Shown: positions 1-64,000 of the stretch, piece by piece | Layout: the number at the start of each line of letters is the position of its first letter | How positions within the stretch are numbered: position 1 is the first letter of the stretch | Source of the DNA: a virus | Virus record (IMG/VR): IMGVR_UViG_3300030102_006960 | Location: 64,001-128,000 of that record | DNA: 64,000 nt | Reading direction: 5' to 3' (one strand) | The notes under the pieces: generated by a model | What the model was told of the DNA's origin: nothing | The model's input: only the letters and a program-made list of their open reading frames with translations | Databases searched by the model: none | Made by a program: the position numbers and the translations under genes

Positions 1-1116
1 GCTTACACTCCAGTATTTTAAATCCTCTTCTATTTTAGATAATTGGCTTTCACTAATTTTTATTTTTCTTTTTTTAGATTCATCTAAGGAAACAGAAGGC
101 ATATATGTCCTTTTAATATCATTACCTACAGTAGTTAAGGCACTCCAGTGATTACTTTCACTATCTATTTTACCTGCGACATTTTTACCTGTACAATTTG
201 ATGTTCCACCATAGACATTATCATTGCTCCCTATCGTAGTTATTGCGGAGTTAACTTTTTTTAGAGTGTTTGAACCACAAGTATAAGGCTCAACAATATA
301 AATTTTATTTAAGTCTTTTTCACTATTGTTGATTTCGTTTGCCACCCTATCTGAGTGTCTACCACCAGCACTAAACATAACTACATAAGGATTATTATGT
401 TTTTTTATTTCTGATAAAGGTGAGGGTACATGTGATAGGGTTATTACATTAAAATTATCACCTAAAGCAGACTGTAACATTTCACCTTGTTGTTGGTGTG
501 AATACTTATATTTTTTACCACATTCACCTGCAGAAGAACAACCTGCAATAAAAATTACCGGTTCTTTTTCAGTATTTAGTTCCTCTTTTAATATTTTTTT
601 AATACTTTCATTTAAAGTTCGTAATACATCTGCATCTGTATCAAAAACCTCATCATAATCTCCTTGATGTATTTCATCATCTATGTGAGTTGTTAATTCT
701 GGATTCACCACATCACCATAATCATATTCCCAATCCATTGCGTCTAGGGCAGTATCACTATCATCTGACACGACAGTATTTTTGATTTCTCTCCAAGAAT
801 TTACGTTTTGATAAAATTTAATTTGATACTCTTTCATTTGTGGTACAACTACTTCTTCTATAGAAGCAAAATCACCATCTTTATTTAAAACATTGAATAA
901 ATTATTTTTATATAAAGCATAAAAATACATAAGTATATCCTTATCTAATGCTAAGTTACCTATTATATTAGAATCCATTAAAAGGTTAATATCAGTTTTT
1001 TTATTACTTTTTACTCTACCATCCAAAGTTCTATATATTTCTCTTAATACTGCAATCTCAAAATTATTGAACGGTTGGGTATCAGTAGTATTTCTTATAA
1101 TGTCTTTTAATTCCAT
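1..1116 (-). CDS. Partial (runs off window) modular protein: acidic paralogue-family domain + alpha/beta-hydrolase-like module + further module
   Basis: Not in ORF track; hand translation from ATG at 1116 is open to position 1 (MELKDIIRNTTDTQPFNNFEIAVLREIY...). Contains VIFIAG, VVMFSAGG (nucleophile-elbow-like), IYIVEP and HWSAL. Modules separated by TLNESIKKILKEE and SLDESKKRKIKISESQLSKIEE. ATATTTAT on - strand at 1153-1160. Confidence 0.8.
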   Translation of the reverse strand, partial: MELKDIIRNTTDTQPFNNFEIAVLREIYRTLDGRVKSNKKTDINLLMDSNIIGNLALDKDILMYFYALYKNNLFNVLNKDGDFASIEEVVVPQMKEYQIKFYQNVNSWREIKNTVVSDDSDTALDAMDWEYDYGDVVNPELTTHIDDEIHQGDYDEVFDTDADVLRTLNESIKKILKEELNTEKEPVIFIAGCSSAGECGKKYKYSHQQQGEMLQSALGDNFNVITLSHVPSPLSEIKKHNNPYVVMFSAGGRHSDRVANEINNSEKDLNKIYIVEPYTCGSNTLKKVNSAITTIGSNDNVYGGTSNCTGKNVAGKIDSESNHWSALTTVGNDIKRTYMPSVSLDESKKRKIKISESQLSKIEEDLKYWSVS

Positions 1117-1147
1117 TTGTTTTTTTAAAAATAAATGCTTATCTTTG
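1116..1147 (+). promoter_or_regulatory. Bacteroidota-type housekeeping promoter (-33 TTTG, -7 TATCTTTG)
   Basis: TTTG 1116-1119, 20-nt spacer, TATCTTTG 1140-1147; matches the Bacteroides/Flavobacterium TTTG-N19-21-TAnnTTTG consensus. Confidence 0.7.
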
Positions 1148-1158
1148 TAATAATAAAT

Positions 1159-2064
1159 ATGCAAAAAATGGAGATTATTAAAGAATTATCCGTATTCAAC
1201 AATATAAAATATTATGACGAACCTCATACGTATTATATTGATGGAGAGAAAACAATATCCTGTACTGGTTTCATTCATAAGTTTGAAGAAGACTTTGAAT
1301 CTAATGTAGATAAACCAGATAAATGGGCAGAAAAACAAGGACATATATATAAGGCTAAAAGTATGGCAGATAAGTTTGCACATAAACAAAACTTTTATCC
1401 TATGGAAGGTGATCCGTATGATAGACCTGATTACTCTAAACCAAAACCATCAGAGGAATGTACTAGTGAAGAAGACATCAAAAAGTTATGGAAGTATAAA
1501 AATAATCATGCTACTTTTGAGGGTACAACACTTCACGATTATATTGAGAATTATCTAAATAATAAAATAATGCCTTACCCTACTAAAAGTCCTGAAGGAT
1601 TGGATTTTAGTGAGATAGAAGAAACATATAAGATTATGGAAGGATATTTCCATAACTTTTACAATGATACAGTAGCTAAAGGTAAGTTAGTACCAATTAA
1701 ATCAGAGTTAGTGGTTGGTGATAAAGACTATATGTTATGTGGTATGGTGGATCAGTTATTTTGGAATGAAAGATATGGTACTTTAGAGATATGGGATTGG
1801 AAGACTAATACTCGTCTAAATATGAAGGATGATTATGGTAACAAAATGAAGGAGTGTTTATGGATGTTAGATAAATGTGAATTTAATACATATTCTTTAC
1901 AACTTAATATCTATAAAAAAATAATTGAGAAAAATACTAACTTAAAGGTAGGTAGATGTAATTTAGTTTGGTTCAACGAAGACAACCCAAATTATAAAGT
2001 TATCAAATGTGCAGACTATAGTGAACATGTAGATAATATGTTAACTACTTTAATTCCTGCCTAA
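1159..2064 (+). CDS. PD-(D/E)xK family exonuclease (RecB/Cas4-like fold)
   Basis: H-x-Y near N-terminus, GTTLHDYIE, SELVV, GMVDQL, IWDWKT, YSLQLNIY motifs. Start moved from 1135 to 1159 because the -7 box overlaps the upstream codons. Confidence 0.8.
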   Translation: MQKMEIIKELSVFNNIKYYDEPHTYYIDGEKTISCTGFIHKFEEDFESNVDKPDKWAEKQGHIYKAKSMADKFAHKQNFYPMEGDPYDRPDYSKPKPSEECTSEEDIKKLWKYKNNHATFEGTTLHDYIENYLNNKIMPYPTKSPEGLDFSEIEETYKIMEGYFHNFYNDTVAKGKLVPIKSELVVGDKDYMLCGMVDQLFWNERYGTLEIWDWKTNTRLNMKDDYGNKMKECLWMLDKCEFNTYSLQLNIYKKIIEKNTNLKVGRCNLVWFNEDNPNYKVIKCADYSEHVDNMLTTLIPA

Positions 2065-2104
2065 TCGCGTTGTCTTTTTAATAAAAAATCATTATATTTA
2101 AGGT

Positions 2105-2923
2105 ATGATAAAAAAATTATTTCACATTGCAGATTTACATTTTAGAACCTATAATAGACATAATGAATGTAAAGAAGTCTGTAATAAATTCCTCAATGAA
2201 GTTAAATTTTATATAGAAGATAACAACTTATCTTTTGAAGAATGTAGAATAGTAATTGCGGGAGATATAGTACACCAAAAGATTACTATATCAAATGAGT
2301 TAACAATGTTAGTTTCTTGGTTTCTTAATAAATGTAGTGAGTTATGTCCTGTGGTTTTAATTGCAGGTAATCACGATCTGTTAGAAAATAATAAAGATAG
2401 ATTAGATTCACTAACACCAATAATAGAAATAATGAATAACCCATATGTTAACTATATGACTGAAAGTAAGTGTTATTTAGATGAAAATATAGTTTGGTGT
2501 TGTTATTCTATATTTGAAGAAAACGCTAGACCCGATATTGATGCTTGTAGAAAAGAATATGGTAATGACAAGAAGTACATCGGTTTATTTCATGCACCAG
2601 TTAATGGTGCAATAACTTCAGTAGGTTTCGAATTTGATGAATCTGCAGAGTTAAAGCAGTTCGAGGGGTGTGATGCAGTTATTATGGGTGATATACACCA
2701 TAGACAAAATTTTGTACATAAAGGTATAAATATAACATATTGCGGTAGCTTTATCCAACAAGATTTTGGTGAGAGGGTATCTGAACACGGTTACTTAATA
2801 TGGGATGTAGAACATTTAGATTACACGGAACACGATATAGATACAGAATATGGATATTATGTTTTTAAAATAAACTCTTTAGAAGATTTAGAAGTAGGTA
2901 AAGAATATCTAACTAACGCTTAA
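2105..2923 (+). CDS. Mre11/SbcD-like metallophosphoesterase nuclease subunit
   Basis: ADLH, AGDIVH, GNHD, FHAP, GDIH and GSFIQQDFGE motifs; near Rad50-like gene. Confidence 0.9.
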   Translation: MIKKLFHIADLHFRTYNRHNECKEVCNKFLNEVKFYIEDNNLSFEECRIVIAGDIVHQKITISNELTMLVSWFLNKCSELCPVVLIAGNHDLLENNKDRLDSLTPIIEIMNNPYVNYMTESKCYLDENIVWCCYSIFEENARPDIDACRKEYGNDKKYIGLFHAPVNGAITSVGFEFDESAELKQFEGCDAVIMGDIHHRQNFVHKGINITYCGSFIQQDFGERVSEHGYLIWDVEHLDYTEHDIDTEYGYYVFKINSLEDLEVGKEYLTNA

Positions 2924-3582
2924 TGAGAATACCTAAAAAGATAAGGGACGAAATAAAAGAATTTTGTAAACTCAATGGTATTGAAGATATAGACGATTTT
3001 ATTTTAAAAAATATAAAGACTGGATTTAATATAGAAAAATATGGTAATGCACCTTTTACTAAAGAAGTAGTAGTTGAAAAAGAAGTTCCAGTTGAAATTA
3101 TTAAGGAAGTTGTTGTAGAGAAAGAAGTTCCAGTCGAAATTATTAAAGAGGTGTTAGTAGAAGTACCGGTTGAAAAAGAAATTATTAAAGAAATAACTAT
3201 TGAGAAAGATGTTTATATTAGTGATGATAAACAAATTAATGAATTAGGTATTAAAATAGGTAAATTAGAAAATATTATTAATGAAAAAGAAAAAAATATT
3301 ATTAATATTAAAAATAATATAAACAAAATAGAAAAAGATAATATAATAAAAACAACAGAATCTTTAAATAAAGATAAAGAAATAAAAAAGAATAAAAGTA
3401 TTATAAATAAAAAAGAAAAAGAGATTAAAAAACTTAAAAATACTATTTTAGATTTAGAAAAAGATATAACAAATTTAAAAAATGAAAGTACTATCTCTAA
3501 AGGTAGACCTATTAGAGATATATACGATGAAGATGAGGGAACTGGGGGACATTGGGGTTCTAATCTTATAGATAAAAAATAA
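2923..3582 (+). CDS. Hypothetical protein with KEVVVEKEVPVEII repeats and coiled coil
   Basis: ORF coupled to the upstream stop (TAATG); 42-nt period repeats at ~3061-3210; K/N/I-rich heptads. Confidence 0.75.
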   Translation: MRIPKKIRDEIKEFCKLNGIEDIDDFILKNIKTGFNIEKYGNAPFTKEVVVEKEVPVEIIKEVVVEKEVPVEIIKEVLVEVPVEKEIIKEITIEKDVYISDDKQINELGIKIGKLENIINEKEKNIINIKNNINKIEKDNIIKTTESLNKDKEIKKNKSIINKKEKEIKKLKNTILDLEKDITNLKNESTISKGRPIRDIYDEDEGTGGHWGSNLIDKK

Positions 3583-3586
3583 TAAT

Positions 3587-5968
3587 ATGGAAAATAATAT
3601 TGAAGTGGTAAGAACAAAGAAAATAGTAGACGTTCCAAAAAACGCACAGTTAAGGGTTGATTGGCAAGACTATCCTGAAAATAGAACATTAGAAACAATT
3701 AGTAGAGTTAAAACATATTTCTCTGATAAATATGGTTTACATAAATCATCCATTAAGATAAATTTTATACCTATTTTAAAAAATAGTGTTGGTAAAGTAG
3801 TAGATATTACGGATGGTTTAATCGATAACATAATGGACACCGCATACCAACGTAAATTATTTACTCAATGGATAGAAATCAATGGTATAGATATAAATTT
3901 TGATAGGTTATGTAGATTAGATGATAAAGTCAATGATGTATTAGTAAATTTAGGTGAAGAAGATATAAGATATAGAAGATGGAGTATAACTAAATTATGG
4001 ATTGATAATTTTTTATCCTTTGGTAATGATAATAATATTGATTATAATGGACTTAAAGGGTTAACAATTGTTAATTCTTTACCTGCAAATCAAGGTGGTA
4101 AAACCATTTTTAGTATTGATTCTCTTTTATTTTTGTTTTTTGGTAAAACTACTAAGACAGATACTGCATCAGAAATATTCAACACATTTACAGACAAAGA
4201 TGAAGTAGTAGTAGGTGGTGAAATTAATATAGATGGTGACGAATATATTATTGAAAGAAAATTATTTAGAAAAAAGAGTAAATCTGGTAATTATAAAACC
4301 TCTTCGGAATTAAATTTCTTTAGGGTATTATCTGATGGTAGTTATGAAAATTTAGAGGGAGAACAAAGAAGAGAAACTGATAAACTAATCTCTGAAACTA
4401 TAGGTACTTTTGATGATTTTATGTTAACTATTGTTGCAACTGCAAAAAACTTAGAGGATCTATTAGAAACCAAACCAACCCAAAGAGGTAGACTTTTAAC
4501 TAAATTTATTGGGTTAGAAATTATTGAGAAAAAAGAAGAGATTAATAAAGGATTAATGTCGGATTTTAAAAGTAAGATGAAATCTAATATTCATAACACT
4601 AAAGAGTTAGAATTGGAAATTGAAGATAATTTAGTAAAAGTTAAAGAAAATAAAGAATTAATAAAAGAAAATAATAATAAGTTATTAAAAATAGATGGAG
4701 AAATATCTGAAGCTAATTCTAAAAAAGAAATTCTATTATCAGAAAAATACGTCATAGATGATGAGGTTAGTAATGTTAATCCTAAAACACTTAAAGATGA
4801 AATAGATACTTTAACTGATGAAGGTGTTACTAAGAAAAAATCTTTAGATGATATTATAAAAAACATTACTAAGATAGGTGATGTAGATTATGATGAAGAC
4901 AAACATGATGAGATTAGAGAAGAAGAAAAAGATTTACTATTGAAAGAAAGTAAAGAATTAAGTAATAAAGAAAGAAAAGAATTATTAATAAAAAATTTGG
5001 AGGAGGGAGAAATTTGTCCTACATGTAAAAGAGCATTAGAAGATGTTGATCATAGCAAAGAAATAAAAGAGGAAAAGAAAAATTTAAAAAATATAAAAGA
5101 TTTAATAAAAGTAATACAAAAAGAGTTAGGTGTTACACTTAAGTCTTTGGATAAACAAAGTAATCTAAAAACTATTTCCGATGAAAAAGATAAGTTAGAA
5201 TTAAGTAGAGACAGATTAGAAGTAGAGATTGATGGGTTAAGAGTTGATTTAAAAGAAAAAATGAATCTACATAAGAACTATGAACGTAATATTGAATATA
5301 TTGAGAAGAATAGAAATTTAGAAAGTAAAATATTAGGTTACAATCAATTATTGGAAAAATTAAATAAAAAAAGAGACAGTATTAGAAATGAAATACAAGA
5401 TTTAAAAAACGATAATAAAGTTAAAAAACAAAACAATATTGATAATCAAAATATAATAGAACAAATATTAAGAGAAGAAGAAGTATTAAAAATATTTGAG
5501 ATTTATAATAGGATGATAGGTAAAAATGGTATATCTAAACTAGTTTTATCTTCAGTAATACCTATAATCAATTATGAATTAGACAGACTGTTAGATGAAG
5601 TATGTGATTTTCAAATACAATTAGAGATTAATGATAAAAATGAAGTAGACTTTAATATAGTCAAAAAAGACGTTACTAAAAAGTTAAAGTCTGGTTCTGG
5701 TTTAGAAACAACTTTAGCATCCTTAGCATTAAGATGTGTCTTAGGTAGAATATCAACATTACCAAAACCAAATGTTATAGTTTTTGACGAGGTATTGGGT
5801 AAAGTTGCAAACATAAATTTAGATTATGTTAAAATATTTTTTGATAAAATAAAAAAGATGTATGAGGTGATTTTACTGATAACACATAACCCTATTACAC
5901 AAGATTGGGGTGACAAAATTATTACTATTGAAAAAAATAATGACGTTTCGTCATTGCAAATTAAATAA
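3587..5968 (+). CDS. Rad50/SbcC-like SMC ATPase
   Basis: NFLSFG, Walker A NQGGKT, long coiled coils with CPTC zinc hook, signature SGLE, Walker B IVFDE, ITH. Confidence 0.92.
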   Translation: MENNIEVVRTKKIVDVPKNAQLRVDWQDYPENRTLETISRVKTYFSDKYGLHKSSIKINFIPILKNSVGKVVDITDGLIDNIMDTAYQRKLFTQWIEINGIDINFDRLCRLDDKVNDVLVNLGEEDIRYRRWSITKLWIDNFLSFGNDNNIDYNGLKGLTIVNSLPANQGGKTIFSIDSLLFLFFGKTTKTDTASEIFNTFTDKDEVVVGGEINIDGDEYIIERKLFRKKSKSGNYKTSSELNFFRVLSDGSYENLEGEQRRETDKLISETIGTFDDFMLTIVATAKNLEDLLETKPTQRGRLLTKFIGLEIIEKKEEINKGLMSDFKSKMKSNIHNTKELELEIEDNLVKVKENKELIKENNNKLLKIDGEISEANSKKEILLSEKYVIDDEVSNVNPKTLKDEIDTLTDEGVTKKKSLDDIIKNITKIGDVDYDEDKHDEIREEEKDLLLKESKELSNKERKELLIKNLEEGEICPTCKRALEDVDHSKEIKEEKKNLKNIKDLIKVIQKELGVTLKSLDKQSNLKTISDEKDKLELSRDRLEVEIDGLRVDLKEKMNLHKNYERNIEYIEKNRNLESKILGYNQLLEKLNKKRDSIRNEIQDLKNDNKVKKQNNIDNQNIIEQILREEEVLKIFEIYNRMIGKNGISKLVLSSVIPIINYELDRLLDEVCDFQIQLEINDKNEVDFNIVKKDVTKKLKSGSGLETTLASLALRCVLGRISTLPKPNVIVFDEVLGKVANINLDYVKIFFDKIKKMYEVILLITHNPITQDWGDKIITIEKNNDVSSLQIK

Positions 5969-6044
5969 TTTTACCTATATTTGTCTAAAATTAGGTAATG
6001 GTACTTAATTTGTACATATATATTTAATAACTAAAAGTTTTAAA

Positions 6045-6539
6045 ATGGAACAAATAAGATTAAAAAAATATTGTTTGATAGGTTTAGACGATATAGAACA
6101 AATACAAAAAGATTTAGAGTATATATCAAACGATATTGTAAATTTTGCAACAGGAGAAGAAATTATAATCGCAACATTTAAATCGGAATTAAACATTATA
6201 GAATTAGAAGAATTTTTAAATATGGAAAAAAGAGCGTACATTGTATTTGAAATGTTGCCGGCAACATTTTCCGCAAATTTATTAATTGAAAAATTTCAAG
6301 AAGCTTTATTTGGGGGGAAAGTAGATAACACAGAGTTTACCCCATTATTTGAAGCTAGATTAAAAATGGAAAATATAATGACATCTAGTGAGGAAATACC
6401 TGATTTAAATAAAATAATTGATATAGAACCAATTAAACCAACTATGGATGAACTTTTAGATAAAATTAGTAAAGTAGGGTTAGATAAATTATCTAAAATA
6501 GAAAAACAATATTTAAAAGAATATTCTAAACAACAATAA
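6045..6539 (+). CDS. Hypothetical protein, C-terminal DUF6576-like helix pair
   Basis: C-terminus MDELLDKISKVGLDKLSKIEKQYL resembles the short Bacteroidota domain D.ILDKI...G..SL...EK..L. Confidence 0.6.
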   Translation: MEQIRLKKYCLIGLDDIEQIQKDLEYISNDIVNFATGEEIIIATFKSELNIIELEEFLNMEKRAYIVFEMLPATFSANLLIEKFQEALFGGKVDNTEFTPLFEARLKMENIMTSSEEIPDLNKIIDIEPIKPTMDELLDKISKVGLDKLSKIEKQYLKEYSKQQ

Positions 6540-6549
6540 ACTAAAAATT

Positions 6550-7365
6550 ATGGATTATAGAAGATATATTAACACTAAGGAAGATTCCATGTCTAAATAT
6601 TTAAAAGATGTGAGAAAAAGTGAACAGATTACACCACAACAAGAAATAGAAATTGCTAAGAGGATTGCTGCTGGTGATGAAAAGGCTATTGATGAATTAG
6701 TTATGGCAAATTTACGATTTGTTATTGCAATAGCTAAAGAATATCAAAATCAAGGCATATCACTTGCAGATTTAATATCGGAAGGAAATTACGGATTAAT
6801 AACTGCCGCTAAAAGATTTGATTACACTAAAGGTTTTAAATTCATATCTTATGCCGTGTGGTGGGTTAAACAAGCTATACTACAATGTTTAAATGATAAT
6901 TCCAGAATGGTAAGGATACCTGCGAATATGGTTAATAAATTATCTAAAATAAAAAAAGAAATAGAACAATTTGAAAAAGAGTTTGAGAGATTACCTACTG
7001 CTGATGAAGTAGAATATGTACATGTGCCCACTTGTGGGTCACTCAACAAACAAATTAATGAAGATGGCGATGAATTAGGTGCACTTATAAAAGATGACAC
7101 TTTTGCTAGTCCAGATTCAAATGTAGATAAAAATGATACATTAAGTGGTAGACTTAAAAAAGTTATGTCTTATTTAAGTGACAGAGAAAGAGAGATAGTT
7201 AATTGTTATTTTGGTATTTATGGGAGCCCTATGACTTTAGAAACTATTGGAGAAGAATTAGGGTTAACTAAAGAGAGAATACGACAAATTAAAGAATCTG
7301 CAATACGAAAAATTAGGAATAATGTAGGAGACATATTTGATTATATGGATGAAGATGAACTATAA
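6550..7365 (+). CDS. RpoD/SigA-family sigma-70 factor, Bacteroidota type (no region 1.1)
   Basis: YLKDV (1.2), ANLRFVIAIAKEY, DLISEGNYGL, GFKFISYAVWWVKQAI, RMVRIP, TLETIGEELGLTKERIRQI (4.2). Confidence 0.93.
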   Translation: MDYRRYINTKEDSMSKYLKDVRKSEQITPQQEIEIAKRIAAGDEKAIDELVMANLRFVIAIAKEYQNQGISLADLISEGNYGLITAAKRFDYTKGFKFISYAVWWVKQAILQCLNDNSRMVRIPANMVNKLSKIKKEIEQFEKEFERLPTADEVEYVHVPTCGSLNKQINEDGDELGALIKDDTFASPDSNVDKNDTLSGRLKKVMSYLSDREREIVNCYFGIYGSPMTLETIGEELGLTKERIRQIKESAIRKIRNNVGDIFDYMDEDEL

Positions 7366-7384
7366 AATTTCAACTATTTAATAT

Positions 7385-7411
7385 AAAGGGGGTAAATAAC
7401 CCCCTTTTTTT
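7385..7411 (+). terminator. Intrinsic terminator
   Basis: AAAGGGGGT-AAATA-ACCCCCTTT then T run after the sigma gene. Confidence 0.85.
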
Positions 7412-7482
7412 ATATACTTTTTTATGTTTTGCTATTATTTATTGTAACAGATATTTATATAATATAAAATAAAAAAAAAGAT

Positions 7483-7785
7483 ATGAAAAAATTAGTAGAA
7501 TTTATTGACAAATGGGGAACTAGATTAACATTCGCTTTAGTTTTAATTATTTTTCTTAAAACCTGTACTACAAATGGTAAAATAGAAAAAGTACAAAAAG
7601 AATTAAATAATAAAACTGTTACAATCGATAGTACACTAAATAAAATTAATAATAAGATTATTACTGAAGAAAAAATGATTAATCTTATTAAAGAAGTCCC
7701 TAATTGGAAAACATTGGAATTAGAAGAGTTATCGGATAAAAACAGAATTCCTATAAATAAACTAAAAAACGATAACGAAAAATAA
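7483..7785 (+). CDS. Small membrane-anchored/lipoprotein-like protein
   Basis: Hydrophobic stretch ending LIIFLKTC; ATATTTAT at 7451. Confidence 0.6.
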   Translation: MKKLVEFIDKWGTRLTFALVLIIFLKTCTTNGKIEKVQKELNNKTVTIDSTLNKINNKIITEEKMINLIKEVPNWKTLELEELSDKNRIPINKLKNDNEK

Positions 7786-7796
7786 AAATTTAAATT

Positions 7797-8819
7797 ATGA
7801 AGCTGATTGGAAATTGGATTAAAAACAATCCTATAAGAACATTGTTTTTAATTCCTATAATATTAGTGGCAGCGATATCTATTTCTCACGTAGTAACATG
7901 GTATAGTATAGCGAACCCAATTAATTGGGCAATATACCTTTCTATTGCAATAGAAGTTGGTGCAATGACTGCATTAGTTGCTGCAACTAATAGAGTAAAA
8001 GGTGGTGTGTGGTTTATGTTTGGGTTGGTTACCTTCATTCAAATGGTAGGTAATATATACTTTTCTTTTAAAGAAATAGATACTAGTGGAGAATTGTGGT
8101 TATCATGGATAGAATTAACTACACCAGTATGGGAAATGGTTGGTACGGATTTAACAGATACATTAGCACTTAAAAGATGGTTAGCATTTTTAGAAGGTGG
8201 TTTGTTACCTGTTATTTCACTTACTTCATTACATTTCTTTGTAAGATACGATAGAAATCAAAGTGAAGAAATAGATAAAGAAAAAATTATTAAAGAATAT
8301 TTTGATAATAGAAATAAAAAAATGGTTGATATAGTGGAAAATAGAAAAAAAGATAAAGAAGATGAAACTGAACACCTTTTGAAATCAGAAAAGAATAAAG
8401 AACATTTAGAAGAATCTATAGAACAGGCGGAAGAGATAAGTAAAAAAATAGATGAAAAAGATTTTTATGGTGAAAGTGATGAGGAAGTTACGTGGGAAGA
8501 AGATCCTGAAGTGCAAGAATTTTTAGAAAAGATGGATGAACCAGGTCCATGGTCAGAGGAAGATGATAAAATATATACAGTAGGAGGGTTAACTGCCGAT
8601 AAAGAAGGAGACTTTATGAAGTTTCAAAAAAAACAAGAAGATTTAGAAAAAAAAATTAAAAACAAAGAAAAAAAAGAATCTGAAATTCTTAAAAAAGCAA
8701 TTGACGAGTATCAAACTAAAAAAGAAGAACCAAAAAAAAAAGTAACTGAAAAATCAAGATTAATACCTACAGAATACGGTAAAGTCAGATCTAAAACCAA
8801 TATTAAAAGGATTGATTAA
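7797..8819 (+). CDS. Multi-pass membrane protein with charged C-terminal tail
   Basis: About four hydrophobic segments in the first 150 aa, then an E/K-rich tail. Confidence 0.7.
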   Translation: MKLIGNWIKNNPIRTLFLIPIILVAAISISHVVTWYSIANPINWAIYLSIAIEVGAMTALVAATNRVKGGVWFMFGLVTFIQMVGNIYFSFKEIDTSGELWLSWIELTTPVWEMVGTDLTDTLALKRWLAFLEGGLLPVISLTSLHFFVRYDRNQSEEIDKEKIIKEYFDNRNKKMVDIVENRKKDKEDETEHLLKSEKNKEHLEESIEQAEEISKKIDEKDFYGESDEEVTWEEDPEVQEFLEKMDEPGPWSEEDDKIYTVGGLTADKEGDFMKFQKKQEDLEKKIKNKEKKESEILKKAIDEYQTKKEEPKKKVTEKSRLIPTEYGKVRSKTNIKRID

Positions 8820-9427
8820 TGAATATTGATAGATTAACATATGAATTAAATAAAGAAAATTACCATAAAAAAGAGTTTGATAAAAAACAAATAGTTATCG
8901 GTAATACGTTTAATCAAAAATTATATCATTTTAATGGGTGGTTAACTAAAATGGATGGGGAATTTACTAAAACTGCTAATTATACCGTTACCACAAAAGG
9001 TGAAATTTATGAACATTTTAATCCTAAATATTATTCCGATTTTTTAAATGAAAAAAGAAATGATAAAAAAATAATTTCAATAGTTTTAGAAAATAGAGGT
9101 TGGTTAAAAAAAGATTTATTATCAAATAAATATTTTGATTGGGTAGGTAATATTTATAAAAGAAGAGTTAATGTAGTAGAAAAAAGATGGAGGGGACAAC
9201 AATATTGGGATCCTTATACACCTAAACAGTTAAAATCTACTATTAATTTAGTTAAATATTTATGTGAAACACATAATATAAATAAAAAATGTGTAGGACA
9301 TAATACTTATATTAAAGAAATAGAGGAGTTTGATGGTGTTACGTATAGGAGTAATTACTATAAAGATAATACTGATGTTAACCCTTCTTGGGATTTTAGA
9401 AAATTTAAAGAAAAAATAGAAAATTAA
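8819..9427 (+). CDS. Amidase_2/PGRP-fold protein, probably catalytically degenerate
   Basis: KQIVIGNT, YTVTTKGEIY, ISIVLEN, YTPKQLKS, DVNPSWD layout; Zn-ligand His positions appear substituted. Confidence 0.65.
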   Translation: MNIDRLTYELNKENYHKKEFDKKQIVIGNTFNQKLYHFNGWLTKMDGEFTKTANYTVTTKGEIYEHFNPKYYSDFLNEKRNDKKIISIVLENRGWLKKDLLSNKYFDWVGNIYKRRVNVVEKRWRGQQYWDPYTPKQLKSTINLVKYLCETHNINKKCVGHNTYIKEIEEFDGVTYRSNYYKDNTDVNPSWDFRKFKEKIEN

Positions 9428-9448
9428 AAAAAAATAAAAACAAAAGAT

Positions 9449-9985
9449 ATGAGTCAACACGATGAAACTAAAAAAATATTAGAATTAATTAGAGAAGGTG
9501 GTAGTAAATCTATTTTAAATAAAACTTTAATTACTGAACAGGATTTAAACGTTCAAAAACAAGATGAAAATTCTTTAGATCCTACAGAAATGAAAGAACA
9601 AGAAAGATTGTTTAGAGATACTGTAACACAAAGAGTTAAATTTAACCAAATGAAACTTTATCCAAAAGCACAAAATGTAGAATGGAGTGGAGAATTTACA
9701 GATAATGCAGTAGAATGGTTTTATTCGTTAGACGATACACAAGGTGTTTACGTCACTACAGAGTTATTACAACTTAGAGAAGACACAATGAAACTTTTAC
9801 AAAAATTAATTGCATATTATAAAACATGGTCAGATGATTGGGCTAAAAGAATTGCGGAAGAATATGAAAATCAACAAACTGATGAAGAAAACGCAGAAGA
9901 AGGTCCAGACAGTATGAACTCGCCAGGATTTGGGGAAGAAGGTGAAGGAGAATCCATGCCTAACCCAACCGAAGAAAATGCTTAA
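9449..9985 (+). CDS. Hypothetical acidic protein
   Basis: Clean ORF in operon; LIRE/LITE motifs near N-terminus. Confidence 0.7.
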   Translation: MSQHDETKKILELIREGGSKSILNKTLITEQDLNVQKQDENSLDPTEMKEQERLFRDTVTQRVKFNQMKLYPKAQNVEWSGEFTDNAVEWFYSLDDTQGVYVTTELLQLREDTMKLLQKLIAYYKTWSDDWAKRIAEEYENQQTDEENAEEGPDSMNSPGFGEEGEGESMPNPTEENA

Positions 9986-10358
9986 AATTAATATAGACTT
10001 AAAGGCGATTTTAATATTAGGTTTAGCAGTAGCTTTAGTCCTTAGTTTTATATTTAGACCTAGTGTACCTATAGAGGAATATGAAGAAGAAATTAGTGTT
10101 TTACAAAAACAAAATGAAAAACTACTAATATCAAACGATAGTATTATTAAAGCAAATATAAAATTACAAAAAGAAATTGATGTTATTTTATATGCAATTG
10201 ACAGTACTAAAGTTGTTCTTAGAAAAACAGAAGATAAATTAAAAGAATTAGAAAGAAAAAGAAATGAAGTATCTAATATCGTTGATAATATGGATAGCGA
10301 TGGTGTCACCAACACTCTCTCAGACTATCTCCAAAGGAGAAATCAGAACAATCGTTGA
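9978..10358 (+). CDS. N-terminal TM + coiled-coil protein (i-spanin-like architecture)
   Basis: Start at ATG 9978 (MLKINIDLKAILILGLAVALVLSFIF) followed by heptads. Confidence 0.55.
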   Translation: MLKINIDLKAILILGLAVALVLSFIFRPSVPIEEYEEEISVLQKQNEKLLISNDSIIKANIKLQKEIDVILYAIDSTKVVLRKTEDKLKELERKRNEVSNIVDNMDSDGVTNTLSDYLQRRNQNNR

Positions 10359-10719
10359 TAATGGTGATACATTAGTTATTATGAATTTAGAAGACGCTAA
10401 GGTAATACTTAACGATCTTTTGGAGTATGAGATTGCAGATAGTTTATTAACTGTTTACAAAGAGAAAGATAGTCTTAATACTAATACTATAACACTACAA
10501 AAAGAGGTTATTTTTAAGTTAATGGAAAAATCAGATAACCAGCAAAGTCAAATAGATAATTTCCAACAGATATTAGACAATAAAAACTCTGAGTTAGGTA
10601 TGAAAGAAGATACCATTAAACAACAGAAAAAAGAATTACGAAAACAAAAGTTTTTAAAGTTTTTAGGTTTTGGTGGATCAGTAATTCTCCCAATTATAGC
10701 AATATTGATTTTAGTCTGA
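10264..10719 (+). CDS. Signal peptide + coiled coil + C-terminal TM protein, overlapping the previous gene
   Basis: MKYLISLIIWIAMVSPTLSQ signal; begins 95 nt inside the upstream ORF in another frame. Confidence 0.6.
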   Translation: MKYLISLIIWIAMVSPTLSQTISKGEIRTIVDNGDTLVIMNLEDAKVILNDLLEYEIADSLLTVYKEKDSLNTNTITLQKEVIFKLMEKSDNQQSQIDNFQQILDNKNSELGMKEDTIKQQKKELRKQKFLKFLGFGGSVILPIIAILILV

Positions 10720-10763
10720 TTTTTTTCGTAATATCAAATATTTATAAATAAACATCTATTATC

Positions 10764-11024
10764 ATGAACGATATCGAATTAAAACACATAATTAAGGAAG
10801 CGTTAACTAAAACCGATGAAAATAAAATTGGTGTTATGATACGTAAAGAGATAAAAGATGCTTTTGGTAGTGATTTAGAGAAGAAAGTTACTAATATTGT
10901 TAATAAAGAAATAAAGGGGACTAAGTTCGAAAAAGAAGTAGTTAAAATTAGTAAAGATGTATTAGAACAACTTTATAGAGAATTATGGATGAGACGTATG
11001 TTTTGGAAAAACGCAATAAAATAA
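10764..11024 (+). CDS. Hypothetical protein
   Basis: ATATTTAT at 10738; N-terminal LKHIIKE motif. Confidence 0.7.
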   Translation: MNDIELKHIIKEALTKTDENKIGVMIRKEIKDAFGSDLEKKVTNIVNKEIKGTKFEKEVVKISKDVLEQLYRELWMRRMFWKNAIK

Positions 11025-12172
11025 TGGAAAATATTAAAAGAGACTACGACAAAGTAAAAGACATTATAATGTCTTGTAATAATACCACCCAACTAAAAGT
11101 TGCGGATAAGGTATTAAATAAATTGGTGGATAAACACAGTGATAAAATACCATCTAAACAAATCAACATTTTAAAACAACTAATTAAATTAATGAGTTTA
11201 AAGTGTAAAAAAGGTAAAGATGAAGATGTAAATGAAATATTTGATAGTGGAAAAGATTTTAAAACTCAATTAAATTTAAGTGGTGTAGAGTCACTCCAAA
11301 AAATTGCACCACAGATGAAAGAAGAAATTAATATTGGTACACAAATAGAACAGAATCATTTACCTATTGAACAAGCAAAAGAATTAGCAACTCAAAACGT
11401 TAATAATATTTCGGATTATTATACTAATCCCAATTTTTGTATAATTGCAGTAGAAAGTAAAAATGGAACTAAAAAAACTGTAAGAGTAGAAAAAGAATTA
11501 TTTGAAAAGAGTAAAGAAGGAAAGTTAGAATTAATAATGGATGATATGGAAATATTTCATGAAGATTTAGATACTAATGAAATTGCCAATAGACTAAGAG
11601 ATCAATTAAGACAACAACAAAGGAATAGATTTACTAAAAAAGAAATTTTTGATAAGATAAGAGAAAAACGTTCTGAAGAATTAGAAAGAAGGAAATCAGA
11701 AGATTTTGAAGATGATGAATTAGAAGAAGCTACTGGCGCTGGTAGTGCAGGTGCATTTGTTGCACCATTAAATCAAGAACCTATAAGTAGAAGGTTTGCA
11801 AAAAATAAAATACCGGTTTCTAAAAATGGTATGACAAAACCTATTGGTAAAATGTTTTCTATGGGTATATTAGAAGAAGATGAAGAATTAGAAGAGGCGG
11901 TAGATTATGGGGGTGCGGTAGGTTCATATGTAACACCGGCAATGTGGGCAAAAAATAAAAAGAATTGGAGAGGGGCAAATAAGTTAGCATATCCGGGAGG
12001 TAAATTTGTTAATATAAAAGAAAAATGTAACACATATCCTTATTGTAATCAAGGGTATGGAAGTAAAAAAACTTCACCTATTACACTAACAAATACATCA
12101 GATATGAAAATAGATAATGTATTTAATGAAAATAAAATAATCAAAAAGAGTAATTTAAAACTCAAAAAATAA
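11024..12172 (+). CDS. Hypothetical protein with repeated ELEEA-(G/A-rich)-P motifs
   Basis: ATG at 11024 coupled to the upstream stop; DELEEATGAGSAGAFVAP and EELEEAVDYGGAVGSYVTP. Confidence 0.7.
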   Translation: MENIKRDYDKVKDIIMSCNNTTQLKVADKVLNKLVDKHSDKIPSKQINILKQLIKLMSLKCKKGKDEDVNEIFDSGKDFKTQLNLSGVESLQKIAPQMKEEINIGTQIEQNHLPIEQAKELATQNVNNISDYYTNPNFCIIAVESKNGTKKTVRVEKELFEKSKEGKLELIMDDMEIFHEDLDTNEIANRLRDQLRQQQRNRFTKKEIFDKIREKRSEELERRKSEDFEDDELEEATGAGSAGAFVAPLNQEPISRRFAKNKIPVSKNGMTKPIGKMFSMGILEEDEELEEAVDYGGAVGSYVTPAMWAKNKKNWRGANKLAYPGGKFVNIKEKCNTYPYCNQGYGSKKTSPITLTNTSDMKIDNVFNENKIIKKSNLKLKK

Positions 12173-12217
12173 TACATTAACCAATTAATGTATATTTATA
12201 TATAAACAAACAATAAA

Positions 12218-13072
12218 ATGGAAAATAAATTTTTAACTAAAAAGACTAAAGTAACCATTAATGAAGAATCTCCTAATGGGTTAAAAACTTATGAAAAAGT
12301 TCATAAAGAAGATGCAACTATTAATAAAGATGCTTTAAAGGCTATTGGTAAAAAATTAGAAGATTATTATGGTGATGAACTAAAAGAATTAGATCCAGTA
12401 TTAAAAGTAGATAGAGAACAAGATTCACCTAAAGGTATCGATCCTTATGAAATAGAGGCGTTAGGTTCTGGAATGCAAGGGTTAAAGTATGATGATGAAG
12501 GTAGTGAAGTATTTAAATCATTTATGAACCGTATAGAAAAGCTAAATGATACTTCTGAGTATGATAAAGAATTTGGTACTAAAGATGGTTTTGGAGAAAC
12601 TGATGAAAATGATGATACATTTGAAGTTTTGATGAAAAATGGTGAACTAAAGAAAAAATATAAATATGACGAACCAACAGAATATCAACAAACTCCAAGA
12701 GTTAGGGTAACTAAAGGTGTCAATGAATCAAAAAATGAAAAAATGAAAAGATTAAATTTTAAAACTGAATTCACTTCAGTAGAAGAAGTAAAAGAATTAA
12801 TACCTGAAAACTATAAGGTTGATGATCACACTTTTTTAATGACAGATGGTAACCAAACATTTAAAATGAGATGGGATGAATCATTGAATGAGGCTACAGT
12901 ATTAAATTTTAGAAATGAAAAATCTATAAATGAGAATGTAGAAAAGATGAAGAAATTATATGATTTCCAATATGGTGATGTTAATACAAAAACTAATGAT
13001 TATACTGAAGAAACTAAAGTTTTTAAAAACTTAATGGAATCAGTTAAAGATAAAAACTTATTATCGGATTAA
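12218..13072 (+). CDS. Hypothetical protein (possible head core/scaffold-type)
   Basis: ATATTTAT at 12192; many INE/VNE/LNE/LME sites. Confidence 0.6.
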   Translation: MENKFLTKKTKVTINEESPNGLKTYEKVHKEDATINKDALKAIGKKLEDYYGDELKELDPVLKVDREQDSPKGIDPYEIEALGSGMQGLKYDDEGSEVFKSFMNRIEKLNDTSEYDKEFGTKDGFGETDENDDTFEVLMKNGELKKKYKYDEPTEYQQTPRVRVTKGVNESKNEKMKRLNFKTEFTSVEEVKELIPENYKVDDHTFLMTDGNQTFKMRWDESLNEATVLNFRNEKSINENVEKMKKLYDFQYGDVNTKTNDYTEETKVFKNLMESVKDKNLLSD

Positions 13073-13092
13073 CCACCCACAAACCACTAATT

Positions 13093-13118
13093 AAACCTCC
13101 ATTTATGGGGGTTTTTTT
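13093..13118 (+). terminator. Intrinsic terminator
   Basis: AAACCTCCAT-TT-ATGGGGGTTT plus T run. Confidence 0.75.
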
Positions 13119-13142
13119 ATGCTTTCATTATATTTATATGTA

Positions 13143-13907
13143 ATGGAACTAAATTTTAAAAATATATTATTAGAATCGATTATTGATGAATTAGAAACTT
13201 TAACTAGAATGGATAAGGCAGTTCTTAAGTTTATCCACCAATCTATGAGTAAAGAAAAATTTAACCACAGTATTGGTAAAAATACTTATGATATGGAAGC
13301 AAGTGATGCATTAAGAATCAATGATTTAATTAATGTTTTTGGGTTAAAAGATTATGACTATGTTTTTAAAATGTGGAATTTTTATAAAAGGTTTGGGGAT
13401 GTCTTATTTGATGATGAGATATTTGATGACTTTTCATATAGTATAGAAGACTATGATGATGCAACTAAACTTATAATTGCAAAATATTATTTAGATAATT
13501 TAGTAGGAAGGGAAATTTATCCGGGATGGACAATAGAAATGATGGAAGATCCAATTACTATGGTTGAAGAGAATTTAATGACTATGCTTGTAACTAATGG
13601 TAACTATGAACACATATTTCTATATTTATTAGATTTGAAAGGTAATAAATTGGCGGGTGATATTATTACTCACAATGAAGATGGTTTAGGTGCGTATTTT
13701 TCAGAGGATATTAAAGTGTCTAAATATGCAGATATTATTGACACCATTGAAATACCAAACCCAATAAAACGTTTAAATAATTTAAGTGATGAAAGTTTGG
13801 AAAAATATTTTAATTTCATTATTGAAAATTTACGAGATGAAATTGAAGAGTGGGATGAAGATATCCGACACTATTATGAAAATATTAAACCAGAAAGAGA
13901 AGGTTAA
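13143..13907 (+). CDS. Acidic protein, member of the local paralogue family
   Basis: Start moved to ATG 13143 after ATATTTAT (13130); MELNFKNILLES...TLTRMDKAVLKFIH. Confidence 0.7.
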   Translation: MELNFKNILLESIIDELETLTRMDKAVLKFIHQSMSKEKFNHSIGKNTYDMEASDALRINDLINVFGLKDYDYVFKMWNFYKRFGDVLFDDEIFDDFSYSIEDYDDATKLIIAKYYLDNLVGREIYPGWTIEMMEDPITMVEENLMTMLVTNGNYEHIFLYLLDLKGNKLAGDIITHNEDGLGAYFSEDIKVSKYADIIDTIEIPNPIKRLNNLSDESLEKYFNFIIENLRDEIEEWDEDIRHYYENIKPEREG

Positions 13908-14781
13908 TTCGGACAAACCAATAATAGAACAAAAAAATAGAAATATGTTATTAAAAAAAGGAAGTAAAGGTGATGATGTTAAAGAACTACAAAAATTATT
14001 AAATATTACTGTTGATGGTGATTTCGGTCCTGCAACTGAACTAGCAGTAATGAGATTTCAAGCACAAAACGGTTTAAAAACTGATGGTATAGTCGGACCT
14101 AAGACATGGAAAAAGATACAAAGTAGAAACAACAGTATAGAAAAAAGTGATGGGTACGTATGGATATTAGATAATGGACATGGAGGTATTATAGACGGTG
14201 TATATCAGACACCTGGTAAACGATCACCTAAGTGGGAGGATGGTACACAGTTATTTGAAGGAGAGTTCAATAGGGCGGTTGTAAATAGAATTATTAAGAT
14301 GTGTGAAAAAGATGGTATTGAGTGTATTAATTTAGTTGATACAGAAAAAGATTTATCATTAAGATGGAGAACTGATAAAGCAAATGACATATACAGAGAA
14401 AGACAACAAAGTGATGGTAAGAAATGTATTTATGTTTCAGTACACGCTAATGGATTTAACAAAGAATCCGCACACGGTTGGTCAGTATATACAACTGTAG
14501 GTGAAACTAAATCTGATAAAATTGCTCAAATATTACATGAAAAGGCAAAAGTAGAATTCCCAACACATAAAATGAGGGTAGATACAAGAGATGGAGACGC
14601 AGATAAAGAATCTAATTTTTGGGTTCTACGTAAAGTAGTTATGCCTTCCATATTATCAGAAAACTTCTTTATGACTAATAGAGAAGAAAGTAAACTACTT
14701 TTAAGTGAGGAGGGAAGAGATAGGATAGCTAAAATACACTACCAAATGATAAAAGAAGTAGAATCCAAAAAAATTATTTAA
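13876..14781 (+). CDS. Endolysin: peptidoglycan-binding domain + N-acetylmuramoyl-L-alanine amidase (Amidase_3)
   Basis: LKKGSKGDDVKELQKLL...DGIVGPKT (PG_binding_1); ILDNGHGG, EGEFN, SVHAN, SILSENFFM. Start may be 13876 or 13945. Confidence 0.9.
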   Translation: MKILNQKEKVNSDKPIIEQKNRNMLLKKGSKGDDVKELQKLLNITVDGDFGPATELAVMRFQAQNGLKTDGIVGPKTWKKIQSRNNSIEKSDGYVWILDNGHGGIIDGVYQTPGKRSPKWEDGTQLFEGEFNRAVVNRIIKMCEKDGIECINLVDTEKDLSLRWRTDKANDIYRERQQSDGKKCIYVSVHANGFNKESAHGWSVYTTVGETKSDKIAQILHEKAKVEFPTHKMRVDTRDGDADKESNFWVLRKVVMPSILSENFFMTNREESKLLLSEEGRDRIAKIHYQMIKEVESKKII

Positions 14782-14827
14782 TAATAACTCTTTATTAGAG
14801 TAATAAGTGTTATTATATTAGTGTTAT

Positions 14828-15295
14828 ATGAATAGTGCAGAGTTTATACAGTACATTACTAAGGAGTTAACAATGGAAGAAATGACATTGTTATATAAAG
14901 CAAATAATATAAATTATGATAAATGTAATTTATATTATGAGTTTATTATGACTCTTAATAGAAAAGTTAATAATACTTTTTTAGGTGATGACGTAATAAA
15001 TAACGAAGAAGATATAAAAAATCATTTTAATTGGTGTTTTAATCATACAATTAAAAATTTTAGTAAAGAGGGTATATTATTTATGGAAACCGATTTATTA
15101 AAAGAATATTTTTTTAATTTTTATGTGGAATTATTTTACTACACCCCCACCAAAAAAGATATTTTAGATAAGTTAGATAAATTCCCTAATATGTCTTTTG
15201 ATTATTATAGGTTAAAAACTAGATCTGATATGGATGTATTATTAGAATTATATAGAATTTTTGAAAAAAGTTTAGATTATAAGTTAAAAATGTAG
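14828..15295 (+). CDS. Hypothetical protein
   Basis: Clean ORF with typical codon usage. Confidence 0.65.
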   Translation: MNSAEFIQYITKELTMEEMTLLYKANNINYDKCNLYYEFIMTLNRKVNNTFLGDDVINNEEDIKNHFNWCFNHTIKNFSKEGILFMETDLLKEYFFNFYVELFYYTPTKKDILDKLDKFPNMSFDYYRLKTRSDMDVLLELYRIFEKSLDYKLKM

Positions 15296-15340
15296 GTTTT
15301 AGTATTTATTTTATCATAAAATAGTTTTATAGTTACATAT

Positions 15341-15589
15341 ATGAATAATAAAATTAAATTTTTAGAAATAGTTTTATCAGATTTAATATCTGAAAGAGAT
15401 ACGTTAGAAATGGATTTAAATTATATTTTAAATAATTCTTTATTTGAAGCCAAAAAGAAAAAGAAAAAATTTGAAAGGGTTTTAGAGTCTATAGTTAATG
15501 TAAATAATAAAATAAACACTCTCACAGAATACTTAGCACAAATAACTGCTGCTAGTAGTGTTACAAATGAAAGTGTAGAAGAAAAATAA
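15341..15589 (+). CDS. Hypothetical coiled-coil protein
   Basis: Clean ORF, heptad pattern. Confidence 0.6.
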   Translation: MNNKIKFLEIVLSDLISERDTLEMDLNYILNNSLFEAKKKKKKFERVLESIVNVNNKINTLTEYLAQITAASSVTNESVEEK

Positions 15590-15609
15590 CAAAAATTAAA
15601 ATTAAAAAA

Positions 15610-15798
15610 ATGGAAAATTTTGAATCATTAAAAACATTAGTAACAAATTTAGAAGAAGATGTAGTAAAATTTTATGAAAAAAATAATAAAGCTGCTGGAA
15701 CCAGAGTAAGAAAAGGGTGTCAAGATATTAAAAATCTTTGTCAAACCATAAGGGTAGAAGTTTCTGAATTGAAAAAAACAGATACTGTAGCAGTATAA
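15610..15798 (+). CDS. Histone H1-like protein (Hc1 family, Bacteroidota short form)
   Basis: KFYEKNNKAAGTRVRKGCQDIK signature (K.NKAAGTRARK). Confidence 0.85.
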   Translation: MENFESLKTLVTNLEEDVVKFYEKNNKAAGTRVRKGCQDIKNLCQTIRVEVSELKKTDTVAV

Positions 15799-15809
15799 AA
15801 ATAATTAAT

Positions 15810-16007
15810 ATGATGATAGACATTCTTAATAAAGTATTTTTGTTTTTATTAATTCTATCTATTTTAAACGTAATAAGAAATTCGTTTTTTTTGGTTAGGA
15901 GTTTTAAAGATGGTGATAGATTTAAATTAAATAGACCTTCTTTATTGATTTTAGGGATGTCTATATCATATATAATACTAACATTAATAGAAGGTATAAA
16001 AATTTAA
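15810..16007 (+). CDS. Small two-TM membrane protein
   Basis: Two hydrophobic segments in 65 aa. Confidence 0.6.
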   Translation: MMIDILNKVFLFLLILSILNVIRNSFFLVRSFKDGDRFKLNRPSLLILGMSISYIILTLIEGIKI

Positions 16008-16008
16008 A

Positions 16009-16476
16009 ATGATACAAGAAAAATTAAATAGTTTAAGACCTTATGTAACAGGATTGAGATTTGTAAAAGATTTAGCCGTTGTTGATTTAGTCTTAAAAGA
16101 AGGTTGGAATATGTTTGAGTCTGATAAGGTATCTTATAAACCTAGTAATAATAACAAAAATTATTTTATGGTTTTCCCTAAAGATCCTAAAGACTCTATA
16201 GATGATGTGGTTATACATGTAGAAAATGTTATAAATGTAAACATAGAAAAAGAGAATAAATTAGTTTTACTTAAAGCTAAAATAGAAGAATTAAAGAGGT
16301 TATTTACGGATAAAACTTTAAAGGATTTAGAAAGATTAAAATTTGTAATTCCAGAACTTACAGAACCAACCCTAAAAGACATTGAAATACCGCAAAGTAG
16401 TAGGCACCTAAATAGTAAAATAGAATTACCACCCAAAGAGGAAGTTAAAAAAGAATTAGAAAAAGAGGAAAATTAA
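16009..16476 (+). CDS. Hypothetical protein
   Basis: Clean ORF in operon. Confidence 0.65.
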   Translation: MIQEKLNSLRPYVTGLRFVKDLAVVDLVLKEGWNMFESDKVSYKPSNNNKNYFMVFPKDPKDSIDDVVIHVENVINVNIEKENKLVLLKAKIEELKRLFTDKTLKDLERLKFVIPELTEPTLKDIEIPQSSRHLNSKIELPPKEEVKKELEKEEN

Positions 16477-16488
16477 TTCCTCTTTTTT
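16461..16488. terminator. Bidirectional terminator between convergent genes
   Basis: AAAAGAGGAA-AATTAA-TTCCTCTTTT with A and T runs. Confidence 0.7.
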
Positions 16489-16808
16489 TATACCTCAAAA
16501 TGTTCTTGTAATGTATGAATTAACCAAGTCGTACCTGAAAAAAAACAAGCGTCAAAAAATATAGAAATATAACAATTATCTAACCCATTCAATGAAAGAG
16601 GTGAAAATTGATTATATCCCAATAAATGTACACTAGTAGATATAAAAATACCAACCCAAAAAGGTAAACACATCATACAACTAAACAATTTTCCCCAAAA
16701 ATCTGGTGAGTATAGATTTAGTTTATCTCTTAAACCTTCAAATATACTCCCATATACTATTATGTTACAAATTCCATAACATACTAAAATACTAACTAAA
16801 ATACTCAT
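16488..16808 (-). CDS. DUF1360-like membrane protein
   Basis: LFSCMMCLPFWVG (L..C..C...W) within hydrophobic helices. Confidence 0.6.
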   Translation of the reverse strand: MSILVSILVCYGICNIIVYGSIFEGLRDKLNLYSPDFWGKLFSCMMCLPFWVGIFISTSVHLLGYNQFSPLSLNGLDNCYISIFFDACFFSGTTWLIHTLQEHFEV

Positions 16809-16854
16809 TTTTTATATTTTTTAAACTATTTATTATATAGTAAAGATAGTGAAA

Positions 16855-17280
16855 ATGAAATTAATTGTCAATAATAATCAGTATAAACGTTTAATACGAC
16901 AACAGAATAAAGAAAATAATTTTCTTAATGAATGGGGTGTTTATATAAAAGATAATATAATTAAAAAAATAGAAGATAAAAATCTAAATGAAAATGTAAT
17001 TTCACTCAATAATCTTAATTTAAAATTAAGTAAACACAAATTTTTTAATTCATTACCAATGGATAACTTAATTTTAAATATTTATAATGAAAGGTTAAAT
17101 GAAACTATTATTGAATTAGATAATAATACTATGTATTTAGATGAGTCTAATAAAATTAAGGATGTATTTATTAATATTATCCACAATAATAGTAAAAATT
17201 TAAATGAAACTATTAATAGTAGTGAAATAGGTATAAAATTGATGAAAATAAAAGAATGGTATGAGACTAAAAATAAGTGA
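16855..17280 (+). CDS. Hypothetical protein with N-terminal K-L-x-x-x-x-x-Q-Y-K-R-L leader
   Basis: MKLIVNNNQYKRLIRQQ; several LNE sites. Confidence 0.65.
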   Translation: MKLIVNNNQYKRLIRQQNKENNFLNEWGVYIKDNIIKKIEDKNLNENVISLNNLNLKLSKHKFFNSLPMDNLILNIYNERLNETIIELDNNTMYLDESNKIKDVFINIIHNNSKNLNETINSSEIGIKLMKIKEWYETKNK

Positions 17281-18274
17281 GAGACAATTAAGAAGAATTA
17301 AAGAAGACAGTGAATCTTCAGAAACTTTAACTACATTATCTAATTTATCTGATACTGCAGATAAATTTCAAGATGATTTAGGTGGTAAATATTTACGTAG
17401 GTATAGAAAAAACGATAAAAATTCGGTAAAAAGAGTTCAAACTATGTTAACTCTTTTAGGATATGATGTAGGACATTATGGGGATGGTGAACCGGTTATT
17501 GACGGTATTTATGGTCCAGACACTGCAGAAGCGGTAAGACATTTTCAAAAAAACACCTTTATTGAACCAATTGAGTGGGATTCAATAGTGGGTCCAAAAA
17601 CCTATACAGAATTATATGACGATATAGAAGAATTAGGGGACGAACACGCTATGTCAGTAGAAGAGGTATTATTATTAGGGTTAGATGATGAAAATATTAT
17701 GGGTGATGATGATGAACCCCACTATAATGACGAAGAAGAGGAAGAAGAAGAGAAAAAAGAATTGGATTGGGATGATGTTGAAGATGGTGACTATGAAATA
17801 AGTGATAAAGTAATTAAGTTAGGAAGAGAAGTCGTAGATAAAGCATCAGAAAGACTAGGTGAACCATATGTGTGGGGAGGTGAGTTTGATGGTGTCGGTG
17901 GTGATTGTAGTGGTTTGGTAGATTGGACGTTTAGACATGTTGATGGTCTCGATTCACCAGGAAGAGATACTACTTCTACATTAAAAAGAGAAGAAGGTTT
18001 TAGAGGGGGTAGAAATAACTATGACGAAGTAAAACCAGGTGATATTTTATTATTTGATGGTAAAAAGGTTAAACATACAGGAATTGTATCTGATGTAAAT
18101 GGTAACAAAATTAGTATGATTCATTCGGCAGGTACTGGTTGGGATAAGGGTACTAAAAGGGGAGTCCAAATAACAAAAGATACGTTTAATGATTACAAGT
18201 ATTTTAGAAATAATTATTTAGGTTATGTTCCTTTAGAGTATTTTATGGTTGACAAAGAAGATATAATGACTTAA
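17261..18274 (+). CDS. Peptidoglycan-binding domain + NlpC/P60 cysteine peptidase
   Basis: VKRVQTMLTLLGY...DGIYGPDT; PYVWGG, DCSGLV, PGDILLF, HTGI, MIHS; N-terminal MRLKISERQLRRIKE leader. Confidence 0.88.
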   Translation: MRLKISERQLRRIKEDSESSETLTTLSNLSDTADKFQDDLGGKYLRRYRKNDKNSVKRVQTMLTLLGYDVGHYGDGEPVIDGIYGPDTAEAVRHFQKNTFIEPIEWDSIVGPKTYTELYDDIEELGDEHAMSVEEVLLLGLDDENIMGDDDEPHYNDEEEEEEEKKELDWDDVEDGDYEISDKVIKLGREVVDKASERLGEPYVWGGEFDGVGGDCSGLVDWTFRHVDGLDSPGRDTTSTLKREEGFRGGRNNYDEVKPGDILLFDGKKVKHTGIVSDVNGNKISMIHSAGTGWDKGTKRGVQITKDTFNDYKYFRNNYLGYVPLEYFMVDKEDIMT

Positions 18275-18284
18275 ATTTATTATT

Positions 18285-18662
18285 ATGAGAAAATACGGAG
18301 GAGTTTTATTAATTTGTAAGGAAACAAATAATTTTTTATTATTAAAAAGATGTGAACAGGCTAGTTATCCTAAAACGTGGTCTATAGTATCTGGTGGTAT
18401 TGAAAGAGGTGAAAAACCATTAGAGGGTATAAAAAGAGAGTTAAAAGAAGAAACCGGTATTAGTGATGATAATATTCGTTATGAATTTTTTGAACATCAA
18501 AATCAACTAATTCCTTATTTTGATTTTTACATTGGTTATTGTGAAAAAGAATACGAATGTAAATTAGATGATGAAAACATAGATTGGGGTTGGTTTAATA
18601 TGAAAAATTTACCTAAACCCTTATTTCCTACACTTTATTCTTCACTAGTTAGAATTATTTAA
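18285..18662 (+). CDS. Nudix hydrolase
   Basis: Nudix box GGIERGEKPLEGIKRELKEETG. Confidence 0.9.
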   Translation: MRKYGGVLLICKETNNFLLLKRCEQASYPKTWSIVSGGIERGEKPLEGIKRELKEETGISDDNIRYEFFEHQNQLIPYFDFYIGYCEKEYECKLDDENIDWGWFNMKNLPKPLFPTLYSSLVRII

Positions 18663-18675
18663 TTATAATTGTAAT

Positions 18676-18867
18676 ATGGATGAAATAGAAAGAGAAAGAT
18701 TTGGTATTGAGATGGATCGCGAAAAAACCCAACTCAAAAAAGAACAATTTATTCGTGAGATAAAAAATGGTTTAGGAGAACACATCAAAAAAAATGGTAA
18801 TAAAGTTAAAAAAATTAAGAGAAGTAAGTGGGAAAACTTTTGGTTAAAATTAAAAAAAATATTTTAA
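18676..18867 (+). CDS. Hypothetical basic protein
   Basis: Short ORF in operon. Confidence 0.55.
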   Translation: MDEIERERFGIEMDREKTQLKKEQFIREIKNGLGEHIKKNGNKVKKIKRSKWENFWLKLKKIF

Positions 18868-18868
18868 A

Positions 18869-19090
18869 ATGAATTTAGAAAAAGTTTTAGAGATTGCCAA
18901 TGAATGTGTAAGTAATGAAGTAATACCAACTGAAGAACTTACCCTCACATATTTTTTAGATTCTAAAACTCACAGACATTTAGACGAAGAGTTATTTTAT
19001 AAAACTAATAATAATAACTCCACTTTCAATCACAATAAAGAAATAGAAGTTAATATTGCAGGTGTAACTTTCATTTTTAAACAAAAATAA
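18869..19090 (+). CDS. Hypothetical protein
   Basis: Short ORF in operon. Confidence 0.6.
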   Translation: MNLEKVLEIANECVSNEVIPTEELTLTYFLDSKTHRHLDEELFYKTNNNNSTFNHNKEIEVNIAGVTFIFKQK

Positions 19091-19133
19091 TTTACATTCT
19101 CATTTTTTTTAATTAAGTTTAAAAAAAAAGTAT

Positions 19134-20195
19134 ATGCAAAAATCCGATGATATAAATGACTTTGTTAATTTTATTTTAAATGACGAAGTAAAAGAAAACG
19201 AAAAAGAATTAGGTTTAGAACACCCTAGTGTAGAGTACGAAGCTAAAGAAAGAGAAGTAGTAGATAAAGTTTTAGAAGAACGTAGTATCGAAGAGAGATT
19301 ATCTTACTATACCTGTAAAAGATTTCAAGGCGAAGAAAGAGGTGTTTGTGATAAATTAAATGTATTAGGTAGGTGGTTAAAAGAAAAAGATGGGTTAGAT
19401 ATGCAACCTATTATAGATACCTTATTGTTACCTCGTAAAGATGATAGGGATATGAATCCTAATTTTCAAGAACCTTTAAAGTATTTGTACGAAACTGGTA
19501 AATTTAAAGATATAAGTGAAAAAGATGGTTATTACACATCTCAAAGACTATTAAGTTGTGAGTTAGTTAGGGATGAAGAAGGTGAATGGGTATTTGTAAA
19601 CAAATTAAATACGAGTTGGAGTGATCTTGCAGAACTACTTACTACATTGTTTATGAGGGGTGGTAAAATAGAGGAACTTAAACATATGAATGTTACTGAA
19701 ATAAAAAACTTTCTTTTAAATTTAAGAAACAGTGGAAACCCAACCAGAAAAAATCCTAAGTCATCACATCTTTATAGATTATTAGAAAAATACTTTACTG
19801 TGGATGAATATGACGATTATACGTATAATACTCGAAAGAATACTATCATTGGAGATGAAATAGAAGATTTAACAATTAAGTTATTGGAAAAACAAGGTTT
19901 TAAATTACTGTATCACGGTAATAATGGTAACTTTATTGATATGAAGTATGGTATTGATATGATTATGGAGTTAGAAGGTAAGGTTTATTTAATACAAGTT
20001 AAAAGTAAGTCTAACGCAGCTAAAATGGCAATGGACTATCCTAATTATAGATATATCGATTTATTTGCTGGTGAAACATCAGATAAGAATGGTATAATGT
20101 TATACGACAGAGAATCTATGAAAGAAGGTGAGTTCATCGCCAAAGATATCCTACAAGATAATTTAGATTATCTTATTAATAAGTATTCCAATTAA
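19134..20195 (+). CDS. Protein with C-terminal PD-(D/E)xK nuclease-like domain
   Basis: GDEIE...GIDMIM...LIQVKS. Confidence 0.55.
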   Translation: MQKSDDINDFVNFILNDEVKENEKELGLEHPSVEYEAKEREVVDKVLEERSIEERLSYYTCKRFQGEERGVCDKLNVLGRWLKEKDGLDMQPIIDTLLLPRKDDRDMNPNFQEPLKYLYETGKFKDISEKDGYYTSQRLLSCELVRDEEGEWVFVNKLNTSWSDLAELLTTLFMRGGKIEELKHMNVTEIKNFLLNLRNSGNPTRKNPKSSHLYRLLEKYFTVDEYDDYTYNTRKNTIIGDEIEDLTIKLLEKQGFKLLYHGNNGNFIDMKYGIDMIMELEGKVYLIQVKSKSNAAKMAMDYPNYRYIDLFAGETSDKNGIMLYDRESMKEGEFIAKDILQDNLDYLINKYSN

Positions 20196-20213
20196 AGGGA
20201 TATTTATTAATAT

Positions 20214-22268
20214 ATGGATAAAAAATCATTAGACATAATAGTAGAAGAATTCTTTGATACAGGTAAAGTATCTTTAAATGAAATACATGCAGCTCCTTGG
20301 TATAAAGCAGTTGAAAGGAGCATCTCTAAAACTTCGTTGGATCTCTTTACTAGGAACACAAAAGGAATAGATTTAGTTAATGGTTATATAGATATGGTGG
20401 GTAACTTTATAACACTGCCGAAACAAGGTAGGAAAAATATCGACCAACAATATTGGTGGACCCCTTCTAAATATATTGAAAAAATATATGAGTTTTTTCT
20501 TTATAATCCTAAGTATAGAAAGGAAATTGCGGAAAAACTTAAAAATATTAAAGATAAGTTCCCAAACCTCACCCAACAAACTCCTTTAAAACATATTAAT
20601 GATATTATATTATTAGATAAAATAGATGATAAAACTAATGAAAGTAAAAAAATTTATAAGGGGATAGGAAATGTTGATAAAAGTACGGCTAAATACGAAA
20701 CAGTAAATGAATTAAACAAAGAAATTTTAAATCTGTATGATCAGTTAGATGATGATTTTAAACCTAGAGATTACAAAGACATCAAAACTAAAATAGAAGG
20801 TTGGATTCAAAATAATGATCAATATATATGGAGTATTAATAGAGAAACTAGTTTTTCTAATTTTTCTGAAGCATTTAAAATTAAAATACAGGAATTAAAT
20901 CCTGACACACCCATCGGAGAGTTCAATAAAATTTTTAAGAATTTTAATCCACAGAATGAAGTAGAGGTTGAAAGTTTAGTAAAAAAGGATTGGGAAAAGT
21001 TTAAAGATTTATTAATAAAACAAATACGAGAGGATGGTTCGTATAGATATGGTAAGTGGGTTGCTGGTGAAGTAGAAGATGATGTATTTAAAAATTTAAC
21101 TAGAATAGAAAAATTCAGTAAACCCAAAGGTGAAAAACAAATAGAAACTATATTCCCATTAAGTGATGTTGTGGAAAGTGTAATGAAAGTAATTGTGTCA
21201 GAGGAAGGAAGAATTATAATTGCTAGAAGTATATTGATTCAAAGGGACAATATCAAGCTTACCGCACAAGGAGGTATTATGAAAAAATTAGTGGACGCAG
21301 AATTAATTAATCTTGGGCAACTTAGGCTGATGAAACAGAAAACTACATTAAATATTGTAAAAAATAAATTTAACGAAATAAGAGATAAATACGAAAAGTC
21401 AAATCTTAACACACCATTTAAATTTTTAGAATGGTTAGGTTTTAAAGAATTAGATATTTTACCTATACAATTTGTTTCTACAAAAAAACCTTCCGAAGCA
21501 ACTGAGTATGAAGAAAGTTTTGGTAATATATGTGACGACATTAAATATTTTCAAGTAACTAAAGGAGAGGGTAATACTTCTAGAATTTCCAAAACAAAGA
21601 GTTACAACAAATCATTACTGGGGTTAGTTGGTGATTCTAATATGAGTGTCAATTATATTACAGGAGTCACATATAATGAAATTATAACTAATGAGACACT
21701 AAAATATGATATTAAAACACTAGAACCAGTCACACTAAACAGTTTGAATACCGATCAAAATTTTACTTTAAACGTTGATGACCCAATAGAAGTTAAAAAA
21801 TCATCTTATGAAAAAGGGTTTCATTTAATTGAGTTTTATGGTGCATTTAAAAACATAAAAAAACCTGTTGTAGACGAATACGAACATATGGATAAATTTA
21901 CTGAAGTTTTAGAAGGATTAAGAAAAAAATTACAAAGTGAATTAGAATCTGAAAGTGGTAAGGGTTGGGAGATAATTAAAAGTATTAATGATGTCACAAA
22001 AGGTGTATTTTTTGAAGATTATATCTTTCTACCTAAAGATAGTTACACATTAAGATGGTCATTAGAAGGGGCTAGGAATAGAGAACCTAGACTTACAATA
22101 AGGGTAGATTATATTCCAAATGCACCAGTTTATTATTGGAAAGAAGGTAACCCCAATTGCGGAGAAAAGTTCAAATACCCTAACTGTGAAACAGATTCAG
22201 GATGTGTTTCCGATAACTTAGAAGAATCAATAACCAACTTTTTCGACACAGGTAATTTTGAATTTTAA
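20214..22268 (+). CDS. Large hypothetical protein with FFDTG motif at both termini
   Basis: IVEEFFDTGKV at N-terminus and ITNFFDTGNF at C-terminus; ATATTTAT at 20200. Confidence 0.75.
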   Translation: MDKKSLDIIVEEFFDTGKVSLNEIHAAPWYKAVERSISKTSLDLFTRNTKGIDLVNGYIDMVGNFITLPKQGRKNIDQQYWWTPSKYIEKIYEFFLYNPKYRKEIAEKLKNIKDKFPNLTQQTPLKHINDIILLDKIDDKTNESKKIYKGIGNVDKSTAKYETVNELNKEILNLYDQLDDDFKPRDYKDIKTKIEGWIQNNDQYIWSINRETSFSNFSEAFKIKIQELNPDTPIGEFNKIFKNFNPQNEVEVESLVKKDWEKFKDLLIKQIREDGSYRYGKWVAGEVEDDVFKNLTRIEKFSKPKGEKQIETIFPLSDVVESVMKVIVSEEGRIIIARSILIQRDNIKLTAQGGIMKKLVDAELINLGQLRLMKQKTTLNIVKNKFNEIRDKYEKSNLNTPFKFLEWLGFKELDILPIQFVSTKKPSEATEYEESFGNICDDIKYFQVTKGEGNTSRISKTKSYNKSLLGLVGDSNMSVNYITGVTYNEIITNETLKYDIKTLEPVTLNSLNTDQNFTLNVDDPIEVKKSSYEKGFHLIEFYGAFKNIKKPVVDEYEHMDKFTEVLEGLRKKLQSELESESGKGWEIIKSINDVTKGVFFEDYIFLPKDSYTLRWSLEGARNREPRLTIRVDYIPNAPVYYWKEGNPNCGEKFKYPNCETDSGCVSDNLEESITNFFDTGNFEF

Positions 22269-22310
22269 TTATAAATTACTATATTTACAAAAAATTAAAT
22301 ATTTATAAGT

Positions 22311-22949
22311 ATGGGATGTGATATACATATGTATGTGGAAAAGAAAAATCCAGTTACACATAATTGGGATAAGATGGGAGATGTATTTTTCCAATCTTAT
22401 GGTGCAAGTCTTATAGTAAGACATTTAGTGACTAATATGGGTATAACTGAGGATGAAGGATGGACTATTTTACAAAAATGGAGAGATGGTGAAGAACCCT
22501 CTAATAAATTAGAAGAGTACATTATTGGTAATTATATCCCAAAAAATATGGCAGATGAACATCTACATTGGTATGAGGCAGATCAAAAAGGATTATTTCC
22601 ATATCCTTATAGTGATCAACCCTATGGTGGTAGGTGTTATAGACTATTTGGTGCATTGGCAGGTGTAAGAGATACATCAATAGATATGATAGTGCCTGGT
22701 AGGTGGGATGCGTTACCTGATGATGTGAGTGATGAAGTAAAAGGTATATCAGATGAGTGGGGAATGGATGCTCATTCACATAGTCACTTAACATTAAGAG
22801 AATTAATGAATAGTAAGTATTATAAAATGAGTACCAAAGAGTTATATGATATGGGTATAGATGCGTATTTCTTTAAAACTCTAGTACCTGATTTACAGAA
22901 ATTTGGTAATCCAGATGATATAAGAATAGTATTTTGGTTTGATAATTAA
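22311..22949 (+). CDS. Conserved phage protein (MGCDIH...RIVFWFDN type)
   Basis: MGCDIH start, R.Y.LF..LAGVR, HSHS, terminal VFWFDN, a pattern recurrent in phage hypothetical proteins. Confidence 0.7.
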   Translation: MGCDIHMYVEKKNPVTHNWDKMGDVFFQSYGASLIVRHLVTNMGITEDEGWTILQKWRDGEEPSNKLEEYIIGNYIPKNMADEHLHWYEADQKGLFPYPYSDQPYGGRCYRLFGALAGVRDTSIDMIVPGRWDALPDDVSDEVKGISDEWGMDAHSHSHLTLRELMNSKYYKMSTKELYDMGIDAYFFKTLVPDLQKFGNPDDIRIVFWFDN

Positions 22950-22951
22950 TT

Positions 22952-23650
22952 ATGGAGGAAAAAAATAGAATATTAATAATTGGTGTAGATAAAGAAATCC
23001 ATTCATCAATTACTGAACAATTCGACACCCAAAATTTTGAGTGTGTTGCCGTAATACATGGAAAAGAGGGACTTACAAAAATAAGAGAATCTAGATTTGA
23101 TGTTGTAATTTTAGATGAAAAATTAGTGGATATCGAAGGGTTAGACTTAGTTCAAACCATAAGATTAGAGGATAGTAAAACACCTATTATATATATTAGT
23201 TTTCACGATCATGAAAACAAAATGTTACAATTATTACGGAATGGTGTAAATGATTACTTAGTAAAACCTTTGTCTTATGAAGAAATAAAATATAAAACCA
23301 TAAATTATATTAAATTATTTGGTAAAAACGTTAGTAATATGACTACTGATAAAATAGAAATTGGTGATCATAGTATTGACTTTAAATCATTTATTGTCAG
23401 TAATGAGGTGGGTGATGAATTTAGATTAACTCAAAGACAAGTTAAATTATTAAAACTTTTAATTAGTAAAAATAATGAAGTTGTGTCGAGAGAAGAAATT
23501 TTAGAAAAGATATGGGGGTATGATGTTTACATAAAAACTAGAACAATAGATAATGTTATACTGTCTTTAAGAAAAATATTTGAGAAGGACAAAACCCCTA
23601 ATACTTTCTTTAAATCTGTAAGAGGGGTAGGTTATAAATTAACTTTTTAA
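22952..23650 (+). CDS. OmpR/PhoB-family response regulator (orphan, atypical receiver)
   Basis: VILD (phospho-Asp), DYLVKP, winged helix SREEILEKIWG...RTIDNVILSLRK...VRGVGY; first acidic pair replaced (IGVD). Confidence 0.9.
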   Translation: MEEKNRILIIGVDKEIHSSITEQFDTQNFECVAVIHGKEGLTKIRESRFDVVILDEKLVDIEGLDLVQTIRLEDSKTPIIYISFHDHENKMLQLLRNGVNDYLVKPLSYEEIKYKTINYIKLFGKNVSNMTTDKIEIGDHSIDFKSFIVSNEVGDEFRLTQRQVKLLKLLISKNNEVVSREEILEKIWGYDVYIKTRTIDNVILSLRKIFEKDKTPNTFFKSVRGVGYKLTF

Positions 23651-23667
23651 AAAAAATTAAAAAAAAA

Positions 23668-23699
23668 TTTGACTTTTAAATATATTTGCCCTATATTTG
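23668..23699 (+). promoter_or_regulatory. Bacteroidota-type promoter
   Basis: TTTG 23668-23671, 20-nt spacer, TATATTTG 23692-23699. Confidence 0.75.
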
Positions 23700-23739
23700 T
23701 ATCACACTTTTAAAGAACAATATAAAAACAACCAAAATT

Positions 23740-25191
23740 ATGGCTAATTCAATGACTAAATACAGAGAAATGGAGGAAGAAAAAACGCAATTAACCGAAA
23801 ACGGTATGTCTACAAATAATACTACACTAAATAACTGTGTAGATTTATTTTTCTCTATTGGGGCTATGAGAGGGAAAAATAAAGTTACCTTAATTGAAAA
23901 ATTTTCCAAAGCATATAGTGAAAACCCATTAGTTGCAACTCGTATCCTTTTTTGGGTAAGAGATGTTAGAGAAGGTGCCGGTGAGAGACAAATCTTTAGA
24001 GATGTTATTTCTCACTTAGTAAAACTTTCACCAGATGTCGTTAAAAAGAATGTTCATCTTATTTCTGAATACGGAAGATGGGATGATGTATTTACATTAA
24101 TTGGTACTGACTTAGAAGGTATGGTTATAGACTTAATCGTAACTGCCTTAGGTAACGAAGACGGTTTATGTGCTAAGTGGATGCCTCGTAAAGGTGAAGT
24201 ATTTAATAAAGTTAGAAGAGCTTTAAAAGTTTCCCCGAAAGAATTAAGAAAAAGATTAGTAGGTTTGACAGATGTAGTGGAAACTAAGATGTGTTCAAAT
24301 CGATGGAAAGAAATTGACTACTCTAAAATACCTTCATTGGCATCGGCAAGATATCAAAAAGCGTTTTGGAGAAGAGATGAAAAGGGTTATAATCAATTTG
24401 TAGAAGACCTTAAAGAAGGTAAAACTACAGTTAATAGTGGAGCACTATACCCTTACGATATTTTAAAGACTTTGTATACTGGTGTTGATGAAACAGTTTC
24501 TCAAAATCAATGGGATAATTTACCTAACTTTATGGAAGGTAATGAGGATAGAGTTTTACCAATGGTTGATGTTTCAGGTTCAATGAGTTGTTCCGCAGGT
24601 AGTAATGATTCACTTACTTGTATGGATGTAGCAATCTCATTAGGTATCTATATTTCAGAAAGGAATGAAGGAGCATTTAAAGATAGTTTTTTAACTTTTT
24701 CTTCAACACCGAGTTTACAGTACTTAACTGGTGATTCACTAAAAGGTAAATTACAACAGTTAAGAAGTGCACATTGGGGAATGAGTACAAATTTAACGGC
24801 AACATTTGATTTATTGTTAAATCAGGCAGTAACTCATAATATTCCTTTAGGGGAAATGCCGACAAAAATATTAATATTATCAGATATGGAATTCGATGCA
24901 GCGACAGGAAATTGTTGGGAAGAATCTGATAGTTGGAATCCTACTGCAATGGAGATGATTAAAACAAAATATGAAGAAGCTGGTTATGAAATGCCAACAA
25001 TAGTATTTTGGAATCTTCATTCCAGAGGTAATGATAATTTTCCTGTTAGACAGGATGAGATGAACACCGCTTTAATCTCAGGATTTAGTCCATCAATACT
25101 AAAGTCAGTATTGAATGGGGAGAATTTAACTCCTTACTCAGTAATGATGAAAACTGTTGATAGTACTAGATATGAGAATATAACGGTATAG
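23740..25191 (+). CDS. DUF2828-like TROVE/Ro60-related protein with C-terminal VWA domain
   Basis: TENG, RDVREGAGER, YGRWDD, AKWMPR, MIDAS DVSGS, STNL, SDMEFD, IVFWNL, SGFSP. Start moved to ATG 23740, downstream of the promoter. Confidence 0.85.
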   Translation: MANSMTKYREMEEEKTQLTENGMSTNNTTLNNCVDLFFSIGAMRGKNKVTLIEKFSKAYSENPLVATRILFWVRDVREGAGERQIFRDVISHLVKLSPDVVKKNVHLISEYGRWDDVFTLIGTDLEGMVIDLIVTALGNEDGLCAKWMPRKGEVFNKVRRALKVSPKELRKRLVGLTDVVETKMCSNRWKEIDYSKIPSLASARYQKAFWRRDEKGYNQFVEDLKEGKTTVNSGALYPYDILKTLYTGVDETVSQNQWDNLPNFMEGNEDRVLPMVDVSGSMSCSAGSNDSLTCMDVAISLGIYISERNEGAFKDSFLTFSSTPSLQYLTGDSLKGKLQQLRSAHWGMSTNLTATFDLLLNQAVTHNIPLGEMPTKILILSDMEFDAATGNCWEESDSWNPTAMEMIKTKYEEAGYEMPTIVFWNLHSRGNDNFPVRQDEMNTALISGFSPSILKSVLNGENLTPYSVMMKTVDSTRYENITV

Positions 25192-25202
25192 TTCTTTGAC
25201 AT
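25191..25202 (+). promoter_or_regulatory. boxA-like antitermination element
   Basis: GTTCTTTGACAT directly at the stop codon; resembles the boxA of bacterial rRNA leaders/spacers (E. coli GCTCTTTAACA). Confidence 0.55.
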
Positions 25203-25203
25203 A

Positions 25204-25337
25204 AAAATGGTATAGAGGAATGGTTTCGGCAAATTTAAAAAACTAAAACCAAGATCGAGAAAGTGGGAGTTTGACCCACCACCTTTCAGTGATGAGGGGG
25301 AGAAAAAAACAAACACATACAATTCCGCTACCGTTTT
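25204..25337 (+). ncRNA. Candidate structured ncRNA 1 (Y-RNA-like)
   Basis: Ends pair (AAAATGGTA 25204-12 / TACCGTTTT 25329-37; GGAAT / ATTCC); motif GAATGGTTTCGGCAAA; internal hairpin GAAAGTGGG...CCCAC-CAC-CTTTC. Confidence 0.6.
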
Positions 25338-25343
25338 TTATAT

Positions 25344-25607
25344 TGGTGTAAAACGAATGGTTTCTGCAAACTCTAACTTAAAAATAGAAAGTAGAACAGA
25401 GGTTTTATTATCCCTTTTACCCAAAATTTATAAAGGGATCAACCATAGGTAAGTTTAAACGTGAGATAGTCTCACACTTTAGGTTGTAAAACATACCTCT
25501 TGATTTTGTCTCAAGTAAAACAAAGACACTCAGTGGGGCTGAGTTACCAAATCTACCGTAGGGACAGACCCTCCGTTAATGAAATCTGAATCATCATTCC
25601 GACACCA
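25344..25607 (+). ncRNA. Candidate structured ncRNA 2 (Y-RNA-like)
   Basis: Ends pair (TGGTGT / ACACCA; CGAATGG / TCATTC-C-G with bulged C); motif GAATGGTTTCTGCAAA; internal stems AGAGGT/ACCTCT, ATCCCTTT/AAAGGGAT, GTGAGA/TCTCAC, ACTCAG/CTGAGT. Confidence 0.65.
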
Positions 25608-25615
25608 CATTATTG

Positions 25616-25651
25616 AAAGAGGATATTTTAATTAGTATCCTCTTTTTTTTT
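25616..25651 (+). terminator. Intrinsic terminator closing the DUF2828-ncRNA unit
   Basis: AAAGAGGATAT...GTATCCTCTTT plus long T run. Confidence 0.85.
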
Positions 25652-25686
25652 GTTAAAACTTTAGTATATTTAATAATAAAAATATT

Positions 25687-25983
25687 ATGGGAAAATTTGA
25701 TGAGTTGATAAAATCCGAAAAACCTACACTAGTAGATTTTTATGCTACTTGGTGTGGACCCTGTAAAATGATGTCACCATTATTAGAACAAGTTGCATCA
25801 GAAATGGGTGACGATACTAAAATTATAAAAGTGGATATAGATAAGAATCATGATGCAGCAACAAAATATGGTATTAGGAGTGTACCTACACTATTACTAT
25901 TTAAAGAAGGTAAAATAGTTTGGAGACAAAGTGGTTTACCACCTAAAAATTTAATAACAGAATCTATAAAAAAGTTTATCTAA
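25687..25983 (+). CDS. trxA: Thioredoxin
   Basis: VDFYATWCGPCK, SVPTL. Confidence 0.95.
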   Translation: MGKFDELIKSEKPTLVDFYATWCGPCKMMSPLLEQVASEMGDDTKIIKVDIDKNHDAATKYGIRSVPTLLLFKEGKIVWRQSGLPPKNLITESIKKFI

Positions 25984-26050
25984 ACATTTACAGTATCAAA
26001 AAAAATAACTAATATTATACTATAATAATAAAAAAGTATAAATATATGTA

Positions 26051-26515
26051 ATGAAAATAGTAACTAAAAATTATTCACTTAAAAACGGAAAGAGATCGTA
26101 TTTAGTGTATTTGAAAGATCAAAATGATAACTCCTTAGAATGTTATGACATTTATGGTGATGAAGAAAGGTTGAGAAAGGAAGAAGAGTTAAGTGAAAAA
26201 TATGAAATTGATACAATCAATATTAGTTACGTTTCATTAGAAAAGTTTAAAGAAGACGAAGATCCGATAGAAAAACCATTATTTTTAGTATTTTATTTAA
26301 GTAAAGATTTATTCACTAATAAAGAATTAGTTGCCGCATATGGGGAAAATGTTAAAAAATATTTAGATGAAAAAGGAGACAATGTAAGATTATTTTTTAT
26401 GCCGACAGATGGTGAAGAAAAAATAGTGTGTATTAATCCTTTATATATTAACACTAAAGATGAGTATAATAAAATAGATTCTTTAATTAAAGAATTAGAA
26501 AACCAATTGGTTTAG
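26051..26515 (+). CDS. Hypothetical protein
   Basis: Clean ORF. Confidence 0.65.
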   Translation: MKIVTKNYSLKNGKRSYLVYLKDQNDNSLECYDIYGDEERLRKEEELSEKYEIDTINISYVSLEKFKEDEDPIEKPLFLVFYLSKDLFTNKELVAAYGENVKKYLDEKGDNVRLFFMPTDGEEKIVCINPLYINTKDEYNKIDSLIKELENQLV

Positions 26516-27159
26516 GGTCTGGTTTTAGTCCTATATAACTTAAACTCATCCCATCCAGTCTTATCTTTAATAAGTTTATATGTTTCTTTTTTATTTTTAC
26601 TTATTTTTCCGGTAAACATTATATTATTTAAATTATTATTTTCATAAAAATCTTGTAATAAATAATATAATTTTTCACAATCTTTTTGACATTTACAAAG
26701 TATTATATCAAAGTCGTTGTTTTGATGTATGAGTAATTTGTTATTTATGTAGTTTACTTGTTTAATAGTTAAACCTTTTTCTTTCTTCATTAAAATAGAT
26801 TTAATTATTTCTATAGTTGTTAATCTTTTGTTTGAGTTAAAGACAGTAAATCTTTCCTCAAAATAGTAATCACATTTTTCAATCATAGTCCATCTATTAT
26901 TTTTATCTATAATCTCAATATTCCTACCCATACTGTCTCTTGTAGTATATATTTTATCGTTTTTTTCCCATTCTTTCACTAATATAAGTTCATAATGTAC
27001 TGGTTTCACTTTTTTATAAGCAATATGATCTCTACTAAATAATACTTTATTAGTATCTTTATATTTAAAATATTTTTTACGTGCAAATGATAAATCACTA
27101 CCTTTAAATAATATTTTTTTCTTTTTATTATTACTAGTTATAATAATTTTATACTGCAT
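26512..27159 (-). CDS. Hypothetical basic protein
   Basis: Only long ORF in the interval; strand composition switches accordingly. Confidence 0.7.
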   Translation of the reverse strand: MQYKIIITSNNKKKKILFKGSDLSFARKKYFKYKDTNKVLFSRDHIAYKKVKPVHYELILVKEWEKNDKIYTTRDSMGRNIEIIDKNNRWTMIEKCDYYFEERFTVFNSNKRLTTIEIIKSILMKKEKGLTIKQVNYINNKLLIHQNNDFDIILCKCQKDCEKLYYLLQDFYENNNLNNIMFTGKISKNKKETYKLIKDKTGWDEFKLYRTKTRP

Positions 27160-27211
27160 TTCTTTATTTTTATTAAAATAAGTGTTATTATTTATAAATA
27201 AATAATATATA

Positions 27212-28234
27212 ATGACAAAAGATTATTATAAAGTTTTAGGGGTTGATAAAAATGTTGATGACTCAACACTCAAAAAAGCTTATAGGAAACTATCTAAAAA
27301 GTATCATCCAGACGTAAATAATGAGCCTGCGGCGGAAGAAAAATTTAAAGAAGTAGCAGAAGCGTATGATGTTTTATCAGATTCTCAAAAAAGACAAAAC
27401 TATGATACATATGGTACACCTGATGGTAGAGGGGGTAACCCATTTGGTGGTGGGTTTGATATGGGCGATATCTTTAGTTCTTTTTTCGGTGAAGAGGGAA
27501 ATCCATTTGGTGGTAGATCTCAAAGACCAAAAAGATTTAAAGGTACAGATATTAGAGTTAATATGAAATTATCTTTAGAAGATATCCATAGTGGTATATA
27601 TAAGAAGATAAAATATAAAAGGAATGATTCATGTAATGATTGTAATTCTCAAGGAGGAGAAACATCGACATGTAACGCATGTAGAGGTACAGGACAAGTG
27701 GTTAGAATTACTAGTACCCCATTTGGAAAAATTCAAAATACGACTATTTGTCCAAAATGTAATGGTGAGGGTAGTGTTATAGTAAAACCTTGTAAAAAAT
27801 GTAATGGGTTAGGTGTCAAATTAAAAGAGGAAACCATAGATTTTGAAATCCCTAAAGGTGTTATGGATGGTGAATATATTACCATACGTGGCAAAGGCAA
27901 CTCAATTAAGAGGGGGGTTAGTGGTGATTTAATTATTAATATGGTAGAAATACCTCATAATGTTTTTAAAAGAAATAATCAAGATATACACCAAAGAATT
28001 AAGTTATCATATAAAGACTTAGTTTTGGGTTGTTCTCCAGAATTAGAAACTTTAGACGGTAAAATAAGAATTACCATTAAAGAAGGAACAGATGTTGGGC
28101 ATATACTTAGAGTACCTAAAAAGGGTTTGGAGAGAGCTGGTAACATAGGAGATATGATGGTAGAAGTTTGGGTAGACATCCCTAAAGAAATAAGTAAAGA
28201 AGATAAAATAATAATTGAGTCTTTAAATATTTGA
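27212..28234 (+). CDS. dnaJ: Chaperone DnaJ
   Basis: J domain with HPD, G/F region, four CxxCxGxG-type repeats, C-terminal domain. Confidence 0.95.
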   Translation: MTKDYYKVLGVDKNVDDSTLKKAYRKLSKKYHPDVNNEPAAEEKFKEVAEAYDVLSDSQKRQNYDTYGTPDGRGGNPFGGGFDMGDIFSSFFGEEGNPFGGRSQRPKRFKGTDIRVNMKLSLEDIHSGIYKKIKYKRNDSCNDCNSQGGETSTCNACRGTGQVVRITSTPFGKIQNTTICPKCNGEGSVIVKPCKKCNGLGVKLKEETIDFEIPKGVMDGEYITIRGKGNSIKRGVSGDLIINMVEIPHNVFKRNNQDIHQRIKLSYKDLVLGCSPELETLDGKIRITIKEGTDVGHILRVPKKGLERAGNIGDMMVEVWVDIPKEISKEDKIIIESLNI

Positions 28235-28279
28235 TTTTGTAGAATAAAAAGATTAAATTAGTAAAAAAATATATTAATT

Positions 28280-28735
28280 ATGGCAAAATTTCAAGAAGTA
28301 TACGAAGAAACGAAAGAGGTGTTTAATACACATATAAATAATAGTGGGATACCTGGATTCGTTAATATTAAGATTCTATCAAATGAATCTTTAAAAGATT
28401 GTTTTGGTCAAGTGACAAAAGCACAAGATATAGTTAAGTTTATGACTGACTACGATGTGATAATTCAAATCAATGAACCTATATTCGATCAGTTAGAAAA
28501 TAAACAAAAAGAATATGTAGTAAAAGATTTATTGGCTCAGATAGTATATAGTTTAGAATCTGATAAATTATCTATAACTAAACCTGACATTACTACATTT
28601 AGCGGTGTTTTAAGACAATATAGTATTGATGAGTACATTGGTATTTGTGAAACTATAAAAACATTACAAGAACAAAAGAAAATACAGGAAGATTTGGCTA
28701 AACAAGCCGCTAAAAAAAATAGTGTAACTGTATAA
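28280..28735 (+). CDS. Putative phage metallopeptidase-fold protein lacking HExxH
   Basis: D..I.INE..F..L...Q...V..L..I...PD...F..V..Y layout, with KDLLAQ where HEL.H is expected. Confidence 0.45.
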   Translation: MAKFQEVYEETKEVFNTHINNSGIPGFVNIKILSNESLKDCFGQVTKAQDIVKFMTDYDVIIQINEPIFDQLENKQKEYVVKDLLAQIVYSLESDKLSITKPDITTFSGVLRQYSIDEYIGICETIKTLQEQKKIQEDLAKQAAKKNSVTV

Positions 28736-28776
28736 TTAAAAATGTTTAAGATATTTATAGATAAAATATAAACATT

Positions 28777-29076
28777 ATGAAAGAAAAAAATACACCTAAA
28801 AACTATTTACAATGGGTTTTTACTGATCATTATTTTAATAATAAACAAGGGGTACTTAAATTTATAGGGACTCTATTTGGTTTCTTTATGGCATTTTATG
28901 TTCCTAGACCTGTAATGGAAGAGTATTGGGGTGGTTGGATACCTATATGGCCAGTTATTGGAACTTTTATTGCAGTATATGGTTTTTTAATTGGAATTAT
29001 TTTACAACCATATGGAATTTACAAAAGACTTAAAAGAATGAACTGGTGGGATAGAATAAATAATGATTTTAAATAA
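28777..29076 (+). CDS. Two-TM membrane protein
   Basis: Hydrophobic segments; ATATTTAT at 28751. Confidence 0.65.
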   Translation: MKEKNTPKNYLQWVFTDHYFNNKQGVLKFIGTLFGFFMAFYVPRPVMEEYWGGWIPIWPVIGTFIAVYGFLIGIILQPYGIYKRLKRMNWWDRINNDFK

Positions 29077-29081
29077 AAAAT

Positions 29082-29729
29082 ATGTTAATAAAATTAGAAT
29101 ACATTTGGGTAGATTCAGAAAATACTTTAAGAGGTAAAACTAAAATATGGGATTTTGACCCACATAAATACCCTAAATATAATACATTAAGAAAAAACGG
29201 TCCTTGTCCTGAAGAATTACCTATATGGGGAGATAAAAGTGTGAAATCTCTTTTAATTCCTAATAGAGTAGTAGTAGACCCCAAAAGAAAACAATCATTC
29301 TTAGTTATGTGTGATACATCAATGACTGATGAAAGATTAGATAATAATGAAAAAGAAAAGTTTTTGTTTGGGTTTAAACAAAAATATACTCTACGAAAAA
29401 ATAATAGTCCCTATTTTGATATAGAAGAAGGAATATATTGTGGGTTAGGTTACGGAAGAGTTTTAGGTAGAGAAATAATGGAAGAGCATTTAGATTCGTG
29501 TTTATCTGCAGGTTTAAAAATTACTGATATAAACGCTGAAGAATTATTAGGACAGTGGGAATACAATTTAATGAGTGAAGGTAATTTTGTTAACGAAAAT
29601 GATTTATGGTTATCTAAATATTTTTTAAGTAGGATATGTGAAAAACATGATATGTTTGTTGAGTTTGATAAACCAGAAAGAAAAGAAATAATTGAAGATA
29701 CTAAAAAAGTAGAATATGAAAACCAATAA
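29082..29729 (+). CDS. Truncated, degenerate type II glutamine synthetase-like protein
   Basis: KLEYIWVD, LRGKTK, LVMCD, YCGLG, GREIMEEHL, INAE..GQWEY, DLWLSKY; C-terminal catalytic half absent. Confidence 0.8.
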   Translation: MLIKLEYIWVDSENTLRGKTKIWDFDPHKYPKYNTLRKNGPCPEELPIWGDKSVKSLLIPNRVVVDPKRKQSFLVMCDTSMTDERLDNNEKEKFLFGFKQKYTLRKNNSPYFDIEEGIYCGLGYGRVLGREIMEEHLDSCLSAGLKITDINAEELLGQWEYNLMSEGNFVNENDLWLSKYFLSRICEKHDMFVEFDKPERKEIIEDTKKVEYENQ

Positions 29730-30360
29730 AGATTTTGAAGATTATATTTGTAGGGTACATGGGTTAAGTAGACATATGAAAAGACCTAGATTATATTGGT
29801 CTGGTGAAGGAAAAAGTAATATTGATAAATTATGTAGTTTAGATAAATGTCCTAAAAAATTTAAACCTATACTTAGTGAATCTAAATTTGTTAAATGTGA
29901 TGCAATAGATGAAGATGGTAATCTATATGAAATAAAAAAGTATAATTTAAATCAACTAAAAAAATATAGATTATATTCCGAACCAATAATAAAAGTATCA
30001 CCTAGTAGAAGTAACTGGGGAGAAGGACACCCTTACTATGATAATTTCACCAATGCAGATGAGTATAATAAATTTATTGATAATTTAATGAAAACGGATT
30101 GGTGGAAAAGATATAGTAATATTATTATGGATAGTATAACCCATTCGAATAGAGGAATTTATTGTAAAGATGGTTTTATACCACATAATCAATTAAAATT
30201 TAAATGGGTAGTAAATAAAGGAGACTATGCACCTATATTTGATGGATATCATAGGTTATGTATTGTATTCAAAACAAAAGAAAAGTGTAACGAAGATATT
30301 GAATTTATCAAACCTAAAAGATCAATATTAGAGTATGTTAAAGAATTTTTTAAAGTATAA
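29716..30360 (+). CDS. Hypothetical protein, possible PD-(D/E)xK nuclease
   Basis: CDAIDEDGNLYEIKK pattern. Confidence 0.45.
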   Translation: MKTNKDFEDYICRVHGLSRHMKRPRLYWSGEGKSNIDKLCSLDKCPKKFKPILSESKFVKCDAIDEDGNLYEIKKYNLNQLKKYRLYSEPIIKVSPSRSNWGEGHPYYDNFTNADEYNKFIDNLMKTDWWKRYSNIIMDSITHSNRGIYCKDGFIPHNQLKFKWVVNKGDYAPIFDGYHRLCIVFKTKEKCNEDIEFIKPKRSILEYVKEFFKV

Positions 30361-30371
30361 AAAAATAAGAA

Positions 30372-31082
30372 ATGATGAATTTAGATTTTTACAGTGAATT
30401 TAAGAATTATGCTATGAAGCATTTAGGTATTAGTGGGATACAGTTTCACTATTGGGAAAAACTACAAGATAGTGTCTACAATAATAGTATGGTAACTTCT
30501 AGTCTCACACCTTATATATTAGAGGAAAGAGAAATGAGAGTAACTCAGATGGACATTTTTTCACGATTAATGATGGATAGGATATTATGGGTTGCGGGTC
30601 CGGTGAATGATCAAATGAGTACTGTTGTACAAGCACAATTAATGTTTTTAGATAACGTTGAATGTCGAGATATAATTGTACACGTAGATTCGCCAGGTGG
30701 GTCAGTTAAGTCAGGATTAAGTATGGTAGATGTTATGAATTATGTTAAATCCGATATTGTGACTATTAATACTGGTATGGCAGCTTCTATGGGATCTATT
30801 CTATTAGGTAATGGTACAAAAGGGAAAAGATTTGCACTACCTAATTCTAAAGTAATGTTACATCAAGTATCTGCAGGTGCACAAGGACACGTAGAAGATA
30901 TGAAAATTAGTCTAGCAGAGGCAGAAAAGTATAATGACAAATTATTTCAGATGTTAGCAGATTTTTGTGGTAAAACTAAAAAAAGAGTCTTAGCAGATTG
31001 TAATAGAGATAATTGGTTAGACTCCGAAGAAGCTTTGGAATATGGAATTATTGATGAAATAATTGAAAAACTCGAAAAATAA
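30372..31082 (+). CDS. clpP: ATP-dependent Clp protease proteolytic subunit
   Basis: DIFSRLMMDRI, DSPGGS, AASMG (Ser), MLHQ (His), RDNW (Asp). Confidence 0.95.
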   Translation: MMNLDFYSEFKNYAMKHLGISGIQFHYWEKLQDSVYNNSMVTSSLTPYILEEREMRVTQMDIFSRLMMDRILWVAGPVNDQMSTVVQAQLMFLDNVECRDIIVHVDSPGGSVKSGLSMVDVMNYVKSDIVTINTGMAASMGSILLGNGTKGKRFALPNSKVMLHQVSAGAQGHVEDMKISLAEAEKYNDKLFQMLADFCGKTKKRVLADCNRDNWLDSEEALEYGIIDEIIEKLEK

Positions 31083-31150
31083 TCGTATATTTAAAAAAAA
31101 TGTACGGTTTATACTTGACATTTACACAAATTAAAGTAATTTTATAATAG

Positions 31151-32059
31151 ATGATAAGTTATATTGGCGGTAAAGCACGAATAGGTAAATGGATTGTACC
31201 ATACATACCTAGAGATATAGAAACATATGTAGAAACATTTGGTGGAATGTTTTGGGTATTTTTTAATATGGATTTAAAACAATTTCCTAACCTTAAGACA
31301 GTTGTTTATAATGACTTTAATGGGTTAAATACAAACTTATTTAAATGTACTTTAGAATATGACAGACTTTGGGATGAATTGAACAAATATCCATGTCAGC
31401 AATTAGGTGTAGAAGATACACCACAAGAATACGTTGATATGTTTAACGAATACCAACAAGAAATATTTCACACTGATTTTGAAATAACTGATGATAATAA
31501 ATTTGAGATTGCAGCAAAATACGTCTATGTCCTCACTCAAATATTTTCGGGTTCTAAACCAGAAACATCTAGTTATACAGATTATAAAGGTAAATATAGA
31601 TGTAAGGTTCTAATATTTATGGATAAACTAAAGAATCCTAAATATAGAGAACATTTTGATAAAATTACTTTTGTAGAAAATATGGATTTTCAAGAAGTCA
31701 TAGAAAAATATGATTCTGAAAAAACTTACTTTTATATCGATCCACCATATTGGAAAACAGAAAACTATTATTCTAATCACGATTTTGATAGAAACGATCA
31801 TGAAAGACTGGCAGACTGTATAAAAGAAATGAAAGGGATGTTTTCGTTAAGTTATTACGATTTCGAACTCTTAAGAAAATGGTTTCCAAAGCATGAGTAT
31901 GTTTGGGAGAAAAAAGAATTTGCAAAAGCAGCTGCAGCAAAAAGTGGGGTTAAACAAAATATGGGGGAAGAGTTGTTGATTATGAATTATGGGGATAACG
32001 TATTAGATGCCCCTTGTTATGGGATGCAGTTGGATTTATTTAAACACGATTATCTATGA
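31151..32059 (+). CDS. Dam-like (D12 class) N6-adenine DNA methyltransferase
   Basis: YIGGK, YVETFGG, VYND, YIDPPY, ELLIMNY. Confidence 0.9.
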   Translation: MISYIGGKARIGKWIVPYIPRDIETYVETFGGMFWVFFNMDLKQFPNLKTVVYNDFNGLNTNLFKCTLEYDRLWDELNKYPCQQLGVEDTPQEYVDMFNEYQQEIFHTDFEITDDNKFEIAAKYVYVLTQIFSGSKPETSSYTDYKGKYRCKVLIFMDKLKNPKYREHFDKITFVENMDFQEVIEKYDSEKTYFYIDPPYWKTENYYSNHDFDRNDHERLADCIKEMKGMFSLSYYDFELLRKWFPKHEYVWEKKEFAKAAAAKSGVKQNMGEELLIMNYGDNVLDAPCYGMQLDLFKHDYL

Positions 32060-32598
32060 AAAAATTTTTTATTTGTATGTTTTCTTTTCTATCTTGTAGT
32101 AAGATAGACGAAAATGGATTTAAAACATTCACTATTAAAGAGGGTAAACATCGATCAGGTTATAGATATAAAACTTCTAGAGAAAATAAATTTAAAGTGG
32201 AATGCATTTTCGATAATAGTGCAATATACACTACTGAAGACCCTGTTAATCAGTGGGACGTAAATAAATTGTGGGGAGTATCGGACTGTGGTAATAACCA
32301 TATGGATAACTCAATTAGATTTGGTTGGAGATGGTTAAACGATAGTTTAGAAATATTATGGTTCAGACATTTAAATGGTAACTTTGATTTTGATAAAATA
32401 ACATCTGTGGAGATTAACGAAGTAATATATTTAGATTTAGAATTAAAGGATGATAAGTACATTTTAGGGGTTAATGGTGTGGTAGTAGAAGTAGAAAGAC
32501 CTTGTACACAAGACTTCAAAAGGTATTATCTATACCCTTATTTCGGTGGTGATGAAAGAGCACCACACAATATTAAAATTAAACTTAAGGGTGTATGA
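32056..32598 (+). CDS. Putative lipoprotein
   Basis: MKKFFICMFSFLSC lipobox-like signal; beta-rich body. Confidence 0.65.
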   Translation: MKKFFICMFSFLSCSKIDENGFKTFTIKEGKHRSGYRYKTSRENKFKVECIFDNSAIYTTEDPVNQWDVNKLWGVSDCGNNHMDNSIRFGWRWLNDSLEILWFRHLNGNFDFDKITSVEINEVIYLDLELKDDKYILGVNGVVVEVERPCTQDFKRYYLYPYFGGDERAPHNIKIKLKGV

Positions 32599-32602
32599 TA
32601 AA

Positions 32603-32663
32603 TGTCACACTTTTGTCACAATTTGTCTAAGTTTGACATATAGGGTTAATTTAATTATATTTA
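32603..32663 (+). promoter_or_regulatory. Direct-repeat operator (TGTCACA x2 plus degenerate copies) upstream of a TTTG-N20-TATATTTA promoter
   Basis: TGTCACA 32603, TGTCACA 32614, TGTCTAA 32624, TGACATA 32634 (10-11 nt period). Confidence 0.5.
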
Positions 32664-32680
32664 TAAATGAATGAGTAATT

Positions 32681-33040
32681 ATGAAAATAGGTATACAAAA
32701 AATAGAAACTTTTAGTGTAACACAAACCACTAAAGAATTTGTTTTCGAAATGGATGAATTTAGAAAATGTACACCTGCATTTATTGGTAAAAAACATAAA
32801 GAATTTATGGACTATATCACTAATGATATTGAAGATATGAAATCTTTTTTAAATGACAATATGGATATTTTATCTAAAGAGACATATAGAAAATTATACC
32901 TTTTAGAAATAGATCCTGTTTATGATGTATTAGAAGACAGTAGAAACCAATATGAAGATAGTTGGTTTACTATGAATAAAAATGTAGATGTAAAAGAAAA
33001 AGTATTAACTAACGCTAAATCTAAAGTAATTAATGACTAA
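32681..33040 (+). CDS. Hypothetical protein
   Basis: Clean ORF after promoter. Confidence 0.65.
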   Translation: MKIGIQKIETFSVTQTTKEFVFEMDEFRKCTPAFIGKKHKEFMDYITNDIEDMKSFLNDNMDILSKETYRKLYLLEIDPVYDVLEDSRNQYEDSWFTMNKNVDVKEKVLTNAKSKVIND

Positions 33041-33061
33041 GTGTTATTAAATTAAAGTTTT

Positions 33062-33985
33062 ATGAAAAGACCCAAAAGAAAACAATCTTCGAATGTTCAG
33101 TACCTACTATTTGAAGATATGATAGTAGATGTTGAGAAAACAGACGAAAGTGTAATAGATGTGCAAAATTCTCTCCTTACTAAATATTCAACCAAATTAA
33201 TTGATAGTAGTGATGTAGGTTTAGAAACCAATAAAATATATTGTGGAGATACAGTAGAAACTATGGGTAAAATTAATGAGGGCACTGTTGACTTAATTTT
33301 AACTTCACCACCTTACTTAGCATCTATAAGACAAGATAATCACAAATATCCCGGCGCTAAAGATCAGATTAAAGATAATCAATCTGTAGACGATTACTTA
33401 GAATGGATTGTAGAAAATTTTAAACAATATGAAAGAATATTAAAAAAAGATGGTGTTGTTGTATTTAATTTTAGTTATACTACTTTTAACCCATCACTAC
33501 CTTATTTCCTCATTAACGAGGTATTTAAACATACTGATTTTAGAATATATGATACATTTGCTTGGAAAAAGAAATCTGCAATGCCTGTATCTGGGCACCC
33601 AAATAGGGTAACCAGAATTGTAGAAATGGTTTATATATTCGCAAAGACTCCTTATTTTAAGGCGAACAAAACAGTGTCTTCAGTGTCAAGAACAGGTCAA
33701 AAGTACTACAATAATTATTATAATTTTATTGAGGCACGAAATAACGATGGTAAAGTTGAGGGTCATGAAGCTACTTTCTCCACAGACTTTGCGTCCTTCT
33801 TCATAGATTTATATTCTAAAGAAAATGAAATTGTGTTAGATAATTTTTCAGGTACTGGTACAACACCATACGCTTCTTCTAAAATGAATAGACAATATAT
33901 TGGTATTGATTTAGTGGAAAAGTTTTGTGATTATGCAAGAAACAGAATATCTAAACTATACAAAGAAGAGGGGTTAATTTCTTAA
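33062..33985 (+). CDS. Beta-class DNA methyltransferase (N4-cytosine likely)
   Basis: LTSPPY catalytic motif precedes VLDNFSGTGTT SAM motif; H.ATF. Confidence 0.9.
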   Translation: MKRPKRKQSSNVQYLLFEDMIVDVEKTDESVIDVQNSLLTKYSTKLIDSSDVGLETNKIYCGDTVETMGKINEGTVDLILTSPPYLASIRQDNHKYPGAKDQIKDNQSVDDYLEWIVENFKQYERILKKDGVVVFNFSYTTFNPSLPYFLINEVFKHTDFRIYDTFAWKKKSAMPVSGHPNRVTRIVEMVYIFAKTPYFKANKTVSSVSRTGQKYYNNYYNFIEARNNDGKVEGHEATFSTDFASFFIDLYSKENEIVLDNFSGTGTTPYASSKMNRQYIGIDLVEKFCDYARNRISKLYKEEGLIS

Positions 33986-33995
33986 AACCTATCCA

Positions 33996-34208
33996 ATGGA
34001 AAATATTAGAACTAAGGTTAATGATATTAAAAATAATATTAAATTATTAACTGACGAATTAATTGAATTACAAAATAAATGTTTACATGAAGATACTTCA
34101 TTAAAATATTATGAAGATAAAAAACACGTATTAAAAATATGTAATGATTGTGGAAAAATTATAGGTTACCCCACAAACGAAGAATTAAAAGAAAACGATT
34201 ATTTATAA
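33996..34208 (+). CDS. Small zinc-ribbon-like protein
   Basis: C-x-H ... CNDCG. Confidence 0.55.
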   Translation: MENIRTKVNDIKNNIKLLTDELIELQNKCLHEDTSLKYYEDKKHVLKICNDCGKIIGYPTNEELKENDYL

Positions 34209-34250
34209 CATAATTTGTTTTATCCATATATTTTTACTATATTTACAATT

Positions 34251-34631
34251 ATGAAAAACATACCAACAGATATAATAAAATATATTAAAGATAAAGATGC
34301 CTTACAAGCCTACAGTGAGTTGGTAGAGTTAATGGGTTTTACTGAAGACGAAGCCTCAGATATCTTAGGTGTTAAAACATTTAAAGATTTAAAATTTAAA
34401 CCTCATCATGTTGTACCTAAAGGAGTTGCTGCAGTAGAATACTTCCCTTTAAGTGATAAAGGAGAAGGTGGTTGGTTCTCAGTAGTTGGGGGTGGAAGTG
34501 GATTATATGGTGATGGGCTAACCTCGTTTGAACTATACGCAGAAGGTATGGATAACCCATTAACCTATTTAAGTAAAGAACAAGTAACTAAAGAAATGTT
34601 GGAAAGACAAAAAACAAAATATGAACTATAA
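34251..34631 (+). CDS. Hypothetical protein
   Basis: ATG 34251 after TTTG-N20-TATATTTA; SVVGGGSGLYGDG. Confidence 0.65.
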   Translation: MKNIPTDIIKYIKDKDALQAYSELVELMGFTEDEASDILGVKTFKDLKFKPHHVVPKGVAAVEYFPLSDKGEGGWFSVVGGGSGLYGDGLTSFELYAEGMDNPLTYLSKEQVTKEMLERQKTKYEL

Positions 34632-34971
34632 ATTATTAGGTATAGGTGTGTTTATGTTTCTTATCGCACAGATAATAACATGGTTTCAATTAAACTCACA
34701 ATTCATTTGGAAATGGGCTAGAGATAATGAATGGGTAATTGCCTTAATAGGTATACCTTTATCATTTGCATATTTATGGGCAACTAAATATACTGTACAA
34801 GCTTTCGGTGGTTATTTTTGGCCTGTTAGATTTGTAGGTTTTGGGGTTGGTATTATTGTGTACACTATTTGTGTGGGTCATTTTTTCAATGAAAGTATTA
34901 GTAGTAAAACAATAATATCATTAATGTTATGTTTAATATTAATTTGTATACAAGTTTTTTGGAAAAATTAA
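34621..34971 (+). CDS. Four-TM small membrane protein
   Basis: Four hydrophobic helices, SMR/DMT-like size. Confidence 0.65.
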   Translation: MNYKLLGIGVFMFLIAQIITWFQLNSQFIWKWARDNEWVIALIGIPLSFAYLWATKYTVQAFGGYFWPVRFVGFGVGIIVYTICVGHFFNESISSKTIISLMLCLILICIQVFWKN

Positions 34972-34982
34972 AATAAAAAATT

Positions 34983-35309
34983 ATGAGTAAGATAAAATTT
35001 CAAGTACCGACACATGATCCCCATACGGGAGAATTAAATCCTTATTATGAGGAAATTACAGGTAAAAAAAATCCATTAGAGTTAACTGAACAAGATAAAA
35101 TAAAACTTAAAGTGTGGGGTTATATGCCTGATTCAACTGAGAATAAAGATATAGATAAGATGCCCAACCAAAAATGGCATCAGATAGTTTCTTTTATTAA
35201 AAGTGGTATAAGGATAATAGGGTATATATTAATCCCCTTCGATTTAGTAATTGCAGCATCTGTATTAGTTGTAAGTGAAATAATTGGTATAGTAGAAGAA
35301 TTAGTTTAA
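34983..35309 (+). CDS. Hypothetical protein with C-terminal TM segments
   Basis: Clean ORF. Confidence 0.6.
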   Translation: MSKIKFQVPTHDPHTGELNPYYEEITGKKNPLELTEQDKIKLKVWGYMPDSTENKDIDKMPNQKWHQIVSFIKSGIRIIGYILIPFDLVIAASVLVVSEIIGIVEELV

Positions 35310-35334
35310 TAATTTACCTCCATATTTATATTAT

Positions 35335-36021
35335 ATGGAGAAATTAGATAAGGACTGGTTAACTAAAGATAATACTGATTTTGAGTATAAAAAGTATATT
35401 CTTTTAGATTACTTACAAAGAGTAAATAACCAATTTAAAGAAAATAAAATATATCCTTATCTTTCCGATTGTATAGAAGAGTTTAGATCACTAAAAGATT
35501 TATTAGAACAAAAGGACAAACTCACCCCCAAAGAACTAACATCTATAGACTTTAAAAATATGGAGTTAATTTATACAACAATAGAAGACGATATCTTTTT
35601 TGAAATTCAAAAACTAATTAATTACGCCCTTCGTAGAATAAAAGGTACAATAGAAGAGGGTAGAAAGATATGTGATAACATAGAAAAAGATATTACATTT
35701 AATAGTGTAGGTGTAATTACAGAAAAAAAAGATGAAGGGTACTTAATACTTACCACCAAAAGTAGTATCATCTATAAATACAAAATGGACAGTTTAATAT
35801 TAGAAGGTAATAAATATAAAATGTTAAAAACTGAACCTATTACTACACAAAATATATCTGAGTTTAGTAGTCACGAAGACATTAAACAAGAATATCTTAA
35901 CCATAGAGACGATATCCCTATGATGACATATGGTGCACACAGTAAAAAAGAAATACCTTTTGAAAATACTTTCCTACCTATTGTAAAAAGAATTTTAATT
36001 AGAGAAATAAATAAAGATTGA
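35335..36021 (+). CDS. Conserved hypothetical protein (Bacteroidota-like)
   Basis: WLT...DFEYKKYILLDYLQ...YPYLSD...TFLPIVKR pattern. Confidence 0.6.
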   Translation: MEKLDKDWLTKDNTDFEYKKYILLDYLQRVNNQFKENKIYPYLSDCIEEFRSLKDLLEQKDKLTPKELTSIDFKNMELIYTTIEDDIFFEIQKLINYALRRIKGTIEEGRKICDNIEKDITFNSVGVITEKKDEGYLILTTKSSIIYKYKMDSLILEGNKYKMLKTEPITTQNISEFSSHEDIKQEYLNHRDDIPMMTYGAHSKKEIPFENTFLPIVKRILIREINKD

Positions 36022-36051
36022 CTTTTTTATATTCTTTATTTATATTTAAAG

Positions 36052-36514
36052 TTGTTATAATCTATAATGACAAAATAAAATAAAAAATAGAAATTATGGA
36101 AACAATTTTAGTAACAGTATCAGTTTTATCTACGTTATTGGTGGTTGGGATCGTATTAGCGGTTGTGATCGTTTTTAACAAATTTAAAGGTAAGGTTGAT
36201 GTAGAAAAATATAAAATGTATAAATATGATAACGAAAGACAAATAGAGAGAATCTATAATGAAATATCTTCGATGGAGAATGATATTAATAAAAAATCAC
36301 ATGAGGTGGAGAGAGCTTTGTGGGGTGAATATGAAACGAACTCTGAAAAAACAGAAAGAGAGTTTGATGAGATGAGACGTATGATTGATAGTAGAACAGA
36401 TAAATTATACGATAAAATACATAGTTTGGAAGGTACTATTGCCGGACTAATAGACAAAAAAGATAATAAACAGTTATTAACTGATTAAAATAACAATAAA
36501 ATAGATTATAACAA
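36052..36514. repeat. 14-bp perfect inverted repeat flanking one gene
   Basis: TTGTTATAATCTAT (36052-36065) and ATAGATTATAACAA (36501-36514). Confidence 0.85.
36096..36488 (+). CDS. N-terminal TM + coiled-coil protein
   Basis: Long hydrophobic N-terminus then charged heptads; own promoter (TTG-N20-TATATTTA, 36018-36048) and terminator. Confidence 0.75.
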   Translation: METILVTVSVLSTLLVVGIVLAVVIVFNKFKGKVDVEKYKMYKYDNERQIERIYNEISSMENDINKKSHEVERALWGEYETNSEKTEREFDEMRRMIDSRTDKLYDKIHSLEGTIAGLIDKKDNKQLLTD

Positions 36515-36538
36515 AAAACCCTCATTGAGGGTTTTTTT
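36513..36538. terminator. Bidirectional terminator
   Basis: AAAAAACCCTC-ATT-GAGGGTTTTTT between convergent genes. Confidence 0.85.
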
Positions 36539-36962
36539 ATTTTACACTAATAATTTCTAGTTCTAAATCTAAAGTTTTATCTACTAAAGGGTGATTACAA
36601 TCTACTATAACACTTTCTTTATCTACTTTTTTAATTTCTCCTCTTCGTGTAGTGTCATCTTTTAATTTTATTAATACATAATCTCCTACTTTACAATCTT
36701 CATATAATAATGTTTTAGGGACAGTACCCATTAATTTTTTATTATGTTTACCATATGCTAATGATGGAGGAATTGATGTTTTCTTCACAACAATTTCTTT
36801 GGGGTCTATTTTTAAGTTGATATCATCTAAGTCTGACAATAATACATTAATACCGTCAATATTATCTGGATGATCTGAAACTAAAGTAAAATCTTTTTTT
36901 TCTTCTACTAATTCTTCGTTAATATTTATTTTATAATTAACTGTATATTTTTTCTTTTCCAT
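36537..36962 (-). CDS. Divergent FKBP-type PPIase (SlyD/FkpB-like)
   Basis: TVNY, IPPSLAYG, VDCNHPLVDKTL; lacks the G..FDTS and LIPGFE segments. Confidence 0.7.
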   Translation of the reverse strand: MEKKKYTVNYKININEELVEEKKDFTLVSDHPDNIDGINVLLSDLDDINLKIDPKEIVVKKTSIPPSLAYGKHNKKLMGTVPKTLLYEDCKVGDYVLIKLKDDTTRRGEIKKVDKESVIVDCNHPLVDKTLDLELEIISVK

Positions 36963-37010
36963 ACTAATAAATATTTGTTTTTATGAATTTTATTTATTAT
37001 ATTTACCATT

Positions 37011-37202
37011 ATGGGAAGAGTTAAACAACTTTACGAAGAAGTGTACGTTGAAGAAATGGAAAAACATTATCAACAATTATATATGGAAGAAAAACTATAT
37101 AGTCAACGATATGGGGATGACACGGAATTGATTGACGTAGAGAAGTGTGAAGATTCAGGTATGGGTGATGACCTTCATCAAAACCTTAGCCGGAAACGCT
37201 GA
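37011..37202 (+). CDS. Small ORF overlapping the tmRNA 5' end
   Basis: ATG just after TTTG-N20-TATATTTA (36974-37005); stop codon lies 90 nt inside the tmRNA. Confidence 0.5.
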   Translation: MGRVKQLYEEVYVEEMEKHYQQLYMEEKLYSQRYGDDTELIDVEKCEDSGMGDDLHQNLSRKR

Positions 37203-37452
37203 GTATGCTATGGCAGCCTAATTAGATTAGATGTTAAGCACATCATGTAACTGAGTATACTTGTAGGTTGCTAAGATGTAAAAGGAAGTAGATGGTGATG
37301 TTTGGTAATGATAGTGATTTGCCAGTGACGACCTTACAGTTAACGAAAACCTATCAATTTTCGGAAGTTTAGAAAAACTTGTCCTAAACCTGTAAAAAGA
37401 TCTCATATGGATGACGGGCAAGACGGGGGTTCGAATCCCCCCATCTCCACCA
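37113..37452 (+). ncRNA. ssrA: tmRNA
   Basis: GGGGATG / CATCTCC-ACCA acceptor stem with G3.U70; T arm GGGGGTTCGAATCCCCC; tag frame GGA AAC GCT GAG TAT GCT ATG GCA GCC TAA (37192-37221) = (A)GNAEYAMAA. Confidence 0.95.
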
Positions 37453-37536
37453 AAAATAAATCTTAAATACCTTTACTACTACATAAATAAATGTTATCAT
37501 TGTATGTATTAATAAAAAAAATAAAATTTTAAAAAA

Positions 37537-37962
37537 ATGTCAAAAGTAGAAACAGGGAAAACAATTAAAGTTAACTATACTGGAAAATTTGAGGATGGGA
37601 CAGTATTTGATACTTCTTTAGGTGAAGGTAGAGAACCACTAAAAACAATATTAGGACAAGGAAACTTAATTCCTGGTTTTGAAAAGGGTTTATTAGGTAT
37701 GAATGAGGGTGAAAATAAAACTATTGAGATTGAGCCTACTGAAGCATATGGTGAGTATTTAGATGGTTTGGTGACAGTCGTACCAAAAACACAAATGCCT
37801 GAAGGAGTTAAGGTAGGTGATGTATTACAGTCTTCTGGTGATAGAGGAACTATCAATGTTACTGTTACTGAAATTAATGAAAATGATGTAAAAGTAGACG
37901 CAAATCACCCATTGGCTGGTAAAAAATTAATGTTTGAAGTAGAATTATTAGAGGTAGAGTAA
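37537..37962 (+). CDS. FKBP-type peptidyl-prolyl isomerase (SlyD/FkpB-like)
   Basis: VNYTGKFEDGTVFDTS, LIPGFE, EAYG, VDANHPLAGKKL. Confidence 0.92.
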   Translation: MSKVETGKTIKVNYTGKFEDGTVFDTSLGEGREPLKTILGQGNLIPGFEKGLLGMNEGENKTIEIEPTEAYGEYLDGLVTVVPKTQMPEGVKVGDVLQSSGDRGTINVTVTEINENDVKVDANHPLAGKKLMFEVELLEVE

Positions 37963-38049
37963 TTTTTTTTAATTTAGGGGTTGATTATTAAAAATAAAAT
38001 CACTAACATTGTGTAATAATAATAACAAAAATAAAAAATCAATTTCAAA

Positions 38050-38232
38050 ATGAGTAAAACATTGAAAAAAACAAGAGAAGAGTCTTTAGTAACTCTTTTT
38101 GGACCTTCAGGAAATGAAGTACCAACTGAATCATTAACTTATATCAGAAAAAACCCTAAAAGGTTTATCAATAAGATTACTGAAATCTATGGTTTAGAGT
38201 CAGTAGTTAAATGGGTAGGGGAATCAGTTTAA
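38050..38232 (+). CDS. Small hypothetical protein
   Basis: Own promoter-like element (TTG-N20-TAACATTG) and terminator. Confidence 0.6.
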   Translation: MSKTLKKTREESLVTLFGPSGNEVPTESLTYIRKNPKRFINKITEIYGLESVVKWVGESV

Positions 38233-38248
38233 AGACTAAATAACAATT

Positions 38249-38274
38249 AAAGGGGACTGACAGTCCCCTTTTTT
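38249..38274 (+). terminator. Intrinsic terminator
   Basis: AAAGGGGACT-GAC-AGTCCCCTTT plus T run. Confidence 0.85.
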
Positions 38275-38287
38275 AATTTAAAGAAAT

Positions 38288-38878
38288 ATGGCTAATCACG
38301 TATATACAACAATTAACATCACAGGAAATAAAGAAGTGATGGAAAAATTAGAAGAAATAAAAATTAAAGTAGAAGAAAATAATAATAATAATCATACTGC
38401 ACTAATAAGTGGATTTTATGATAATATGGAAAATACATATGCATGGTATGGTGATAATGTTGGTGCTAAATGGTGTTATCATGATGAATTTTGGGTAGAT
38501 ATTGAAGGTGAGGTTGCAGAAATAATAACAACTTCAGCGTGGTATCCACCATTAGAATTTGTACAACACATATATAATATATGTTCTTCACTCGATCCAG
38601 AATGTGAGATAGACGGTGATTATGAAAATGAGGCGACTACACCTATAGGTGGATTCGTAATCAATAAAAACGGTTTTAATCATGAAGAACATAATGAAGA
38701 AATAGAATATCCTGATGAAGATGATTATGAAATTCCAGAGGGTGAATACCATAGTCAAGAATATGATTATGCAATGGAAGAATTTTATGAGAAGGTAAGT
38801 GAAATCAGAAGTGATATGAAAAGTTTGGCTCATAATAATTTAAGAAATAAATTAGAGTCGGAAACTACCGAAGGGTAG
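38288..38878 (+). CDS. DUF1281/YubB ferredoxin-like family protein
   Basis: M.N......I.G start, W..DN.G.KW, TSAW.PP motifs. Confidence 0.65.
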   Translation: MANHVYTTINITGNKEVMEKLEEIKIKVEENNNNNHTALISGFYDNMENTYAWYGDNVGAKWCYHDEFWVDIEGEVAEIITTSAWYPPLEFVQHIYNICSSLDPECEIDGDYENEATTPIGGFVINKNGFNHEEHNEEIEYPDEDDYEIPEGEYHSQEYDYAMEEFYEKVSEIRSDMKSLAHNNLRNKLESETTEG

Positions 38879-38896
38879 ATAATAACATAAACAAAA

Positions 38897-39061
38897 ATGA
38901 ATATTATGGATAAAGTAATAGAAATAGTAAACAAGTCTTGGTTTAAAGCAGCTTGTTGTGGAGGAATTGCAGTAGCATTATTTATTAATGGAAGTATCAA
39001 TTATGCTTTTTTTGCTGGTGGTTTTGGCGTTAGAGAATTCTTCTTAGCATTTAAGAAGTAA
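38897..39061 (+). CDS. Small membrane protein (54 aa, not in ORF track)
   Basis: MNIMDKVIEIVNKSWFKAACCGGIAVALFINGSINYAFFAGGFGVREFFLAFKK, followed by a terminator. Confidence 0.6.
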   Translation: MNIMDKVIEIVNKSWFKAACCGGIAVALFINGSINYAFFAGGFGVREFFLAFKK

Positions 39062-39084
39062 AATATTCACCAATGCGAACAACT

Positions 39085-39109
39085 AACCCATCTTCGGATG
39101 GGTTTTTTT
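39085..39109 (+). terminator. Intrinsic terminator with cUUCGg tetraloop
   Basis: AACCCATC-TTCG-GATGGGTT plus T run. Confidence 0.9.
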
Positions 39110-39142
39110 ATGCTTACACTATATTTATTAATAAACATAATT

Positions 39143-39574
39143 ATGAAATTTTTAAGAAGATGTTGTGACTCAAAAAGAGAATGTTTAACATATGTTATAA
39201 TATTACTTTGGGTTGGTATTGGTGTATTAGGTACATATTTTGATACTAATTTTAATGAATTAGCTGCTTACTTCATATCATTAACAGGATTTGCAGGAGC
39301 GTATATGTATGGTGAAACCAAAAGAAGTAGCGATGATACCTCTATATTTAAATCGGGTAAATCTAGTAAAAGAGAAATAATAATATATGTAACTGTTGGT
39401 TTATGGTTATTAATTGGTGTATTTACAATTATTAATCATGCAGACTTAATGGGTATGAGTGCATATTTTGCAGCACTTACACCATTTGTTGGTTCGTATA
39501 TAATAGGTGAGACACTTAAAAAAGAAACTGAAGACGAAGACTATGAGGATCAAATTACGGGAGAGCCAATATAG
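39143..39574 (+). CDS. Four-TM membrane protein built from two internal repeats
   Basis: SKRE..Y....LW..IGV...AYF..LT.F.G.Y..GET occurs twice; start after ATATTTAT 39121. Confidence 0.7.
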   Translation: MKFLRRCCDSKRECLTYVIILLWVGIGVLGTYFDTNFNELAAYFISLTGFAGAYMYGETKRSSDDTSIFKSGKSSKREIIIYVTVGLWLLIGVFTIINHADLMGMSAYFAALTPFVGSYIIGETLKKETEDEDYEDQITGEPI

Positions 39575-40157
39575 TAGATTATTAAAAGAAAATGATAAAG
39601 ATTTTCTTGATGGTAGTGTTAACTTTAAAGAGATAGGTAATAAGGTTGATAAGTTTATTATAAAATGTTACAATTTTATGAGGAAACACTACCCTAGTTT
39701 TAATAACTTAAGAAATATACCTACGGTCTCACAAAAGGTGGCACAAGATTTAGCAATACCAAACGCAGTATCTTTAGTTATCTGTTATAACTATCTTTTA
39801 CTATGGGATAAACTCAACCCTAAAAATTATGAGGGAGATTTTAGTGAAATGTTGGGTGAGCCATTAGAGTTTTATGGAGAGTTTGAAGTTGTAGAAGAAA
39901 TTCCTATGAGAGGATATTTAAATGGATACCAAACAGGTAAGTATATAGGATATGCACGTAATGAAGAAGAGTTTTTAGATCAATTAGAAGACGGTGAATA
40001 CTATAATTATGATGTAGATCATAACGATTATATAGACTATCATTCGGCGGATATTGACTGGGAGGTAGATGAGGGATATGTCGATGATCACGTTGCTCAA
40101 AGAGTAGGCGATTTAAGAGATGATTTAATAGATAATGTAGAATTAGTAAATAAATAG
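39543..40157 (+). CDS. Acidic protein, paralogue family, MRIKLRESQYSRLLKE leader
   Basis: Start at ATG 39543; clearly paralogous to the next gene (QYSRLL.EN; LG.P.EF.G). Confidence 0.75.
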   Translation: MRIKLRESQYSRLLKENDKDFLDGSVNFKEIGNKVDKFIIKCYNFMRKHYPSFNNLRNIPTVSQKVAQDLAIPNAVSLVICYNYLLLWDKLNPKNYEGDFSEMLGEPLEFYGEFEVVEEIPMRGYLNGYQTGKYIGYARNEEEFLDQLEDGEYYNYDVDHNDYIDYHSADIDWEVDEGYVDDHVAQRVGDLRDDLIDNVELVNK

Positions 40158-40158
40158 A

Positions 40159-40845
40159 ATGAAAGTAAAATTAACAGAGGAACAATATAGTAGATTACTA
40201 ACTGAGAATACCGGTGATGAATGGGGTAGAGTTAGTAAAACTGTTGATGCTTTCACAATAAAGGTATTCAAACAAATTAGAGACAAAATTCAAAACGGTG
40301 GATTGAAAATGAATTCGGATATTGTAGACTACATAGTGAATAGTTTGGTATTTACACAAGAAGAAGCAATTATTTTAGCTCATAACTTTAAAGTTATGGT
40401 AGATTTTCATTCACAAGATGATTTAAATGAGTTATTGGGTAAACCTATGGAGTTTATGGGTATATGGCAAATACCTACTCACATACCTACAGTTGTTGAA
40501 TTGACAGGTAGAGGATATCCTTCAGGTAGAGTTTACGCAATGGGTAAGACACCAGAAGAAGCATTAAGAACAATTAGAGATGGTGCAGAAGACGATTTTG
40601 AAGTGGGTGATATGAATGAATTGGATTTGGATGCGGTACTGGATGAATTTGATATTGATATTGTAGATGATATATCCCCACAAAAAGGGATGGTACAAAA
40701 TGATTTCTATGAAGATGAGGATGGTCGTGGTAATAAATTTGAGGTTTTACCATATATAAAAGATGATGTTAGTATGGGCGTACAATCACTCCAACACGAC
40801 TTATCGAGAAAAAAAATAAATAATTTATTAAGAAATATAGGATAA
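40159..40845 (+). CDS. Acidic protein, paralogue family, MKVKLTEEQYSRLLTE leader
   Basis: Tandem paralogue of 39543. Confidence 0.75.
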   Translation: MKVKLTEEQYSRLLTENTGDEWGRVSKTVDAFTIKVFKQIRDKIQNGGLKMNSDIVDYIVNSLVFTQEEAIILAHNFKVMVDFHSQDDLNELLGKPMEFMGIWQIPTHIPTVVELTGRGYPSGRVYAMGKTPEEALRTIRDGAEDDFEVGDMNELDLDAVLDEFDIDIVDDISPQKGMVQNDFYEDEDGRGNKFEVLPYIKDDVSMGVQSLQHDLSRKKINNLLRNIG

Positions 40846-40866
40846 AATAAAATAAAAAAAATAAAA

Positions 40867-41394
40867 ATGGGACGATTAGCAAAATTAAAAAGAGAAATAA
40901 TATTAGAATCTAATAAAAGATTATTAGGGGAAACTAAAAGTTATTTAACTGAAGAAGAAAAGGAAAAGATGAAATTACCTTTCATTAAATTAGTAACTAA
41001 ATATAAAGATGGATTAAAAGGTTTTATAGAGAAACTAAACACAGTAGTTTCAGACGAAAAACAATTTTGTGCGAATCCTAAAGAGGCAGCTAAACAAGCT
41101 GCAGAATCTTTAGATGATTTTATCACTAGAATGTCTTTAGATATGAAAGTTAAACCAGAACAAGTTTTAGAAGCATTATATGATAAAGCGAATGGTGGAT
41201 TACTTCAGACAGTTCTTTCGGTTGCAAAACCATTAGTTAGTAAATTTGGTGGTGGATTACTTTCTAAAGAAATCTTAGATGAAATAGAACAACATATGAG
41301 AACAAAATATGGTGCAGTTGGTAGAGGTATAAACTCAATGATGACTGAAATTATGTCAAAATTAGGTGTTACAGTGGATGATATATGTAAATAA
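40867..41394 (+). CDS. Hypothetical helical protein
   Basis: Leader with ILE/LGE/LTE sites. Confidence 0.7.
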   Translation: MGRLAKLKREIILESNKRLLGETKSYLTEEEKEKMKLPFIKLVTKYKDGLKGFIEKLNTVVSDEKQFCANPKEAAKQAAESLDDFITRMSLDMKVKPEQVLEALYDKANGGLLQTVLSVAKPLVSKFGGGLLSKEILDEIEQHMRTKYGAVGRGINSMMTEIMSKLGVTVDDICK

Positions 41395-41401
41395 ATAGGT
41401 A

Positions 41402-41881
41402 ATGAAGATTAAACTTACAGAATCACAATATAAGAAAATTGTTCTAAGAGAGTTTGGGGAGACAGTTACTGACCCTAAACAATGGTATCTTAATATATTA
41501 TCTTGGGTAGACTCACCCAATGATTTAACATTTCAAAGTAGTGCACATGAAGTAGTTGTTTTTGATCAAGATGGTGTATACTTAGGATATTATGATAAAG
41601 AACAAGGTTTTGGATTTGTGGTTAATGAGTATAATATAGATACTATAGATGATGATGAAGAATTAATTGACGAACAAGAAGAAGGTGGTACTTCTGATTC
41701 CGGTGGTTCAAGTGGTGGTGGATCAGGTTCAGTTTGGAGTGTTTCACCCAATAGAGGTCCTGCAAATACATTAGATAATACTCCTTGGAGTGTTAGTCCC
41801 ACAAGAGGTCCTGCAAATACATTAGATAATAGTTCGTGGTCGGTTAGTCCCAATAGAGGACCAGCGAATGAATTAAACTAA
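41402..41881 (+). CDS. Protein with MKIKLTESQYKKIVLRE leader and three C-terminal 17-aa repeats
   Basis: WSVSP(N/T)RGPAN(T/E)L x3 after a G/S linker. Confidence 0.8.
   Translation: MKIKLTESQYKKIVLREFGETVTDPKQWYLNILSWVDSPNDLTFQSSAHEVVVFDQDGVYLGYYDKEQGFGFVVNEYNIDTIDDDEELIDEQEEGGTSDSGGSSGGGSGSVWSVSPNRGPANTLDNTPWSVSPTRGPANTLDNSSWSVSPNRGPANELN
41735..41878 (+). repeat. Coding tandem repeat, 51-nt unit x ~3
   Basis: TGG codons at 41735, 41786 and 41837; differences mostly synonymous. Confidence 0.9.
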
Positions 41882-41968
41882 TTACTTAGATTTTGGTTTT
41901 GGTGTTGTTGTATTAGCTGGCTTTGGTTTAGCTGGTGCTGGTTTTCTTTTTTTACATCCACATCCCAT
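41882..41968 (-). CDS. 28-aa basic micropeptide MGCGCKKRKPAPAKPKPANTTTPKPKSK (not in ORF track)
   Basis: ATG at 41968, TAA at 41882-84, A-rich leader, GTATTTAT upstream on - strand; fills an otherwise empty gap. Confidence 0.6.
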   Translation of the reverse strand: MGCGCKKRKPAPAKPKPANTTTPKPKSK

Positions 41969-42043
41969 AATATTTGTTTTTTTTAAATTTTTTTATTAAC
42001 TTTAATAATAAATACACCCAAAACCATTAATTGTAAATAAAAT

Positions 42044-42100
42044 TTGTCATAAATTTGTTACATAATAATTTGGTTTTTTAATATATTATACCTATATTTG
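42044..42100 (+). promoter_or_regulatory. Pho-box-like direct repeat upstream of a Bacteroidota-type promoter
   Basis: TTGTCAT-AAAT-TTGTTAC (11-nt period), then TTTG 42069-72, 20-nt spacer, TATATTTG 42093-42100. Confidence 0.55.
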
Positions 42101-42115
42101 TATAAATTAATTGTT

Positions 42116-43090
42116 ATGGATAAGAAATTTTTAAAAGACGTACTATCAATACCATCAATATCGGGTAATGAAAGTATGTTGAGAGATTATATCGTAGAAT
42201 TTGCAATAGATAACGACATTGATTATGTATTAGATAAGAAGGGTAATGTATATCTAACTAAAGGTAAGGATAGAGTAACTTTAGGTGAATACTATCCTTG
42301 TGTAGTTTCACACATCGATACTGTACATAGATCACATATAGATTTAATTAACGAGAAAAGAAGGTTAGACATTGTAGAGAATGTTAAAGGTGATTTAATT
42401 GCGTATAATCCATTAACTAATGAACAAACAGGTATCGGTGGAGATGATAAGTGTGGTGTATTTGTTTGTTTATCACTTTTTTTAGAAATGGACATATTAA
42501 AGGGGGCATTTTTCGTTGAAGAAGAAATAGGTATGTTAGGATCTAGAGAAGCTTGTGATGAATTCTTCAAAAATGTGGGGTATGCAATACAATTCGACGC
42601 ACCATCGGCTAATTGGATTACTGAAGTATGTAGTGGTGTTAAAATTTTTGATGATGAATTTAAGGATAATGTAAAAACAGTTTTAAGTGAAGGTGGTTAT
42701 ACAAAATTTAGTAATGATCCTTTTACAGATGTAAATCAGTTAGCTCAAAAATTTGACTTCAACTGTATAAACTTAGGTTGTGGTTATTACCAACAACATA
42801 GAGATACTGAATATGTTGTAATTGAGGAAGTAAAAAAATCTTTACATATGGGAATTAAATTAATACATCATTTAGGTATTAACGATTATAAAAGAAATGA
42901 TGTTCAATATGAAGAAGAAGTAGAAGACATTAAGGAATATGATAATTGGTTTAAATATATTGAAAATGATTATGATATCGTATCAGATAAAATAGTAGAT
43001 TCTGTTATAGATATGTATGAGGATGGTTTTAATCCAGAAGATATTAAAATGTATATATCCGATCTTTTACAAATAGAAAGTTATGAATAA
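42116..43090 (+). CDS. M20/M28-family zinc peptidase-like protein
   Basis: SHIDTV, GGDDKCG, EEEIG, QFD, YYQQH; start at ATG 42116. Confidence 0.8.
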   Translation: MDKKFLKDVLSIPSISGNESMLRDYIVEFAIDNDIDYVLDKKGNVYLTKGKDRVTLGEYYPCVVSHIDTVHRSHIDLINEKRRLDIVENVKGDLIAYNPLTNEQTGIGGDDKCGVFVCLSLFLEMDILKGAFFVEEEIGMLGSREACDEFFKNVGYAIQFDAPSANWITEVCSGVKIFDDEFKDNVKTVLSEGGYTKFSNDPFTDVNQLAQKFDFNCINLGCGYYQQHRDTEYVVIEEVKKSLHMGIKLIHHLGINDYKRNDVQYEEEVEDIKEYDNWFKYIENDYDIVSDKIVDSVIDMYEDGFNPEDIKMYISDLLQIESYE

Positions 43091-43244
43091 ATCAGAAATA
43101 CAAAAAATAATATTATGGTGTATTATTGCCATATCCACCTTTATTGGTGTTTTAACTATATTACCTGTGGTTGGGTATATTTTAATAATTTGTGGGATAG
43201 TTATTCCTAGCTATCTTTTATATGTAAACTATTACGAAGAATGA
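43083..43244 (+). CDS. Small two-TM membrane protein (53 aa, not in ORF track)
   Basis: MNKSEIQKIILWCIIAISTFIGVLTILPVVGYILIICGIVIPSYLLYVNYYEE; overlaps both neighbours by coupled start/stop. Confidence 0.6.
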   Translation: MNKSEIQKIILWCIIAISTFIGVLTILPVVGYILIICGIVIPSYLLYVNYYEE

Positions 43245-45370
43245 AAAACCTATTAGAAGAGAAAGACATTGCATTAAAAATATTAAAAGAACTAAATAAA
43301 TTAGTAACAATTCCTGACAGAGGATTTTTGGCTGGTGGTGCAGTTGCAAATACACTATTGAGAATGAAGAATGGTAAAGGTGTACATGATGATAACCTTT
43401 ACCCCATAAACGATTTAGATATATTTGTAGAGGCGGACCATGAAAATATTCAGGGTAATACACCATTAAGAACAAAAGAATTAGTTATACAAGAAGGTTA
43501 TTATGCCGGTGATATCGGTTATGATGACGCATCTAATTACAGAATATTAGAAGTTTTAAGGGATGGGTTATTAAATACAATAGTCATATCTCAAATAATT
43601 GATTTACAAAATAATAGAGATTATATGTATATCTTAAATGGGTTTGATTTCAATTGTTGTCAGATAGGTATTGATTTATCAACAGGAAATCTTTATTATA
43701 CACCTCAGTTCGCAGAGTTTTTTAGAACAAATCAGTTAGATATTTCCGCTATGTATACTCCGGGTCATACCGCAATCAGACTATTCAAAAAGATAAAAGA
43801 ATTAAATTGTTATTGTGATGTAGATAAGTGCATGGAAATACTTTCACAACCATTAATACATTCTATTAGGTGGAGATTGATGCCAAGACAATGGGGTTTT
43901 TATTTTAGTCATAAATACAAAGATATGTTTATGGAGTATTTTCCTAAAATAAAACCATATTTTAAAATGGTAAAATTTTTTGATGATAAAAAAGAAATGT
44001 GGTTTAAACGACATGAAGAAATTAATGGTACTAAAAAGTCACAAGATAGTAAACATATTTCTAATTGGTTAAATCCTGAAGTTAGTATTCCTGAAGGAGA
44101 CTTAAGTAAATGGTCAGAATATAATGATAGACTTTGGGCACTGCATCCAGTAAAGTATACTGAACCTAACATGAAAATAATGGATAAAGCTTATTTGGGG
44201 TATAGTTCTCCCATTGCATTTATTAATGCGTACCACTATGTAAGTGGTAAGATAAAAAAATCGTTACATAAAAAATGTGATTTAATTATTAATAATTCAA
44301 AGTATCTTCAAAAGATTGTAATGATAGATTTAGAGTTCGCTAATTGTGATTTTAGTGTGACACAAATAAAAGAATTAGATGAGTACTGTAAAAGAGAAAT
44401 AGATTTTATATTTGCAATACAAAAATACGGATTAAATTTACAAGAGTCATTAGTGTTATTCAAAGACATTAAAAAAATACAAAATAAAGAAGGCGAATGG
44501 TTAAGATATATTATTGTAGATTCGTTAAAAAAGAATAATAAAAATATTAAACCTACTTATGAAAGTATTTCAAAAGACATTAAGGTATATAAAGAAATGA
44601 TGTCTAAACCACTAACTCAACCACTTATAGATTCTAATAAGTTATCTTTACCTTCAGGTATTACTATAAAAGAAATACTTAGTGAGACAGAAATGCAATG
44701 GGCAGGGAACAAACTTAAAAATTGTATTAACAATCAGAGTCAGGGTTATAAAGAAAAAATAGAAAGTGGTTTAGTAAGAATATTTATCATTATGACTAAA
44801 GGTAGTACCTCAGCTTTAGAGTTACATTTAGATAATAAAGATTCAATAGATATTAAAGAAAGACAGTTGTTATCATCTTGTAATAGAAAACCTAGTAGGT
44901 TTCACAGAATAATTGCAGATATGTTGATAAATTACATTAGTATAGAATTGTTAGAGAGTAAATATATTAATAGAAAAAAACTACATAGTGATTTACTAAC
45001 TTTACACACCGGTTTATTAGCAACTACATCTGATGATACTACAGATAACAATGAAGAAGTGTTTGGGTTAGATGACTTAGGTGATGTGTTTGGTAATCCT
45101 CCTGTTGATGATGAGGTTGAGGATGAGGGGGAATACAATGATGACTACCAATTTGACTTCGTAGATGATATATTTACTGATAGACCAACAAGACCTGAAG
45201 GTATAGATCCTACAACTAGGGATAGGGAAACAAGACACATTAGAGAATGGGTTAGTAGAACTATAACCCCCCAACCAGTGGACTACACAGTTAATACTAC
45301 TTTTATAAGAAATCCTCGTGTTGAATATCCTTTGGATAACGATATATTTAACGATCTATTTAGTGAATAG
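43241..45370 (+). CDS. Nucleotidyltransferase-like N-terminal domain fused to a PcfJ-like domain
   Basis: FLAGGAV...DLDIF...FDFNCCQIG; C-terminal E...G..LKNCI...Y...LEL...Q....N; acidic tail. Confidence 0.6.
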   Translation: MKNLLEEKDIALKILKELNKLVTIPDRGFLAGGAVANTLLRMKNGKGVHDDNLYPINDLDIFVEADHENIQGNTPLRTKELVIQEGYYAGDIGYDDASNYRILEVLRDGLLNTIVISQIIDLQNNRDYMYILNGFDFNCCQIGIDLSTGNLYYTPQFAEFFRTNQLDISAMYTPGHTAIRLFKKIKELNCYCDVDKCMEILSQPLIHSIRWRLMPRQWGFYFSHKYKDMFMEYFPKIKPYFKMVKFFDDKKEMWFKRHEEINGTKKSQDSKHISNWLNPEVSIPEGDLSKWSEYNDRLWALHPVKYTEPNMKIMDKAYLGYSSPIAFINAYHYVSGKIKKSLHKKCDLIINNSKYLQKIVMIDLEFANCDFSVTQIKELDEYCKREIDFIFAIQKYGLNLQESLVLFKDIKKIQNKEGEWLRYIIVDSLKKNNKNIKPTYESISKDIKVYKEMMSKPLTQPLIDSNKLSLPSGITIKEILSETEMQWAGNKLKNCINNQSQGYKEKIESGLVRIFIIMTKGSTSALELHLDNKDSIDIKERQLLSSCNRKPSRFHRIIADMLINYISIELLESKYINRKKLHSDLLTLHTGLLATTSDDTTDNNEEVFGLDDLGDVFGNPPVDDEVEDEGEYNDDYQFDFVDDIFTDRPTRPEGIDPTTRDRETRHIREWVSRTITPQPVDYTVNTTFIRNPRVEYPLDNDIFNDLFSE

Positions 45371-45460
45371 TAAATTAAATGTTTAACTTTTTTTTCTAAA
45401 GTTTAAACAAATCTAGTAGAACATATTATTATTTTCAGATATTTATAGTAAAAGATAAAT

Positions 45461-45658
45461 ATGCCTATATATAGTGATGAATATGGAAATGAGAGTAGTT
45501 TATTGTTCTTAGGGAAACATACAGTCAAAGAATTTGAAGATAACTTTGATATGTACTACGATAAATATAGAGATATATCTAACAAAAGGGGATTTTTTGG
45601 GGAAATTAAATTTGTAATTTCTTACGGTGTCGTTTGGATATACGTTATAATAGAATAA
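45461..45658 (+). CDS. Small hypothetical protein
   Basis: ATATTTAT at 45439. Confidence 0.55.
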   Translation: MPIYSDEYGNESSLLFLGKHTVKEFEDNFDMYYDKYRDISNKRGFFGEIKFVISYGVVWIYVIIE

Positions 45659-46198
45659 TTACTCTTCTTCAGTAAGTGAACCTAATTGTTTATTAAGTTC
45701 ATATAAACCACTACCACTGTCTCCAATTATTTTAATATCATCAATAATAGACTTAAATTTATTTTCTTCTTCTCTTTGCTCGATAACAAACCATTGCATA
45801 AAGTTTTCAGTTTTAATATCTCCTTTTTCTTTACACTTAGATACTATATCATTAATAGAGCTACTCACTCGCTTCTCATTCATTAAAGAATTTTCAAAAT
45901 GACTTAATATATTAAATTTTTCATCTAAATCTTCTAAGTAATTATAGTTAGGTATTTGTGGTGTAACATCTTCATCTAATAAATACTCAACTAATTTTAA
46001 CATATGTTCTCTTTCTTCATCAGATTGATCTAAAAAGAATTTAGATATACCAGAATACCCGTTAATACTAAATTGTGTGGATAAGTATAAATAATAGAAT
46101 GATGCGTTATTTTCTAACCAGATCTGTTCGTTGATTAAATTTACAATTTCTTTATCTAATACATTAGATATCTTCTTCAGTTCTTTTCTTTTGTACAT
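45659..46198 (-). CDS. ftnA: Non-heme ferritin
   Basis: Ferroxidase ligands: EQIWLE, YL, EEREH, NEKRV, EQREEE. Confidence 0.9.
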   Translation of the reverse strand: MYKRKELKKISNVLDKEIVNLINEQIWLENNASFYYLYLSTQFSINGYSGISKFFLDQSDEEREHMLKLVEYLLDEDVTPQIPNYNYLEDLDEKFNILSHFENSLMNEKRVSSSINDIVSKCKEKGDIKTENFMQWFVIEQREEENKFKSIIDDIKIIGDSGSGLYELNKQLGSLTEEE

Positions 46199-46355
46199 AC
46201 TGTGCTTTACCTATTTCTGCTCTTCTTATTACAGATGGTTTAGTAAACTCTTCTCTTTTTCTACATTCTCTAGCAACTTTAGTTTTAATGAATTTACTTT
46301 TCATTTCTTTAAGTGCTCTCTCTATATTTCCTTTTTTTACGTTTACTTTTAACAT
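46164..46355 (-). CDS. rpsU: Ribosomal protein bS21
   Basis: NIERALK..K.K..KTK...E.R.R.EFTKPSV.RR....KA.Y.Q, Bacteroidota type; ATATTTAT on - strand at 46404-46411. Confidence 0.93.
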   Translation of the reverse strand: MLKVNVKKGNIERALKEMKSKFIKTKVARECRKREEFTKPSVIRRAEIGKAQYVQKKRTEEDI

Positions 46356-46421
46356 CTTTTTTATAATTATATTTCTTTTTTGGTAATAATAAAGTATATT
46401 TGTATAAATATCAATAAAAAT

Positions 46422-46673
46422 ATGAAAATTTTTAATATATTTAAGAAATCTTTAGTAGTTAAAGTAGTAGATAAAGAATTTAATGTAATTAAAGATAATA
46501 TTAAAATAAAAAAAATTCCTGTTGTTGGAGAAAAGATTTATTTTGATGAAAATATCATATATATAGTTTCCGATATTATACATTATGTTGGTAATCACCA
46601 AGCTATATGGTTAGTAGTAAATGAACAATCTGAAGAAAATTCAATAAAAGCGACATTAAACGTATCTTTATAG
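46422..46673 (+). CDS. Hypothetical protein
   Basis: ATG 46422 after TATATTTG (46395); IP.VGE.I...Y.V..I.H pattern. Confidence 0.6.
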   Translation: MKIFNIFKKSLVVKVVDKEFNVIKDNIKIKKIPVVGEKIYFDENIIYIVSDIIHYVGNHQAIWLVVNEQSEENSIKATLNVSL

Positions 46674-46705
46674 TAAATTTTTATATATTTATATAAAAAA
46701 ATATT

Positions 46706-47812
46706 TTGTATAAATTAAGAGACTATATAATTGAATCTGAAAATACTGAATTAAGTAAGGTAGACAAAAAAATGTTAACCCTTATTCATAATAAGGTATG
46801 GGAAGAACATGCTGATAATCCTAAATTAAATTATGATATAATAGAAGAATTAAGAAATTTAGATGAAAATTTTTTATACCGTATATATGATTTTTTAAAA
46901 AATATAATGGGGTTTGATGATCCAAAGCAAATAGAGTATTATATAAAATTATTTATAAATAACTTTCAAGAAGACGGAGATTATAATAAACTAACAACAC
47001 AAGGAGAAAATATAATACCCGGCCCTAATTACCACCATCAGGCAGTTGCAAATAATTTAAATCTACCACCTATACTGGTTATAGATATGAAAGAAACTTG
47101 GGATAGAGACATGTCAGTTTTTTATGATATAGTAAATGATGATCATTATGAAGTGGGTACTGAAGATGAAACATTGGGTGCAATAAATGATGCGTTACAA
47201 GATAGATACTATAATTTTAGTGAGGCAGCCCAATTCGAAGGTACTGTGCACGGATTAATAAGTTATTTATATATTGATGATGCAGATAAAAGAATTATTG
47301 CTAGTGAATATGCAGAAGATATAGAATCTAATACTCGTATTAATGATATAATTCGTATGATAAAGGATTATGATAATAGTGATGAAGTTATAAAATTAAT
47401 TAAAAGATATTATCAGTTAGTACAGAATGAAGATGATCCAATGAATAGTGGTATCCCTAAAAAAGTAGAAATGGATCAAATAGAGGATTCTCTAAGGGAA
47501 CGTTTAAGAGAATTAATATATAATCATGAATACAATAAAATGGCTAACTACATTGGTGATTGGTTAATTGATCATGGTTATATAAGACAAAATCAAAAGT
47601 GGGGTGATTATGAATTCACTGAACCCTATTTAAATAAGTGGAAGGAAGTAGATACCAGTAAACTACCAAAGTGGTTAAATTTCGATAGAGAAGAGTTTAT
47701 TGAAGATCAGACTAATATTGATAGGGCAGGTGAATTAAGTAATATAGACGACTATTATGATACGGAAACGATAGATGGTGATACTTATTATATAATACAG
47801 ATAGATTATTAA
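46706..47812 (+). CDS. Acidic protein, paralogue family (subgroup with shared C-terminal domain)
   Basis: TTG start after ATATTTAT 46685; ELSKVDKKML; C-terminal FDREEF...DGDTYYII. Confidence 0.75.
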   Translation: MYKLRDYIIESENTELSKVDKKMLTLIHNKVWEEHADNPKLNYDIIEELRNLDENFLYRIYDFLKNIMGFDDPKQIEYYIKLFINNFQEDGDYNKLTTQGENIIPGPNYHHQAVANNLNLPPILVIDMKETWDRDMSVFYDIVNDDHYEVGTEDETLGAINDALQDRYYNFSEAAQFEGTVHGLISYLYIDDADKRIIASEYAEDIESNTRINDIIRMIKDYDNSDEVIKLIKRYYQLVQNEDDPMNSGIPKKVEMDQIEDSLRERLRELIYNHEYNKMANYIGDWLIDHGYIRQNQKWGDYEFTEPYLNKWKEVDTSKLPKWLNFDREEFIEDQTNIDRAGELSNIDDYYDTETIDGDTYYIIQIDY

Positions 47813-47813
47813 A

Positions 47814-48977
47814 ATGAAATTATTTAAACTATACGAACAAGTAGAAGAAGAACAAAAGGAAACACAAGAACCTAAATTGATTACTCTTACTCCTTTAGAT
47901 AAGAGGTTTCTTAAACTGATGCAAAGTAAAGATTTGGATTGGTCTGATGGTGCAGAGATTTGGAGATTTTTAACTGATACATTATATATTGAGGATATGG
48001 AACTTAAAATGAGATTAACATATCTTTATATGGAACAACTTGTTGATGAGGATGAGGGAGAAACCTACGATGATTTAGAAAAGGTTGATTTAGATATGGA
48101 AAAGATTAACTCTGAATTTGATGACAAACAATTAGCACTAGCAGAATATTTTGACTTACCACCATTTTTAATGGAAGAGGGTGGTTATAGTCACTATGGT
48201 TTAGATCAGTATGAAAACGAAGATGATGGTGGAACATATGCAATAGGTGATGAAGATGAGATGGATGACGCAATGAATGATTACGCACAAAATAGAATAG
48301 ACGATGGTGTTGAATATATGGAAGATTGGTATTTGGAAAATCATTTAGAACCAAACGATTCCGCCATTGAACAATTTGCGGAAGAAGAGGCTGATCATAG
48401 ATTAAGTGATATGACAGATGAAGAGATATTAGAAGAAGCTGGTTATGATAACATGGATGATGCCAAAGAGCAATGGGAAGAAAAAGACAGTGAAAAAGAT
48501 GATATCGAAGAACGTATGAATGACTTAGAGTCGGAAAAAGAGGAGTTAGAATCAGAGCAAGGGGACTTGGATTATGAAGAAGATGAAGATGAGTACAATA
48601 GATTAGAAGAGGAGATAGATTTGAAACAAGAAGAGATTAATGATTTACAAAGTGAGTTAGATGACTTAGAAACTGAGATGGAAAACCTACAAGAAATTTA
48701 TCAAGGAGAATTTGTAGAACAAGCCAAAGATGAGTTAAGAGAAAATTATACCCAAAATACTGTGGATGAAATTAGAAGTGATGGTTTTAGTTATTTTGTT
48801 GATAATCTAGGTTTTGATAGAGAAAGTGCTATAGATAGTTTTTTCTGGTTGGATGAAGATAGTCTCAAAGAATCAATTAAAGATGATGAAGGTTATGAAG
48901 CCTTAGCTAGTTATGATGGCAACTACGATGAAATAAATATGAATGGAGTCCTTTATCTCATAATTAGAACTGATTAA
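47814..48977 (+). CDS. Very acidic protein, paralogue family, internal coiled coil
   Basis: TLTPLDKRFL; LAEYFDLP; YAIGDEDE; LASYDGNYDE...YLIIR. Confidence 0.8.
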   Translation: MKLFKLYEQVEEEQKETQEPKLITLTPLDKRFLKLMQSKDLDWSDGAEIWRFLTDTLYIEDMELKMRLTYLYMEQLVDEDEGETYDDLEKVDLDMEKINSEFDDKQLALAEYFDLPPFLMEEGGYSHYGLDQYENEDDGGTYAIGDEDEMDDAMNDYAQNRIDDGVEYMEDWYLENHLEPNDSAIEQFAEEEADHRLSDMTDEEILEEAGYDNMDDAKEQWEEKDSEKDDIEERMNDLESEKEELESEQGDLDYEEDEDEYNRLEEEIDLKQEEINDLQSELDDLETEMENLQEIYQGEFVEQAKDELRENYTQNTVDEIRSDGFSYFVDNLGFDRESAIDSFFWLDEDSLKESIKDDEGYEALASYDGNYDEINMNGVLYLIIRTD

Positions 48978-49007
48978 TTATAATTCTATTAAGATATTTA
49001 TTCGTAT

Positions 49008-49796
49008 ATGAAGAAGAAGCACATTATTAAATCAGGAAAAAGATTGATTAAGAAAAAAATTAAATCAATCAAAGAAAGTAATCAACCTAAATTTTTATTT
49101 GAGGGCAAGTTAGAAGATTTAAGAAAATCTTGGGCTGAATTTGTCAATGGTGCAAGAAGAGAAGGTAAAGAAACTACTGAAGCAGCAAAGATACTAGCAA
49201 AAATTATTAATAAAAAAGATGTAACTGAAGAAGATAAAAAATTTCTTAAAGAACAATCTAAAGATTTAGCTCGTATAGTGGCATTGATGGGGTTAGGTGC
49301 AGTATCTATGGCACTACCTATTGCTTTAGAAAAAGTTTTGAATAAGTGGAATATAAGTATTATGCCTAATAGTCATAGTGAAGAAGAGGAGGTAGAAGAA
49401 TTAAATGAATCTACAGGTAATCTGTTATATTCTGCGGTTGTGTTAGACGATGATGATCAAGATAACTTAATTATGTTTGTAGATAATTATGTGGATATAC
49501 CATTAAATTGGAAAAAGATTGCTCACCATATGACTATGGGTTTTAAACAACCAGTACCACAACACTTAAGAGATGATATAGGTAAGACAGTACAATTAAC
49601 AGTTAAAGAGATTGGTGTTTCAGAAGACGCAATTGCCGTAAAAGTAGACGGTTATCATACTAATAATAAAATCCCACATATTACTATTGCAATACCTAAA
49701 GATGGTAAACCATATAACTCTAACCTTATTACCGATTGGAAACCTGTAGATGAAGAAATCATTATTAAAGGAAAGGTGAGAGAAATCTATTCTTAA
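49008..49796 (+). CDS. Two-module protein with C-terminal 2H phosphoesterase (tRNA-ligase CPD-like)
   Basis: YSAVVL, HHMTM and PHITIA (two HxT motifs), SN.I..W; joined by EELNES to a helical/hydrophobic N-terminal module. Confidence 0.75.
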   Translation: MKKKHIIKSGKRLIKKKIKSIKESNQPKFLFEGKLEDLRKSWAEFVNGARREGKETTEAAKILAKIINKKDVTEEDKKFLKEQSKDLARIVALMGLGAVSMALPIALEKVLNKWNISIMPNSHSEEEEVEELNESTGNLLYSAVVLDDDDQDNLIMFVDNYVDIPLNWKKIAHHMTMGFKQPVPQHLRDDIGKTVQLTVKEIGVSEDAIAVKVDGYHTNNKIPHITIAIPKDGKPYNSNLITDWKPVDEEIIIKGKVREIYS

Positions 49797-49812
49797 TCAT
49801 ATTTATTAGTAT

Positions 49813-50610
49813 ATGATTAAATTCAAAGACATACTAAAAGAATCCGAAGATTTAGATACGTTAGTTAATAGAAAACTATTGGATATAGTTGCAAAAAGAT
49901 TCGATTTAAATTTTAATTATACTAATTATAGTAAACCAATAATAGATCAGATAAGACAAGAAGGTATTATTACCTTTATGGAAGAGATAATGGCTTTAGA
50001 TTATCAAAAAATTGCGGAATTGTGTTGGTTAATATTTTTAAATGGTTCAATAAATTATTTAACTGATCCTATAAAAACAGATGAAACTTTTTATGTGTAT
50101 GAAATAGGTTACTATGGTGAATTATCAGAAGATGAGGTAGAGATTGATGGTGATTGTGGAGATTGTGACGGAATGGGTACACAAAATAATGACTGTCAAA
50201 CTTGTCAGGGTTCAGGGGAATACGATTATGGTGAAGGTGAGGTAGAGTGTGAAGACTGTGGTGGTGGTGGAGAAGTAGAAGATGACTGTTGGAACTGTGA
50301 AGGGACAGGTATTGATTACTTTCAAGAAACAGAATATCATATAACAGATAATACACTAATATTATATAGTAACGAACCAAATTTAGATAGACCTATAGTG
50401 AATGAAACAAATTTTGAATTGTGGTATGATGAAAATGAGGCACTTTTAATACCAATGCAGGATAATTGGGAAGAGACGGTAAGTAGTTTTGATAGTGATG
50501 ATTTGGAAAGTAAAGAAGGAACAGTTAGTGTGTATTATCCACAAGAAGATATACATTTTGAAAATGCAAGATACAGAACGTATTTTAGAAATTTAATTGA
50601 ACATAGATAA
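49813..50610 (+). CDS. Acidic paralogue-family protein with four CxxCxGxG zinc-finger repeats
   Basis: CGDCDGMG, CQTCQGSG, CEDCGGGG, CWNCEGTG; no J domain. Confidence 0.8.
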   Translation: MIKFKDILKESEDLDTLVNRKLLDIVAKRFDLNFNYTNYSKPIIDQIRQEGIITFMEEIMALDYQKIAELCWLIFLNGSINYLTDPIKTDETFYVYEIGYYGELSEDEVEIDGDCGDCDGMGTQNNDCQTCQGSGEYDYGEGEVECEDCGGGGEVEDDCWNCEGTGIDYFQETEYHITDNTLILYSNEPNLDRPIVNETNFELWYDENEALLIPMQDNWEETVSSFDSDDLESKEGTVSVYYPQEDIHFENARYRTYFRNLIEHR

Positions 50611-51629
50611 TGATAAAGTTTATTAACATAATGGAAGAATACGGTGCAAACTTTAGAAAAGATAATTACACCGCACCAAAATTAGATACTCTAATTAATA
50701 GAAAGTTAATGAATATAATTTCACAAAAATTTGATTTTGATTATTTTAGGGGTGCGGCAGATAAGTGGGGTTGGAGTAGTAAAAGACATATATTTTTTAA
50801 TAGGTATTTCAAAGGAGGGTTAACAAATGACCATGATTTACCATATAATAATATCTATCAATTTATGAAAGATTCGTTATTTTTAGATGAAGATAAAATA
50901 AATGAATTGGCGTTTCTTTTGGCAACTAATTTAAAGGTTAAGGATTGGATGACAGATCCTATTTTAGAACCGTATGATTATTACTATTATGATATTCGCT
51001 ATTATGACGATTATGTAAGTGATGAAGAAGAGGAAGAATGTGAGACTTGTGAAGAATGTGGTGGTAGTGGATATGAAGATGAAGATTGTGGGTATTGTGA
51101 TGGTGAAGGAGAACAAAGATTAGAATGTGGGTATTGTGACGGTGAAGGAAGTTTTAGAGATGATGAAGGAGAAGAAGAACAATGTGACGAATGTAATGGT
51201 GATGGATACGAAGAAGTAGAATGTGATGAATGTCATGGTGATGGTAGATCTGATGAAGATTGTCATTGGTGTGGTGGAGACACAGAGATATGTGAAACTA
51301 TGTATTATAAAGAAATTAGTGAAATGAGAATTAAATTAATATCACCAGTAAAGTTACCATCTCCGGGCACACAAATACGTAATTACTACACTGAGAGTTA
51401 TACTGATTGGAGAGATAAGATTGAGAACGATAAAGGGTTAATTGTTTTAACTGATGAAGTTTTTGATACCGAACAAGATGAATATAATCCAGATAATGAT
51501 AGTTATGAGAGTCCTTTATATGAACAGGCGGATAAAATTAAATATTTTGAAGAGAGTACTCTTAGAAATGAAATGGAGGAGTGGAGATTCGGTCAATTAA
51601 ATCACCCATTTAAATCAGTATTAAGATAA
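50610..51629 (+). CDS. Acidic paralogue-family protein with six CxxCxGxG zinc-finger repeats
   Basis: CEECGGSG, CGYCDGEG x2, CDECNGDG, CDECHGDG, CHWCGG; shares LDTL.NRKL..I..K/RFD with 49813. Confidence 0.8.
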   Translation: MIKFINIMEEYGANFRKDNYTAPKLDTLINRKLMNIISQKFDFDYFRGAADKWGWSSKRHIFFNRYFKGGLTNDHDLPYNNIYQFMKDSLFLDEDKINELAFLLATNLKVKDWMTDPILEPYDYYYYDIRYYDDYVSDEEEEECETCEECGGSGYEDEDCGYCDGEGEQRLECGYCDGEGSFRDDEGEEEQCDECNGDGYEEVECDECHGDGRSDEDCHWCGGDTEICETMYYKEISEMRIKLISPVKLPSPGTQIRNYYTESYTDWRDKIENDKGLIVLTDEVFDTEQDEYNPDNDSYESPLYEQADKIKYFEESTLRNEMEEWRFGQLNHPFKSVLR

Positions 51630-52918
51630 TGAAACTATATAACCTCATATCGGAATCTAATGACAGTAACGTAACGTATACTGAACTAACTCCTATAGAT
51701 AGAAAGTTATTGCAGTTTATGTTAGGAAAAGGTATTAACTATAAGGATGATAAATTAATATATAAATTTATTAAAGAGACGTTGGCGATAGATGATTTAG
51801 AAACACAAATTAGATTAATTAATTTATATAAGTTAAATGCTCATACTGCACAGAAATTAGAAAAAGGTTTTTTAGAAATGGATAAGGTAGTAGATTTAGA
51901 TACTACTGATAGTAACGATTATACTAAAGTATTGGCAGAATTTAAAGGACTACCAGAGACATTTGTTGTTGAAGAATATAGGGGAGATATAAGGGATTAC
52001 TATAACACTTATTTACCAGAATATAGAATTTTTGATGTTGCAAGAAATGGTTATGAGTCCTATCAAATTGCTAGAAATTATGATGAAGCGTGGAACGCAG
52101 CACAAACTAGAGTGTATGATATAATTCAAAGTGAAGGGTACGATGCATTAAATCAAGAATGGTTAATGGGGTACGTAGAACCAGATAAAGAACAAATAGA
52201 GTTATATGTAAGAGAAACTACAGAAGAAAGAGCTAGAGACTACGATGAAGATGAGTTAAGAGAGGAATTGCTGGGTTATAATAGTGAGGACTGGAATGAA
52301 TATGAAGGTGCAGAGGATGACACTAAATTATATAAAGACGAGATAAAAAAATTATCATTAGAAATTCAAGAGAAAGAGTTTAAAAAAGATAATATTGAGT
52401 CAGAATTAATAGTATTAGAAAAAGATATTGAAAGATTAGATTATTATAGTGATGACGAAACTAACTATAGGGATATGGAATATAGTGAAGAGATTGATGA
52501 GTTACAACAACAATATAATAATTACAAACGAATTTTTGACGAATTAGAATTATATTTGGAGGAATCTTATAAAGAATTAGATAAGTTACAAACTAATTTA
52601 GAAGAAAGTAAAACCTTATTAGAAAAATATAGTGGTGAAAGTCTTATTGAAATGTATATTGAACAAGTAACTGCCGATAGAACAGAAGAATTCGTAGATG
52701 ATATAGACAGTTTTTTAGATTATGTAAGTATGGAAATTTCTGAAGCATATGAGTACGGTTATATAGACATTGATTCTGATGAGGTTATGGAAGGAGCAGT
52801 CAGTGATGATGGGTTAGGACATTGGTTAGCGGGATACGATGGAGGATATGATGAAGAAACAATTACGCAAGAAGATGGTAATTATTCCGATACTTTTTAT
52901 TTGTTTAGGAATCATTAA
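51629..52918 (+). CDS. Very acidic protein, paralogue family, internal coiled coil
   Basis: ELTPIDRKLL; LAEFKGLP; LAGYDGGYDE...FYLFR. Confidence 0.8.
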   Translation: MKLYNLISESNDSNVTYTELTPIDRKLLQFMLGKGINYKDDKLIYKFIKETLAIDDLETQIRLINLYKLNAHTAQKLEKGFLEMDKVVDLDTTDSNDYTKVLAEFKGLPETFVVEEYRGDIRDYYNTYLPEYRIFDVARNGYESYQIARNYDEAWNAAQTRVYDIIQSEGYDALNQEWLMGYVEPDKEQIELYVRETTEERARDYDEDELREELLGYNSEDWNEYEGAEDDTKLYKDEIKKLSLEIQEKEFKKDNIESELIVLEKDIERLDYYSDDETNYRDMEYSEEIDELQQQYNNYKRIFDELELYLEESYKELDKLQTNLEESKTLLEKYSGESLIEMYIEQVTADRTEEFVDDIDSFLDYVSMEISEAYEYGYIDIDSDEVMEGAVSDDGLGHWLAGYDGGYDEETITQEDGNYSDTFYLFRNH

Positions 52919-52967
52919 TTGACATTTAAATAAAATATTATTATATTTAATCAAAATTAATAATAAT

Positions 52968-53174
52968 ATGTCGGAAAGAGTAAAACATCCTAAACATTAT
53001 AATAGAGGAATTGAAATGTGGGACTATTCACATTCACATAATCTAGATTTTTTTGAAGGTAATATAGTAAAATATGTTACAAGATGGAAAGATAAAAATG
53101 GTATAGAAGATCTCTATAAGGCAAAACAGTATTTAGATAAACTTATTTCACTAAATGAAGTTTTAGGAAAATAA
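52968..53174 (+). CDS. DUF3310 family protein
   Basis: VKHPKHY..GIE, GNIVKY..R...KNG.EDL.KA..YL. Confidence 0.85.
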   Translation: MSERVKHPKHYNRGIEMWDYSHSHNLDFFEGNIVKYVTRWKDKNGIEDLYKAKQYLDKLISLNEVLGK

Positions 53175-53198
53175 ACATATTTATTTCCAAAAAAAGTT

Positions 53199-53531
53199 AT
53201 GGAAAAATATTTTATTAACGAAGTTTTGGAAATGGATTGTGATGATAATGGAAATCTAACTGTTAAATTTGTTTTAGAAGAAGATGAAGAAAATACATAT
53301 AGGTTGTTAGAAACAAATGAATATTATTATTGGGTTGATGAAAACTATAACGATGAAATAAGTGGTGAACCACTTACAAATGATTGGGATGAAGAAGAAT
53401 ACCATTCAGACGAAGGTTTTAATTTTGTACAATGGAAAGATTATAACCACAGTGAAGAAGTTGTTATAGATTTTATAAAAGATAGTTTTTTAAGTAAAGA
53501 AGAATTACCAAATAAAATAAAAATAGAATGA
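53199..53531 (+). CDS. Hypothetical acidic protein
   Basis: ATATTTAT at 53177. Confidence 0.65.
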   Translation: MEKYFINEVLEMDCDDNGNLTVKFVLEEDEENTYRLLETNEYYYWVDENYNDEISGEPLTNDWDEEEYHSDEGFNFVQWKDYNHSEEVVIDFIKDSFLSKEELPNKIKIE

Positions 53532-53728
53532 AAAGATTAACAATACATTTAAAAAGAGTCAATAAAAAAACAGAGGTTATTGAAGGTAAGAGTAAAAGTA
53601 AAATTTTTAACACTTTATCTTATAGAGTTAAAGATGAAGATGAAGCAAATATTATAGTAAATAACATCAACGAAAACGAAAAGCCACGTAACAATGTAAA
53701 AAAGTGGTACTTATCCGGTATTAGATAA
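53528..53728 (+). CDS. Small hypothetical protein
   Basis: ATGA-coupled to the upstream gene. Confidence 0.55.
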   Translation: MKRLTIHLKRVNKKTEVIEGKSKSKIFNTLSYRVKDEDEANIIVNNINENEKPRNNVKKWYLSGIR

Positions 53729-53768
53729 TTTATTAAGTTTTTTATATATTTATATATAAAAGACGCAA

Positions 53769-54188
53769 ATGAGCAATATTGACAAATTAAGACAACTAGT
53801 TGAGGATTTATCACTACGAGATCAAGATTTAATACAAAAAGTTCAACATTTCGATATTTTAGAACACGTATTTTTAACTTCTCCTCGTCCTATGGCTATT
53901 ATGGCAGAAGATTGGAAATATCTGTTAGTAAATGAGTTGTTTGCTGAACTTTATGGGTTTGAAAACCCTAATGATATGGTGGGGAAAAGACATTATGAAT
54001 TATTCCTTAAAATTCCTGAAAGACCTATTGATGAAATTAATAGTAAGTTAAATAATGAAGGGAGTTGGCAAGGTGTTATAAAATGTCCACATAAATCAGG
54101 ACAAGATTTTATATCTAAAATTACATTAAAAAAAGTTGATGGTAAGGATGTATTACTTTGTACTTGTGAAGTAGTAAAAGATAATTAA
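53769..54188 (+). CDS. Stand-alone PAS domain protein
   Basis: VNELFAELYGF...MVGK, WQG.....HKSG; short N-terminal coil. Confidence 0.75.
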   Translation: MSNIDKLRQLVEDLSLRDQDLIQKVQHFDILEHVFLTSPRPMAIMAEDWKYLLVNELFAELYGFENPNDMVGKRHYELFLKIPERPIDEINSKLNNEGSWQGVIKCPHKSGQDFISKITLKKVDGKDVLLCTCEVVKDN

Positions 54189-54190
54189 TA

Positions 54191-54532
54191 ATGGGTAATA
54201 ACGGAAATCAAAATGGGTGGAATGAATATTCACGACTTGTCTTAGCAGAATTAGAGAAATTGAATAATAAAGTAGATTCACTAACTGAGGAAAATAACGA
54301 TATTAAACAAGAACTATCTAAATTAGAACAATTTAAAGACGAAATATCTTCATTAAAAGATTGGAAAGGTAATGTAGATGAAGTATCTTCACCTACACAA
54401 TTAAAAGAATTACAAAAAGAAGTTAGTGATTTAAAAACATTTAAAACTATGTCTACTACTGTATGGGTGGTAGTACAGATTATTTTTGGTATTGTCGCAA
54501 CTTTATTTGGGCTTTATTTAAAATCTAGTTGA
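54191..54532 (+). CDS. Coiled-coil protein with C-terminal TM (holin/hemolysin-like architecture)
   Basis: NGWNEYSRLVL.EL..L start, heptads, terminal hydrophobic helix. Confidence 0.6.
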   Translation: MGNNGNQNGWNEYSRLVLAELEKLNNKVDSLTEENNDIKQELSKLEQFKDEISSLKDWKGNVDEVSSPTQLKELQKEVSDLKTFKTMSTTVWVVVQIIFGIVATLFGLYLKSS

Positions 54533-56394
54533 GGTTTAGTAACTAAGTTTACTTTTAGATTAACCCCATTTTCTTTACCCCACTCTTCAAACGCAATAGC
54601 GTGAGGTTCTCTATCTTCATACATTTCTATTAACTCCGTATTTGGAAACCTATTTAATAGACTTACAATAGTATTTAACTTACTATTTAAAGTATCTCCA
54701 TCATCTTTATAATGGTATTCATCAAAAACAATATCATTACTGTGTAATATATCTTCTACTTGATCTTTCTGATTTGGAAGTCTACCAGTTAACATAACCA
54801 CATAAGTGTTAGGTGTATCACTTTCAATAACATAATCACTTATTGTAGATTTAATTGGTTGAATATCGAATACCTCAGTATCTAAAGATTCTCTTTTACT
54901 CCACCAACCTCTATGTGGATATGGTGAACCAGTTTTTTCTTCCCATTCTCTTTTACCTTCTTCTGCGTGTGGTGTGTCCATCAACGTACCATCAAAGTCA
55001 AAGATTGCAATCTTGTTAATATCTAAAGGGTCTCCTACTGTTTCCATAATTAATCTGAATTTACTTACTGTTACACATTCGTTTAAATCTAATACACTAC
55101 CTTGTACCCAAGGGGTGAAATCTTCTAACGGAGTTTTATGTTTTTCTCCGTTATATGTAAAAGTAATCATTTTTTCGTCAAAATCCAAATCTCTATCTAA
55201 AAATTCTAATTTTCCGTCACTACTAGTCCATTTTTTCATCCAACTATGATGATTAAACCCACTTTTTTTAAGGAATGATTCAAACTCCCTTTTTTGTTTT
55301 ATTTTTTCTGCGTAATTTTCATCATCCTCTAATTTATGTAATTTTCGCTCTAGTTCCGCATTTAATACTTCTTTAACATATTTTGCACCTGCTTCATCAA
55401 TAAAGTCACCACCCCAATATGCATCATCTAAATCACAATTACTACAAGGGTTTAGTTCTTCTTCTAAATCTTGTAAATCACTAAATGTAAAAATACCATG
55501 TTCTTTAATTTTCTCTAATAAATCTTCATATGGAATCTTTATGGTGTATGGTCCATAAGAAAATTGACTGATATAAGGAACGTAAGTAATTTCATCTTCA
55601 TAGATTTCTTTTACTTGTTCTGTTCTAAATCTACCAGTTTCACCATTTAATGCCCAAACATATTCATTTACTACATCGTCTTTATCATCTTTAGTAAGAA
55701 AGTCATCTAAATATTCGTATAGTCCACCATCGTTGTCCATACCACCATATTTAGGATCATCAACATAAACACCTACTATATCACCTATCTTTTTTATAAT
55801 ATCTAATGTCTTATCATTATACATTACATAGTTGAATTCTTCATGATCATAATCTTCTGAACCTGCTCCGTCATCACCAATTCTCCACGCCTGCTCTCCA
55901 ACACCAGATATAAATTGTTCAAAGTCGTCACTATCACCCGCAATTTCTAATCCATCTCTTTCAAAATTAACACAAGGTGTTTTTGGATATCCGTTAGAAT
56001 TACAATAATAAAAATTGTCACCTAATAAAGTCTTAACTAATTTATTGTGTTCATCACTAGGATAATAAACTTCTAATACTTCATCTTCATCACCATCTTT
56101 TTCTTTAAGTCTCTCAACAAATTTATATAATGCATCTCCTCTATTAACATTTTCAATAGTTTCCCATGGAATTCTATATTTATTATCCCCAAACTCATCA
56201 TTTCCAACCTTAACTGCGGATTTGGTATCTTTATTTAAAACCCATAATGCGTACCATTGTTTAGCTTCTTCATTGGTAAAGGCTAATGTAGTTTTTAACC
56301 ACTTTATCACCTTTGCTTTACTAGGGTAAGTACCAACAAACTCTTTATTGATAAAATCTATTATTTTTATTTCTAATTTAGAAAATTTGTCCAT
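54514..56394 (-). CDS. Paralogue-family acidic protein fused to a HAD phosphatase (Swiss-army-knife RNA-repair type)
   Basis: C-terminal FDFDGTL.DTP, GWWS, MLTGR, K, MYEDR..H; linker DLNECVTVSKFRLIME; ATATTTAT on - strand at 56413-56420. Confidence 0.8.
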   Translation of the reverse strand: MDKFSKLEIKIIDFINKEFVGTYPSKAKVIKWLKTTLAFTNEEAKQWYALWVLNKDTKSAVKVGNDEFGDNKYRIPWETIENVNRGDALYKFVERLKEKDGDEDEVLEVYYPSDEHNKLVKTLLGDNFYYCNSNGYPKTPCVNFERDGLEIAGDSDDFEQFISGVGEQAWRIGDDGAGSEDYDHEEFNYVMYNDKTLDIIKKIGDIVGVYVDDPKYGGMDNDGGLYEYLDDFLTKDDKDDVVNEYVWALNGETGRFRTEQVKEIYEDEITYVPYISQFSYGPYTIKIPYEDLLEKIKEHGIFTFSDLQDLEEELNPCSNCDLDDAYWGGDFIDEAGAKYVKEVLNAELERKLHKLEDDENYAEKIKQKREFESFLKKSGFNHHSWMKKWTSSDGKLEFLDRDLDFDEKMITFTYNGEKHKTPLEDFTPWVQGSVLDLNECVTVSKFRLIMETVGDPLDINKIAIFDFDGTLMDTPHAEEGKREWEEKTGSPYPHRGWWSKRESLDTEVFDIQPIKSTISDYVIESDTPNTYVVMLTGRLPNQKDQVEDILHSNDIVFDEYHYKDDGDTLNSKLNTIVSLLNRFPNTELIEMYEDREPHAIAFEEWGKENGVNLKVNLVTKPQLDFK

Positions 56395-56474
56395 AAAGTT
56401 AAATTTATATCTATAAATATTAAAAATAAAGTAATAAATTTGGATAATTAAAAAAAATATTATACTTTTATGGT

Positions 56475-56960
56475 ATGAATATTTTTATATTAGACGAAGA
56501 CCCAAAAAAATGTGCTGAGTATCACAACGATAAGCACGTAGTTAAAATGATATTAGAAAGTGCACAACTTCTATGTGGTGTCCATCATATGGTAGAATCA
56601 GGTTTAGATGTACCTTATGGTTTATCCCATAAGAACCACCCTTGTTCTATATGGGCAAGAGAATGTATAGAAAATTATGTATGGTTATGTGATTTAGGTA
56701 TTGAGTTATGTAAAGAATATACCTACCGTTATGAAAAAAGACACAAATCACAAGATATAATCGAATGGTGTATGATTAACCACCCACCATTAAAAGAGTT
56801 GGGTAAACTAACACCATTTAGACTTGCAATGCCAGATGAATGTAAAATTGGTAATGCAGTTGAGTCATACAGAGAGTACTATATTAGAGAGAAAAAATAC
56901 TTTTCTAAGTGGAAAAAAAGAAATATTCCGCATTTTATGGTAAAATGTTTGGCAGTTTAA
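56475..56960 (+). CDS. Pyrimidine dimer DNA glycosylase/DenV-like family protein
   Basis: MNIFILD.DP..CA.YH.DKHVVKMILESAQLL, H.NHPC..W, AMPD, YR.YY. Confidence 0.75.
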   Translation: MNIFILDEDPKKCAEYHNDKHVVKMILESAQLLCGVHHMVESGLDVPYGLSHKNHPCSIWARECIENYVWLCDLGIELCKEYTYRYEKRHKSQDIIEWCMINHPPLKELGKLTPFRLAMPDECKIGNAVESYREYYIREKKYFSKWKKRNIPHFMVKCLAV

Positions 56961-57000
56961 AATATTTGCAGTATATTTGTAATAACAAAAATAAATAACT

Positions 57001-57792
57001 ATGGAATACTTAAATTTAGAACAAATCGGAGCACAGTGTCCTTCGGCATTAACACAGACACAATCAAGACATCTTTCACACATTTACAAACACATTCCTA
57101 CTACTAAGGTAATTGATATCTTAGAAGAAAAGAATTGGAAACCAACCGCAGCGATGCAAACTGGTACTCGTACAGGATATGAAGATACCGTACCATTTAA
57201 GAAACACATTTTACGTTTCAGAAATACGGAGATGGATAACCTTTCCAATGAGATTGGGGATACACATCCAGAGATTGTATTAACCAACTCTCACAATGGT
57301 AGATCATCCTTTAAATTTCACGTAGGACTTTTTAGATTAGTTTGTAGTAACGGATTAGTAGTTGCAGATAAGACTTTTGATAGTTACACTATTCGTCACA
57401 AAGGATTTAAAAAATCTTCTATATTAGATACGGTAGGACAAATTACTACACATATCCCACAAGTTGTTGGTAAAGTACAAAGTATGATGGGTGTGGAACT
57501 AACACCTCAACAACGAAGAGATTTCGCACAACAAGCGGTAATCGAAAGATGGGGTAAAGACAGACACGTTAACTTAGACGAATTACTAACCATTAACAGA
57601 GCCGCAGACAAAGGAAATGATTTGTGGACAGTATTCAACAGAATACAAGAGGGAATGATTAGAGGAGGTTTAAATACCTACGTTAAAAAAGACGGAAAAA
57701 TTAAATATAATAAAACCAGAGCAGTTAAGTCGATAGATGAAAATCTAAAGGTTAACAAAATGTTGTGGAGTTTATCAGAGACTATGGTGTAA
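57001..57792 (+). CDS. DUF932 family protein
   Basis: KH..RFR, L.NSHNG.SSF....GLFRLVCSNGL, DLW.VFN.IQE; promoter TTTG-N20-TATATTTG at 56948-56979. Confidence 0.88.
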   Translation: MEYLNLEQIGAQCPSALTQTQSRHLSHIYKHIPTTKVIDILEEKNWKPTAAMQTGTRTGYEDTVPFKKHILRFRNTEMDNLSNEIGDTHPEIVLTNSHNGRSSFKFHVGLFRLVCSNGLVVADKTFDSYTIRHKGFKKSSILDTVGQITTHIPQVVGKVQSMMGVELTPQQRRDFAQQAVIERWGKDRHVNLDELLTINRAADKGNDLWTVFNRIQEGMIRGGLNTYVKKDGKIKYNKTRAVKSIDENLKVNKMLWSLSETMV

Positions 57793-57818
57793 TAGTGGTT
57801 TGATTTGTTTGTAAAATT

Positions 57819-57846
57819 AGGGGGAAGAAATTCTCCCTTTTTTTTT
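57819..57846 (+). terminator. Intrinsic terminator
   Basis: AGGGGGAA-GAAA-TTCTCCCT plus T run. Confidence 0.8.
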
Positions 57847-57890
57847 GTTTATTAAATTATTTTTTCTATATTTGTATAAACAAATTAATT

Positions 57891-58625
57891 ATGCCACAGA
57901 TATATGAAGTAGGAGGATGTGTAAGAGATGAAATCATAGGGGTACACACCAACGATATTGATTTCACATTCGTTTTAGATAATACCGATCAAACAGTAGA
58001 TGAGGGATGGGACGAAATGTTAACCCACTTAAAAACTGAAGGGTTCAAAATATTTTTGGAAACCAAAGATTGTTTTACTGTTAGAGCTAAGTTCCCTAAA
58101 GGACATGTGAATGAAGGGTTGGTTGCAGACTTTGTAATGGCTCGTAAGGAAGTAGGTTACATCTTAGGTACTAGAAAACCTATATTAGAGTTAGGTACAT
58201 TGGAAGATGATTTAAGGAGAAGGGATTTTACTCTTAATGCATTAGCAAAAGATTTAGATGGAACTATCGTTGATTTATTTGAGGGTAGAAAACATTTAGA
58301 GGAAGGTATTTTAGTTACCCCACTAAATCCAATTAAAACTTTCTTTGATGATCCGTTAAGGATGATTAGAGCATTAAGGTTTTCAATTACTAAAGGTTTT
58401 GAGATTGATTCTGAAGTTTGGGATGCAATGTTTGAACCGGGATTAATTGAACACTTAAAGAACGTAGTATCAAAAGAAAGGATACAAGGTGAGGTTTCTA
58501 AAATGATGAAACACGATACAGTATCTACTTTAAGGTTACTGGCGAAGATTGATAAAATTGAACCTAAACTATTAGAGGTTATGTTTGGTGGTGACATATG
58601 GTTACTACCATCAACAAAGAAATAA
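57891..58625 (+). CDS. cca: CCA tRNA nucleotidyltransferase (compact class II)
   Basis: VGGCVRD, DIDF, ARKE..Y + R.P loop, RRDFTLNA, DDPLRMIRALRF, ERI; no poly(A)-polymerase GRRF signature. Confidence 0.85.
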   Translation: MPQIYEVGGCVRDEIIGVHTNDIDFTFVLDNTDQTVDEGWDEMLTHLKTEGFKIFLETKDCFTVRAKFPKGHVNEGLVADFVMARKEVGYILGTRKPILELGTLEDDLRRRDFTLNALAKDLDGTIVDLFEGRKHLEEGILVTPLNPIKTFFDDPLRMIRALRFSITKGFEIDSEVWDAMFEPGLIEHLKNVVSKERIQGEVSKMMKHDTVSTLRLLAKIDKIEPKLLEVMFGGDIWLLPSTKK

Positions 58626-58861
58626 GAGTACACAACGGACAAGGCTATGGCGAGTGAGTTGTGACATAATAAGGGTAGGAGATTAAAAAGGTTTGTTACA
58701 TTCAGATATAAAAGTGTAACAGAGGAAGTAGCGGAAGGGTACATAAGAAAACCTGAAAATTCTAGACAGTCAGGAGGCCAAAACCCTTTTTAATCGTTTG
58801 AACTAACATTATGGACAACAACAAATCGGTGGGATGCGAGTGGTTGACCAGTACTCTTATT
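58621..58861 (+). ncRNA. Candidate structured ncRNA of unknown family
   Basis: Nested helices AATAAGAGTAC/GTACTCTTATT, GTTGT-GA-CATAAT/ATTATG-G-ACAAC, GATTAAAAAGG/CCTTTTTAATC, plus two apical hairpins; G-richer than surroundings; followed by a T run. Confidence 0.7.
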
Positions 58862-58908
58862 TTTTATTTTTTTTTCTACATATTTATTTAATAGAAACCT
58901 TTTAATTT

Positions 58909-59421
58909 ATGAAAAATGTGCCAAGTAAATTTAATTTGTGCACTCGTTTGACACTGGTAATATTGGGTATACTGTCCATAATTTTATTGCCTATAATCTA
59001 CGGGTGGGAAGGTAGTTATAGTCAATACTATCAATACATACCTATTGGTTTTACTATTATTTTTTCTACGTTGTCTGTTGGTTTATATGTACATAGTAAT
59101 AATGAATGGAAAATATCTGCAATGGCATTAATATGTTTATCTATTTTTGATATGTACCGGTTTCCACTCTTACATTATAGTTGTGCAATATTCTTTTTTG
59201 TATTTGCAACATTTGCGATGTGGAATGATAAAAGAGTAAGTGGTTTTGGTAAACTTTCCTTATCTCTTTACCCACTAATATTTTTTAGTTTAATGATTTT
59301 TGAGTTGGTACAAGTTTTAATTATATGTACTTTTCATTTAATATATGTTATAAGATTACTTAACACTAAAATAGAAAAAAAATTAATTCAAGATGTTATT
59401 ATAGAAGATGGAGATATTTAA
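58909..59421 (+). CDS. Multi-pass membrane protein
   Basis: Several hydrophobic segments; SYSQY and LHY..A..FF motifs. Confidence 0.7.
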   Translation: MKNVPSKFNLCTRLTLVILGILSIILLPIIYGWEGSYSQYYQYIPIGFTIIFSTLSVGLYVHSNNEWKISAMALICLSIFDMYRFPLLHYSCAIFFFVFATFAMWNDKRVSGFGKLSLSLYPLIFFSLMIFELVQVLIICTFHLIYVIRLLNTKIEKKLIQDVIIEDGDI

Positions 59422-59713
59422 TAGTATGTTACCCAAAACGTTTTACAAACAGAATATTAAAAATAAAAATGATATATCATCTAAAGTGAAACTATATACT
59501 ATTACATATGATTACACATTAAACCCATATTTTGGTGAATATATAAAAGAATCTTATAATAAATTTGGGAACGTTATAGATAATTTAGGATTAATGAAAT
59601 TAACTGGGTATAGTAAAGATGAGGTGGAATATAATTTTCATCAGTTAATGAAGATGTATTATATATTACCTAAAAAAATAAATGAGTATAGTATAACAGA
59701 TATTACTCATTAG
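59408..59713 (+). CDS. Hypothetical protein
   Basis: Overlaps the upstream stop. Confidence 0.5.
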   Translation: MEIFNSMLPKTFYKQNIKNKNDISSKVKLYTITYDYTLNPYFGEYIKESYNKFGNVIDNLGLMKLTGYSKDEVEYNFHQLMKMYYILPKKINEYSITDITH

Positions 59714-60443
59714 TAAATCCATTCTGTAATCTATCTAAAATCTTTTTTAATTGGGCAGCCTCTTCAAAGTTTTGTATTTCTACTGCTTCTTCCTTTTGTT
59801 CCTCTAACATATCAATAATATTAGTGTTACCTAAAATCTGTATAAATTTTTCTTTAGCAGAATTTCTTCCTTTAGGATCTTTATGTATAGTTAAAATGTA
59901 TAAAATTGTACCTAATAACTCAAATAACAATATAAAAGAGTTACCCCTAAAAAATAATTCTTCCCCCCTTAAATTAGAAACAGTTCTATAAATAGACATA
60001 TTATTCGCAATAACTATAGGTATATTTTTTAACTCATTTAGGGGTATAAATTCTAAATTATATAATTGATCTTCATTCCCAATACCGTCAAAATCTACTC
60101 TAATATCTATAAAATCTTTTTCTTCATTTAGTTGGATATAATCAAATATTTTATAAGCTTTTAGGTGTTGTATTCCTTTTGTGGGGTTGACAGTTTTACC
60201 TTTTTTATCCCATTCATCTAAAAATAAATCTAAAGACGAACCCTTCATCGTTTCTTTAAAAATTATATTTAATGATTCTTTTTCTTTAATCACGTGATTA
60301 AAGAATGTTTTAAAAGTTATACCATCTTCTAATTGTACAGGACAATCTAAATAGTTTATAATTGTATCCACTTTCTCTACTTCCTTACTAACCTTATCTA
60401 TTAAGTGTAAAGATCCATTTTTTTTAAATAGTATTGTTCTCAT
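59703..60443 (-). CDS. Hypothetical protein with C-terminal UVR (UvrB/C) motif
   Basis: LEEQKEEAVEIQNFEEAAQLKKIL. Confidence 0.7.
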   Translation of the reverse strand: MRTILFKKNGSLHLIDKVSKEVEKVDTIINYLDCPVQLEDGITFKTFFNHVIKEKESLNIIFKETMKGSSLDLFLDEWDKKGKTVNPTKGIQHLKAYKIFDYIQLNEEKDFIDIRVDFDGIGNEDQLYNLEFIPLNELKNIPIVIANNMSIYRTVSNLRGEELFFRGNSFILLFELLGTILYILTIHKDPKGRNSAKEKFIQILGNTNIIDMLEEQKEEAVEIQNFEEAAQLKKILDRLQNGFTNE

Positions 60444-60444
60444 C

Positions 60445-60666
60445 TTAATTATAAATAGGCAATATTTGAGATAAATTATCTAATTTATACATTCGTCCAT
60501 TTACTGTTGCACAAATATCCCACCCAAAAAAGTCATTCCTACCTAATTTTTCTAATACACCTTCTATGTCAGTATAACCTTCAGTTGTAATTCCCTTATC
60601 TGTGTCAATATTATATACGTTTTTTAGCAATACTTTTTTGCCAACTAACTTTAACTTACGATCCAT
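60445..60666 (-). CDS. Small hypothetical protein
   Basis: Coupled to the downstream - strand gene. Confidence 0.55.
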   Translation of the reverse strand: MDRKLKLVGKKVLLKNVYNIDTDKGITTEGYTDIEGVLEKLGRNDFFGWDICATVNGRMYKLDNLSQILPIYN

Positions 60667-60825
60667 TTTATATGAAATTAATAAATAGTCTTTTCTTTTT
60701 GTACTATTTTTTTGTTTTCTATAATATAAGTATATATTATTTATTTAAAAGATATACAAAAATAGTACAAAAAATCTAATATGTCAATATTTGACTATAT
60801 TAAAAAAATAAAGTATCTTTATTAA

Positions 60826-61245
60826 ATGAATGATAAAGTAAAAGAAGCTATCATATCTTTTTTAGAAAAAAGAGATTTAATCAATGAAAATACTTATAAT
60901 GAATTATTAAGTGATAGTGAGAAATTAAAAACAATAAGAGAGGTTATAAATAATTCTCTGTTGGAGTGTAAAAGAAATATAATTAAGTCTAATATTAACC
61001 TTTTAAACGAAAGAATATTCAAAGACGATTATGAAGGTGCAATTGAAGTAATAACAAATACTAAGGATAAAACTTTTTTTTATGATTATTTAGATTCACT
61101 CAATGATTTACTACTTAAATTTCAAGATTATGAAAAGTGTTTTGAAGACGAAACAGTACATTTATCTGTTGTAAAAGATAACTTTTTTTTAAAAGATGAT
61201 CAAGTAGTTGATATATTAAACGAAATATATTTGGATAATAAATAA
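60826..61245 (+). CDS. Hypothetical protein
   Basis: After TTTG-N20-TATCTTTA (60790-60821). Confidence 0.65.
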   Translation: MNDKVKEAIISFLEKRDLINENTYNELLSDSEKLKTIREVINNSLLECKRNIIKSNINLLNERIFKDDYEGAIEVITNTKDKTFFYDYLDSLNDLLLKFQDYEKCFEDETVHLSVVKDNFFLKDDQVVDILNEIYLDNK

Positions 61246-61265
61246 TTTTTTTGTACTTTTATAAT

Positions 61266-61610
61266 ATGTTAACAGAGAAACATATTAAACATTTCGTAGA
61301 AAAAGGTAAAAGTTTTTTCGATAAATACATTTCATATACTACTAATCCTTTAGGTATACCATCAGTAATCAAAGTAAAAAAAGTTAATACAAGTATATTT
61401 CAAGTAACTGTTTTATCACCAGATCCTGTTACTTCTTCCGATGTTTCCTTTTGTGTAACCCAATCAGTAGAGAGACATTACGCTTCATTAAATATCGCTA
61501 ACTTATTAGAGTCAAATATGTACTTACCTCAAAAGGATTGTCATCAAATTGCAGAATATATCGTACAAAAAAAGTATGAACAATATATAGATTTTGTGAT
61601 GTCTTCATAG
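61266..61610 (+). CDS. Hypothetical protein
   Basis: ATG at 61266 preferred over TTG at 61251. Confidence 0.6.
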   Translation: MLTEKHIKHFVEKGKSFFDKYISYTTNPLGIPSVIKVKKVNTSIFQVTVLSPDPVTSSDVSFCVTQSVERHYASLNIANLLESNMYLPQKDCHQIAEYIVQKKYEQYIDFVMSS

Positions 61611-61637
61611 TTTTTTCATATTTATGAAAAAAAAGAC

Positions 61638-61856
61638 ATGATATATTTTATTTTTATTATCCCCACCCTTATATTTGGTTTAGTAATTTATTTACTATTA
61701 AGAAAAAAGAAGAAAAATATGAATTCTATTCACAATGATGAAAGGGTAATGAACGACTTAAAATTTTTAAGAGAACAGTTATTAACTGAAACAAATCCTA
61801 ATGTTCGTTTAGAAATAATGAAAAAGATTGAAATTATATCAAGTTTTTATAATTAA
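61638..61856 (+). CDS. Small membrane-anchored protein
   Basis: N-terminal TM followed by RKKKK. Confidence 0.6.
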   Translation: MIYFIFIIPTLIFGLVIYLLLRKKKKNMNSIHNDERVMNDLKFLREQLLTETNPNVRLEIMKKIEIISSFYN

Positions 61857-62161
61857 TGTCTAAATTACCAACTATACATATTAATAGTGAGTCTGAAGAA
61901 CAAGACTACCTTAGAAACTATAAAACACAATTACATATTAAAATTATGGATACTGTAGAATTTGCATATGATAATGATGTGAACTCAATAGAGGTAGTAA
62001 AAGTAATTAATAATTTTAGAGGTATTACATTTGTATTGTGTGTTACAAAAGATAATTGGGAAGATAGTTTAAATAAATCTTTAGATCATTTTTTAGAAGA
62101 GGAAGAGTATGAATTATGTAATAAAGTACATAAAATTTTAAAAAAAATAAGTGATGAGTAA
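61856..62161 (+). CDS. Hypothetical protein with UVR-like C-terminal helix
   Basis: F.EEEEYELC..V..I. Confidence 0.6.
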   Translation: MSKLPTIHINSESEEQDYLRNYKTQLHIKIMDTVEFAYDNDVNSIEVVKVINNFRGITFVLCVTKDNWEDSLNKSLDHFLEEEEYELCNKVHKILKKISDE

Positions 62162-62372
62162 ATTAGATTTACATGGTATAAGACATCATGAAGTACCTAG
62201 AAAAGTAGATGTATTTTTAGGTGAACATCTACAAAAAGGTACGAATGAAGTTACTATTATTACAGGTCATAGTGATAACATGAAAAAAATTGTAGATGAA
62301 GTTTTAGTAGATTATGGTTTAACATCTGAATATGGATTTTTATCTAAGGCAGAATTAATAGTTAAACTTTAA
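62151..62372 (+). CDS. Stand-alone Smr domain protein
   Basis: LDLHG...IITG.S..MKKIV. Confidence 0.8.
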   Translation: MMSKLDLHGIRHHEVPRKVDVFLGEHLQKGTNEVTIITGHSDNMKKIVDEVLVDYGLTSEYGFLSKAELIVKL

Positions 62373-62438
62373 TAACATTTATTTGACAAAACTCTACTAA
62401 GTTTAAAAAATGTTTGGTTATTTATATATAAACTATAT

Positions 62439-63023
62439 ATGAAAAACACCGAACTATTAAATGATCTAAATAATTATATGAAAAATTTTAGATCAGAAGA
62501 CACTGTAAGTACTAAAAAAAGTAAGTACAAATATTCTTTAAAATCTGTAGCATTTACTTATGGTAGTACACCACAAGAAACATTTCAAAGTTTATTAAAT
62601 AATTTAAAAATAAAACCTAAAAGATTAGTGGTGGTGGGTTCCAGTATTGGTTGGATTAATTTTTATTGGAATGAGTTATATCCTAATATTGAAACTATTG
62701 GTATTGACATACATTCTTTTCGCGTTAATTTTGCAAAAAAAATGGTGGACAAGTTTAATCTAAAAAATATTACTTTCTCGGAAACCTCTTTTTATGATTT
62801 TGAATTTTCTGAGGGGGATTTAATATGGCAAAGTAATTTGTGTTTTAATGGTAAAGATGTTTGTAATGCAAACGAAGATTTACTAAAAAAAACGCCTAAA
62901 GTAAGTATAATTAGTTATAGACCGATTAGTAAGAATAAAGAACATAGAAAATATATTACCCCACATTACTATCCTGTAAGTTGGATGGAAAAACAATCTT
63001 TCTATATCTATGAAAAAATATGA
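62439..63023 (+). CDS. Class I SAM-dependent methyltransferase
   Basis: TYGST, VVGSSIG, GIDI, SFYD, SNLCF, VSW (DOT1-like layout). Confidence 0.65.
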   Translation: MKNTELLNDLNNYMKNFRSEDTVSTKKSKYKYSLKSVAFTYGSTPQETFQSLLNNLKIKPKRLVVVGSSIGWINFYWNELYPNIETIGIDIHSFRVNFAKKMVDKFNLKNITFSETSFYDFEFSEGDLIWQSNLCFNGKDVCNANEDLLKKTPKVSIISYRPISKNKEHRKYITPHYYPVSWMEKQSFYIYEKI

Positions 63024-63981
63024 TATAACATACATTTCTTCTAATATTTCTTTTTTATTAGATTGTTATATTAATTCATTCAAAGACTTAAACCTTTGTT
63101 TAATCGATAAAGAAGATAATTTAGGAGGTGCTTGGCAAATATCAGACGCTAGAGTACATTTGCAATGGGTTGGTGAAGAAAATAAAAAATATATTGACAT
63201 TATAAATAATGACTTAAAAAAAGTTGATAGTAAGTTTGAAATAAAAGGACCACTACCATATGTTTATACAATAACAGAAAAAATATATACTACTTTTTCC
63301 CTTTATCACATCAATTTAGGTTCTAATTTATTTATGAAAGAGCTAATAGAAAAAATTAAAAGTAGATCTAACGTTGATATAATCAAAGATGACATTAAAG
63401 AAGTTAAATTAAAAAATAATGTTTTTAATATTATTGGTGAGGAAAAATATATATCTAATAAATTATATTTAACTAATAATTTAAAATTAGATAAAATAAG
63501 TTTAAATTATGTAAACTATAGACTTAAGTATTTGGATAGAAAATATAGACACCTTTTCATAAAAGTTAAATCTACACAAATAAAACCATTAAATGTTTTA
63601 ATATGTCAAGCTAATGGGTTTAAGTGGGATGACAACATGATATTTGATGATTACAATAAACAGAAAATTCATAAAAATTTAGATAAATCTTTAAATTTTT
63701 TAGTAAATGTCTCTTCGTTATATGATACCGAAAAAAACACACAATTTTTTTCTTGTAGAATAAAGAATGACAGTTTTGTTAAACATTTCAAAAACTATTT
63801 AATATATAATAAAATAACTAATAAAGATGTAGAAATAGAGATATTAGAAGATGATGAGTACACCCAACATAGACTTATTAATGTATATACAATACCAAAA
63901 ACTAAAAATTTAGAAGTATTTACAAAAATGAACTATTTTTATTATTTGATGAAGTTAAATGAATTAAGAAATGAACATTAA
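63010..63981 (+). CDS. FAD/NAD(P)-binding oxidoreductase-like protein, degenerate Rossmann motif
   Basis: YDITYISSNIS (GxGxxG lost) and LIDKEDNLGGAW. Confidence 0.5.
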   Translation: MKKYDITYISSNISFLLDCYINSFKDLNLCLIDKEDNLGGAWQISDARVHLQWVGEENKKYIDIINNDLKKVDSKFEIKGPLPYVYTITEKIYTTFSLYHINLGSNLFMKELIEKIKSRSNVDIIKDDIKEVKLKNNVFNIIGEEKYISNKLYLTNNLKLDKISLNYVNYRLKYLDRKYRHLFIKVKSTQIKPLNVLICQANGFKWDDNMIFDDYNKQKIHKNLDKSLNFLVNVSSLYDTEKNTQFFSCRIKNDSFVKHFKNYLIYNKITNKDVEIEILEDDEYTQHRLINVYTIPKTKNLEVFTKMNYFYYLMKLNELRNEH

Positions 63982-64000
63982 AAAAGGATATAACATACCA

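What the first reader, a model, noticed from the sequence alone, without database searches (positions are those of the whole stretch)
46706..56394. Family of ~10 acidic paralogues sharing one N-terminal domain but carrying different payloads
Seen: a ~70-aa pattern, L(T/S)x(L/I/V)(D/E/N)(K/R)xxLxxI...Ixx(F/W)(L/I/M)xxx(L/M)x(L/F/I)...xxL(Y/F/W)xxN, recurs at 46706, 47814, 49813, 50610, 51629 and 56394(-), and more loosely at 13143, 39543, 40159 and 1116(-). A DGD(F/Y)-like tail is shared by 1116, 39543 and 46706. After this domain come different modules: Zn-finger arrays, acidic coiled coils, a HAD phosphatase, a hydrolase. Most members sit behind ATATTTAT or in operons that start with it. Inference: the shared domain is an addressing or docking module (for capsid loading, ejection or a common host target) onto which effectors are swapped, analogous to the paralogous head-protein families of other giant phages.
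Basis: partly seen in the sequence, partly recalled or inferred. Interest (0 to 1): 0.78.

Follow-up and report, generated by a model that had tools for sequence, protein, structure and literature searches.

The report
Shared N-terminal leader-domain on phage proteins
Seven genes of an uncultured marine T4-related jumbo phage share a previously undescribed N-terminal leader plus three-helix domain in front of four different protein bodies. The leader looks like the T4 signal that loads proteins into the phage head, so these may be packaged cargo, but that is not shown.

Summary
Profile comparisons show a real, homologous N-terminal module of about 80 residues in seven of the ten named genes:
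- three acidic coiled-coil proteins (46706, 47814, 51629; "T" type);
- two proteins with DnaJ-type zinc fingers (49813, 50610; "Z" type);
- the gene at 13143;
- the HAD-phosphatase protein at 56394(-).

1116(-) is doubtful. 39543 and 40159 are not members; they carry a different leader.

The module has two parts. A roughly 10-residue leader ends in an [I/L]-x-E that is present in every sequence examined. A three-helix bundle follows.

The window is a fragment of a jumbo phage. A near-identical longer record carries a T4-type portal, gp21 prohead protease and gp23 capsid gene. An eighth family member sits directly after the capsid gene.

The leader resembles the T4 capsid-targeting sequence, and T4 gp21 cuts after L/I-x-E. 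ATATTTAT is a general promoter-like box that also precedes head and tail genes.

My leading reading (about 45%) is that this is a head-targeting module on diverse cargo. No virion data exist, so this remains inference. The module matched no Pfam, PHROG or solved-structure family.

The parts
46706..47812 (+). T-type member 1 (368 aa, TTG start). It has the leader, the three-helix N-domain with a ~25-residue insert, an LPPxL segment, a short helical region and a C-terminal DGDTYY tail.
   Evidence: hhalign to 47814 family E 7.8e-6. N-terminus to 51629 family E 1.6e-6. 1e-21 against the joint profile.
47814..48977 (+). T-type member 2 (387 aa, 34% D+E). Leader and N-domain followed by an acidic coiled coil.
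   Evidence: BLASTP to 51629 2e-20. hhalign 98.9%.
51629..52918 (+). T-type member 3 (429 aa). Leader is residues 1-12. N-domain helices are 22-33, 41-51 and 57-75. A long helical hairpin spans 219-333.
   Evidence: AlphaFold2 model with mean pLDDT 87.2 and pTM 0.64; leader pLDDT below 50. 62 metagenomic orthologues.
49813..50610 (+). Z-type member 1 (265 aa). Leader and N-domain, then four invariant CxxCxGxG fingers inserted in a beta-rich body.
   Evidence: Alignment A4 invariant Cys/Gly columns. hhalign of the finger region to the phage's own DnaJ-like protein 93.7%, E 1.9e-7. AlphaFold2 pLDDT 77.
50610..51629 (+). Z-type member 2 (339 aa). N-domain with a ~35-residue insert, and six to seven CxxCxGxG fingers.
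   Evidence: BLASTP to 49813 7e-16. hhalign 99.7%.
13143..13907 (+). Distant member (254 aa from the Met at 13143). Leader MELNFKNILLES and the N-domain, followed by a body of unknown type. It lies directly upstream of an endolysin-like gene.
   Evidence: Family profile versus joint profile 91.5%, E 8.7e-7. Six-frame profile hit. ATATTTAT at 13130-13137.
54514..56394 (-). Distant member (626 aa). N-domain without the typical leader (residues 1-70), an unknown middle part, and a C-terminal HAD phosphatase of the RNA-repair type.
   Evidence: N-terminal profile versus joint profile 89.9%, E 1.7e-6. PF10307 HAD_SAK_1 at 37.9 bits against a cut-off of 25.6.
1..1116 (-). Doubtful member (602 aa from the Met at 1116; it runs off the window). 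The leader lacks [IL]-x-E. Relatives carry a form about 175 residues shorter.
   Evidence: hhalign P 0.004, probability 8.5%, right register. Length forms.
39543..40845 (+). Two genes (39543-40157 and 40159-40845) that are NOT members. They are paralogues of each other and have a different leader, MK(I/V)KLTE(S/E)QY.
   Evidence: Pair E 8e-17. No signal against the joint profile. The same leader is seen at nine ORFs.
49008..49796 (+). 2H-phosphoesterase-like gene embedded in the array. It has two HxT motifs and only a sub-threshold Pfam hit. In one metagenomic lineage it is fused in frame to the Z-type gene.
   Evidence: PF08302 E 0.0033, below cut-off. Fusion proteins P0065 and P0066.
46685..46692 (+). 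ATATTTAT promoter-like box before the 46706-47814 unit. Equivalent boxes lie at 48994, 49799 and 13130 (+), and at 56413-56420 and 1153-1160 (-).

Best explanation
The seven genes, plus an eighth in the head-gene module of a near-identical record, carry a homologous two-part N-terminal module.

- **Leader.** A flexible leader of about 10 residues with consensus M-x-K-(F/L)-x-(D/N)-I-(I/L)-x-E.
- **Bundle.** A compact three-helix bundle follows. Helix 1 reads LTxxD(K/R)KxLxxI, helix 2 reads IxxFLxxxL, and helix 3 ends in LYxxN.

I propose that this module sends the proteins into the assembling prohead of a T4-type jumbo phage. The leader would act like the T4 capsid-targeting sequence and would be removed by the gp21-type prohead protease after the conserved [I/L]-x-E. 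The helical domain would give extra docking to the acidic scaffold core, or would stay on the mature protein. The attached bodies would then be head-internal, possibly ejected, cargo or core components. These bodies are the acidic coiled coil, the DnaJ-type zinc-finger module, the RNA-repair-type HAD phosphatase and unknown bodies.

**Shown:**
- the homology of the module;
- its two-part anatomy;
- the different bodies behind it;
- the T4-type head genes, including the protease, in the lineage;
- the position of one member next to the capsid gene;
- the promoter-like box shared with head and tail genes.

**Inferred:** targeting, cleavage and packaging.
For: **Homology**
- T versus Z N-termini: 97.3%, E 2e-11.
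- 13143: E 8.7e-7. 56394: E 1.7e-6. Control: E 0.21.
- Only these seven stand out among the 170 ORFs.

**Anatomy**
- Both AlphaFold2 models place helices on the aligned motifs.
- Both leave residues 1-11 or 1-12 at pLDDT below 50.

**Leader**
- [ILVM]-x-E ends at residue 8-11 in 28 of 28 non-redundant family sequences. The same is true of 8% of other ORFs.
- It is the only such motif conserved across subfamilies.
- The T4 capsid-targeting sequence is MKTYQEFIAE (PMC8442874).
- In T4, residues 4 and 7 govern targeting and residues 8 and 10 govern processing. gp21 cuts after L/I-X-E (PMC9026906).
- In the Z-type leader MIKFKDILKE, residues 4, 7, 8 and 10 are the conserved ones.

**Lineage**
- The first ORF of this record matches G001 at 71.4 kb.
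- G001 carries Portal_T4 at 3e-77, Peptidase_S77 at 6e-26 and Gp23 at 5e-72. A very acidic scaffold-like gene lies between the protease and capsid genes.

**Head-module member**
- The gene right after gp23 in G001 matches the 13143 family at 94.5%, E 7.5e-8. It matches the joint profile at 80%, E 1.4e-5.

**Promoter-like box**
- ATATTTAT precedes the portal, protease, that member and the tail genes in G001. It also precedes the family's transcription units.

**Internalised leader**
- In the natural fusions P0065 and P0066 the module is internal. There the leader part no longer matches the profile: the match starts at profile position 11.
Against: - There is no virion proteome, no cleavage data and no cultured relative carrying the family.
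- The leader match to T4 covers only about 10 residues. L/I-x-E is a very short motif in a proteome rich in I, L and E.
- The proteins are strongly acidic, whereas the T4 internal proteins IPI-III are basic.
- 56394 lacks the typical leader.
- The array lies among tRNA and RNA-repair genes, not head genes.
- ATATTTAT also precedes a DnaB-like helicase gene, so it may not be a late-only signal.
- The head module was found in a sister record. This 44%-complete fragment does not contain it.
Confidence: 0.45

Rival explanations
1. The module is a docking domain for an intracellular complex and has nothing to do with the capsid. It would bring several proteins to one phage or host partner. A likely candidate is a tRNA or RNA repair and maintenance assembly active during infection.
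For: - The array is interleaved with a 2H-phosphoesterase-like gene (49008).
- It lies near a HAD_SAK_1 phosphatase that itself carries the module, and near a CCA-adding enzyme, a tRNA island and a tmRNA (notes).
- One metagenomic lineage fuses the 2H gene to the Z-type gene (P0065), which hints at joint function.
Against: - This does not explain the flexible leader with its invariant [I/L]-x-E.
- It does not explain the member next to the capsid gene.
- It does not explain the promoter-like box shared with structural genes.
- The T and Z bodies show no RNA-enzyme features.
Confidence: 0.2
2. These are ordinary diverged paralogues made by tandem duplication and domain accretion, and they are not packaged. 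The conserved N-terminus would be a shared structural or oligomerisation element. The proteins could be acidic host-takeover or anti-defence proteins, for example DNA mimics.
For: - Tandem arrangement.
- Extreme acidity: pI 4.05-4.5 and up to 34% D+E.
- Fast divergence and recombinant forms such as P0072.
- Rarity of the family: 30 hits in 1.84 billion representative proteins.
Against: - The leader is more conserved than the domain it precedes across sequences only 20-30% identical. This is unexpected for a mere structural remnant.
- A member sits in the head module.
Confidence: 0.25
3. The recurring pattern is a compositional artefact of an AT-rich proteome rich in I, L, K, N, D and E.
For: - Single-sequence searches failed to link the groups.
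- Three of the ten named members do fall at noise level.
Against: - Reversed-sequence decoys never scored better than E 0.1, whereas members scored 1e-3 to 1e-5.
- Profile-profile E-values reach 2e-11.
- AlphaFold2 puts helices on the aligned motifs in both families.
Confidence: 0.02

Closest known systems
Capsid-targeting sequence (CTS) of phage T4 internal proteins IPI-III and Alt
   Same: - A short N-terminal leader of about 10 residues ends in L/I-x-E.
- It sits on otherwise unrelated proteins of a phage that has a gp21-type prohead protease.
- Hydrophobic or aromatic residues at positions 4 and 7-8 and Glu at 10 are the conserved positions (PMC8442874, PMC9026906).
   Different: - Here the leader is followed by a conserved three-helix domain of about 70 residues. 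T4 cargo has no such domain.
- The cargo is acidic, not basic.
- No sequence homology to T4 internal proteins was detected.
- Targeting and cleavage are untested.
Paralogous inner-head and ejection protein families with long propeptides in phiKZ, 201phi2-1 and SPN3US (for example PF12699; SPN3US gp53/gp54)
   Same: - Jumbo phage with several paralogues.
- The N-termini stay conserved while the rest diverges.
- In those phages, N-terminal regions of 100 residues or more are thought to target proteins into the prohead, and a T4-related protease cuts after Glu (PMC5694885).
   Different: - No match to PF12699 or any PHROG.
- Those phages use S/A/G-x-E, whereas the motif here is I/L-x-E.
- This phage has T4-type gp20, gp21 and gp23, not a phiKZ-type head.
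- No conserved second cleavage motif lies at the end of the domain.
DnaJ/Hsp40 cysteine-rich (CXXCXGXG) zinc-finger domain
   Same: The Z-type bodies carry four to seven CxxCxGxG repeats. These align with the cysteine-rich domain of the phage's own DnaJ-like protein at 27212.
   Different: There is no J domain and no DnaJ_C match. The Pfam score is below the cut-off (17.6 against 32.7 bits).

Membership tests
T4-type CTS-bearing head-internal proteins | N-terminal leader of about 10 residues ending in L/I-x-E | tested here: met
   28 of 28 non-redundant family sequences have [ILVM]-x-E ending at residue 8-11. The 56394 subfamily and 1116 lack it.
T4-type CTS-bearing head-internal proteins | The phage encodes a gp21-type (Peptidase_S77) prohead protease and a T4-type head | tested here: met
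   Found in the sister record G001: PF03420 at 91 bits, PF07230 and PF07068. Not present in this 44%-complete fragment.
T4-type CTS-bearing head-internal proteins | The leader is cleaved by the prohead protease and the protein is present in mature heads | not testable with these tools
   This needs virion mass spectrometry or a cleavage assay. No cultured relative carries the family.
T4-type CTS-bearing head-internal proteins | Sequence relationship to known internal proteins | tested here: inconclusive
   Pfam and PHROG scans of all members gave no head or internal-protein family. The known T4 cargo proteins are themselves unrelated to one another.
phiKZ/SPN3US head paralogue family A (PF12699) | Match to PF12699 | tested here: not met
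   No Pfam hit at E <= 0.1 for any member.
DnaJ cysteine-rich domain (PF00684), Z-type bodies | Four CXXCXGXG repeats forming two zinc centres | tested here: met
   Invariant C115/C118/G120/G122, C128/C131/G133/G135, C146/C149/G151/G153 and C159/C162/G164/G166 in alignment A4. hhalign to the phage DnaJ-like protein 93.7%. The Pfam score is below the cut-off.
HAD_SAK_1 (PF10307), body of 56394(-) | Match above Pfam's gathering score | tested here: met
   37.9 bits against a cut-off of 25.6, residues 518-609. PHROG 415, the polynucleotide kinase family, at 7e-7.

The most novel reading that the evidence does not exclude
Marine T4-related jumbo phages of Bacteroidota use a modular head-loading tag. 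The tag is a cleavable CTS-like leader fused to a three-helix docking domain. With it they pre-package a changeable set of effectors and deliver them with the DNA at the moment of infection. The effectors would include an RNA-repair phosphatase, a J-domain-less DnaJ-type zinc-finger module and acidic coiled-coil proteins. This would extend the T4 internal-protein principle to enzymatic RNA-repair cargo and to a folded targeting domain.
Probability: 0.15. Interest if true: 0.8.

Novelty: new variant of a known kind. Interest (0 to 1): 0.55.

Why it matters
The module defines a protein family that matched no Pfam, PHROG or solved-structure entry. It had only 30 significant hits among 1.84 billion representative proteins. 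It is confined to an uncultured marine phage lineage that probably infects Bacteroidota.

If the targeting reading holds, three things follow:
- It gives a sequence rule for predicting head-internal or ejected proteins in far-T4 jumbo phages that cannot be cultured.
- It shows that T4-style leader targeting reaches well beyond enterobacterial phages.
- It points to RNA-repair and chaperone-like cargo carried into the cell.

The leader-plus-domain tag could also be tried as a packaging handle.

If the reading fails, the finding is still a clean example of domain accretion in a tandem paralogue array.

Tried and rejected
- **GenBank phage searches.** Megablast and tblastn with the array and with 51629, 50610, P0087 and P0091 found no match.
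- **IMG/VR and metagenome scans.** They gave one long relative and six short ones.
- **Fold searches.** Foldseek against PDB and BFVD, and VIA-align wide, were run on both models.
  - For the T model only generic coiled-coil hairpins appeared.
  - For the Z model nothing exceeded Z 4.2, apart from weak DnaJ zinc-finger rows.
  - The N-domain alone was not folded and searched, so I make no claim that its fold is new.
- **ESM Atlas.** No usable hit.
- **PDB sequence search of 56394.** No hit.
- **Second copy of the domain inside 56394 (residues 190-265).** Suggested by weak HMM hits, but not supported by hhalign (E 0.04).
- **DGD(F/Y) tail.** It occurs after the domain in 46706 and 1116 only, and the motif occurs in 5 proteins overall. 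This is too little to count.
- **Conserved second cleavage motif at the end of the domain.** None found.
- **Complex prediction.** I did not run a job, because no specific binding partner could be named with reason.


Full report
**Setting**

The window is bases 64001-128000 of a single 145,802-bp virus record. The record has 28% G+C, and 155 of its 170 ORFs lie on one strand. IMG/VR classes it as a linear fragment, and CheckV puts it at 44% complete, so the whole genome is likely above 300 kb.

Relatives come from marine metagenomes. In some relatives, genes with a type IX secretion sorting domain (PF18962) are inserted between 47814 and 49008. This points to a Bacteroidota host.

PHROG hits in the record include a UvsX-like recombinase, a DnaB-like helicase, ribonucleotide reductase, a baseplate wedge protein, an SbcC-like protein and endolysin-like proteins.

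**Is the shared N-terminal pattern real?**

Plain BLASTP finds only three pairs: 47814~51629, 49813~50610 and 39507~40159. Single-sequence phmmer does not join the groups.

Orthologues from six syntenic loci allowed profile work.
- Full-length hhalign links 46706 to 47814 (E 7.8e-6) and to 51629. These three form a 'T' family.
- A T N-terminal HMM was searched against all ORFs plus their reversed decoys. Its four best non-self domain hits were 50610, 49813, 13119 and 56394, each at the N-terminus. The best decoys scored E 0.1 or worse.

I then sent the five-family N-terminal alignment (A2) to the exhaustive HMMER search of 1.84 billion representative proteins. Only 30 proteins reached E <= 0.001. 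Apart from fragments, they fall into these groups:
- T-type proteins;
- Z-type proteins;
- two fusions of a 2H domain with the Z type (P0065, P0066);
- one N-domain joined to a type IX sorting tail (P0067);
- one Z/T chimera (P0072);
- one unrelated repeat protein (P0071).

With these more distant sequences the result became clear.
- T versus Z N-termini gave probability 97.3% and E 2e-11 over 70 columns. The added sequences were picked with a mixed profile, which biases this somewhat. Their class was assigned from the independent C-terminal body.
- The 13143 family gave 91.5% and E 8.7e-7 against the joint profile.
- The 56394 N-terminus gave 89.9% and E 1.7e-6.
- The N-terminus of 49008, used as a control, gave E 0.21.

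Scanning all 170 ORFs against the joint profile singled out exactly these seven. A six-frame search of both records gave the five core members plus 13143.

For the other named members:
- 1116(-) aligns co-linearly, but only at P 0.004.
- 39543 and 40159 show nothing.

**Anatomy**

The alignment and the two AlphaFold2 models agree (51629: pLDDT 87.2; 49813: pLDDT 77.2). The layout is:
- residues 1-11 or 1-12 are a low-confidence leader;
- three helices then fall on the conserved motifs (51629: 22-33, 41-51, 57-75; 49813: 17-29, 52-59, 64-77);
- family-specific inserts lie between helix 1 and helix 2.

The bodies behind the module differ.
- The T proteins have a mixed alpha/beta region, a long acidic helical hairpin and a small C-terminal sheet.
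- The Z proteins have four to seven invariant CxxCxGxG fingers. These are related to the cysteine-rich domain of the phage's own DnaJ-like protein.
- 56394 ends in a HAD_SAK_1 phosphatase.
- The body of 13143 is unknown.

No fold search gave a specific match.

**The leader**

The most conserved part of the module is the first ten residues, with consensus M-x-K-(F/L)-x-(D/N)-I-(I/L)-x-E.
- An [ILVM]-x-E ends at residue 8-11 in all 28 non-redundant sequences. Among other ORFs the figure is 8%.
- It is the only such motif conserved across subfamilies.
- In the fused proteins P0065 and P0066 the module is internal. There the leader part no longer matches the profile.

**Link to head assembly**

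The first ORF of this record has the same N-terminal 40 residues as the ORF at 71.4 kb of a 198-kb sister record, G001. Proteins in the shared region are mostly 73-100% identical.

G001 carries a T4-type head module in T4 gene order:
- portal (PF07230, 3e-77);
- two small proteins;
- gp21-type protease (PF03420, 6e-26);
- a very acidic repeat protein with twelve [IL]-x-E sites;
- major capsid protein (PF07068, 5e-72).

The next gene (9328-10218) is a further member of the N-domain family. It matches the 13143 family at 94.5% and E 7.5e-8, and the joint profile at 80% and E 1.4e-5.

Among cultured phages, the closest capsid proteins include those of Flavobacterium phages, at 42% identity.

In T4, unrelated internal proteins enter the prohead through a 10-residue N-terminal capsid-targeting sequence, MKTYQEFIAE.
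- Residues 4 and 7 of that sequence matter for targeting, and residues 8 and 10 for processing.
- gp21 cuts after L/I-X-E (PMC8442874, PMC9026906, PMC3012670).
- Jumbo phages such as SPN3US use longer N-terminal propeptides on paralogous head proteins (PMC5694885).

The leader here has its conserved residues at just those positions.

**Promoter-like box**

ATATTTAT occurs 77 times in the record. Of these, 35 lie within 45 nt upstream of an ORF start on the coding strand, in a genome that is 95% coding.

It precedes the family's transcription units. In G001 it precedes the portal, the protease, the head-module member and many tail genes. It therefore marks a large gene class that includes structural genes. 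It is not specific to the family, and it also precedes a helicase gene.

**Reading**

The module is real and is joined to at least five body types (four in this window plus the head-module member in G001). Several facts make head targeting the best single explanation, at about 45%:
- the CTS-like, exposed and strongly conserved leader;
- the gp21-type protease in the lineage;
- the member next to the capsid gene;
- the box shared with structural genes.

None of this is direct evidence. Against it stand the acidity of the proteins, their position among RNA-repair and tRNA genes, and the 2H-Z fusion. These keep two alternatives alive: an intracellular docking role, and unpackaged effector paralogues.

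**Earlier scan notes**

A first-reader note of this scan on another genome describes the same array. I did not test that record.

Noticed in passing
window 16849, 17261, 39543, 40159, 41402; record positions 120, 2560, 61016, 143624: A second recurrent N-terminal leader, MK(I/V)K(L/I)(T/S)E(S/E)Q(Y/L)xx(L/I), opens about nine otherwise different ORFs. It has an [IL]-x-E at residues 5-7. One of the ORFs is an endolysin or peptidase-like protein (17261). It may be a second targeting or processing signal.
   Followed up: partly
window 28280-28735: A putative phage metallopeptidase (PF18894, 9e-12) starts MAKFQEVYEE. This is even closer to the T4 capsid-targeting sequence MKTYQEFIAE. Other small acidic ORFs with similar starts are at 53199 and at record position 23909.
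   Followed up: partly
L003 2172-3719; L008 4182-7319: In some relatives a gene with MAM and PKD domains and a type IX secretion sorting tail is inserted between the 47814 and 49008 orthologues. This is a variable moron-like insertion and a pointer to a Bacteroidota host.
   Followed up: partly
proteins P0065, P0066, P0067, P0072 (metagenomic): Natural rearrangements of the array are seen. One is the 2H-phosphoesterase gene fused in frame to the Z-type gene. One is a Z-type N-domain joined to a type IX sorting tail. One is an 85-residue chimera of a Z-type N-terminus and a T-type C-terminus. I could not tell real recombinants from assembly errors.
   Followed up: no
G001 (L015) 5860-7443: The gene between the protease and the major capsid gene encodes a 527-residue protein with 28% D+E. 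It has four to five tandem repeats of about 25 residues (YGGNKGDES...DYMEEG) and twelve [IL]-x-E sites. It is a likely scaffold analogue with no Pfam match.
   Followed up: partly
window-wide; for example 7451, 10738, 12192, 20200, 22299, 28751, 32657, 35322, 45439, 53177, 53746, 58880, 61618: ATATTTAT lies 4-32 nt before start codons of 35 of 170 ORFs, often followed by (A/T)TA(T)AAA. It is a candidate phage promoter, possibly of late type, with very short leaders.
   Followed up: partly
window 1-1116 (-) and loci L019-L024: The 1116(-) protein exists in relatives in a long form (602-632 aa) and a short form (426-430 aa). The two differ by an internal module of about 175 residues.
   Followed up: no
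window 27212-28234: The phage encodes its own DnaJ-like protein with a J-domain start and a CxxCxGxG domain (PHROG 14336, 2e-87). Its zinc-finger region is the nearest relative of the Z-type fingers.
   Followed up: partly

What the first reader, a model, noticed from the sequence alone, without database searches (positions are those of the whole stretch)
58621..58861. Pseudo-symmetric ~240-nt structured RNA starting at the stop codon of the CCA-adding enzyme
Seen: an 11-bp closing helix (58621-31/58851-61), two further long-range helices (58658-70/58808-19; 58681-91/58785-95) and two apical hairpins (58694-58721; 58752-58774). A U.G pair and a 3' T run support the + strand. The two strands of the large internal loop are copies of each other: ACAAC...ACAA..GG...GCGAGTG(A)GTTG at 58632-58661 and 58815-58846. 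They can therefore pair across (rod with bubble) or each fold as a local hairpin. GGA occurs repeatedly in unpaired parts. Inference: an unnamed phage ncRNA. Options are a 6S-like promoter mimic that sequesters host holoenzyme while the phage sigma takes over, a two-site sponge for a dimeric protein, or a switch or partner for the CCA enzyme.
Basis: partly seen in the sequence, partly recalled or inferred. Interest (0 to 1): 0.78.

Follow-up and report, generated by a model that had tools for sequence, protein, structure and literature searches.

The report
Widespread phage tRNA-island small RNA
The folded stretch after the CCA-enzyme gene is real. It is an enlarged copy of a small RNA gene that many large phages carry among their tRNA genes, that matched no catalogued RNA family, and whose function is still unknown.

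Summary

It is not a one-off. It is the long-insert form of a widespread phage small-RNA family, 80-135 nt elsewhere, that no Rfam 15 model matches.

- **Core.** Both helices covary fully. One pair inside the supposed loop shows all four Watson-Crick types.
- **Members.** I found about 40 IMG/VR contigs, 74-79 cultured Streptomyces phages (unannotated there) and marine relatives of this phage.
- **Context.** Most members lie inside tRNA arrays, co-oriented and abutting tRNA ends, often near tmRNA. One lies between the halves of a split polynucleotide kinase, beside RNA ligase 1.
- **This lineage.** The gene sits at the 3' end of the cca (or a kinase) mRNA. Its closing helix plus T-run serves as the terminator, and a 113-nt four-way-junction domain replaces an 8-nt apical loop.

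The 6S-like and CCA-partner readings are not supported. The function is unknown. Most likely it is a stable trans-acting RNA in tRNA or translation upkeep. Unchecked first-reader notes elsewhere in this scan (e1-5825445, e1-5407575) seem to describe the same family on other DNA.

The parts
57845..57874 (+). Bacteroidetes-type promoter (TTG-N19-TAnnTTTG) of the cca transcription unit, preceded by the terminator at 57819-57838
   Evidence: Consensus matches only; transcription was not measured.
57891..58625 (+). Short (244 aa) CCA-adding-type nucleotidyltransferase gene. Its stop codon (58623-58625) lies inside the closing helix.
   Evidence: Pfam PolyA_pol 8e-16; PHROG tRNA nucleotidyltransferase.
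58614..58636 (+). 5' strands of the closing helices. P1 is 58621-31, extendable to 58614 with a G.U pair. A58632 is unpaired. P1b is 58633-36.
   Evidence: Family covariation: all 6 modelled P1 pairs and 3 of 4 P1b pairs change on both sides.
58637..58657 (+).
   Evidence: Invariant or nearly so in 31 distinct family members. Positions 58651-53 and 58655 pair with 58828-26 and 58824.
58658..58670 (+). 5' strand of P2 (58658-62 and 58665-70).
   Evidence: Pairs with 58808-19. Covaries within the lineage (the mini variant L128 has a G-C to A-U change) and across the family (5 of 5 pairs change on both sides).
58671..58681 (+). 5' arm of the sub-apical hairpin, conserved in one subgroup of the family.
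   Evidence: helix 6.
58682..58794 (+). Lineage-specific 113-nt insert forming a four-way junction: P3 (58681-91 with 58785-95), H1 58692-58723, H2 58728-42, H3 58752-74.
   Evidence: Replaced by an 8-nt loop in L128/L129 and L132. H1 shows the series C-G, U.G, U-A and a swapped apical part that still pairs. Junction strands are invariant in 19 variants.
58795..58819 (+). 3' arm of the sub-apical hairpin (58795-58807) and 3' strand of P2 (58808-19).
58820..58842 (+). Conserved core strand B, the second 'copy'.
   Evidence: Pair 58653-58826 shows AU 10, CG 9, GC 8, UA 3 and no mismatch across the family. 58654 and 58825 swap G/A with A/G.
58843..58861 (+). 3' strands of P1b (58843-46) and P1 (58851-61), with a 4-nt ACCA bulge (58847-50) between them.
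   Evidence: The ACCA bulge is found in only part of the family.
58862..58877 (+). T-run directly after P1. Together with P1 it reads as the intrinsic terminator of the cca unit.
   Evidence: T-richness is kept while the sequence varies. The 80%-identical cca relative L003 has an ordinary terminator hairpin at this place. Termination was not measured.
58878..59421 (+). Context: a conserved 31-nt spacer and an ORFan membrane-protein gene (170 aa). This gene follows the RNA in every close relative.
   Evidence: The high-identity island runs from 58621 to about 58940.

Best explanation
**Shown.** The element is a gene for a structured RNA of a widespread phage family.

- The family unit is an irregular rod. 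A closing helix (P1/P1b) is followed by two near-invariant strands that partly pair with each other, then a second helix (P2), then a freely variable apical part.
- The apical part ranges from a short hairpin in the shortest members to, in this window, a 113-nt four-way junction.
- In most phages the gene lies inside tRNA operons, on the same strand, with its ends touching tRNA ends.
- In this phage lineage it has moved to the 3' end of the cca (or kinase) mRNA.

**Inferred.**

- In tRNA arrays the RNA is cut out by the nucleases that release tRNAs (RNase P and RNase Z) and accumulates as a stable RNA with paired ends.
- Here P1 plus the T-run ends transcription and protects the 3' end.
- The invariant two-strand module is the working part. 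It binds, in trans, a component of tRNA or translation upkeep that is conserved across bacterial phyla. Most likely this is a host protein, which the RNA titrates or recruits during infection.
- The inserted junction domain is a lineage-specific add-on under its own selection.
For: **Folding.** z = -4.1.

**Selection in this lineage.** The element is 94-100% identical where the flanking genes are 62-78% identical.

**Family membership.**
- Pattern scans and the covariance model R2 find 46 matches at 32-124 bits in the fetched viral-contig and cultured-phage loci.
- BLAST gives partial matches in 74-79 Streptomyces phage records. All five that I checked with the model are full members.

**Structure.**
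- 12 diverse members: 88% of cells paired against 69% in shuffles. Covariation is 0.51 against 0.18, and slid controls are at most 0.12.
- 31 distinct members: 89.5% paired, covariation 0.656 against 0.172.
- P1, P1b and P2 have different sequences but keep their pairing.

**Context.**
- Always co-oriented with neighbouring tRNAs.
- At least 11 loci lie within 0-4 nt of a tRNA end.
- tmRNA lies nearby in several loci.
- In L133 the order is Rnl1-type ligase, PNKP phosphatase, the RNA, AAA_33 kinase.
- Sigma-70-like promoters lie directly upstream in Jay2Jay and TunaTartare.

**Host range and partners.**
- The core is nearly invariant in contigs of 32-65% G+C and in phages of Streptomyces. The window phage uses Bacteroidetes-type promoters.
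- No phage protein that I tested is universal among carriers. This points to a host partner or to the RNA acting on its own.

**Apical part is dispensable.** Members of 80-87 nt exist.
Against: - Transcription, processing sites and stability are therefore all inferred.
- No partner was identified. 'Binds a conserved host factor' rests only on conservation and gene context.
- High conservation in the close lineage could partly reflect recent recombination rather than selection.
- The alignment used for the larger pair count was fitted to the model.
- A 219-nt 'loop' is unusual for an intrinsic terminator, and the terminator scan did not call it.
Confidence: 0.5

Rival explanations
1. The core docks tRNA itself, at the 3' CCA end or the elbow, as T-box leaders and RNase P RNA do. 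It would hold, sense or protect tRNAs during infection.
For: - The RNA sits in tRNA operons and beside tRNA-repair genes.
- The partner must be conserved across host phyla, and tRNA is.
- The central unpaired purine strand (58829-34) is invariant and contains UGG, which could pair with CCA.
Against: - No Rfam T-box or RNase P match, even weak.
- The T-loop pentamer reading fails. Its would-be fifth position in strand A is a freely covarying Watson-Crick pair, and its first position in strand B is U or C.
- The argument rests on the motif alone.
Confidence: 0.13
2. It is a catalytic or self-processing RNA, a new self-cleaving ribozyme, that helps cut polycistronic tRNA transcripts. Its cut ends would explain the neighbouring end-healing and ligase genes.
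For: - About 45 invariant nucleotides within the 80-87-nt shortest members are typical of ribozymes and aptamers.
- It sits exactly between tRNAs.
- In L133 it sits between the kinase and phosphatase halves, beside an RNA ligase.
Against: - No match to any self-cleaving class in Rfam.
- Flanking tRNAs already supply RNase P and RNase Z sites.
- The ligase is present in only 4 of 15 carriers.
- No cleavage site can be proposed.
Confidence: 0.1
3. It is a Y-RNA-like partner of the phage Ro60-like (TROVE/DUF2828) protein: a conserved stem 'handle' carrying a variable apical module.
For: - The plan is similar: paired ends, a conserved stem region, a variable apex.
- Ro-like genes exist in the window's genome, in L139's genome and in Jay2Jay.
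- Bacterial rsr and Y RNA genes are known to sit beside RNA-repair genes (own knowledge).
Against: - No TROVE or DUF2828 match in the 100%-complete 304-kb genome G006.
- Here the Ro-like gene is about 34 kb away. A first-reader note (e1-5784251, unchecked) reports candidate RNAs of its own right beside it.
- No Rfam Y RNA or YrlA match.
Confidence: 0.07
4. In this lineage it acts in cis. It would be an elaborate terminator or 3'-UTR stabiliser of the cca mRNA, or an attenuator that gates read-through into the membrane-protein gene at 58909.
For: - P1 is followed at once by a T-run.
- No clear promoter of the phage's usual type lies before 58909.
- The RNA, the spacer and the gene start form one conserved island and always occur together in this clade.
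Against: - The same core occurs in tRNA arrays and under its own promoter, with unrelated downstream genes.
- Any cis role can therefore only be secondary.
- The membrane protein is confined to this clade.
Confidence: 0.1
5. It is a 6S-like mimic of an open promoter that sequesters host RNA polymerase.
For: The overall shape is a rod with a central irregular region.
Against: - No match to 6S or 6S-Flavo at E<=10.
- Members as short as 80-87 nt.
- The 'bubble' is largely paired.
- Strict sequence conservation across host phyla is unlike 6S.
Confidence: 0.03
6. It is a DNA-level element, such as a recombination site, an origin, or a mobile insertion with 11-bp inverted ends.
For: Perfect inverted ends. 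The conserved island has sharp borders and sits in otherwise mosaic surroundings.
Against: - Single copy per genome.
- The + strand folds 12 kcal/mol better than the - strand.
- G.U intermediates occur in the compensatory series.
- The strand always matches that of neighbouring tRNAs.
- Helices covary while keeping their pairing.
Confidence: 0.02

Closest known systems
Phage T4 species 1 and species 2 RNAs (rnaC, rnaD)
   Same: Small stable RNAs of unknown function. They are encoded at the end of a phage tRNA cluster, on the same strand, and released with the tRNAs (annotation; own knowledge).
   Different: No sequence or structure relation. The family model finds nothing in the T4 tRNA region, with filters off (best 8.5 bits, E 0.38, on the other strand). 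T4 rnaC ends in a tRNA-like T arm, which this family lacks.
Bacterial and phage Y RNAs (YrlA/YrlB) with Ro60/Rsr
   Same: Paired 5' and 3' ends, a conserved stem region and a variable apical module. Both are linked with RNA-repair genes.
   Different: No Rfam match. The RNA is not adjacent to the Ro-like gene. Ro-like genes were not found in the 100%-complete carrier genome G006.
6S RNA, including 6S-Flavo (Rfam RF00013, RF01685)
   Same: A rod with an irregular centre. It is an abundant-RNA type of gene rather than a leader.
   Different: Shorter. The centre is base-paired and nearly invariant in sequence. No model match.
GOLLD, ROOL and raiA-type ornate RNAs of phage tRNA islands
   Same: Structured RNAs of unknown function found beside phage tRNA genes. 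One carrier contig (L131) also holds GOLLD and tmRNA.
   Different: Much smaller. No homology by Rfam.

Membership tests
New family described here (two-strand core RNA of phage tRNA islands) | Both near-invariant core strands are present, in order, on one strand of DNA. | tested here: met
   Window 58637-57 and 58820-42 match the family consensus.
New family described here (two-strand core RNA of phage tRNA islands) | A closing helix and a P2 helix flank the core directly, and the cross-strand pairs are kept. | tested here: met
   The full-length model scores the window only in two halves (23 and 26 bits) because of the 113-nt insert.
New family described here (two-strand core RNA of phage tRNA islands) | Location in or beside tRNA, tmRNA or RNA-repair genes, on their strand. 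| tested here: met
   Here it follows cca, or in sister genomes an AAA_33 kinase. It is not in a tRNA array: the contig has only 2 tRNAs and a tmRNA, all elsewhere.
6S RNA / 6S-Flavo | Match to the Rfam covariance models. | tested here: not met
   No hit at E<=10.
6S RNA / 6S-Flavo | A large, truly unpaired central bubble. | tested here: not met
   Covarying pairs lie inside the 'loop'.
6S RNA / 6S-Flavo | Binds RNA polymerase holoenzyme and templates product RNAs. | not testable with these tools
   Needs biochemistry.
Y RNA / YrlA | Encoded next to a Ro60 (TROVE) gene and bound by it. | tested here: not met
   The DUF2828 gene lies about 34 kb upstream in the window. No TROVE or DUF2828 match in the 100%-complete carrier genome G006. 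Binding itself is not testable here.
Y RNA / YrlA | Match to the Rfam Y RNA or YrlA models. | tested here: not met
T4 rnaC / rnaD | Sequence and structure homology. | tested here: not met
T-box or RNase P type tRNA-docking modules | Model match, and a pair of T-loop pentamers. | tested here: not met
   No Rfam hit. The pentamer positions are incompatible with the observed covariation.
Known self-cleaving ribozymes (twister, twister-sister, hatchet, pistol, hammerhead, HDV-like) | Match to the Rfam models. | tested here: not met
   Self-cleavage by a new class was not tested.
Intrinsic terminator | A G+C-containing stem followed directly by a U-run. | tested here: inconclusive
   The stem (58621-31 with 58851-61) and a 16-nt T-rich run are present. 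The enclosed 219 nt put it outside the scan's definition.
Riboswitch or cis leader | A constant position upstream of one class of genes. | tested here: not met
   Downstream genes differ across the family, and most members sit between tRNAs.

The most novel reading that the evidence does not exclude
The invariant two-strand module is a new kind of RNA device that large phages place in their tRNA operons. It would be either an RNA that recognises tRNAs directly, a fourth tRNA-docking RNA after the ribosome, RNase P and T-box leaders, or a new self-processing ribozyme class.
Probability: 0.2. Interest if true: 0.9.

Novelty: categorically new. Interest (0 to 1): 0.77.

Why it matters
Large phages invest heavily in their own tRNAs, tmRNA and RNA-repair enzymes.

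This RNA has about 45 nearly invariant nucleotides. It is shared by phages of Streptomyces, by marine phages with Bacteroidetes-type promoters and by many uncultured phages. It is always single-copy and sits among those genes. That pattern points to an unrecognised player in the contest over the translation apparatus.

The family matched none of 4227 Rfam models and nothing in the papers I could search. "New" here means new as an RNA family; its mechanism is unknown.

It is present, unannotated, in more than 70 cultured and genetically tractable Streptomyces phages, so its function can be tested directly. The natural size series (80-87 nt, about 125 nt, 241 nt) already marks out the minimal functional unit.

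Tried and rejected
- **Model R1** (built on the long form only) found nothing in five relatives' whole records or elsewhere in the window. The better family model R2 also found nothing in those five.
- **Local-hairpin fold of each repeat** (RNAalifold's choice on two sequences). Rejected in favour of the cross-paired rod. The mini variant changes G-C to A-U across the strands, and P2 covaries family-wide.
- **Internal promoter candidate 58558-87.** Not conserved where the upstream gene differs.
- **Link to the downstream membrane protein.** Its homologues exist only in this clade, and other members have other neighbours.
- **Phage protein partners, tested over RNA-bearing records:**
  - Rnl1: 4 of 15.
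  - PolyA_pol (CCA enzyme): 1-2 of 15.
  - DUF932: 5 of 15.
  - TROVE or DUF2828: 3 of 6.
  - None is universal.
- **rRNA mimicry.** One variant of strand A resembles E. coli 23S 1507-1525 (0 of 200 shuffles as good, among 18 comparisons). The family model does not match the rRNA operon (best 6.5 bits, E about 1). I treat this as a curiosity.
- **T4 rnaC/rnaD homology.** None.
- **Double T-loop idea.** Incompatible with the covariation.
- **Literature.** Searches for a description of the family found nothing relevant.
- **Cultured phages for the L161 subgroup.** BLAST found none.

Full report
**1. The observation.**
- An 11-bp closing helix (58621-31 with 58851-61). It runs on to 58614 through a G.U pair and covers the cca stop codon at 58623-25.
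- Long-range helices 58658-70 with 58808-19, and 58681-91 with 58785-95.
- Hairpins at 58692-58723 and 58752-74.
- Two stretches that are copies of each other.

As RNA, the + strand folds at -60.1 kcal/mol against -44.1 +/- 3.9 for dinucleotide shuffles (z -4.14, 0 of 200 as good). The - strand reaches only -47.8 (z -2.99). Rfam finds nothing here, even at E<=10. The only catalogued RNA in the window is a tmRNA at 37113-37452.

**2. Local setting.**
The upstream ORF (57891-58625) is a short CCA-adding-type nucleotidyltransferase.
- It has a terminator before it (57819-38).
- It has a promoter of the TTG-N19-TAnnTTTG type that recurs before other genes of this phage (57845-74).
- No terminator lies between the ORF and the element.
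- P1 is followed at once by a 16-nt T-rich run.

The element is therefore the 3' end of the cca transcription unit. P1 plus the T-run is its likely terminator. This is an inference and was not measured. The next gene (58909-59421) encodes a 170-aa membrane protein with no family.

**3. Close relatives.**
Of 80 viral contigs that encode a relative of the cca gene, only the near-identical one (L002) has the element. A contig with 80% identity has a plain terminator hairpin at that place. Most others have a gene there.

A metagenome scan with the two repeat motifs, one genome-collection scan, and look-ups of the downstream protein then gave about 30 marine contigs of this lineage.

Three results matter.
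- **(i) Conservation.** Where the flanking genes have drifted to 62-78% nucleotide identity, the element stays at 94-100%. The island has sharp borders at 58621 and about 58940.
- **(ii) Upstream gene.** It is not constant. In several genomes a 129-aa AAA_33 kinase gene lies between cca and the element, and its stop codon again overlaps P1.
- **(iii) Mini variant.** L128/L129 carry a natural short form in which 58682-58794 is replaced by an 8-nt loop. The two repeat strands stay identical there and the helices change in a compensating way. The G-C pair 58661-58816 becomes A-U, and the 58665-70 with 58808-13 helix is rewritten.

The strands pair across (the rod); they do not fold back on themselves.

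Within the long form, hairpin H1 shows the series C-G, U.G, U-A. It also has two alternative apical sequences that both pair. The junction strands of the insert are invariant in 19 distinct variants.

**4. The family.**
Scans of viral contigs with either repeat strand alone found distant copies in contigs of 32-65% G+C.
- They share two strands, corresponding to 58637-57 and 58820-42, almost letter for letter.
- They differ completely in the sequences of P1, P1b and P2, which nevertheless stay complementary.

On 12 diverse members with a structure I wrote by hand:
- 88% of cells are paired, against 69% in shuffles.
- The covariation score is 0.51 against 0.18.
- Slid controls give at most 0.12.

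A covariance model built on them (R2) finds 46 matches at 32-124 bits in the fetched viral-contig and cultured-phage loci. On 31 distinct rows, 89.5% of cells pair and the covariation score is 0.656 against 0.172. That alignment was fitted to the model, which favours it.

The 'internal loop' is not open.
- Positions 58651-53 and 58655 pair with 58828-26 and 58824.
- The pair 58653-58826 occurs as A-U (10), C-G (9), G-C (8) and U-A (3), with no mismatch.
- The neighbouring purines 58654 and 58825 switch between G/A and A/G.
- The matching positions in the other half never vary, so the two halves are alike in sequence but not equivalent.

Member length ranges from 80-87 nt (for example phage HangryHippo), through about 125 nt, to 241 nt in the window. 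The apical part is therefore dispensable or lineage-specific, and the window's four-way junction is a derived insertion.

**5. Where the family lives.**
Almost all members outside the window's lineage lie in phage tRNA arrays and on the same strand as the tRNAs.
- At least 11 lie within 0-4 nt of a tRNA end. In L137, L139 and L149 tRNAs flank both sides.
- tmRNA is often close by.
- One contig also has GOLLD.

BLAST gives partial matches in 74-79 cultured Streptomyces phage records, all without annotation at that place. All five that I checked with the model are full members. In Jay2Jay and TunaTartare a sigma-70-like promoter lies directly upstream.

In L133 the gene lies between a PNKP-type phosphatase gene and an AAA_33 kinase gene, next to an Rnl1-type RNA ligase. 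This is the classical tRNA-repair set.

The window's contig has one copy, and only two tRNAs and the tmRNA, all elsewhere.

**6. What it is not.**
- No Rfam family matches any member.
- T4 rnaC and rnaD, the classical small RNAs of a phage tRNA cluster, are not related.
- The E. coli rRNA operon is not matched by the model. A local likeness of strand A to 23S 1507-1525 remains a curiosity.
- No phage protein partner was universal among carriers:

| Protein family | Records with a match |
|---|---|
| Rnl1 | 4 of 15 |
| PolyA_pol (CCA enzyme) | 1 of 15 above cut-off; 0 of 7 records at least 90% complete |
| DUF932 | 5 of 15 |
| TROVE or DUF2828 | 3 of 6; none in the 100%-complete 304-kb genome G006 |

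- Five close cca relatives, one of them a complete 380-kb genome, lack the RNA.

The 'partner of the CCA enzyme' idea therefore fails as a general explanation. The 6S idea has no support. The Y-RNA idea is weak.

**7. How it most likely works.**

Shown:
- It is a conserved, structured, single-copy RNA gene.
- The functional unit is the two-strand core between two helices.
- It travels with tRNA, tmRNA and RNA-repair genes.

Inferred:
- In tRNA operons it is released by the enzymes that trim the neighbouring tRNAs, and it persists as a rod with closed ends.
- In this phage it is made as the tail of the cca mRNA and ended by its own closing helix.
- The core is nearly invariant in phages of very different hosts, and no phage protein co-occurs with it. 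Its target should therefore be a component conserved across bacteria and tied to tRNA or translation.
- I judge a host protein most likely, tRNA itself next, and catalysis third. I cannot choose further with these tools.

**8. Novelty.**
The family matched none of 4227 Rfam models and nothing in the papers I could search. In kind it sits beside the poorly understood small and ornate RNAs of phage tRNA islands. As a family it is new as far as these tools show, and its mechanism is open.

Two first-reader notes of this scan (e1-5825445 and e1-5407575) seem to describe copies on other genomes. I did not check them.

Noticed in passing
window 37113-37452 (+): Phage-encoded tmRNA, tag GNAEYAMAA. 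It is the only Rfam match in the window.
   Followed up: no
window about 23794-24489 (G000:87794-88489): DUF2828 (TROVE-related, Ro60-like) gene. A first-reader note reports Y-RNA-like units right after it.
   Followed up: partly
window 54514-56394 (-), 56475-56960, 57001-57792: Neighbouring genes: a protein with the HAD domain of 'Swiss Army Knife' RNA-repair proteins, a pyrimidine-dimer glycosylase-like gene and a DUF932 gene. This is an RNA/DNA repair neighbourhood.
   Followed up: no
window 58878-58940: The spacer and the first ~30 nt of the membrane-protein gene are 91-98% conserved where the rest of the gene is about 75% identical. No promoter of the phage's usual type is seen.
   Followed up: partly
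L133:2735-4768 (-): Split polynucleotide kinase. The PNKP phosphatase and the AAA_33 kinase are separate genes with the RNA gene between them, beside an Rnl1-type ligase and adenylosuccinate synthetase.
   Followed up: partly
L099 (QCKH01000014.1): A contig filed under a Prochlorococcus single-cell genome is 86% identical to this phage over 6.7 kb. This looks like a co-sorted or infecting phage rather than host DNA.
   Followed up: no
L139, L150, L165: The tRNA arrays of carrier phages include CUA-anticodon (amber-reading) and UUA-anticodon tRNAs, hinting at stop-codon recoding.
   Followed up: no
L131:5916-6890: A GOLLD RNA (308 bits) and a tmRNA lie next to each other, on opposite strands, on the same contig as a family member.
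   Followed up: no
E. coli 23S rRNA 1507-1525 (L176): Local likeness to core strand A (18 of 19 positions with one gap), followed about 25 nt later by a stretch like the start of strand B. The family model does not support it.
   Followed up: partly
window 58847-58850: A 4-nt ACCA bulge opposite a single A between P1 and P1b. It is kept in many members but not all, in both tRNA-array and other contexts. Its meaning is unknown.
   Followed up: partly
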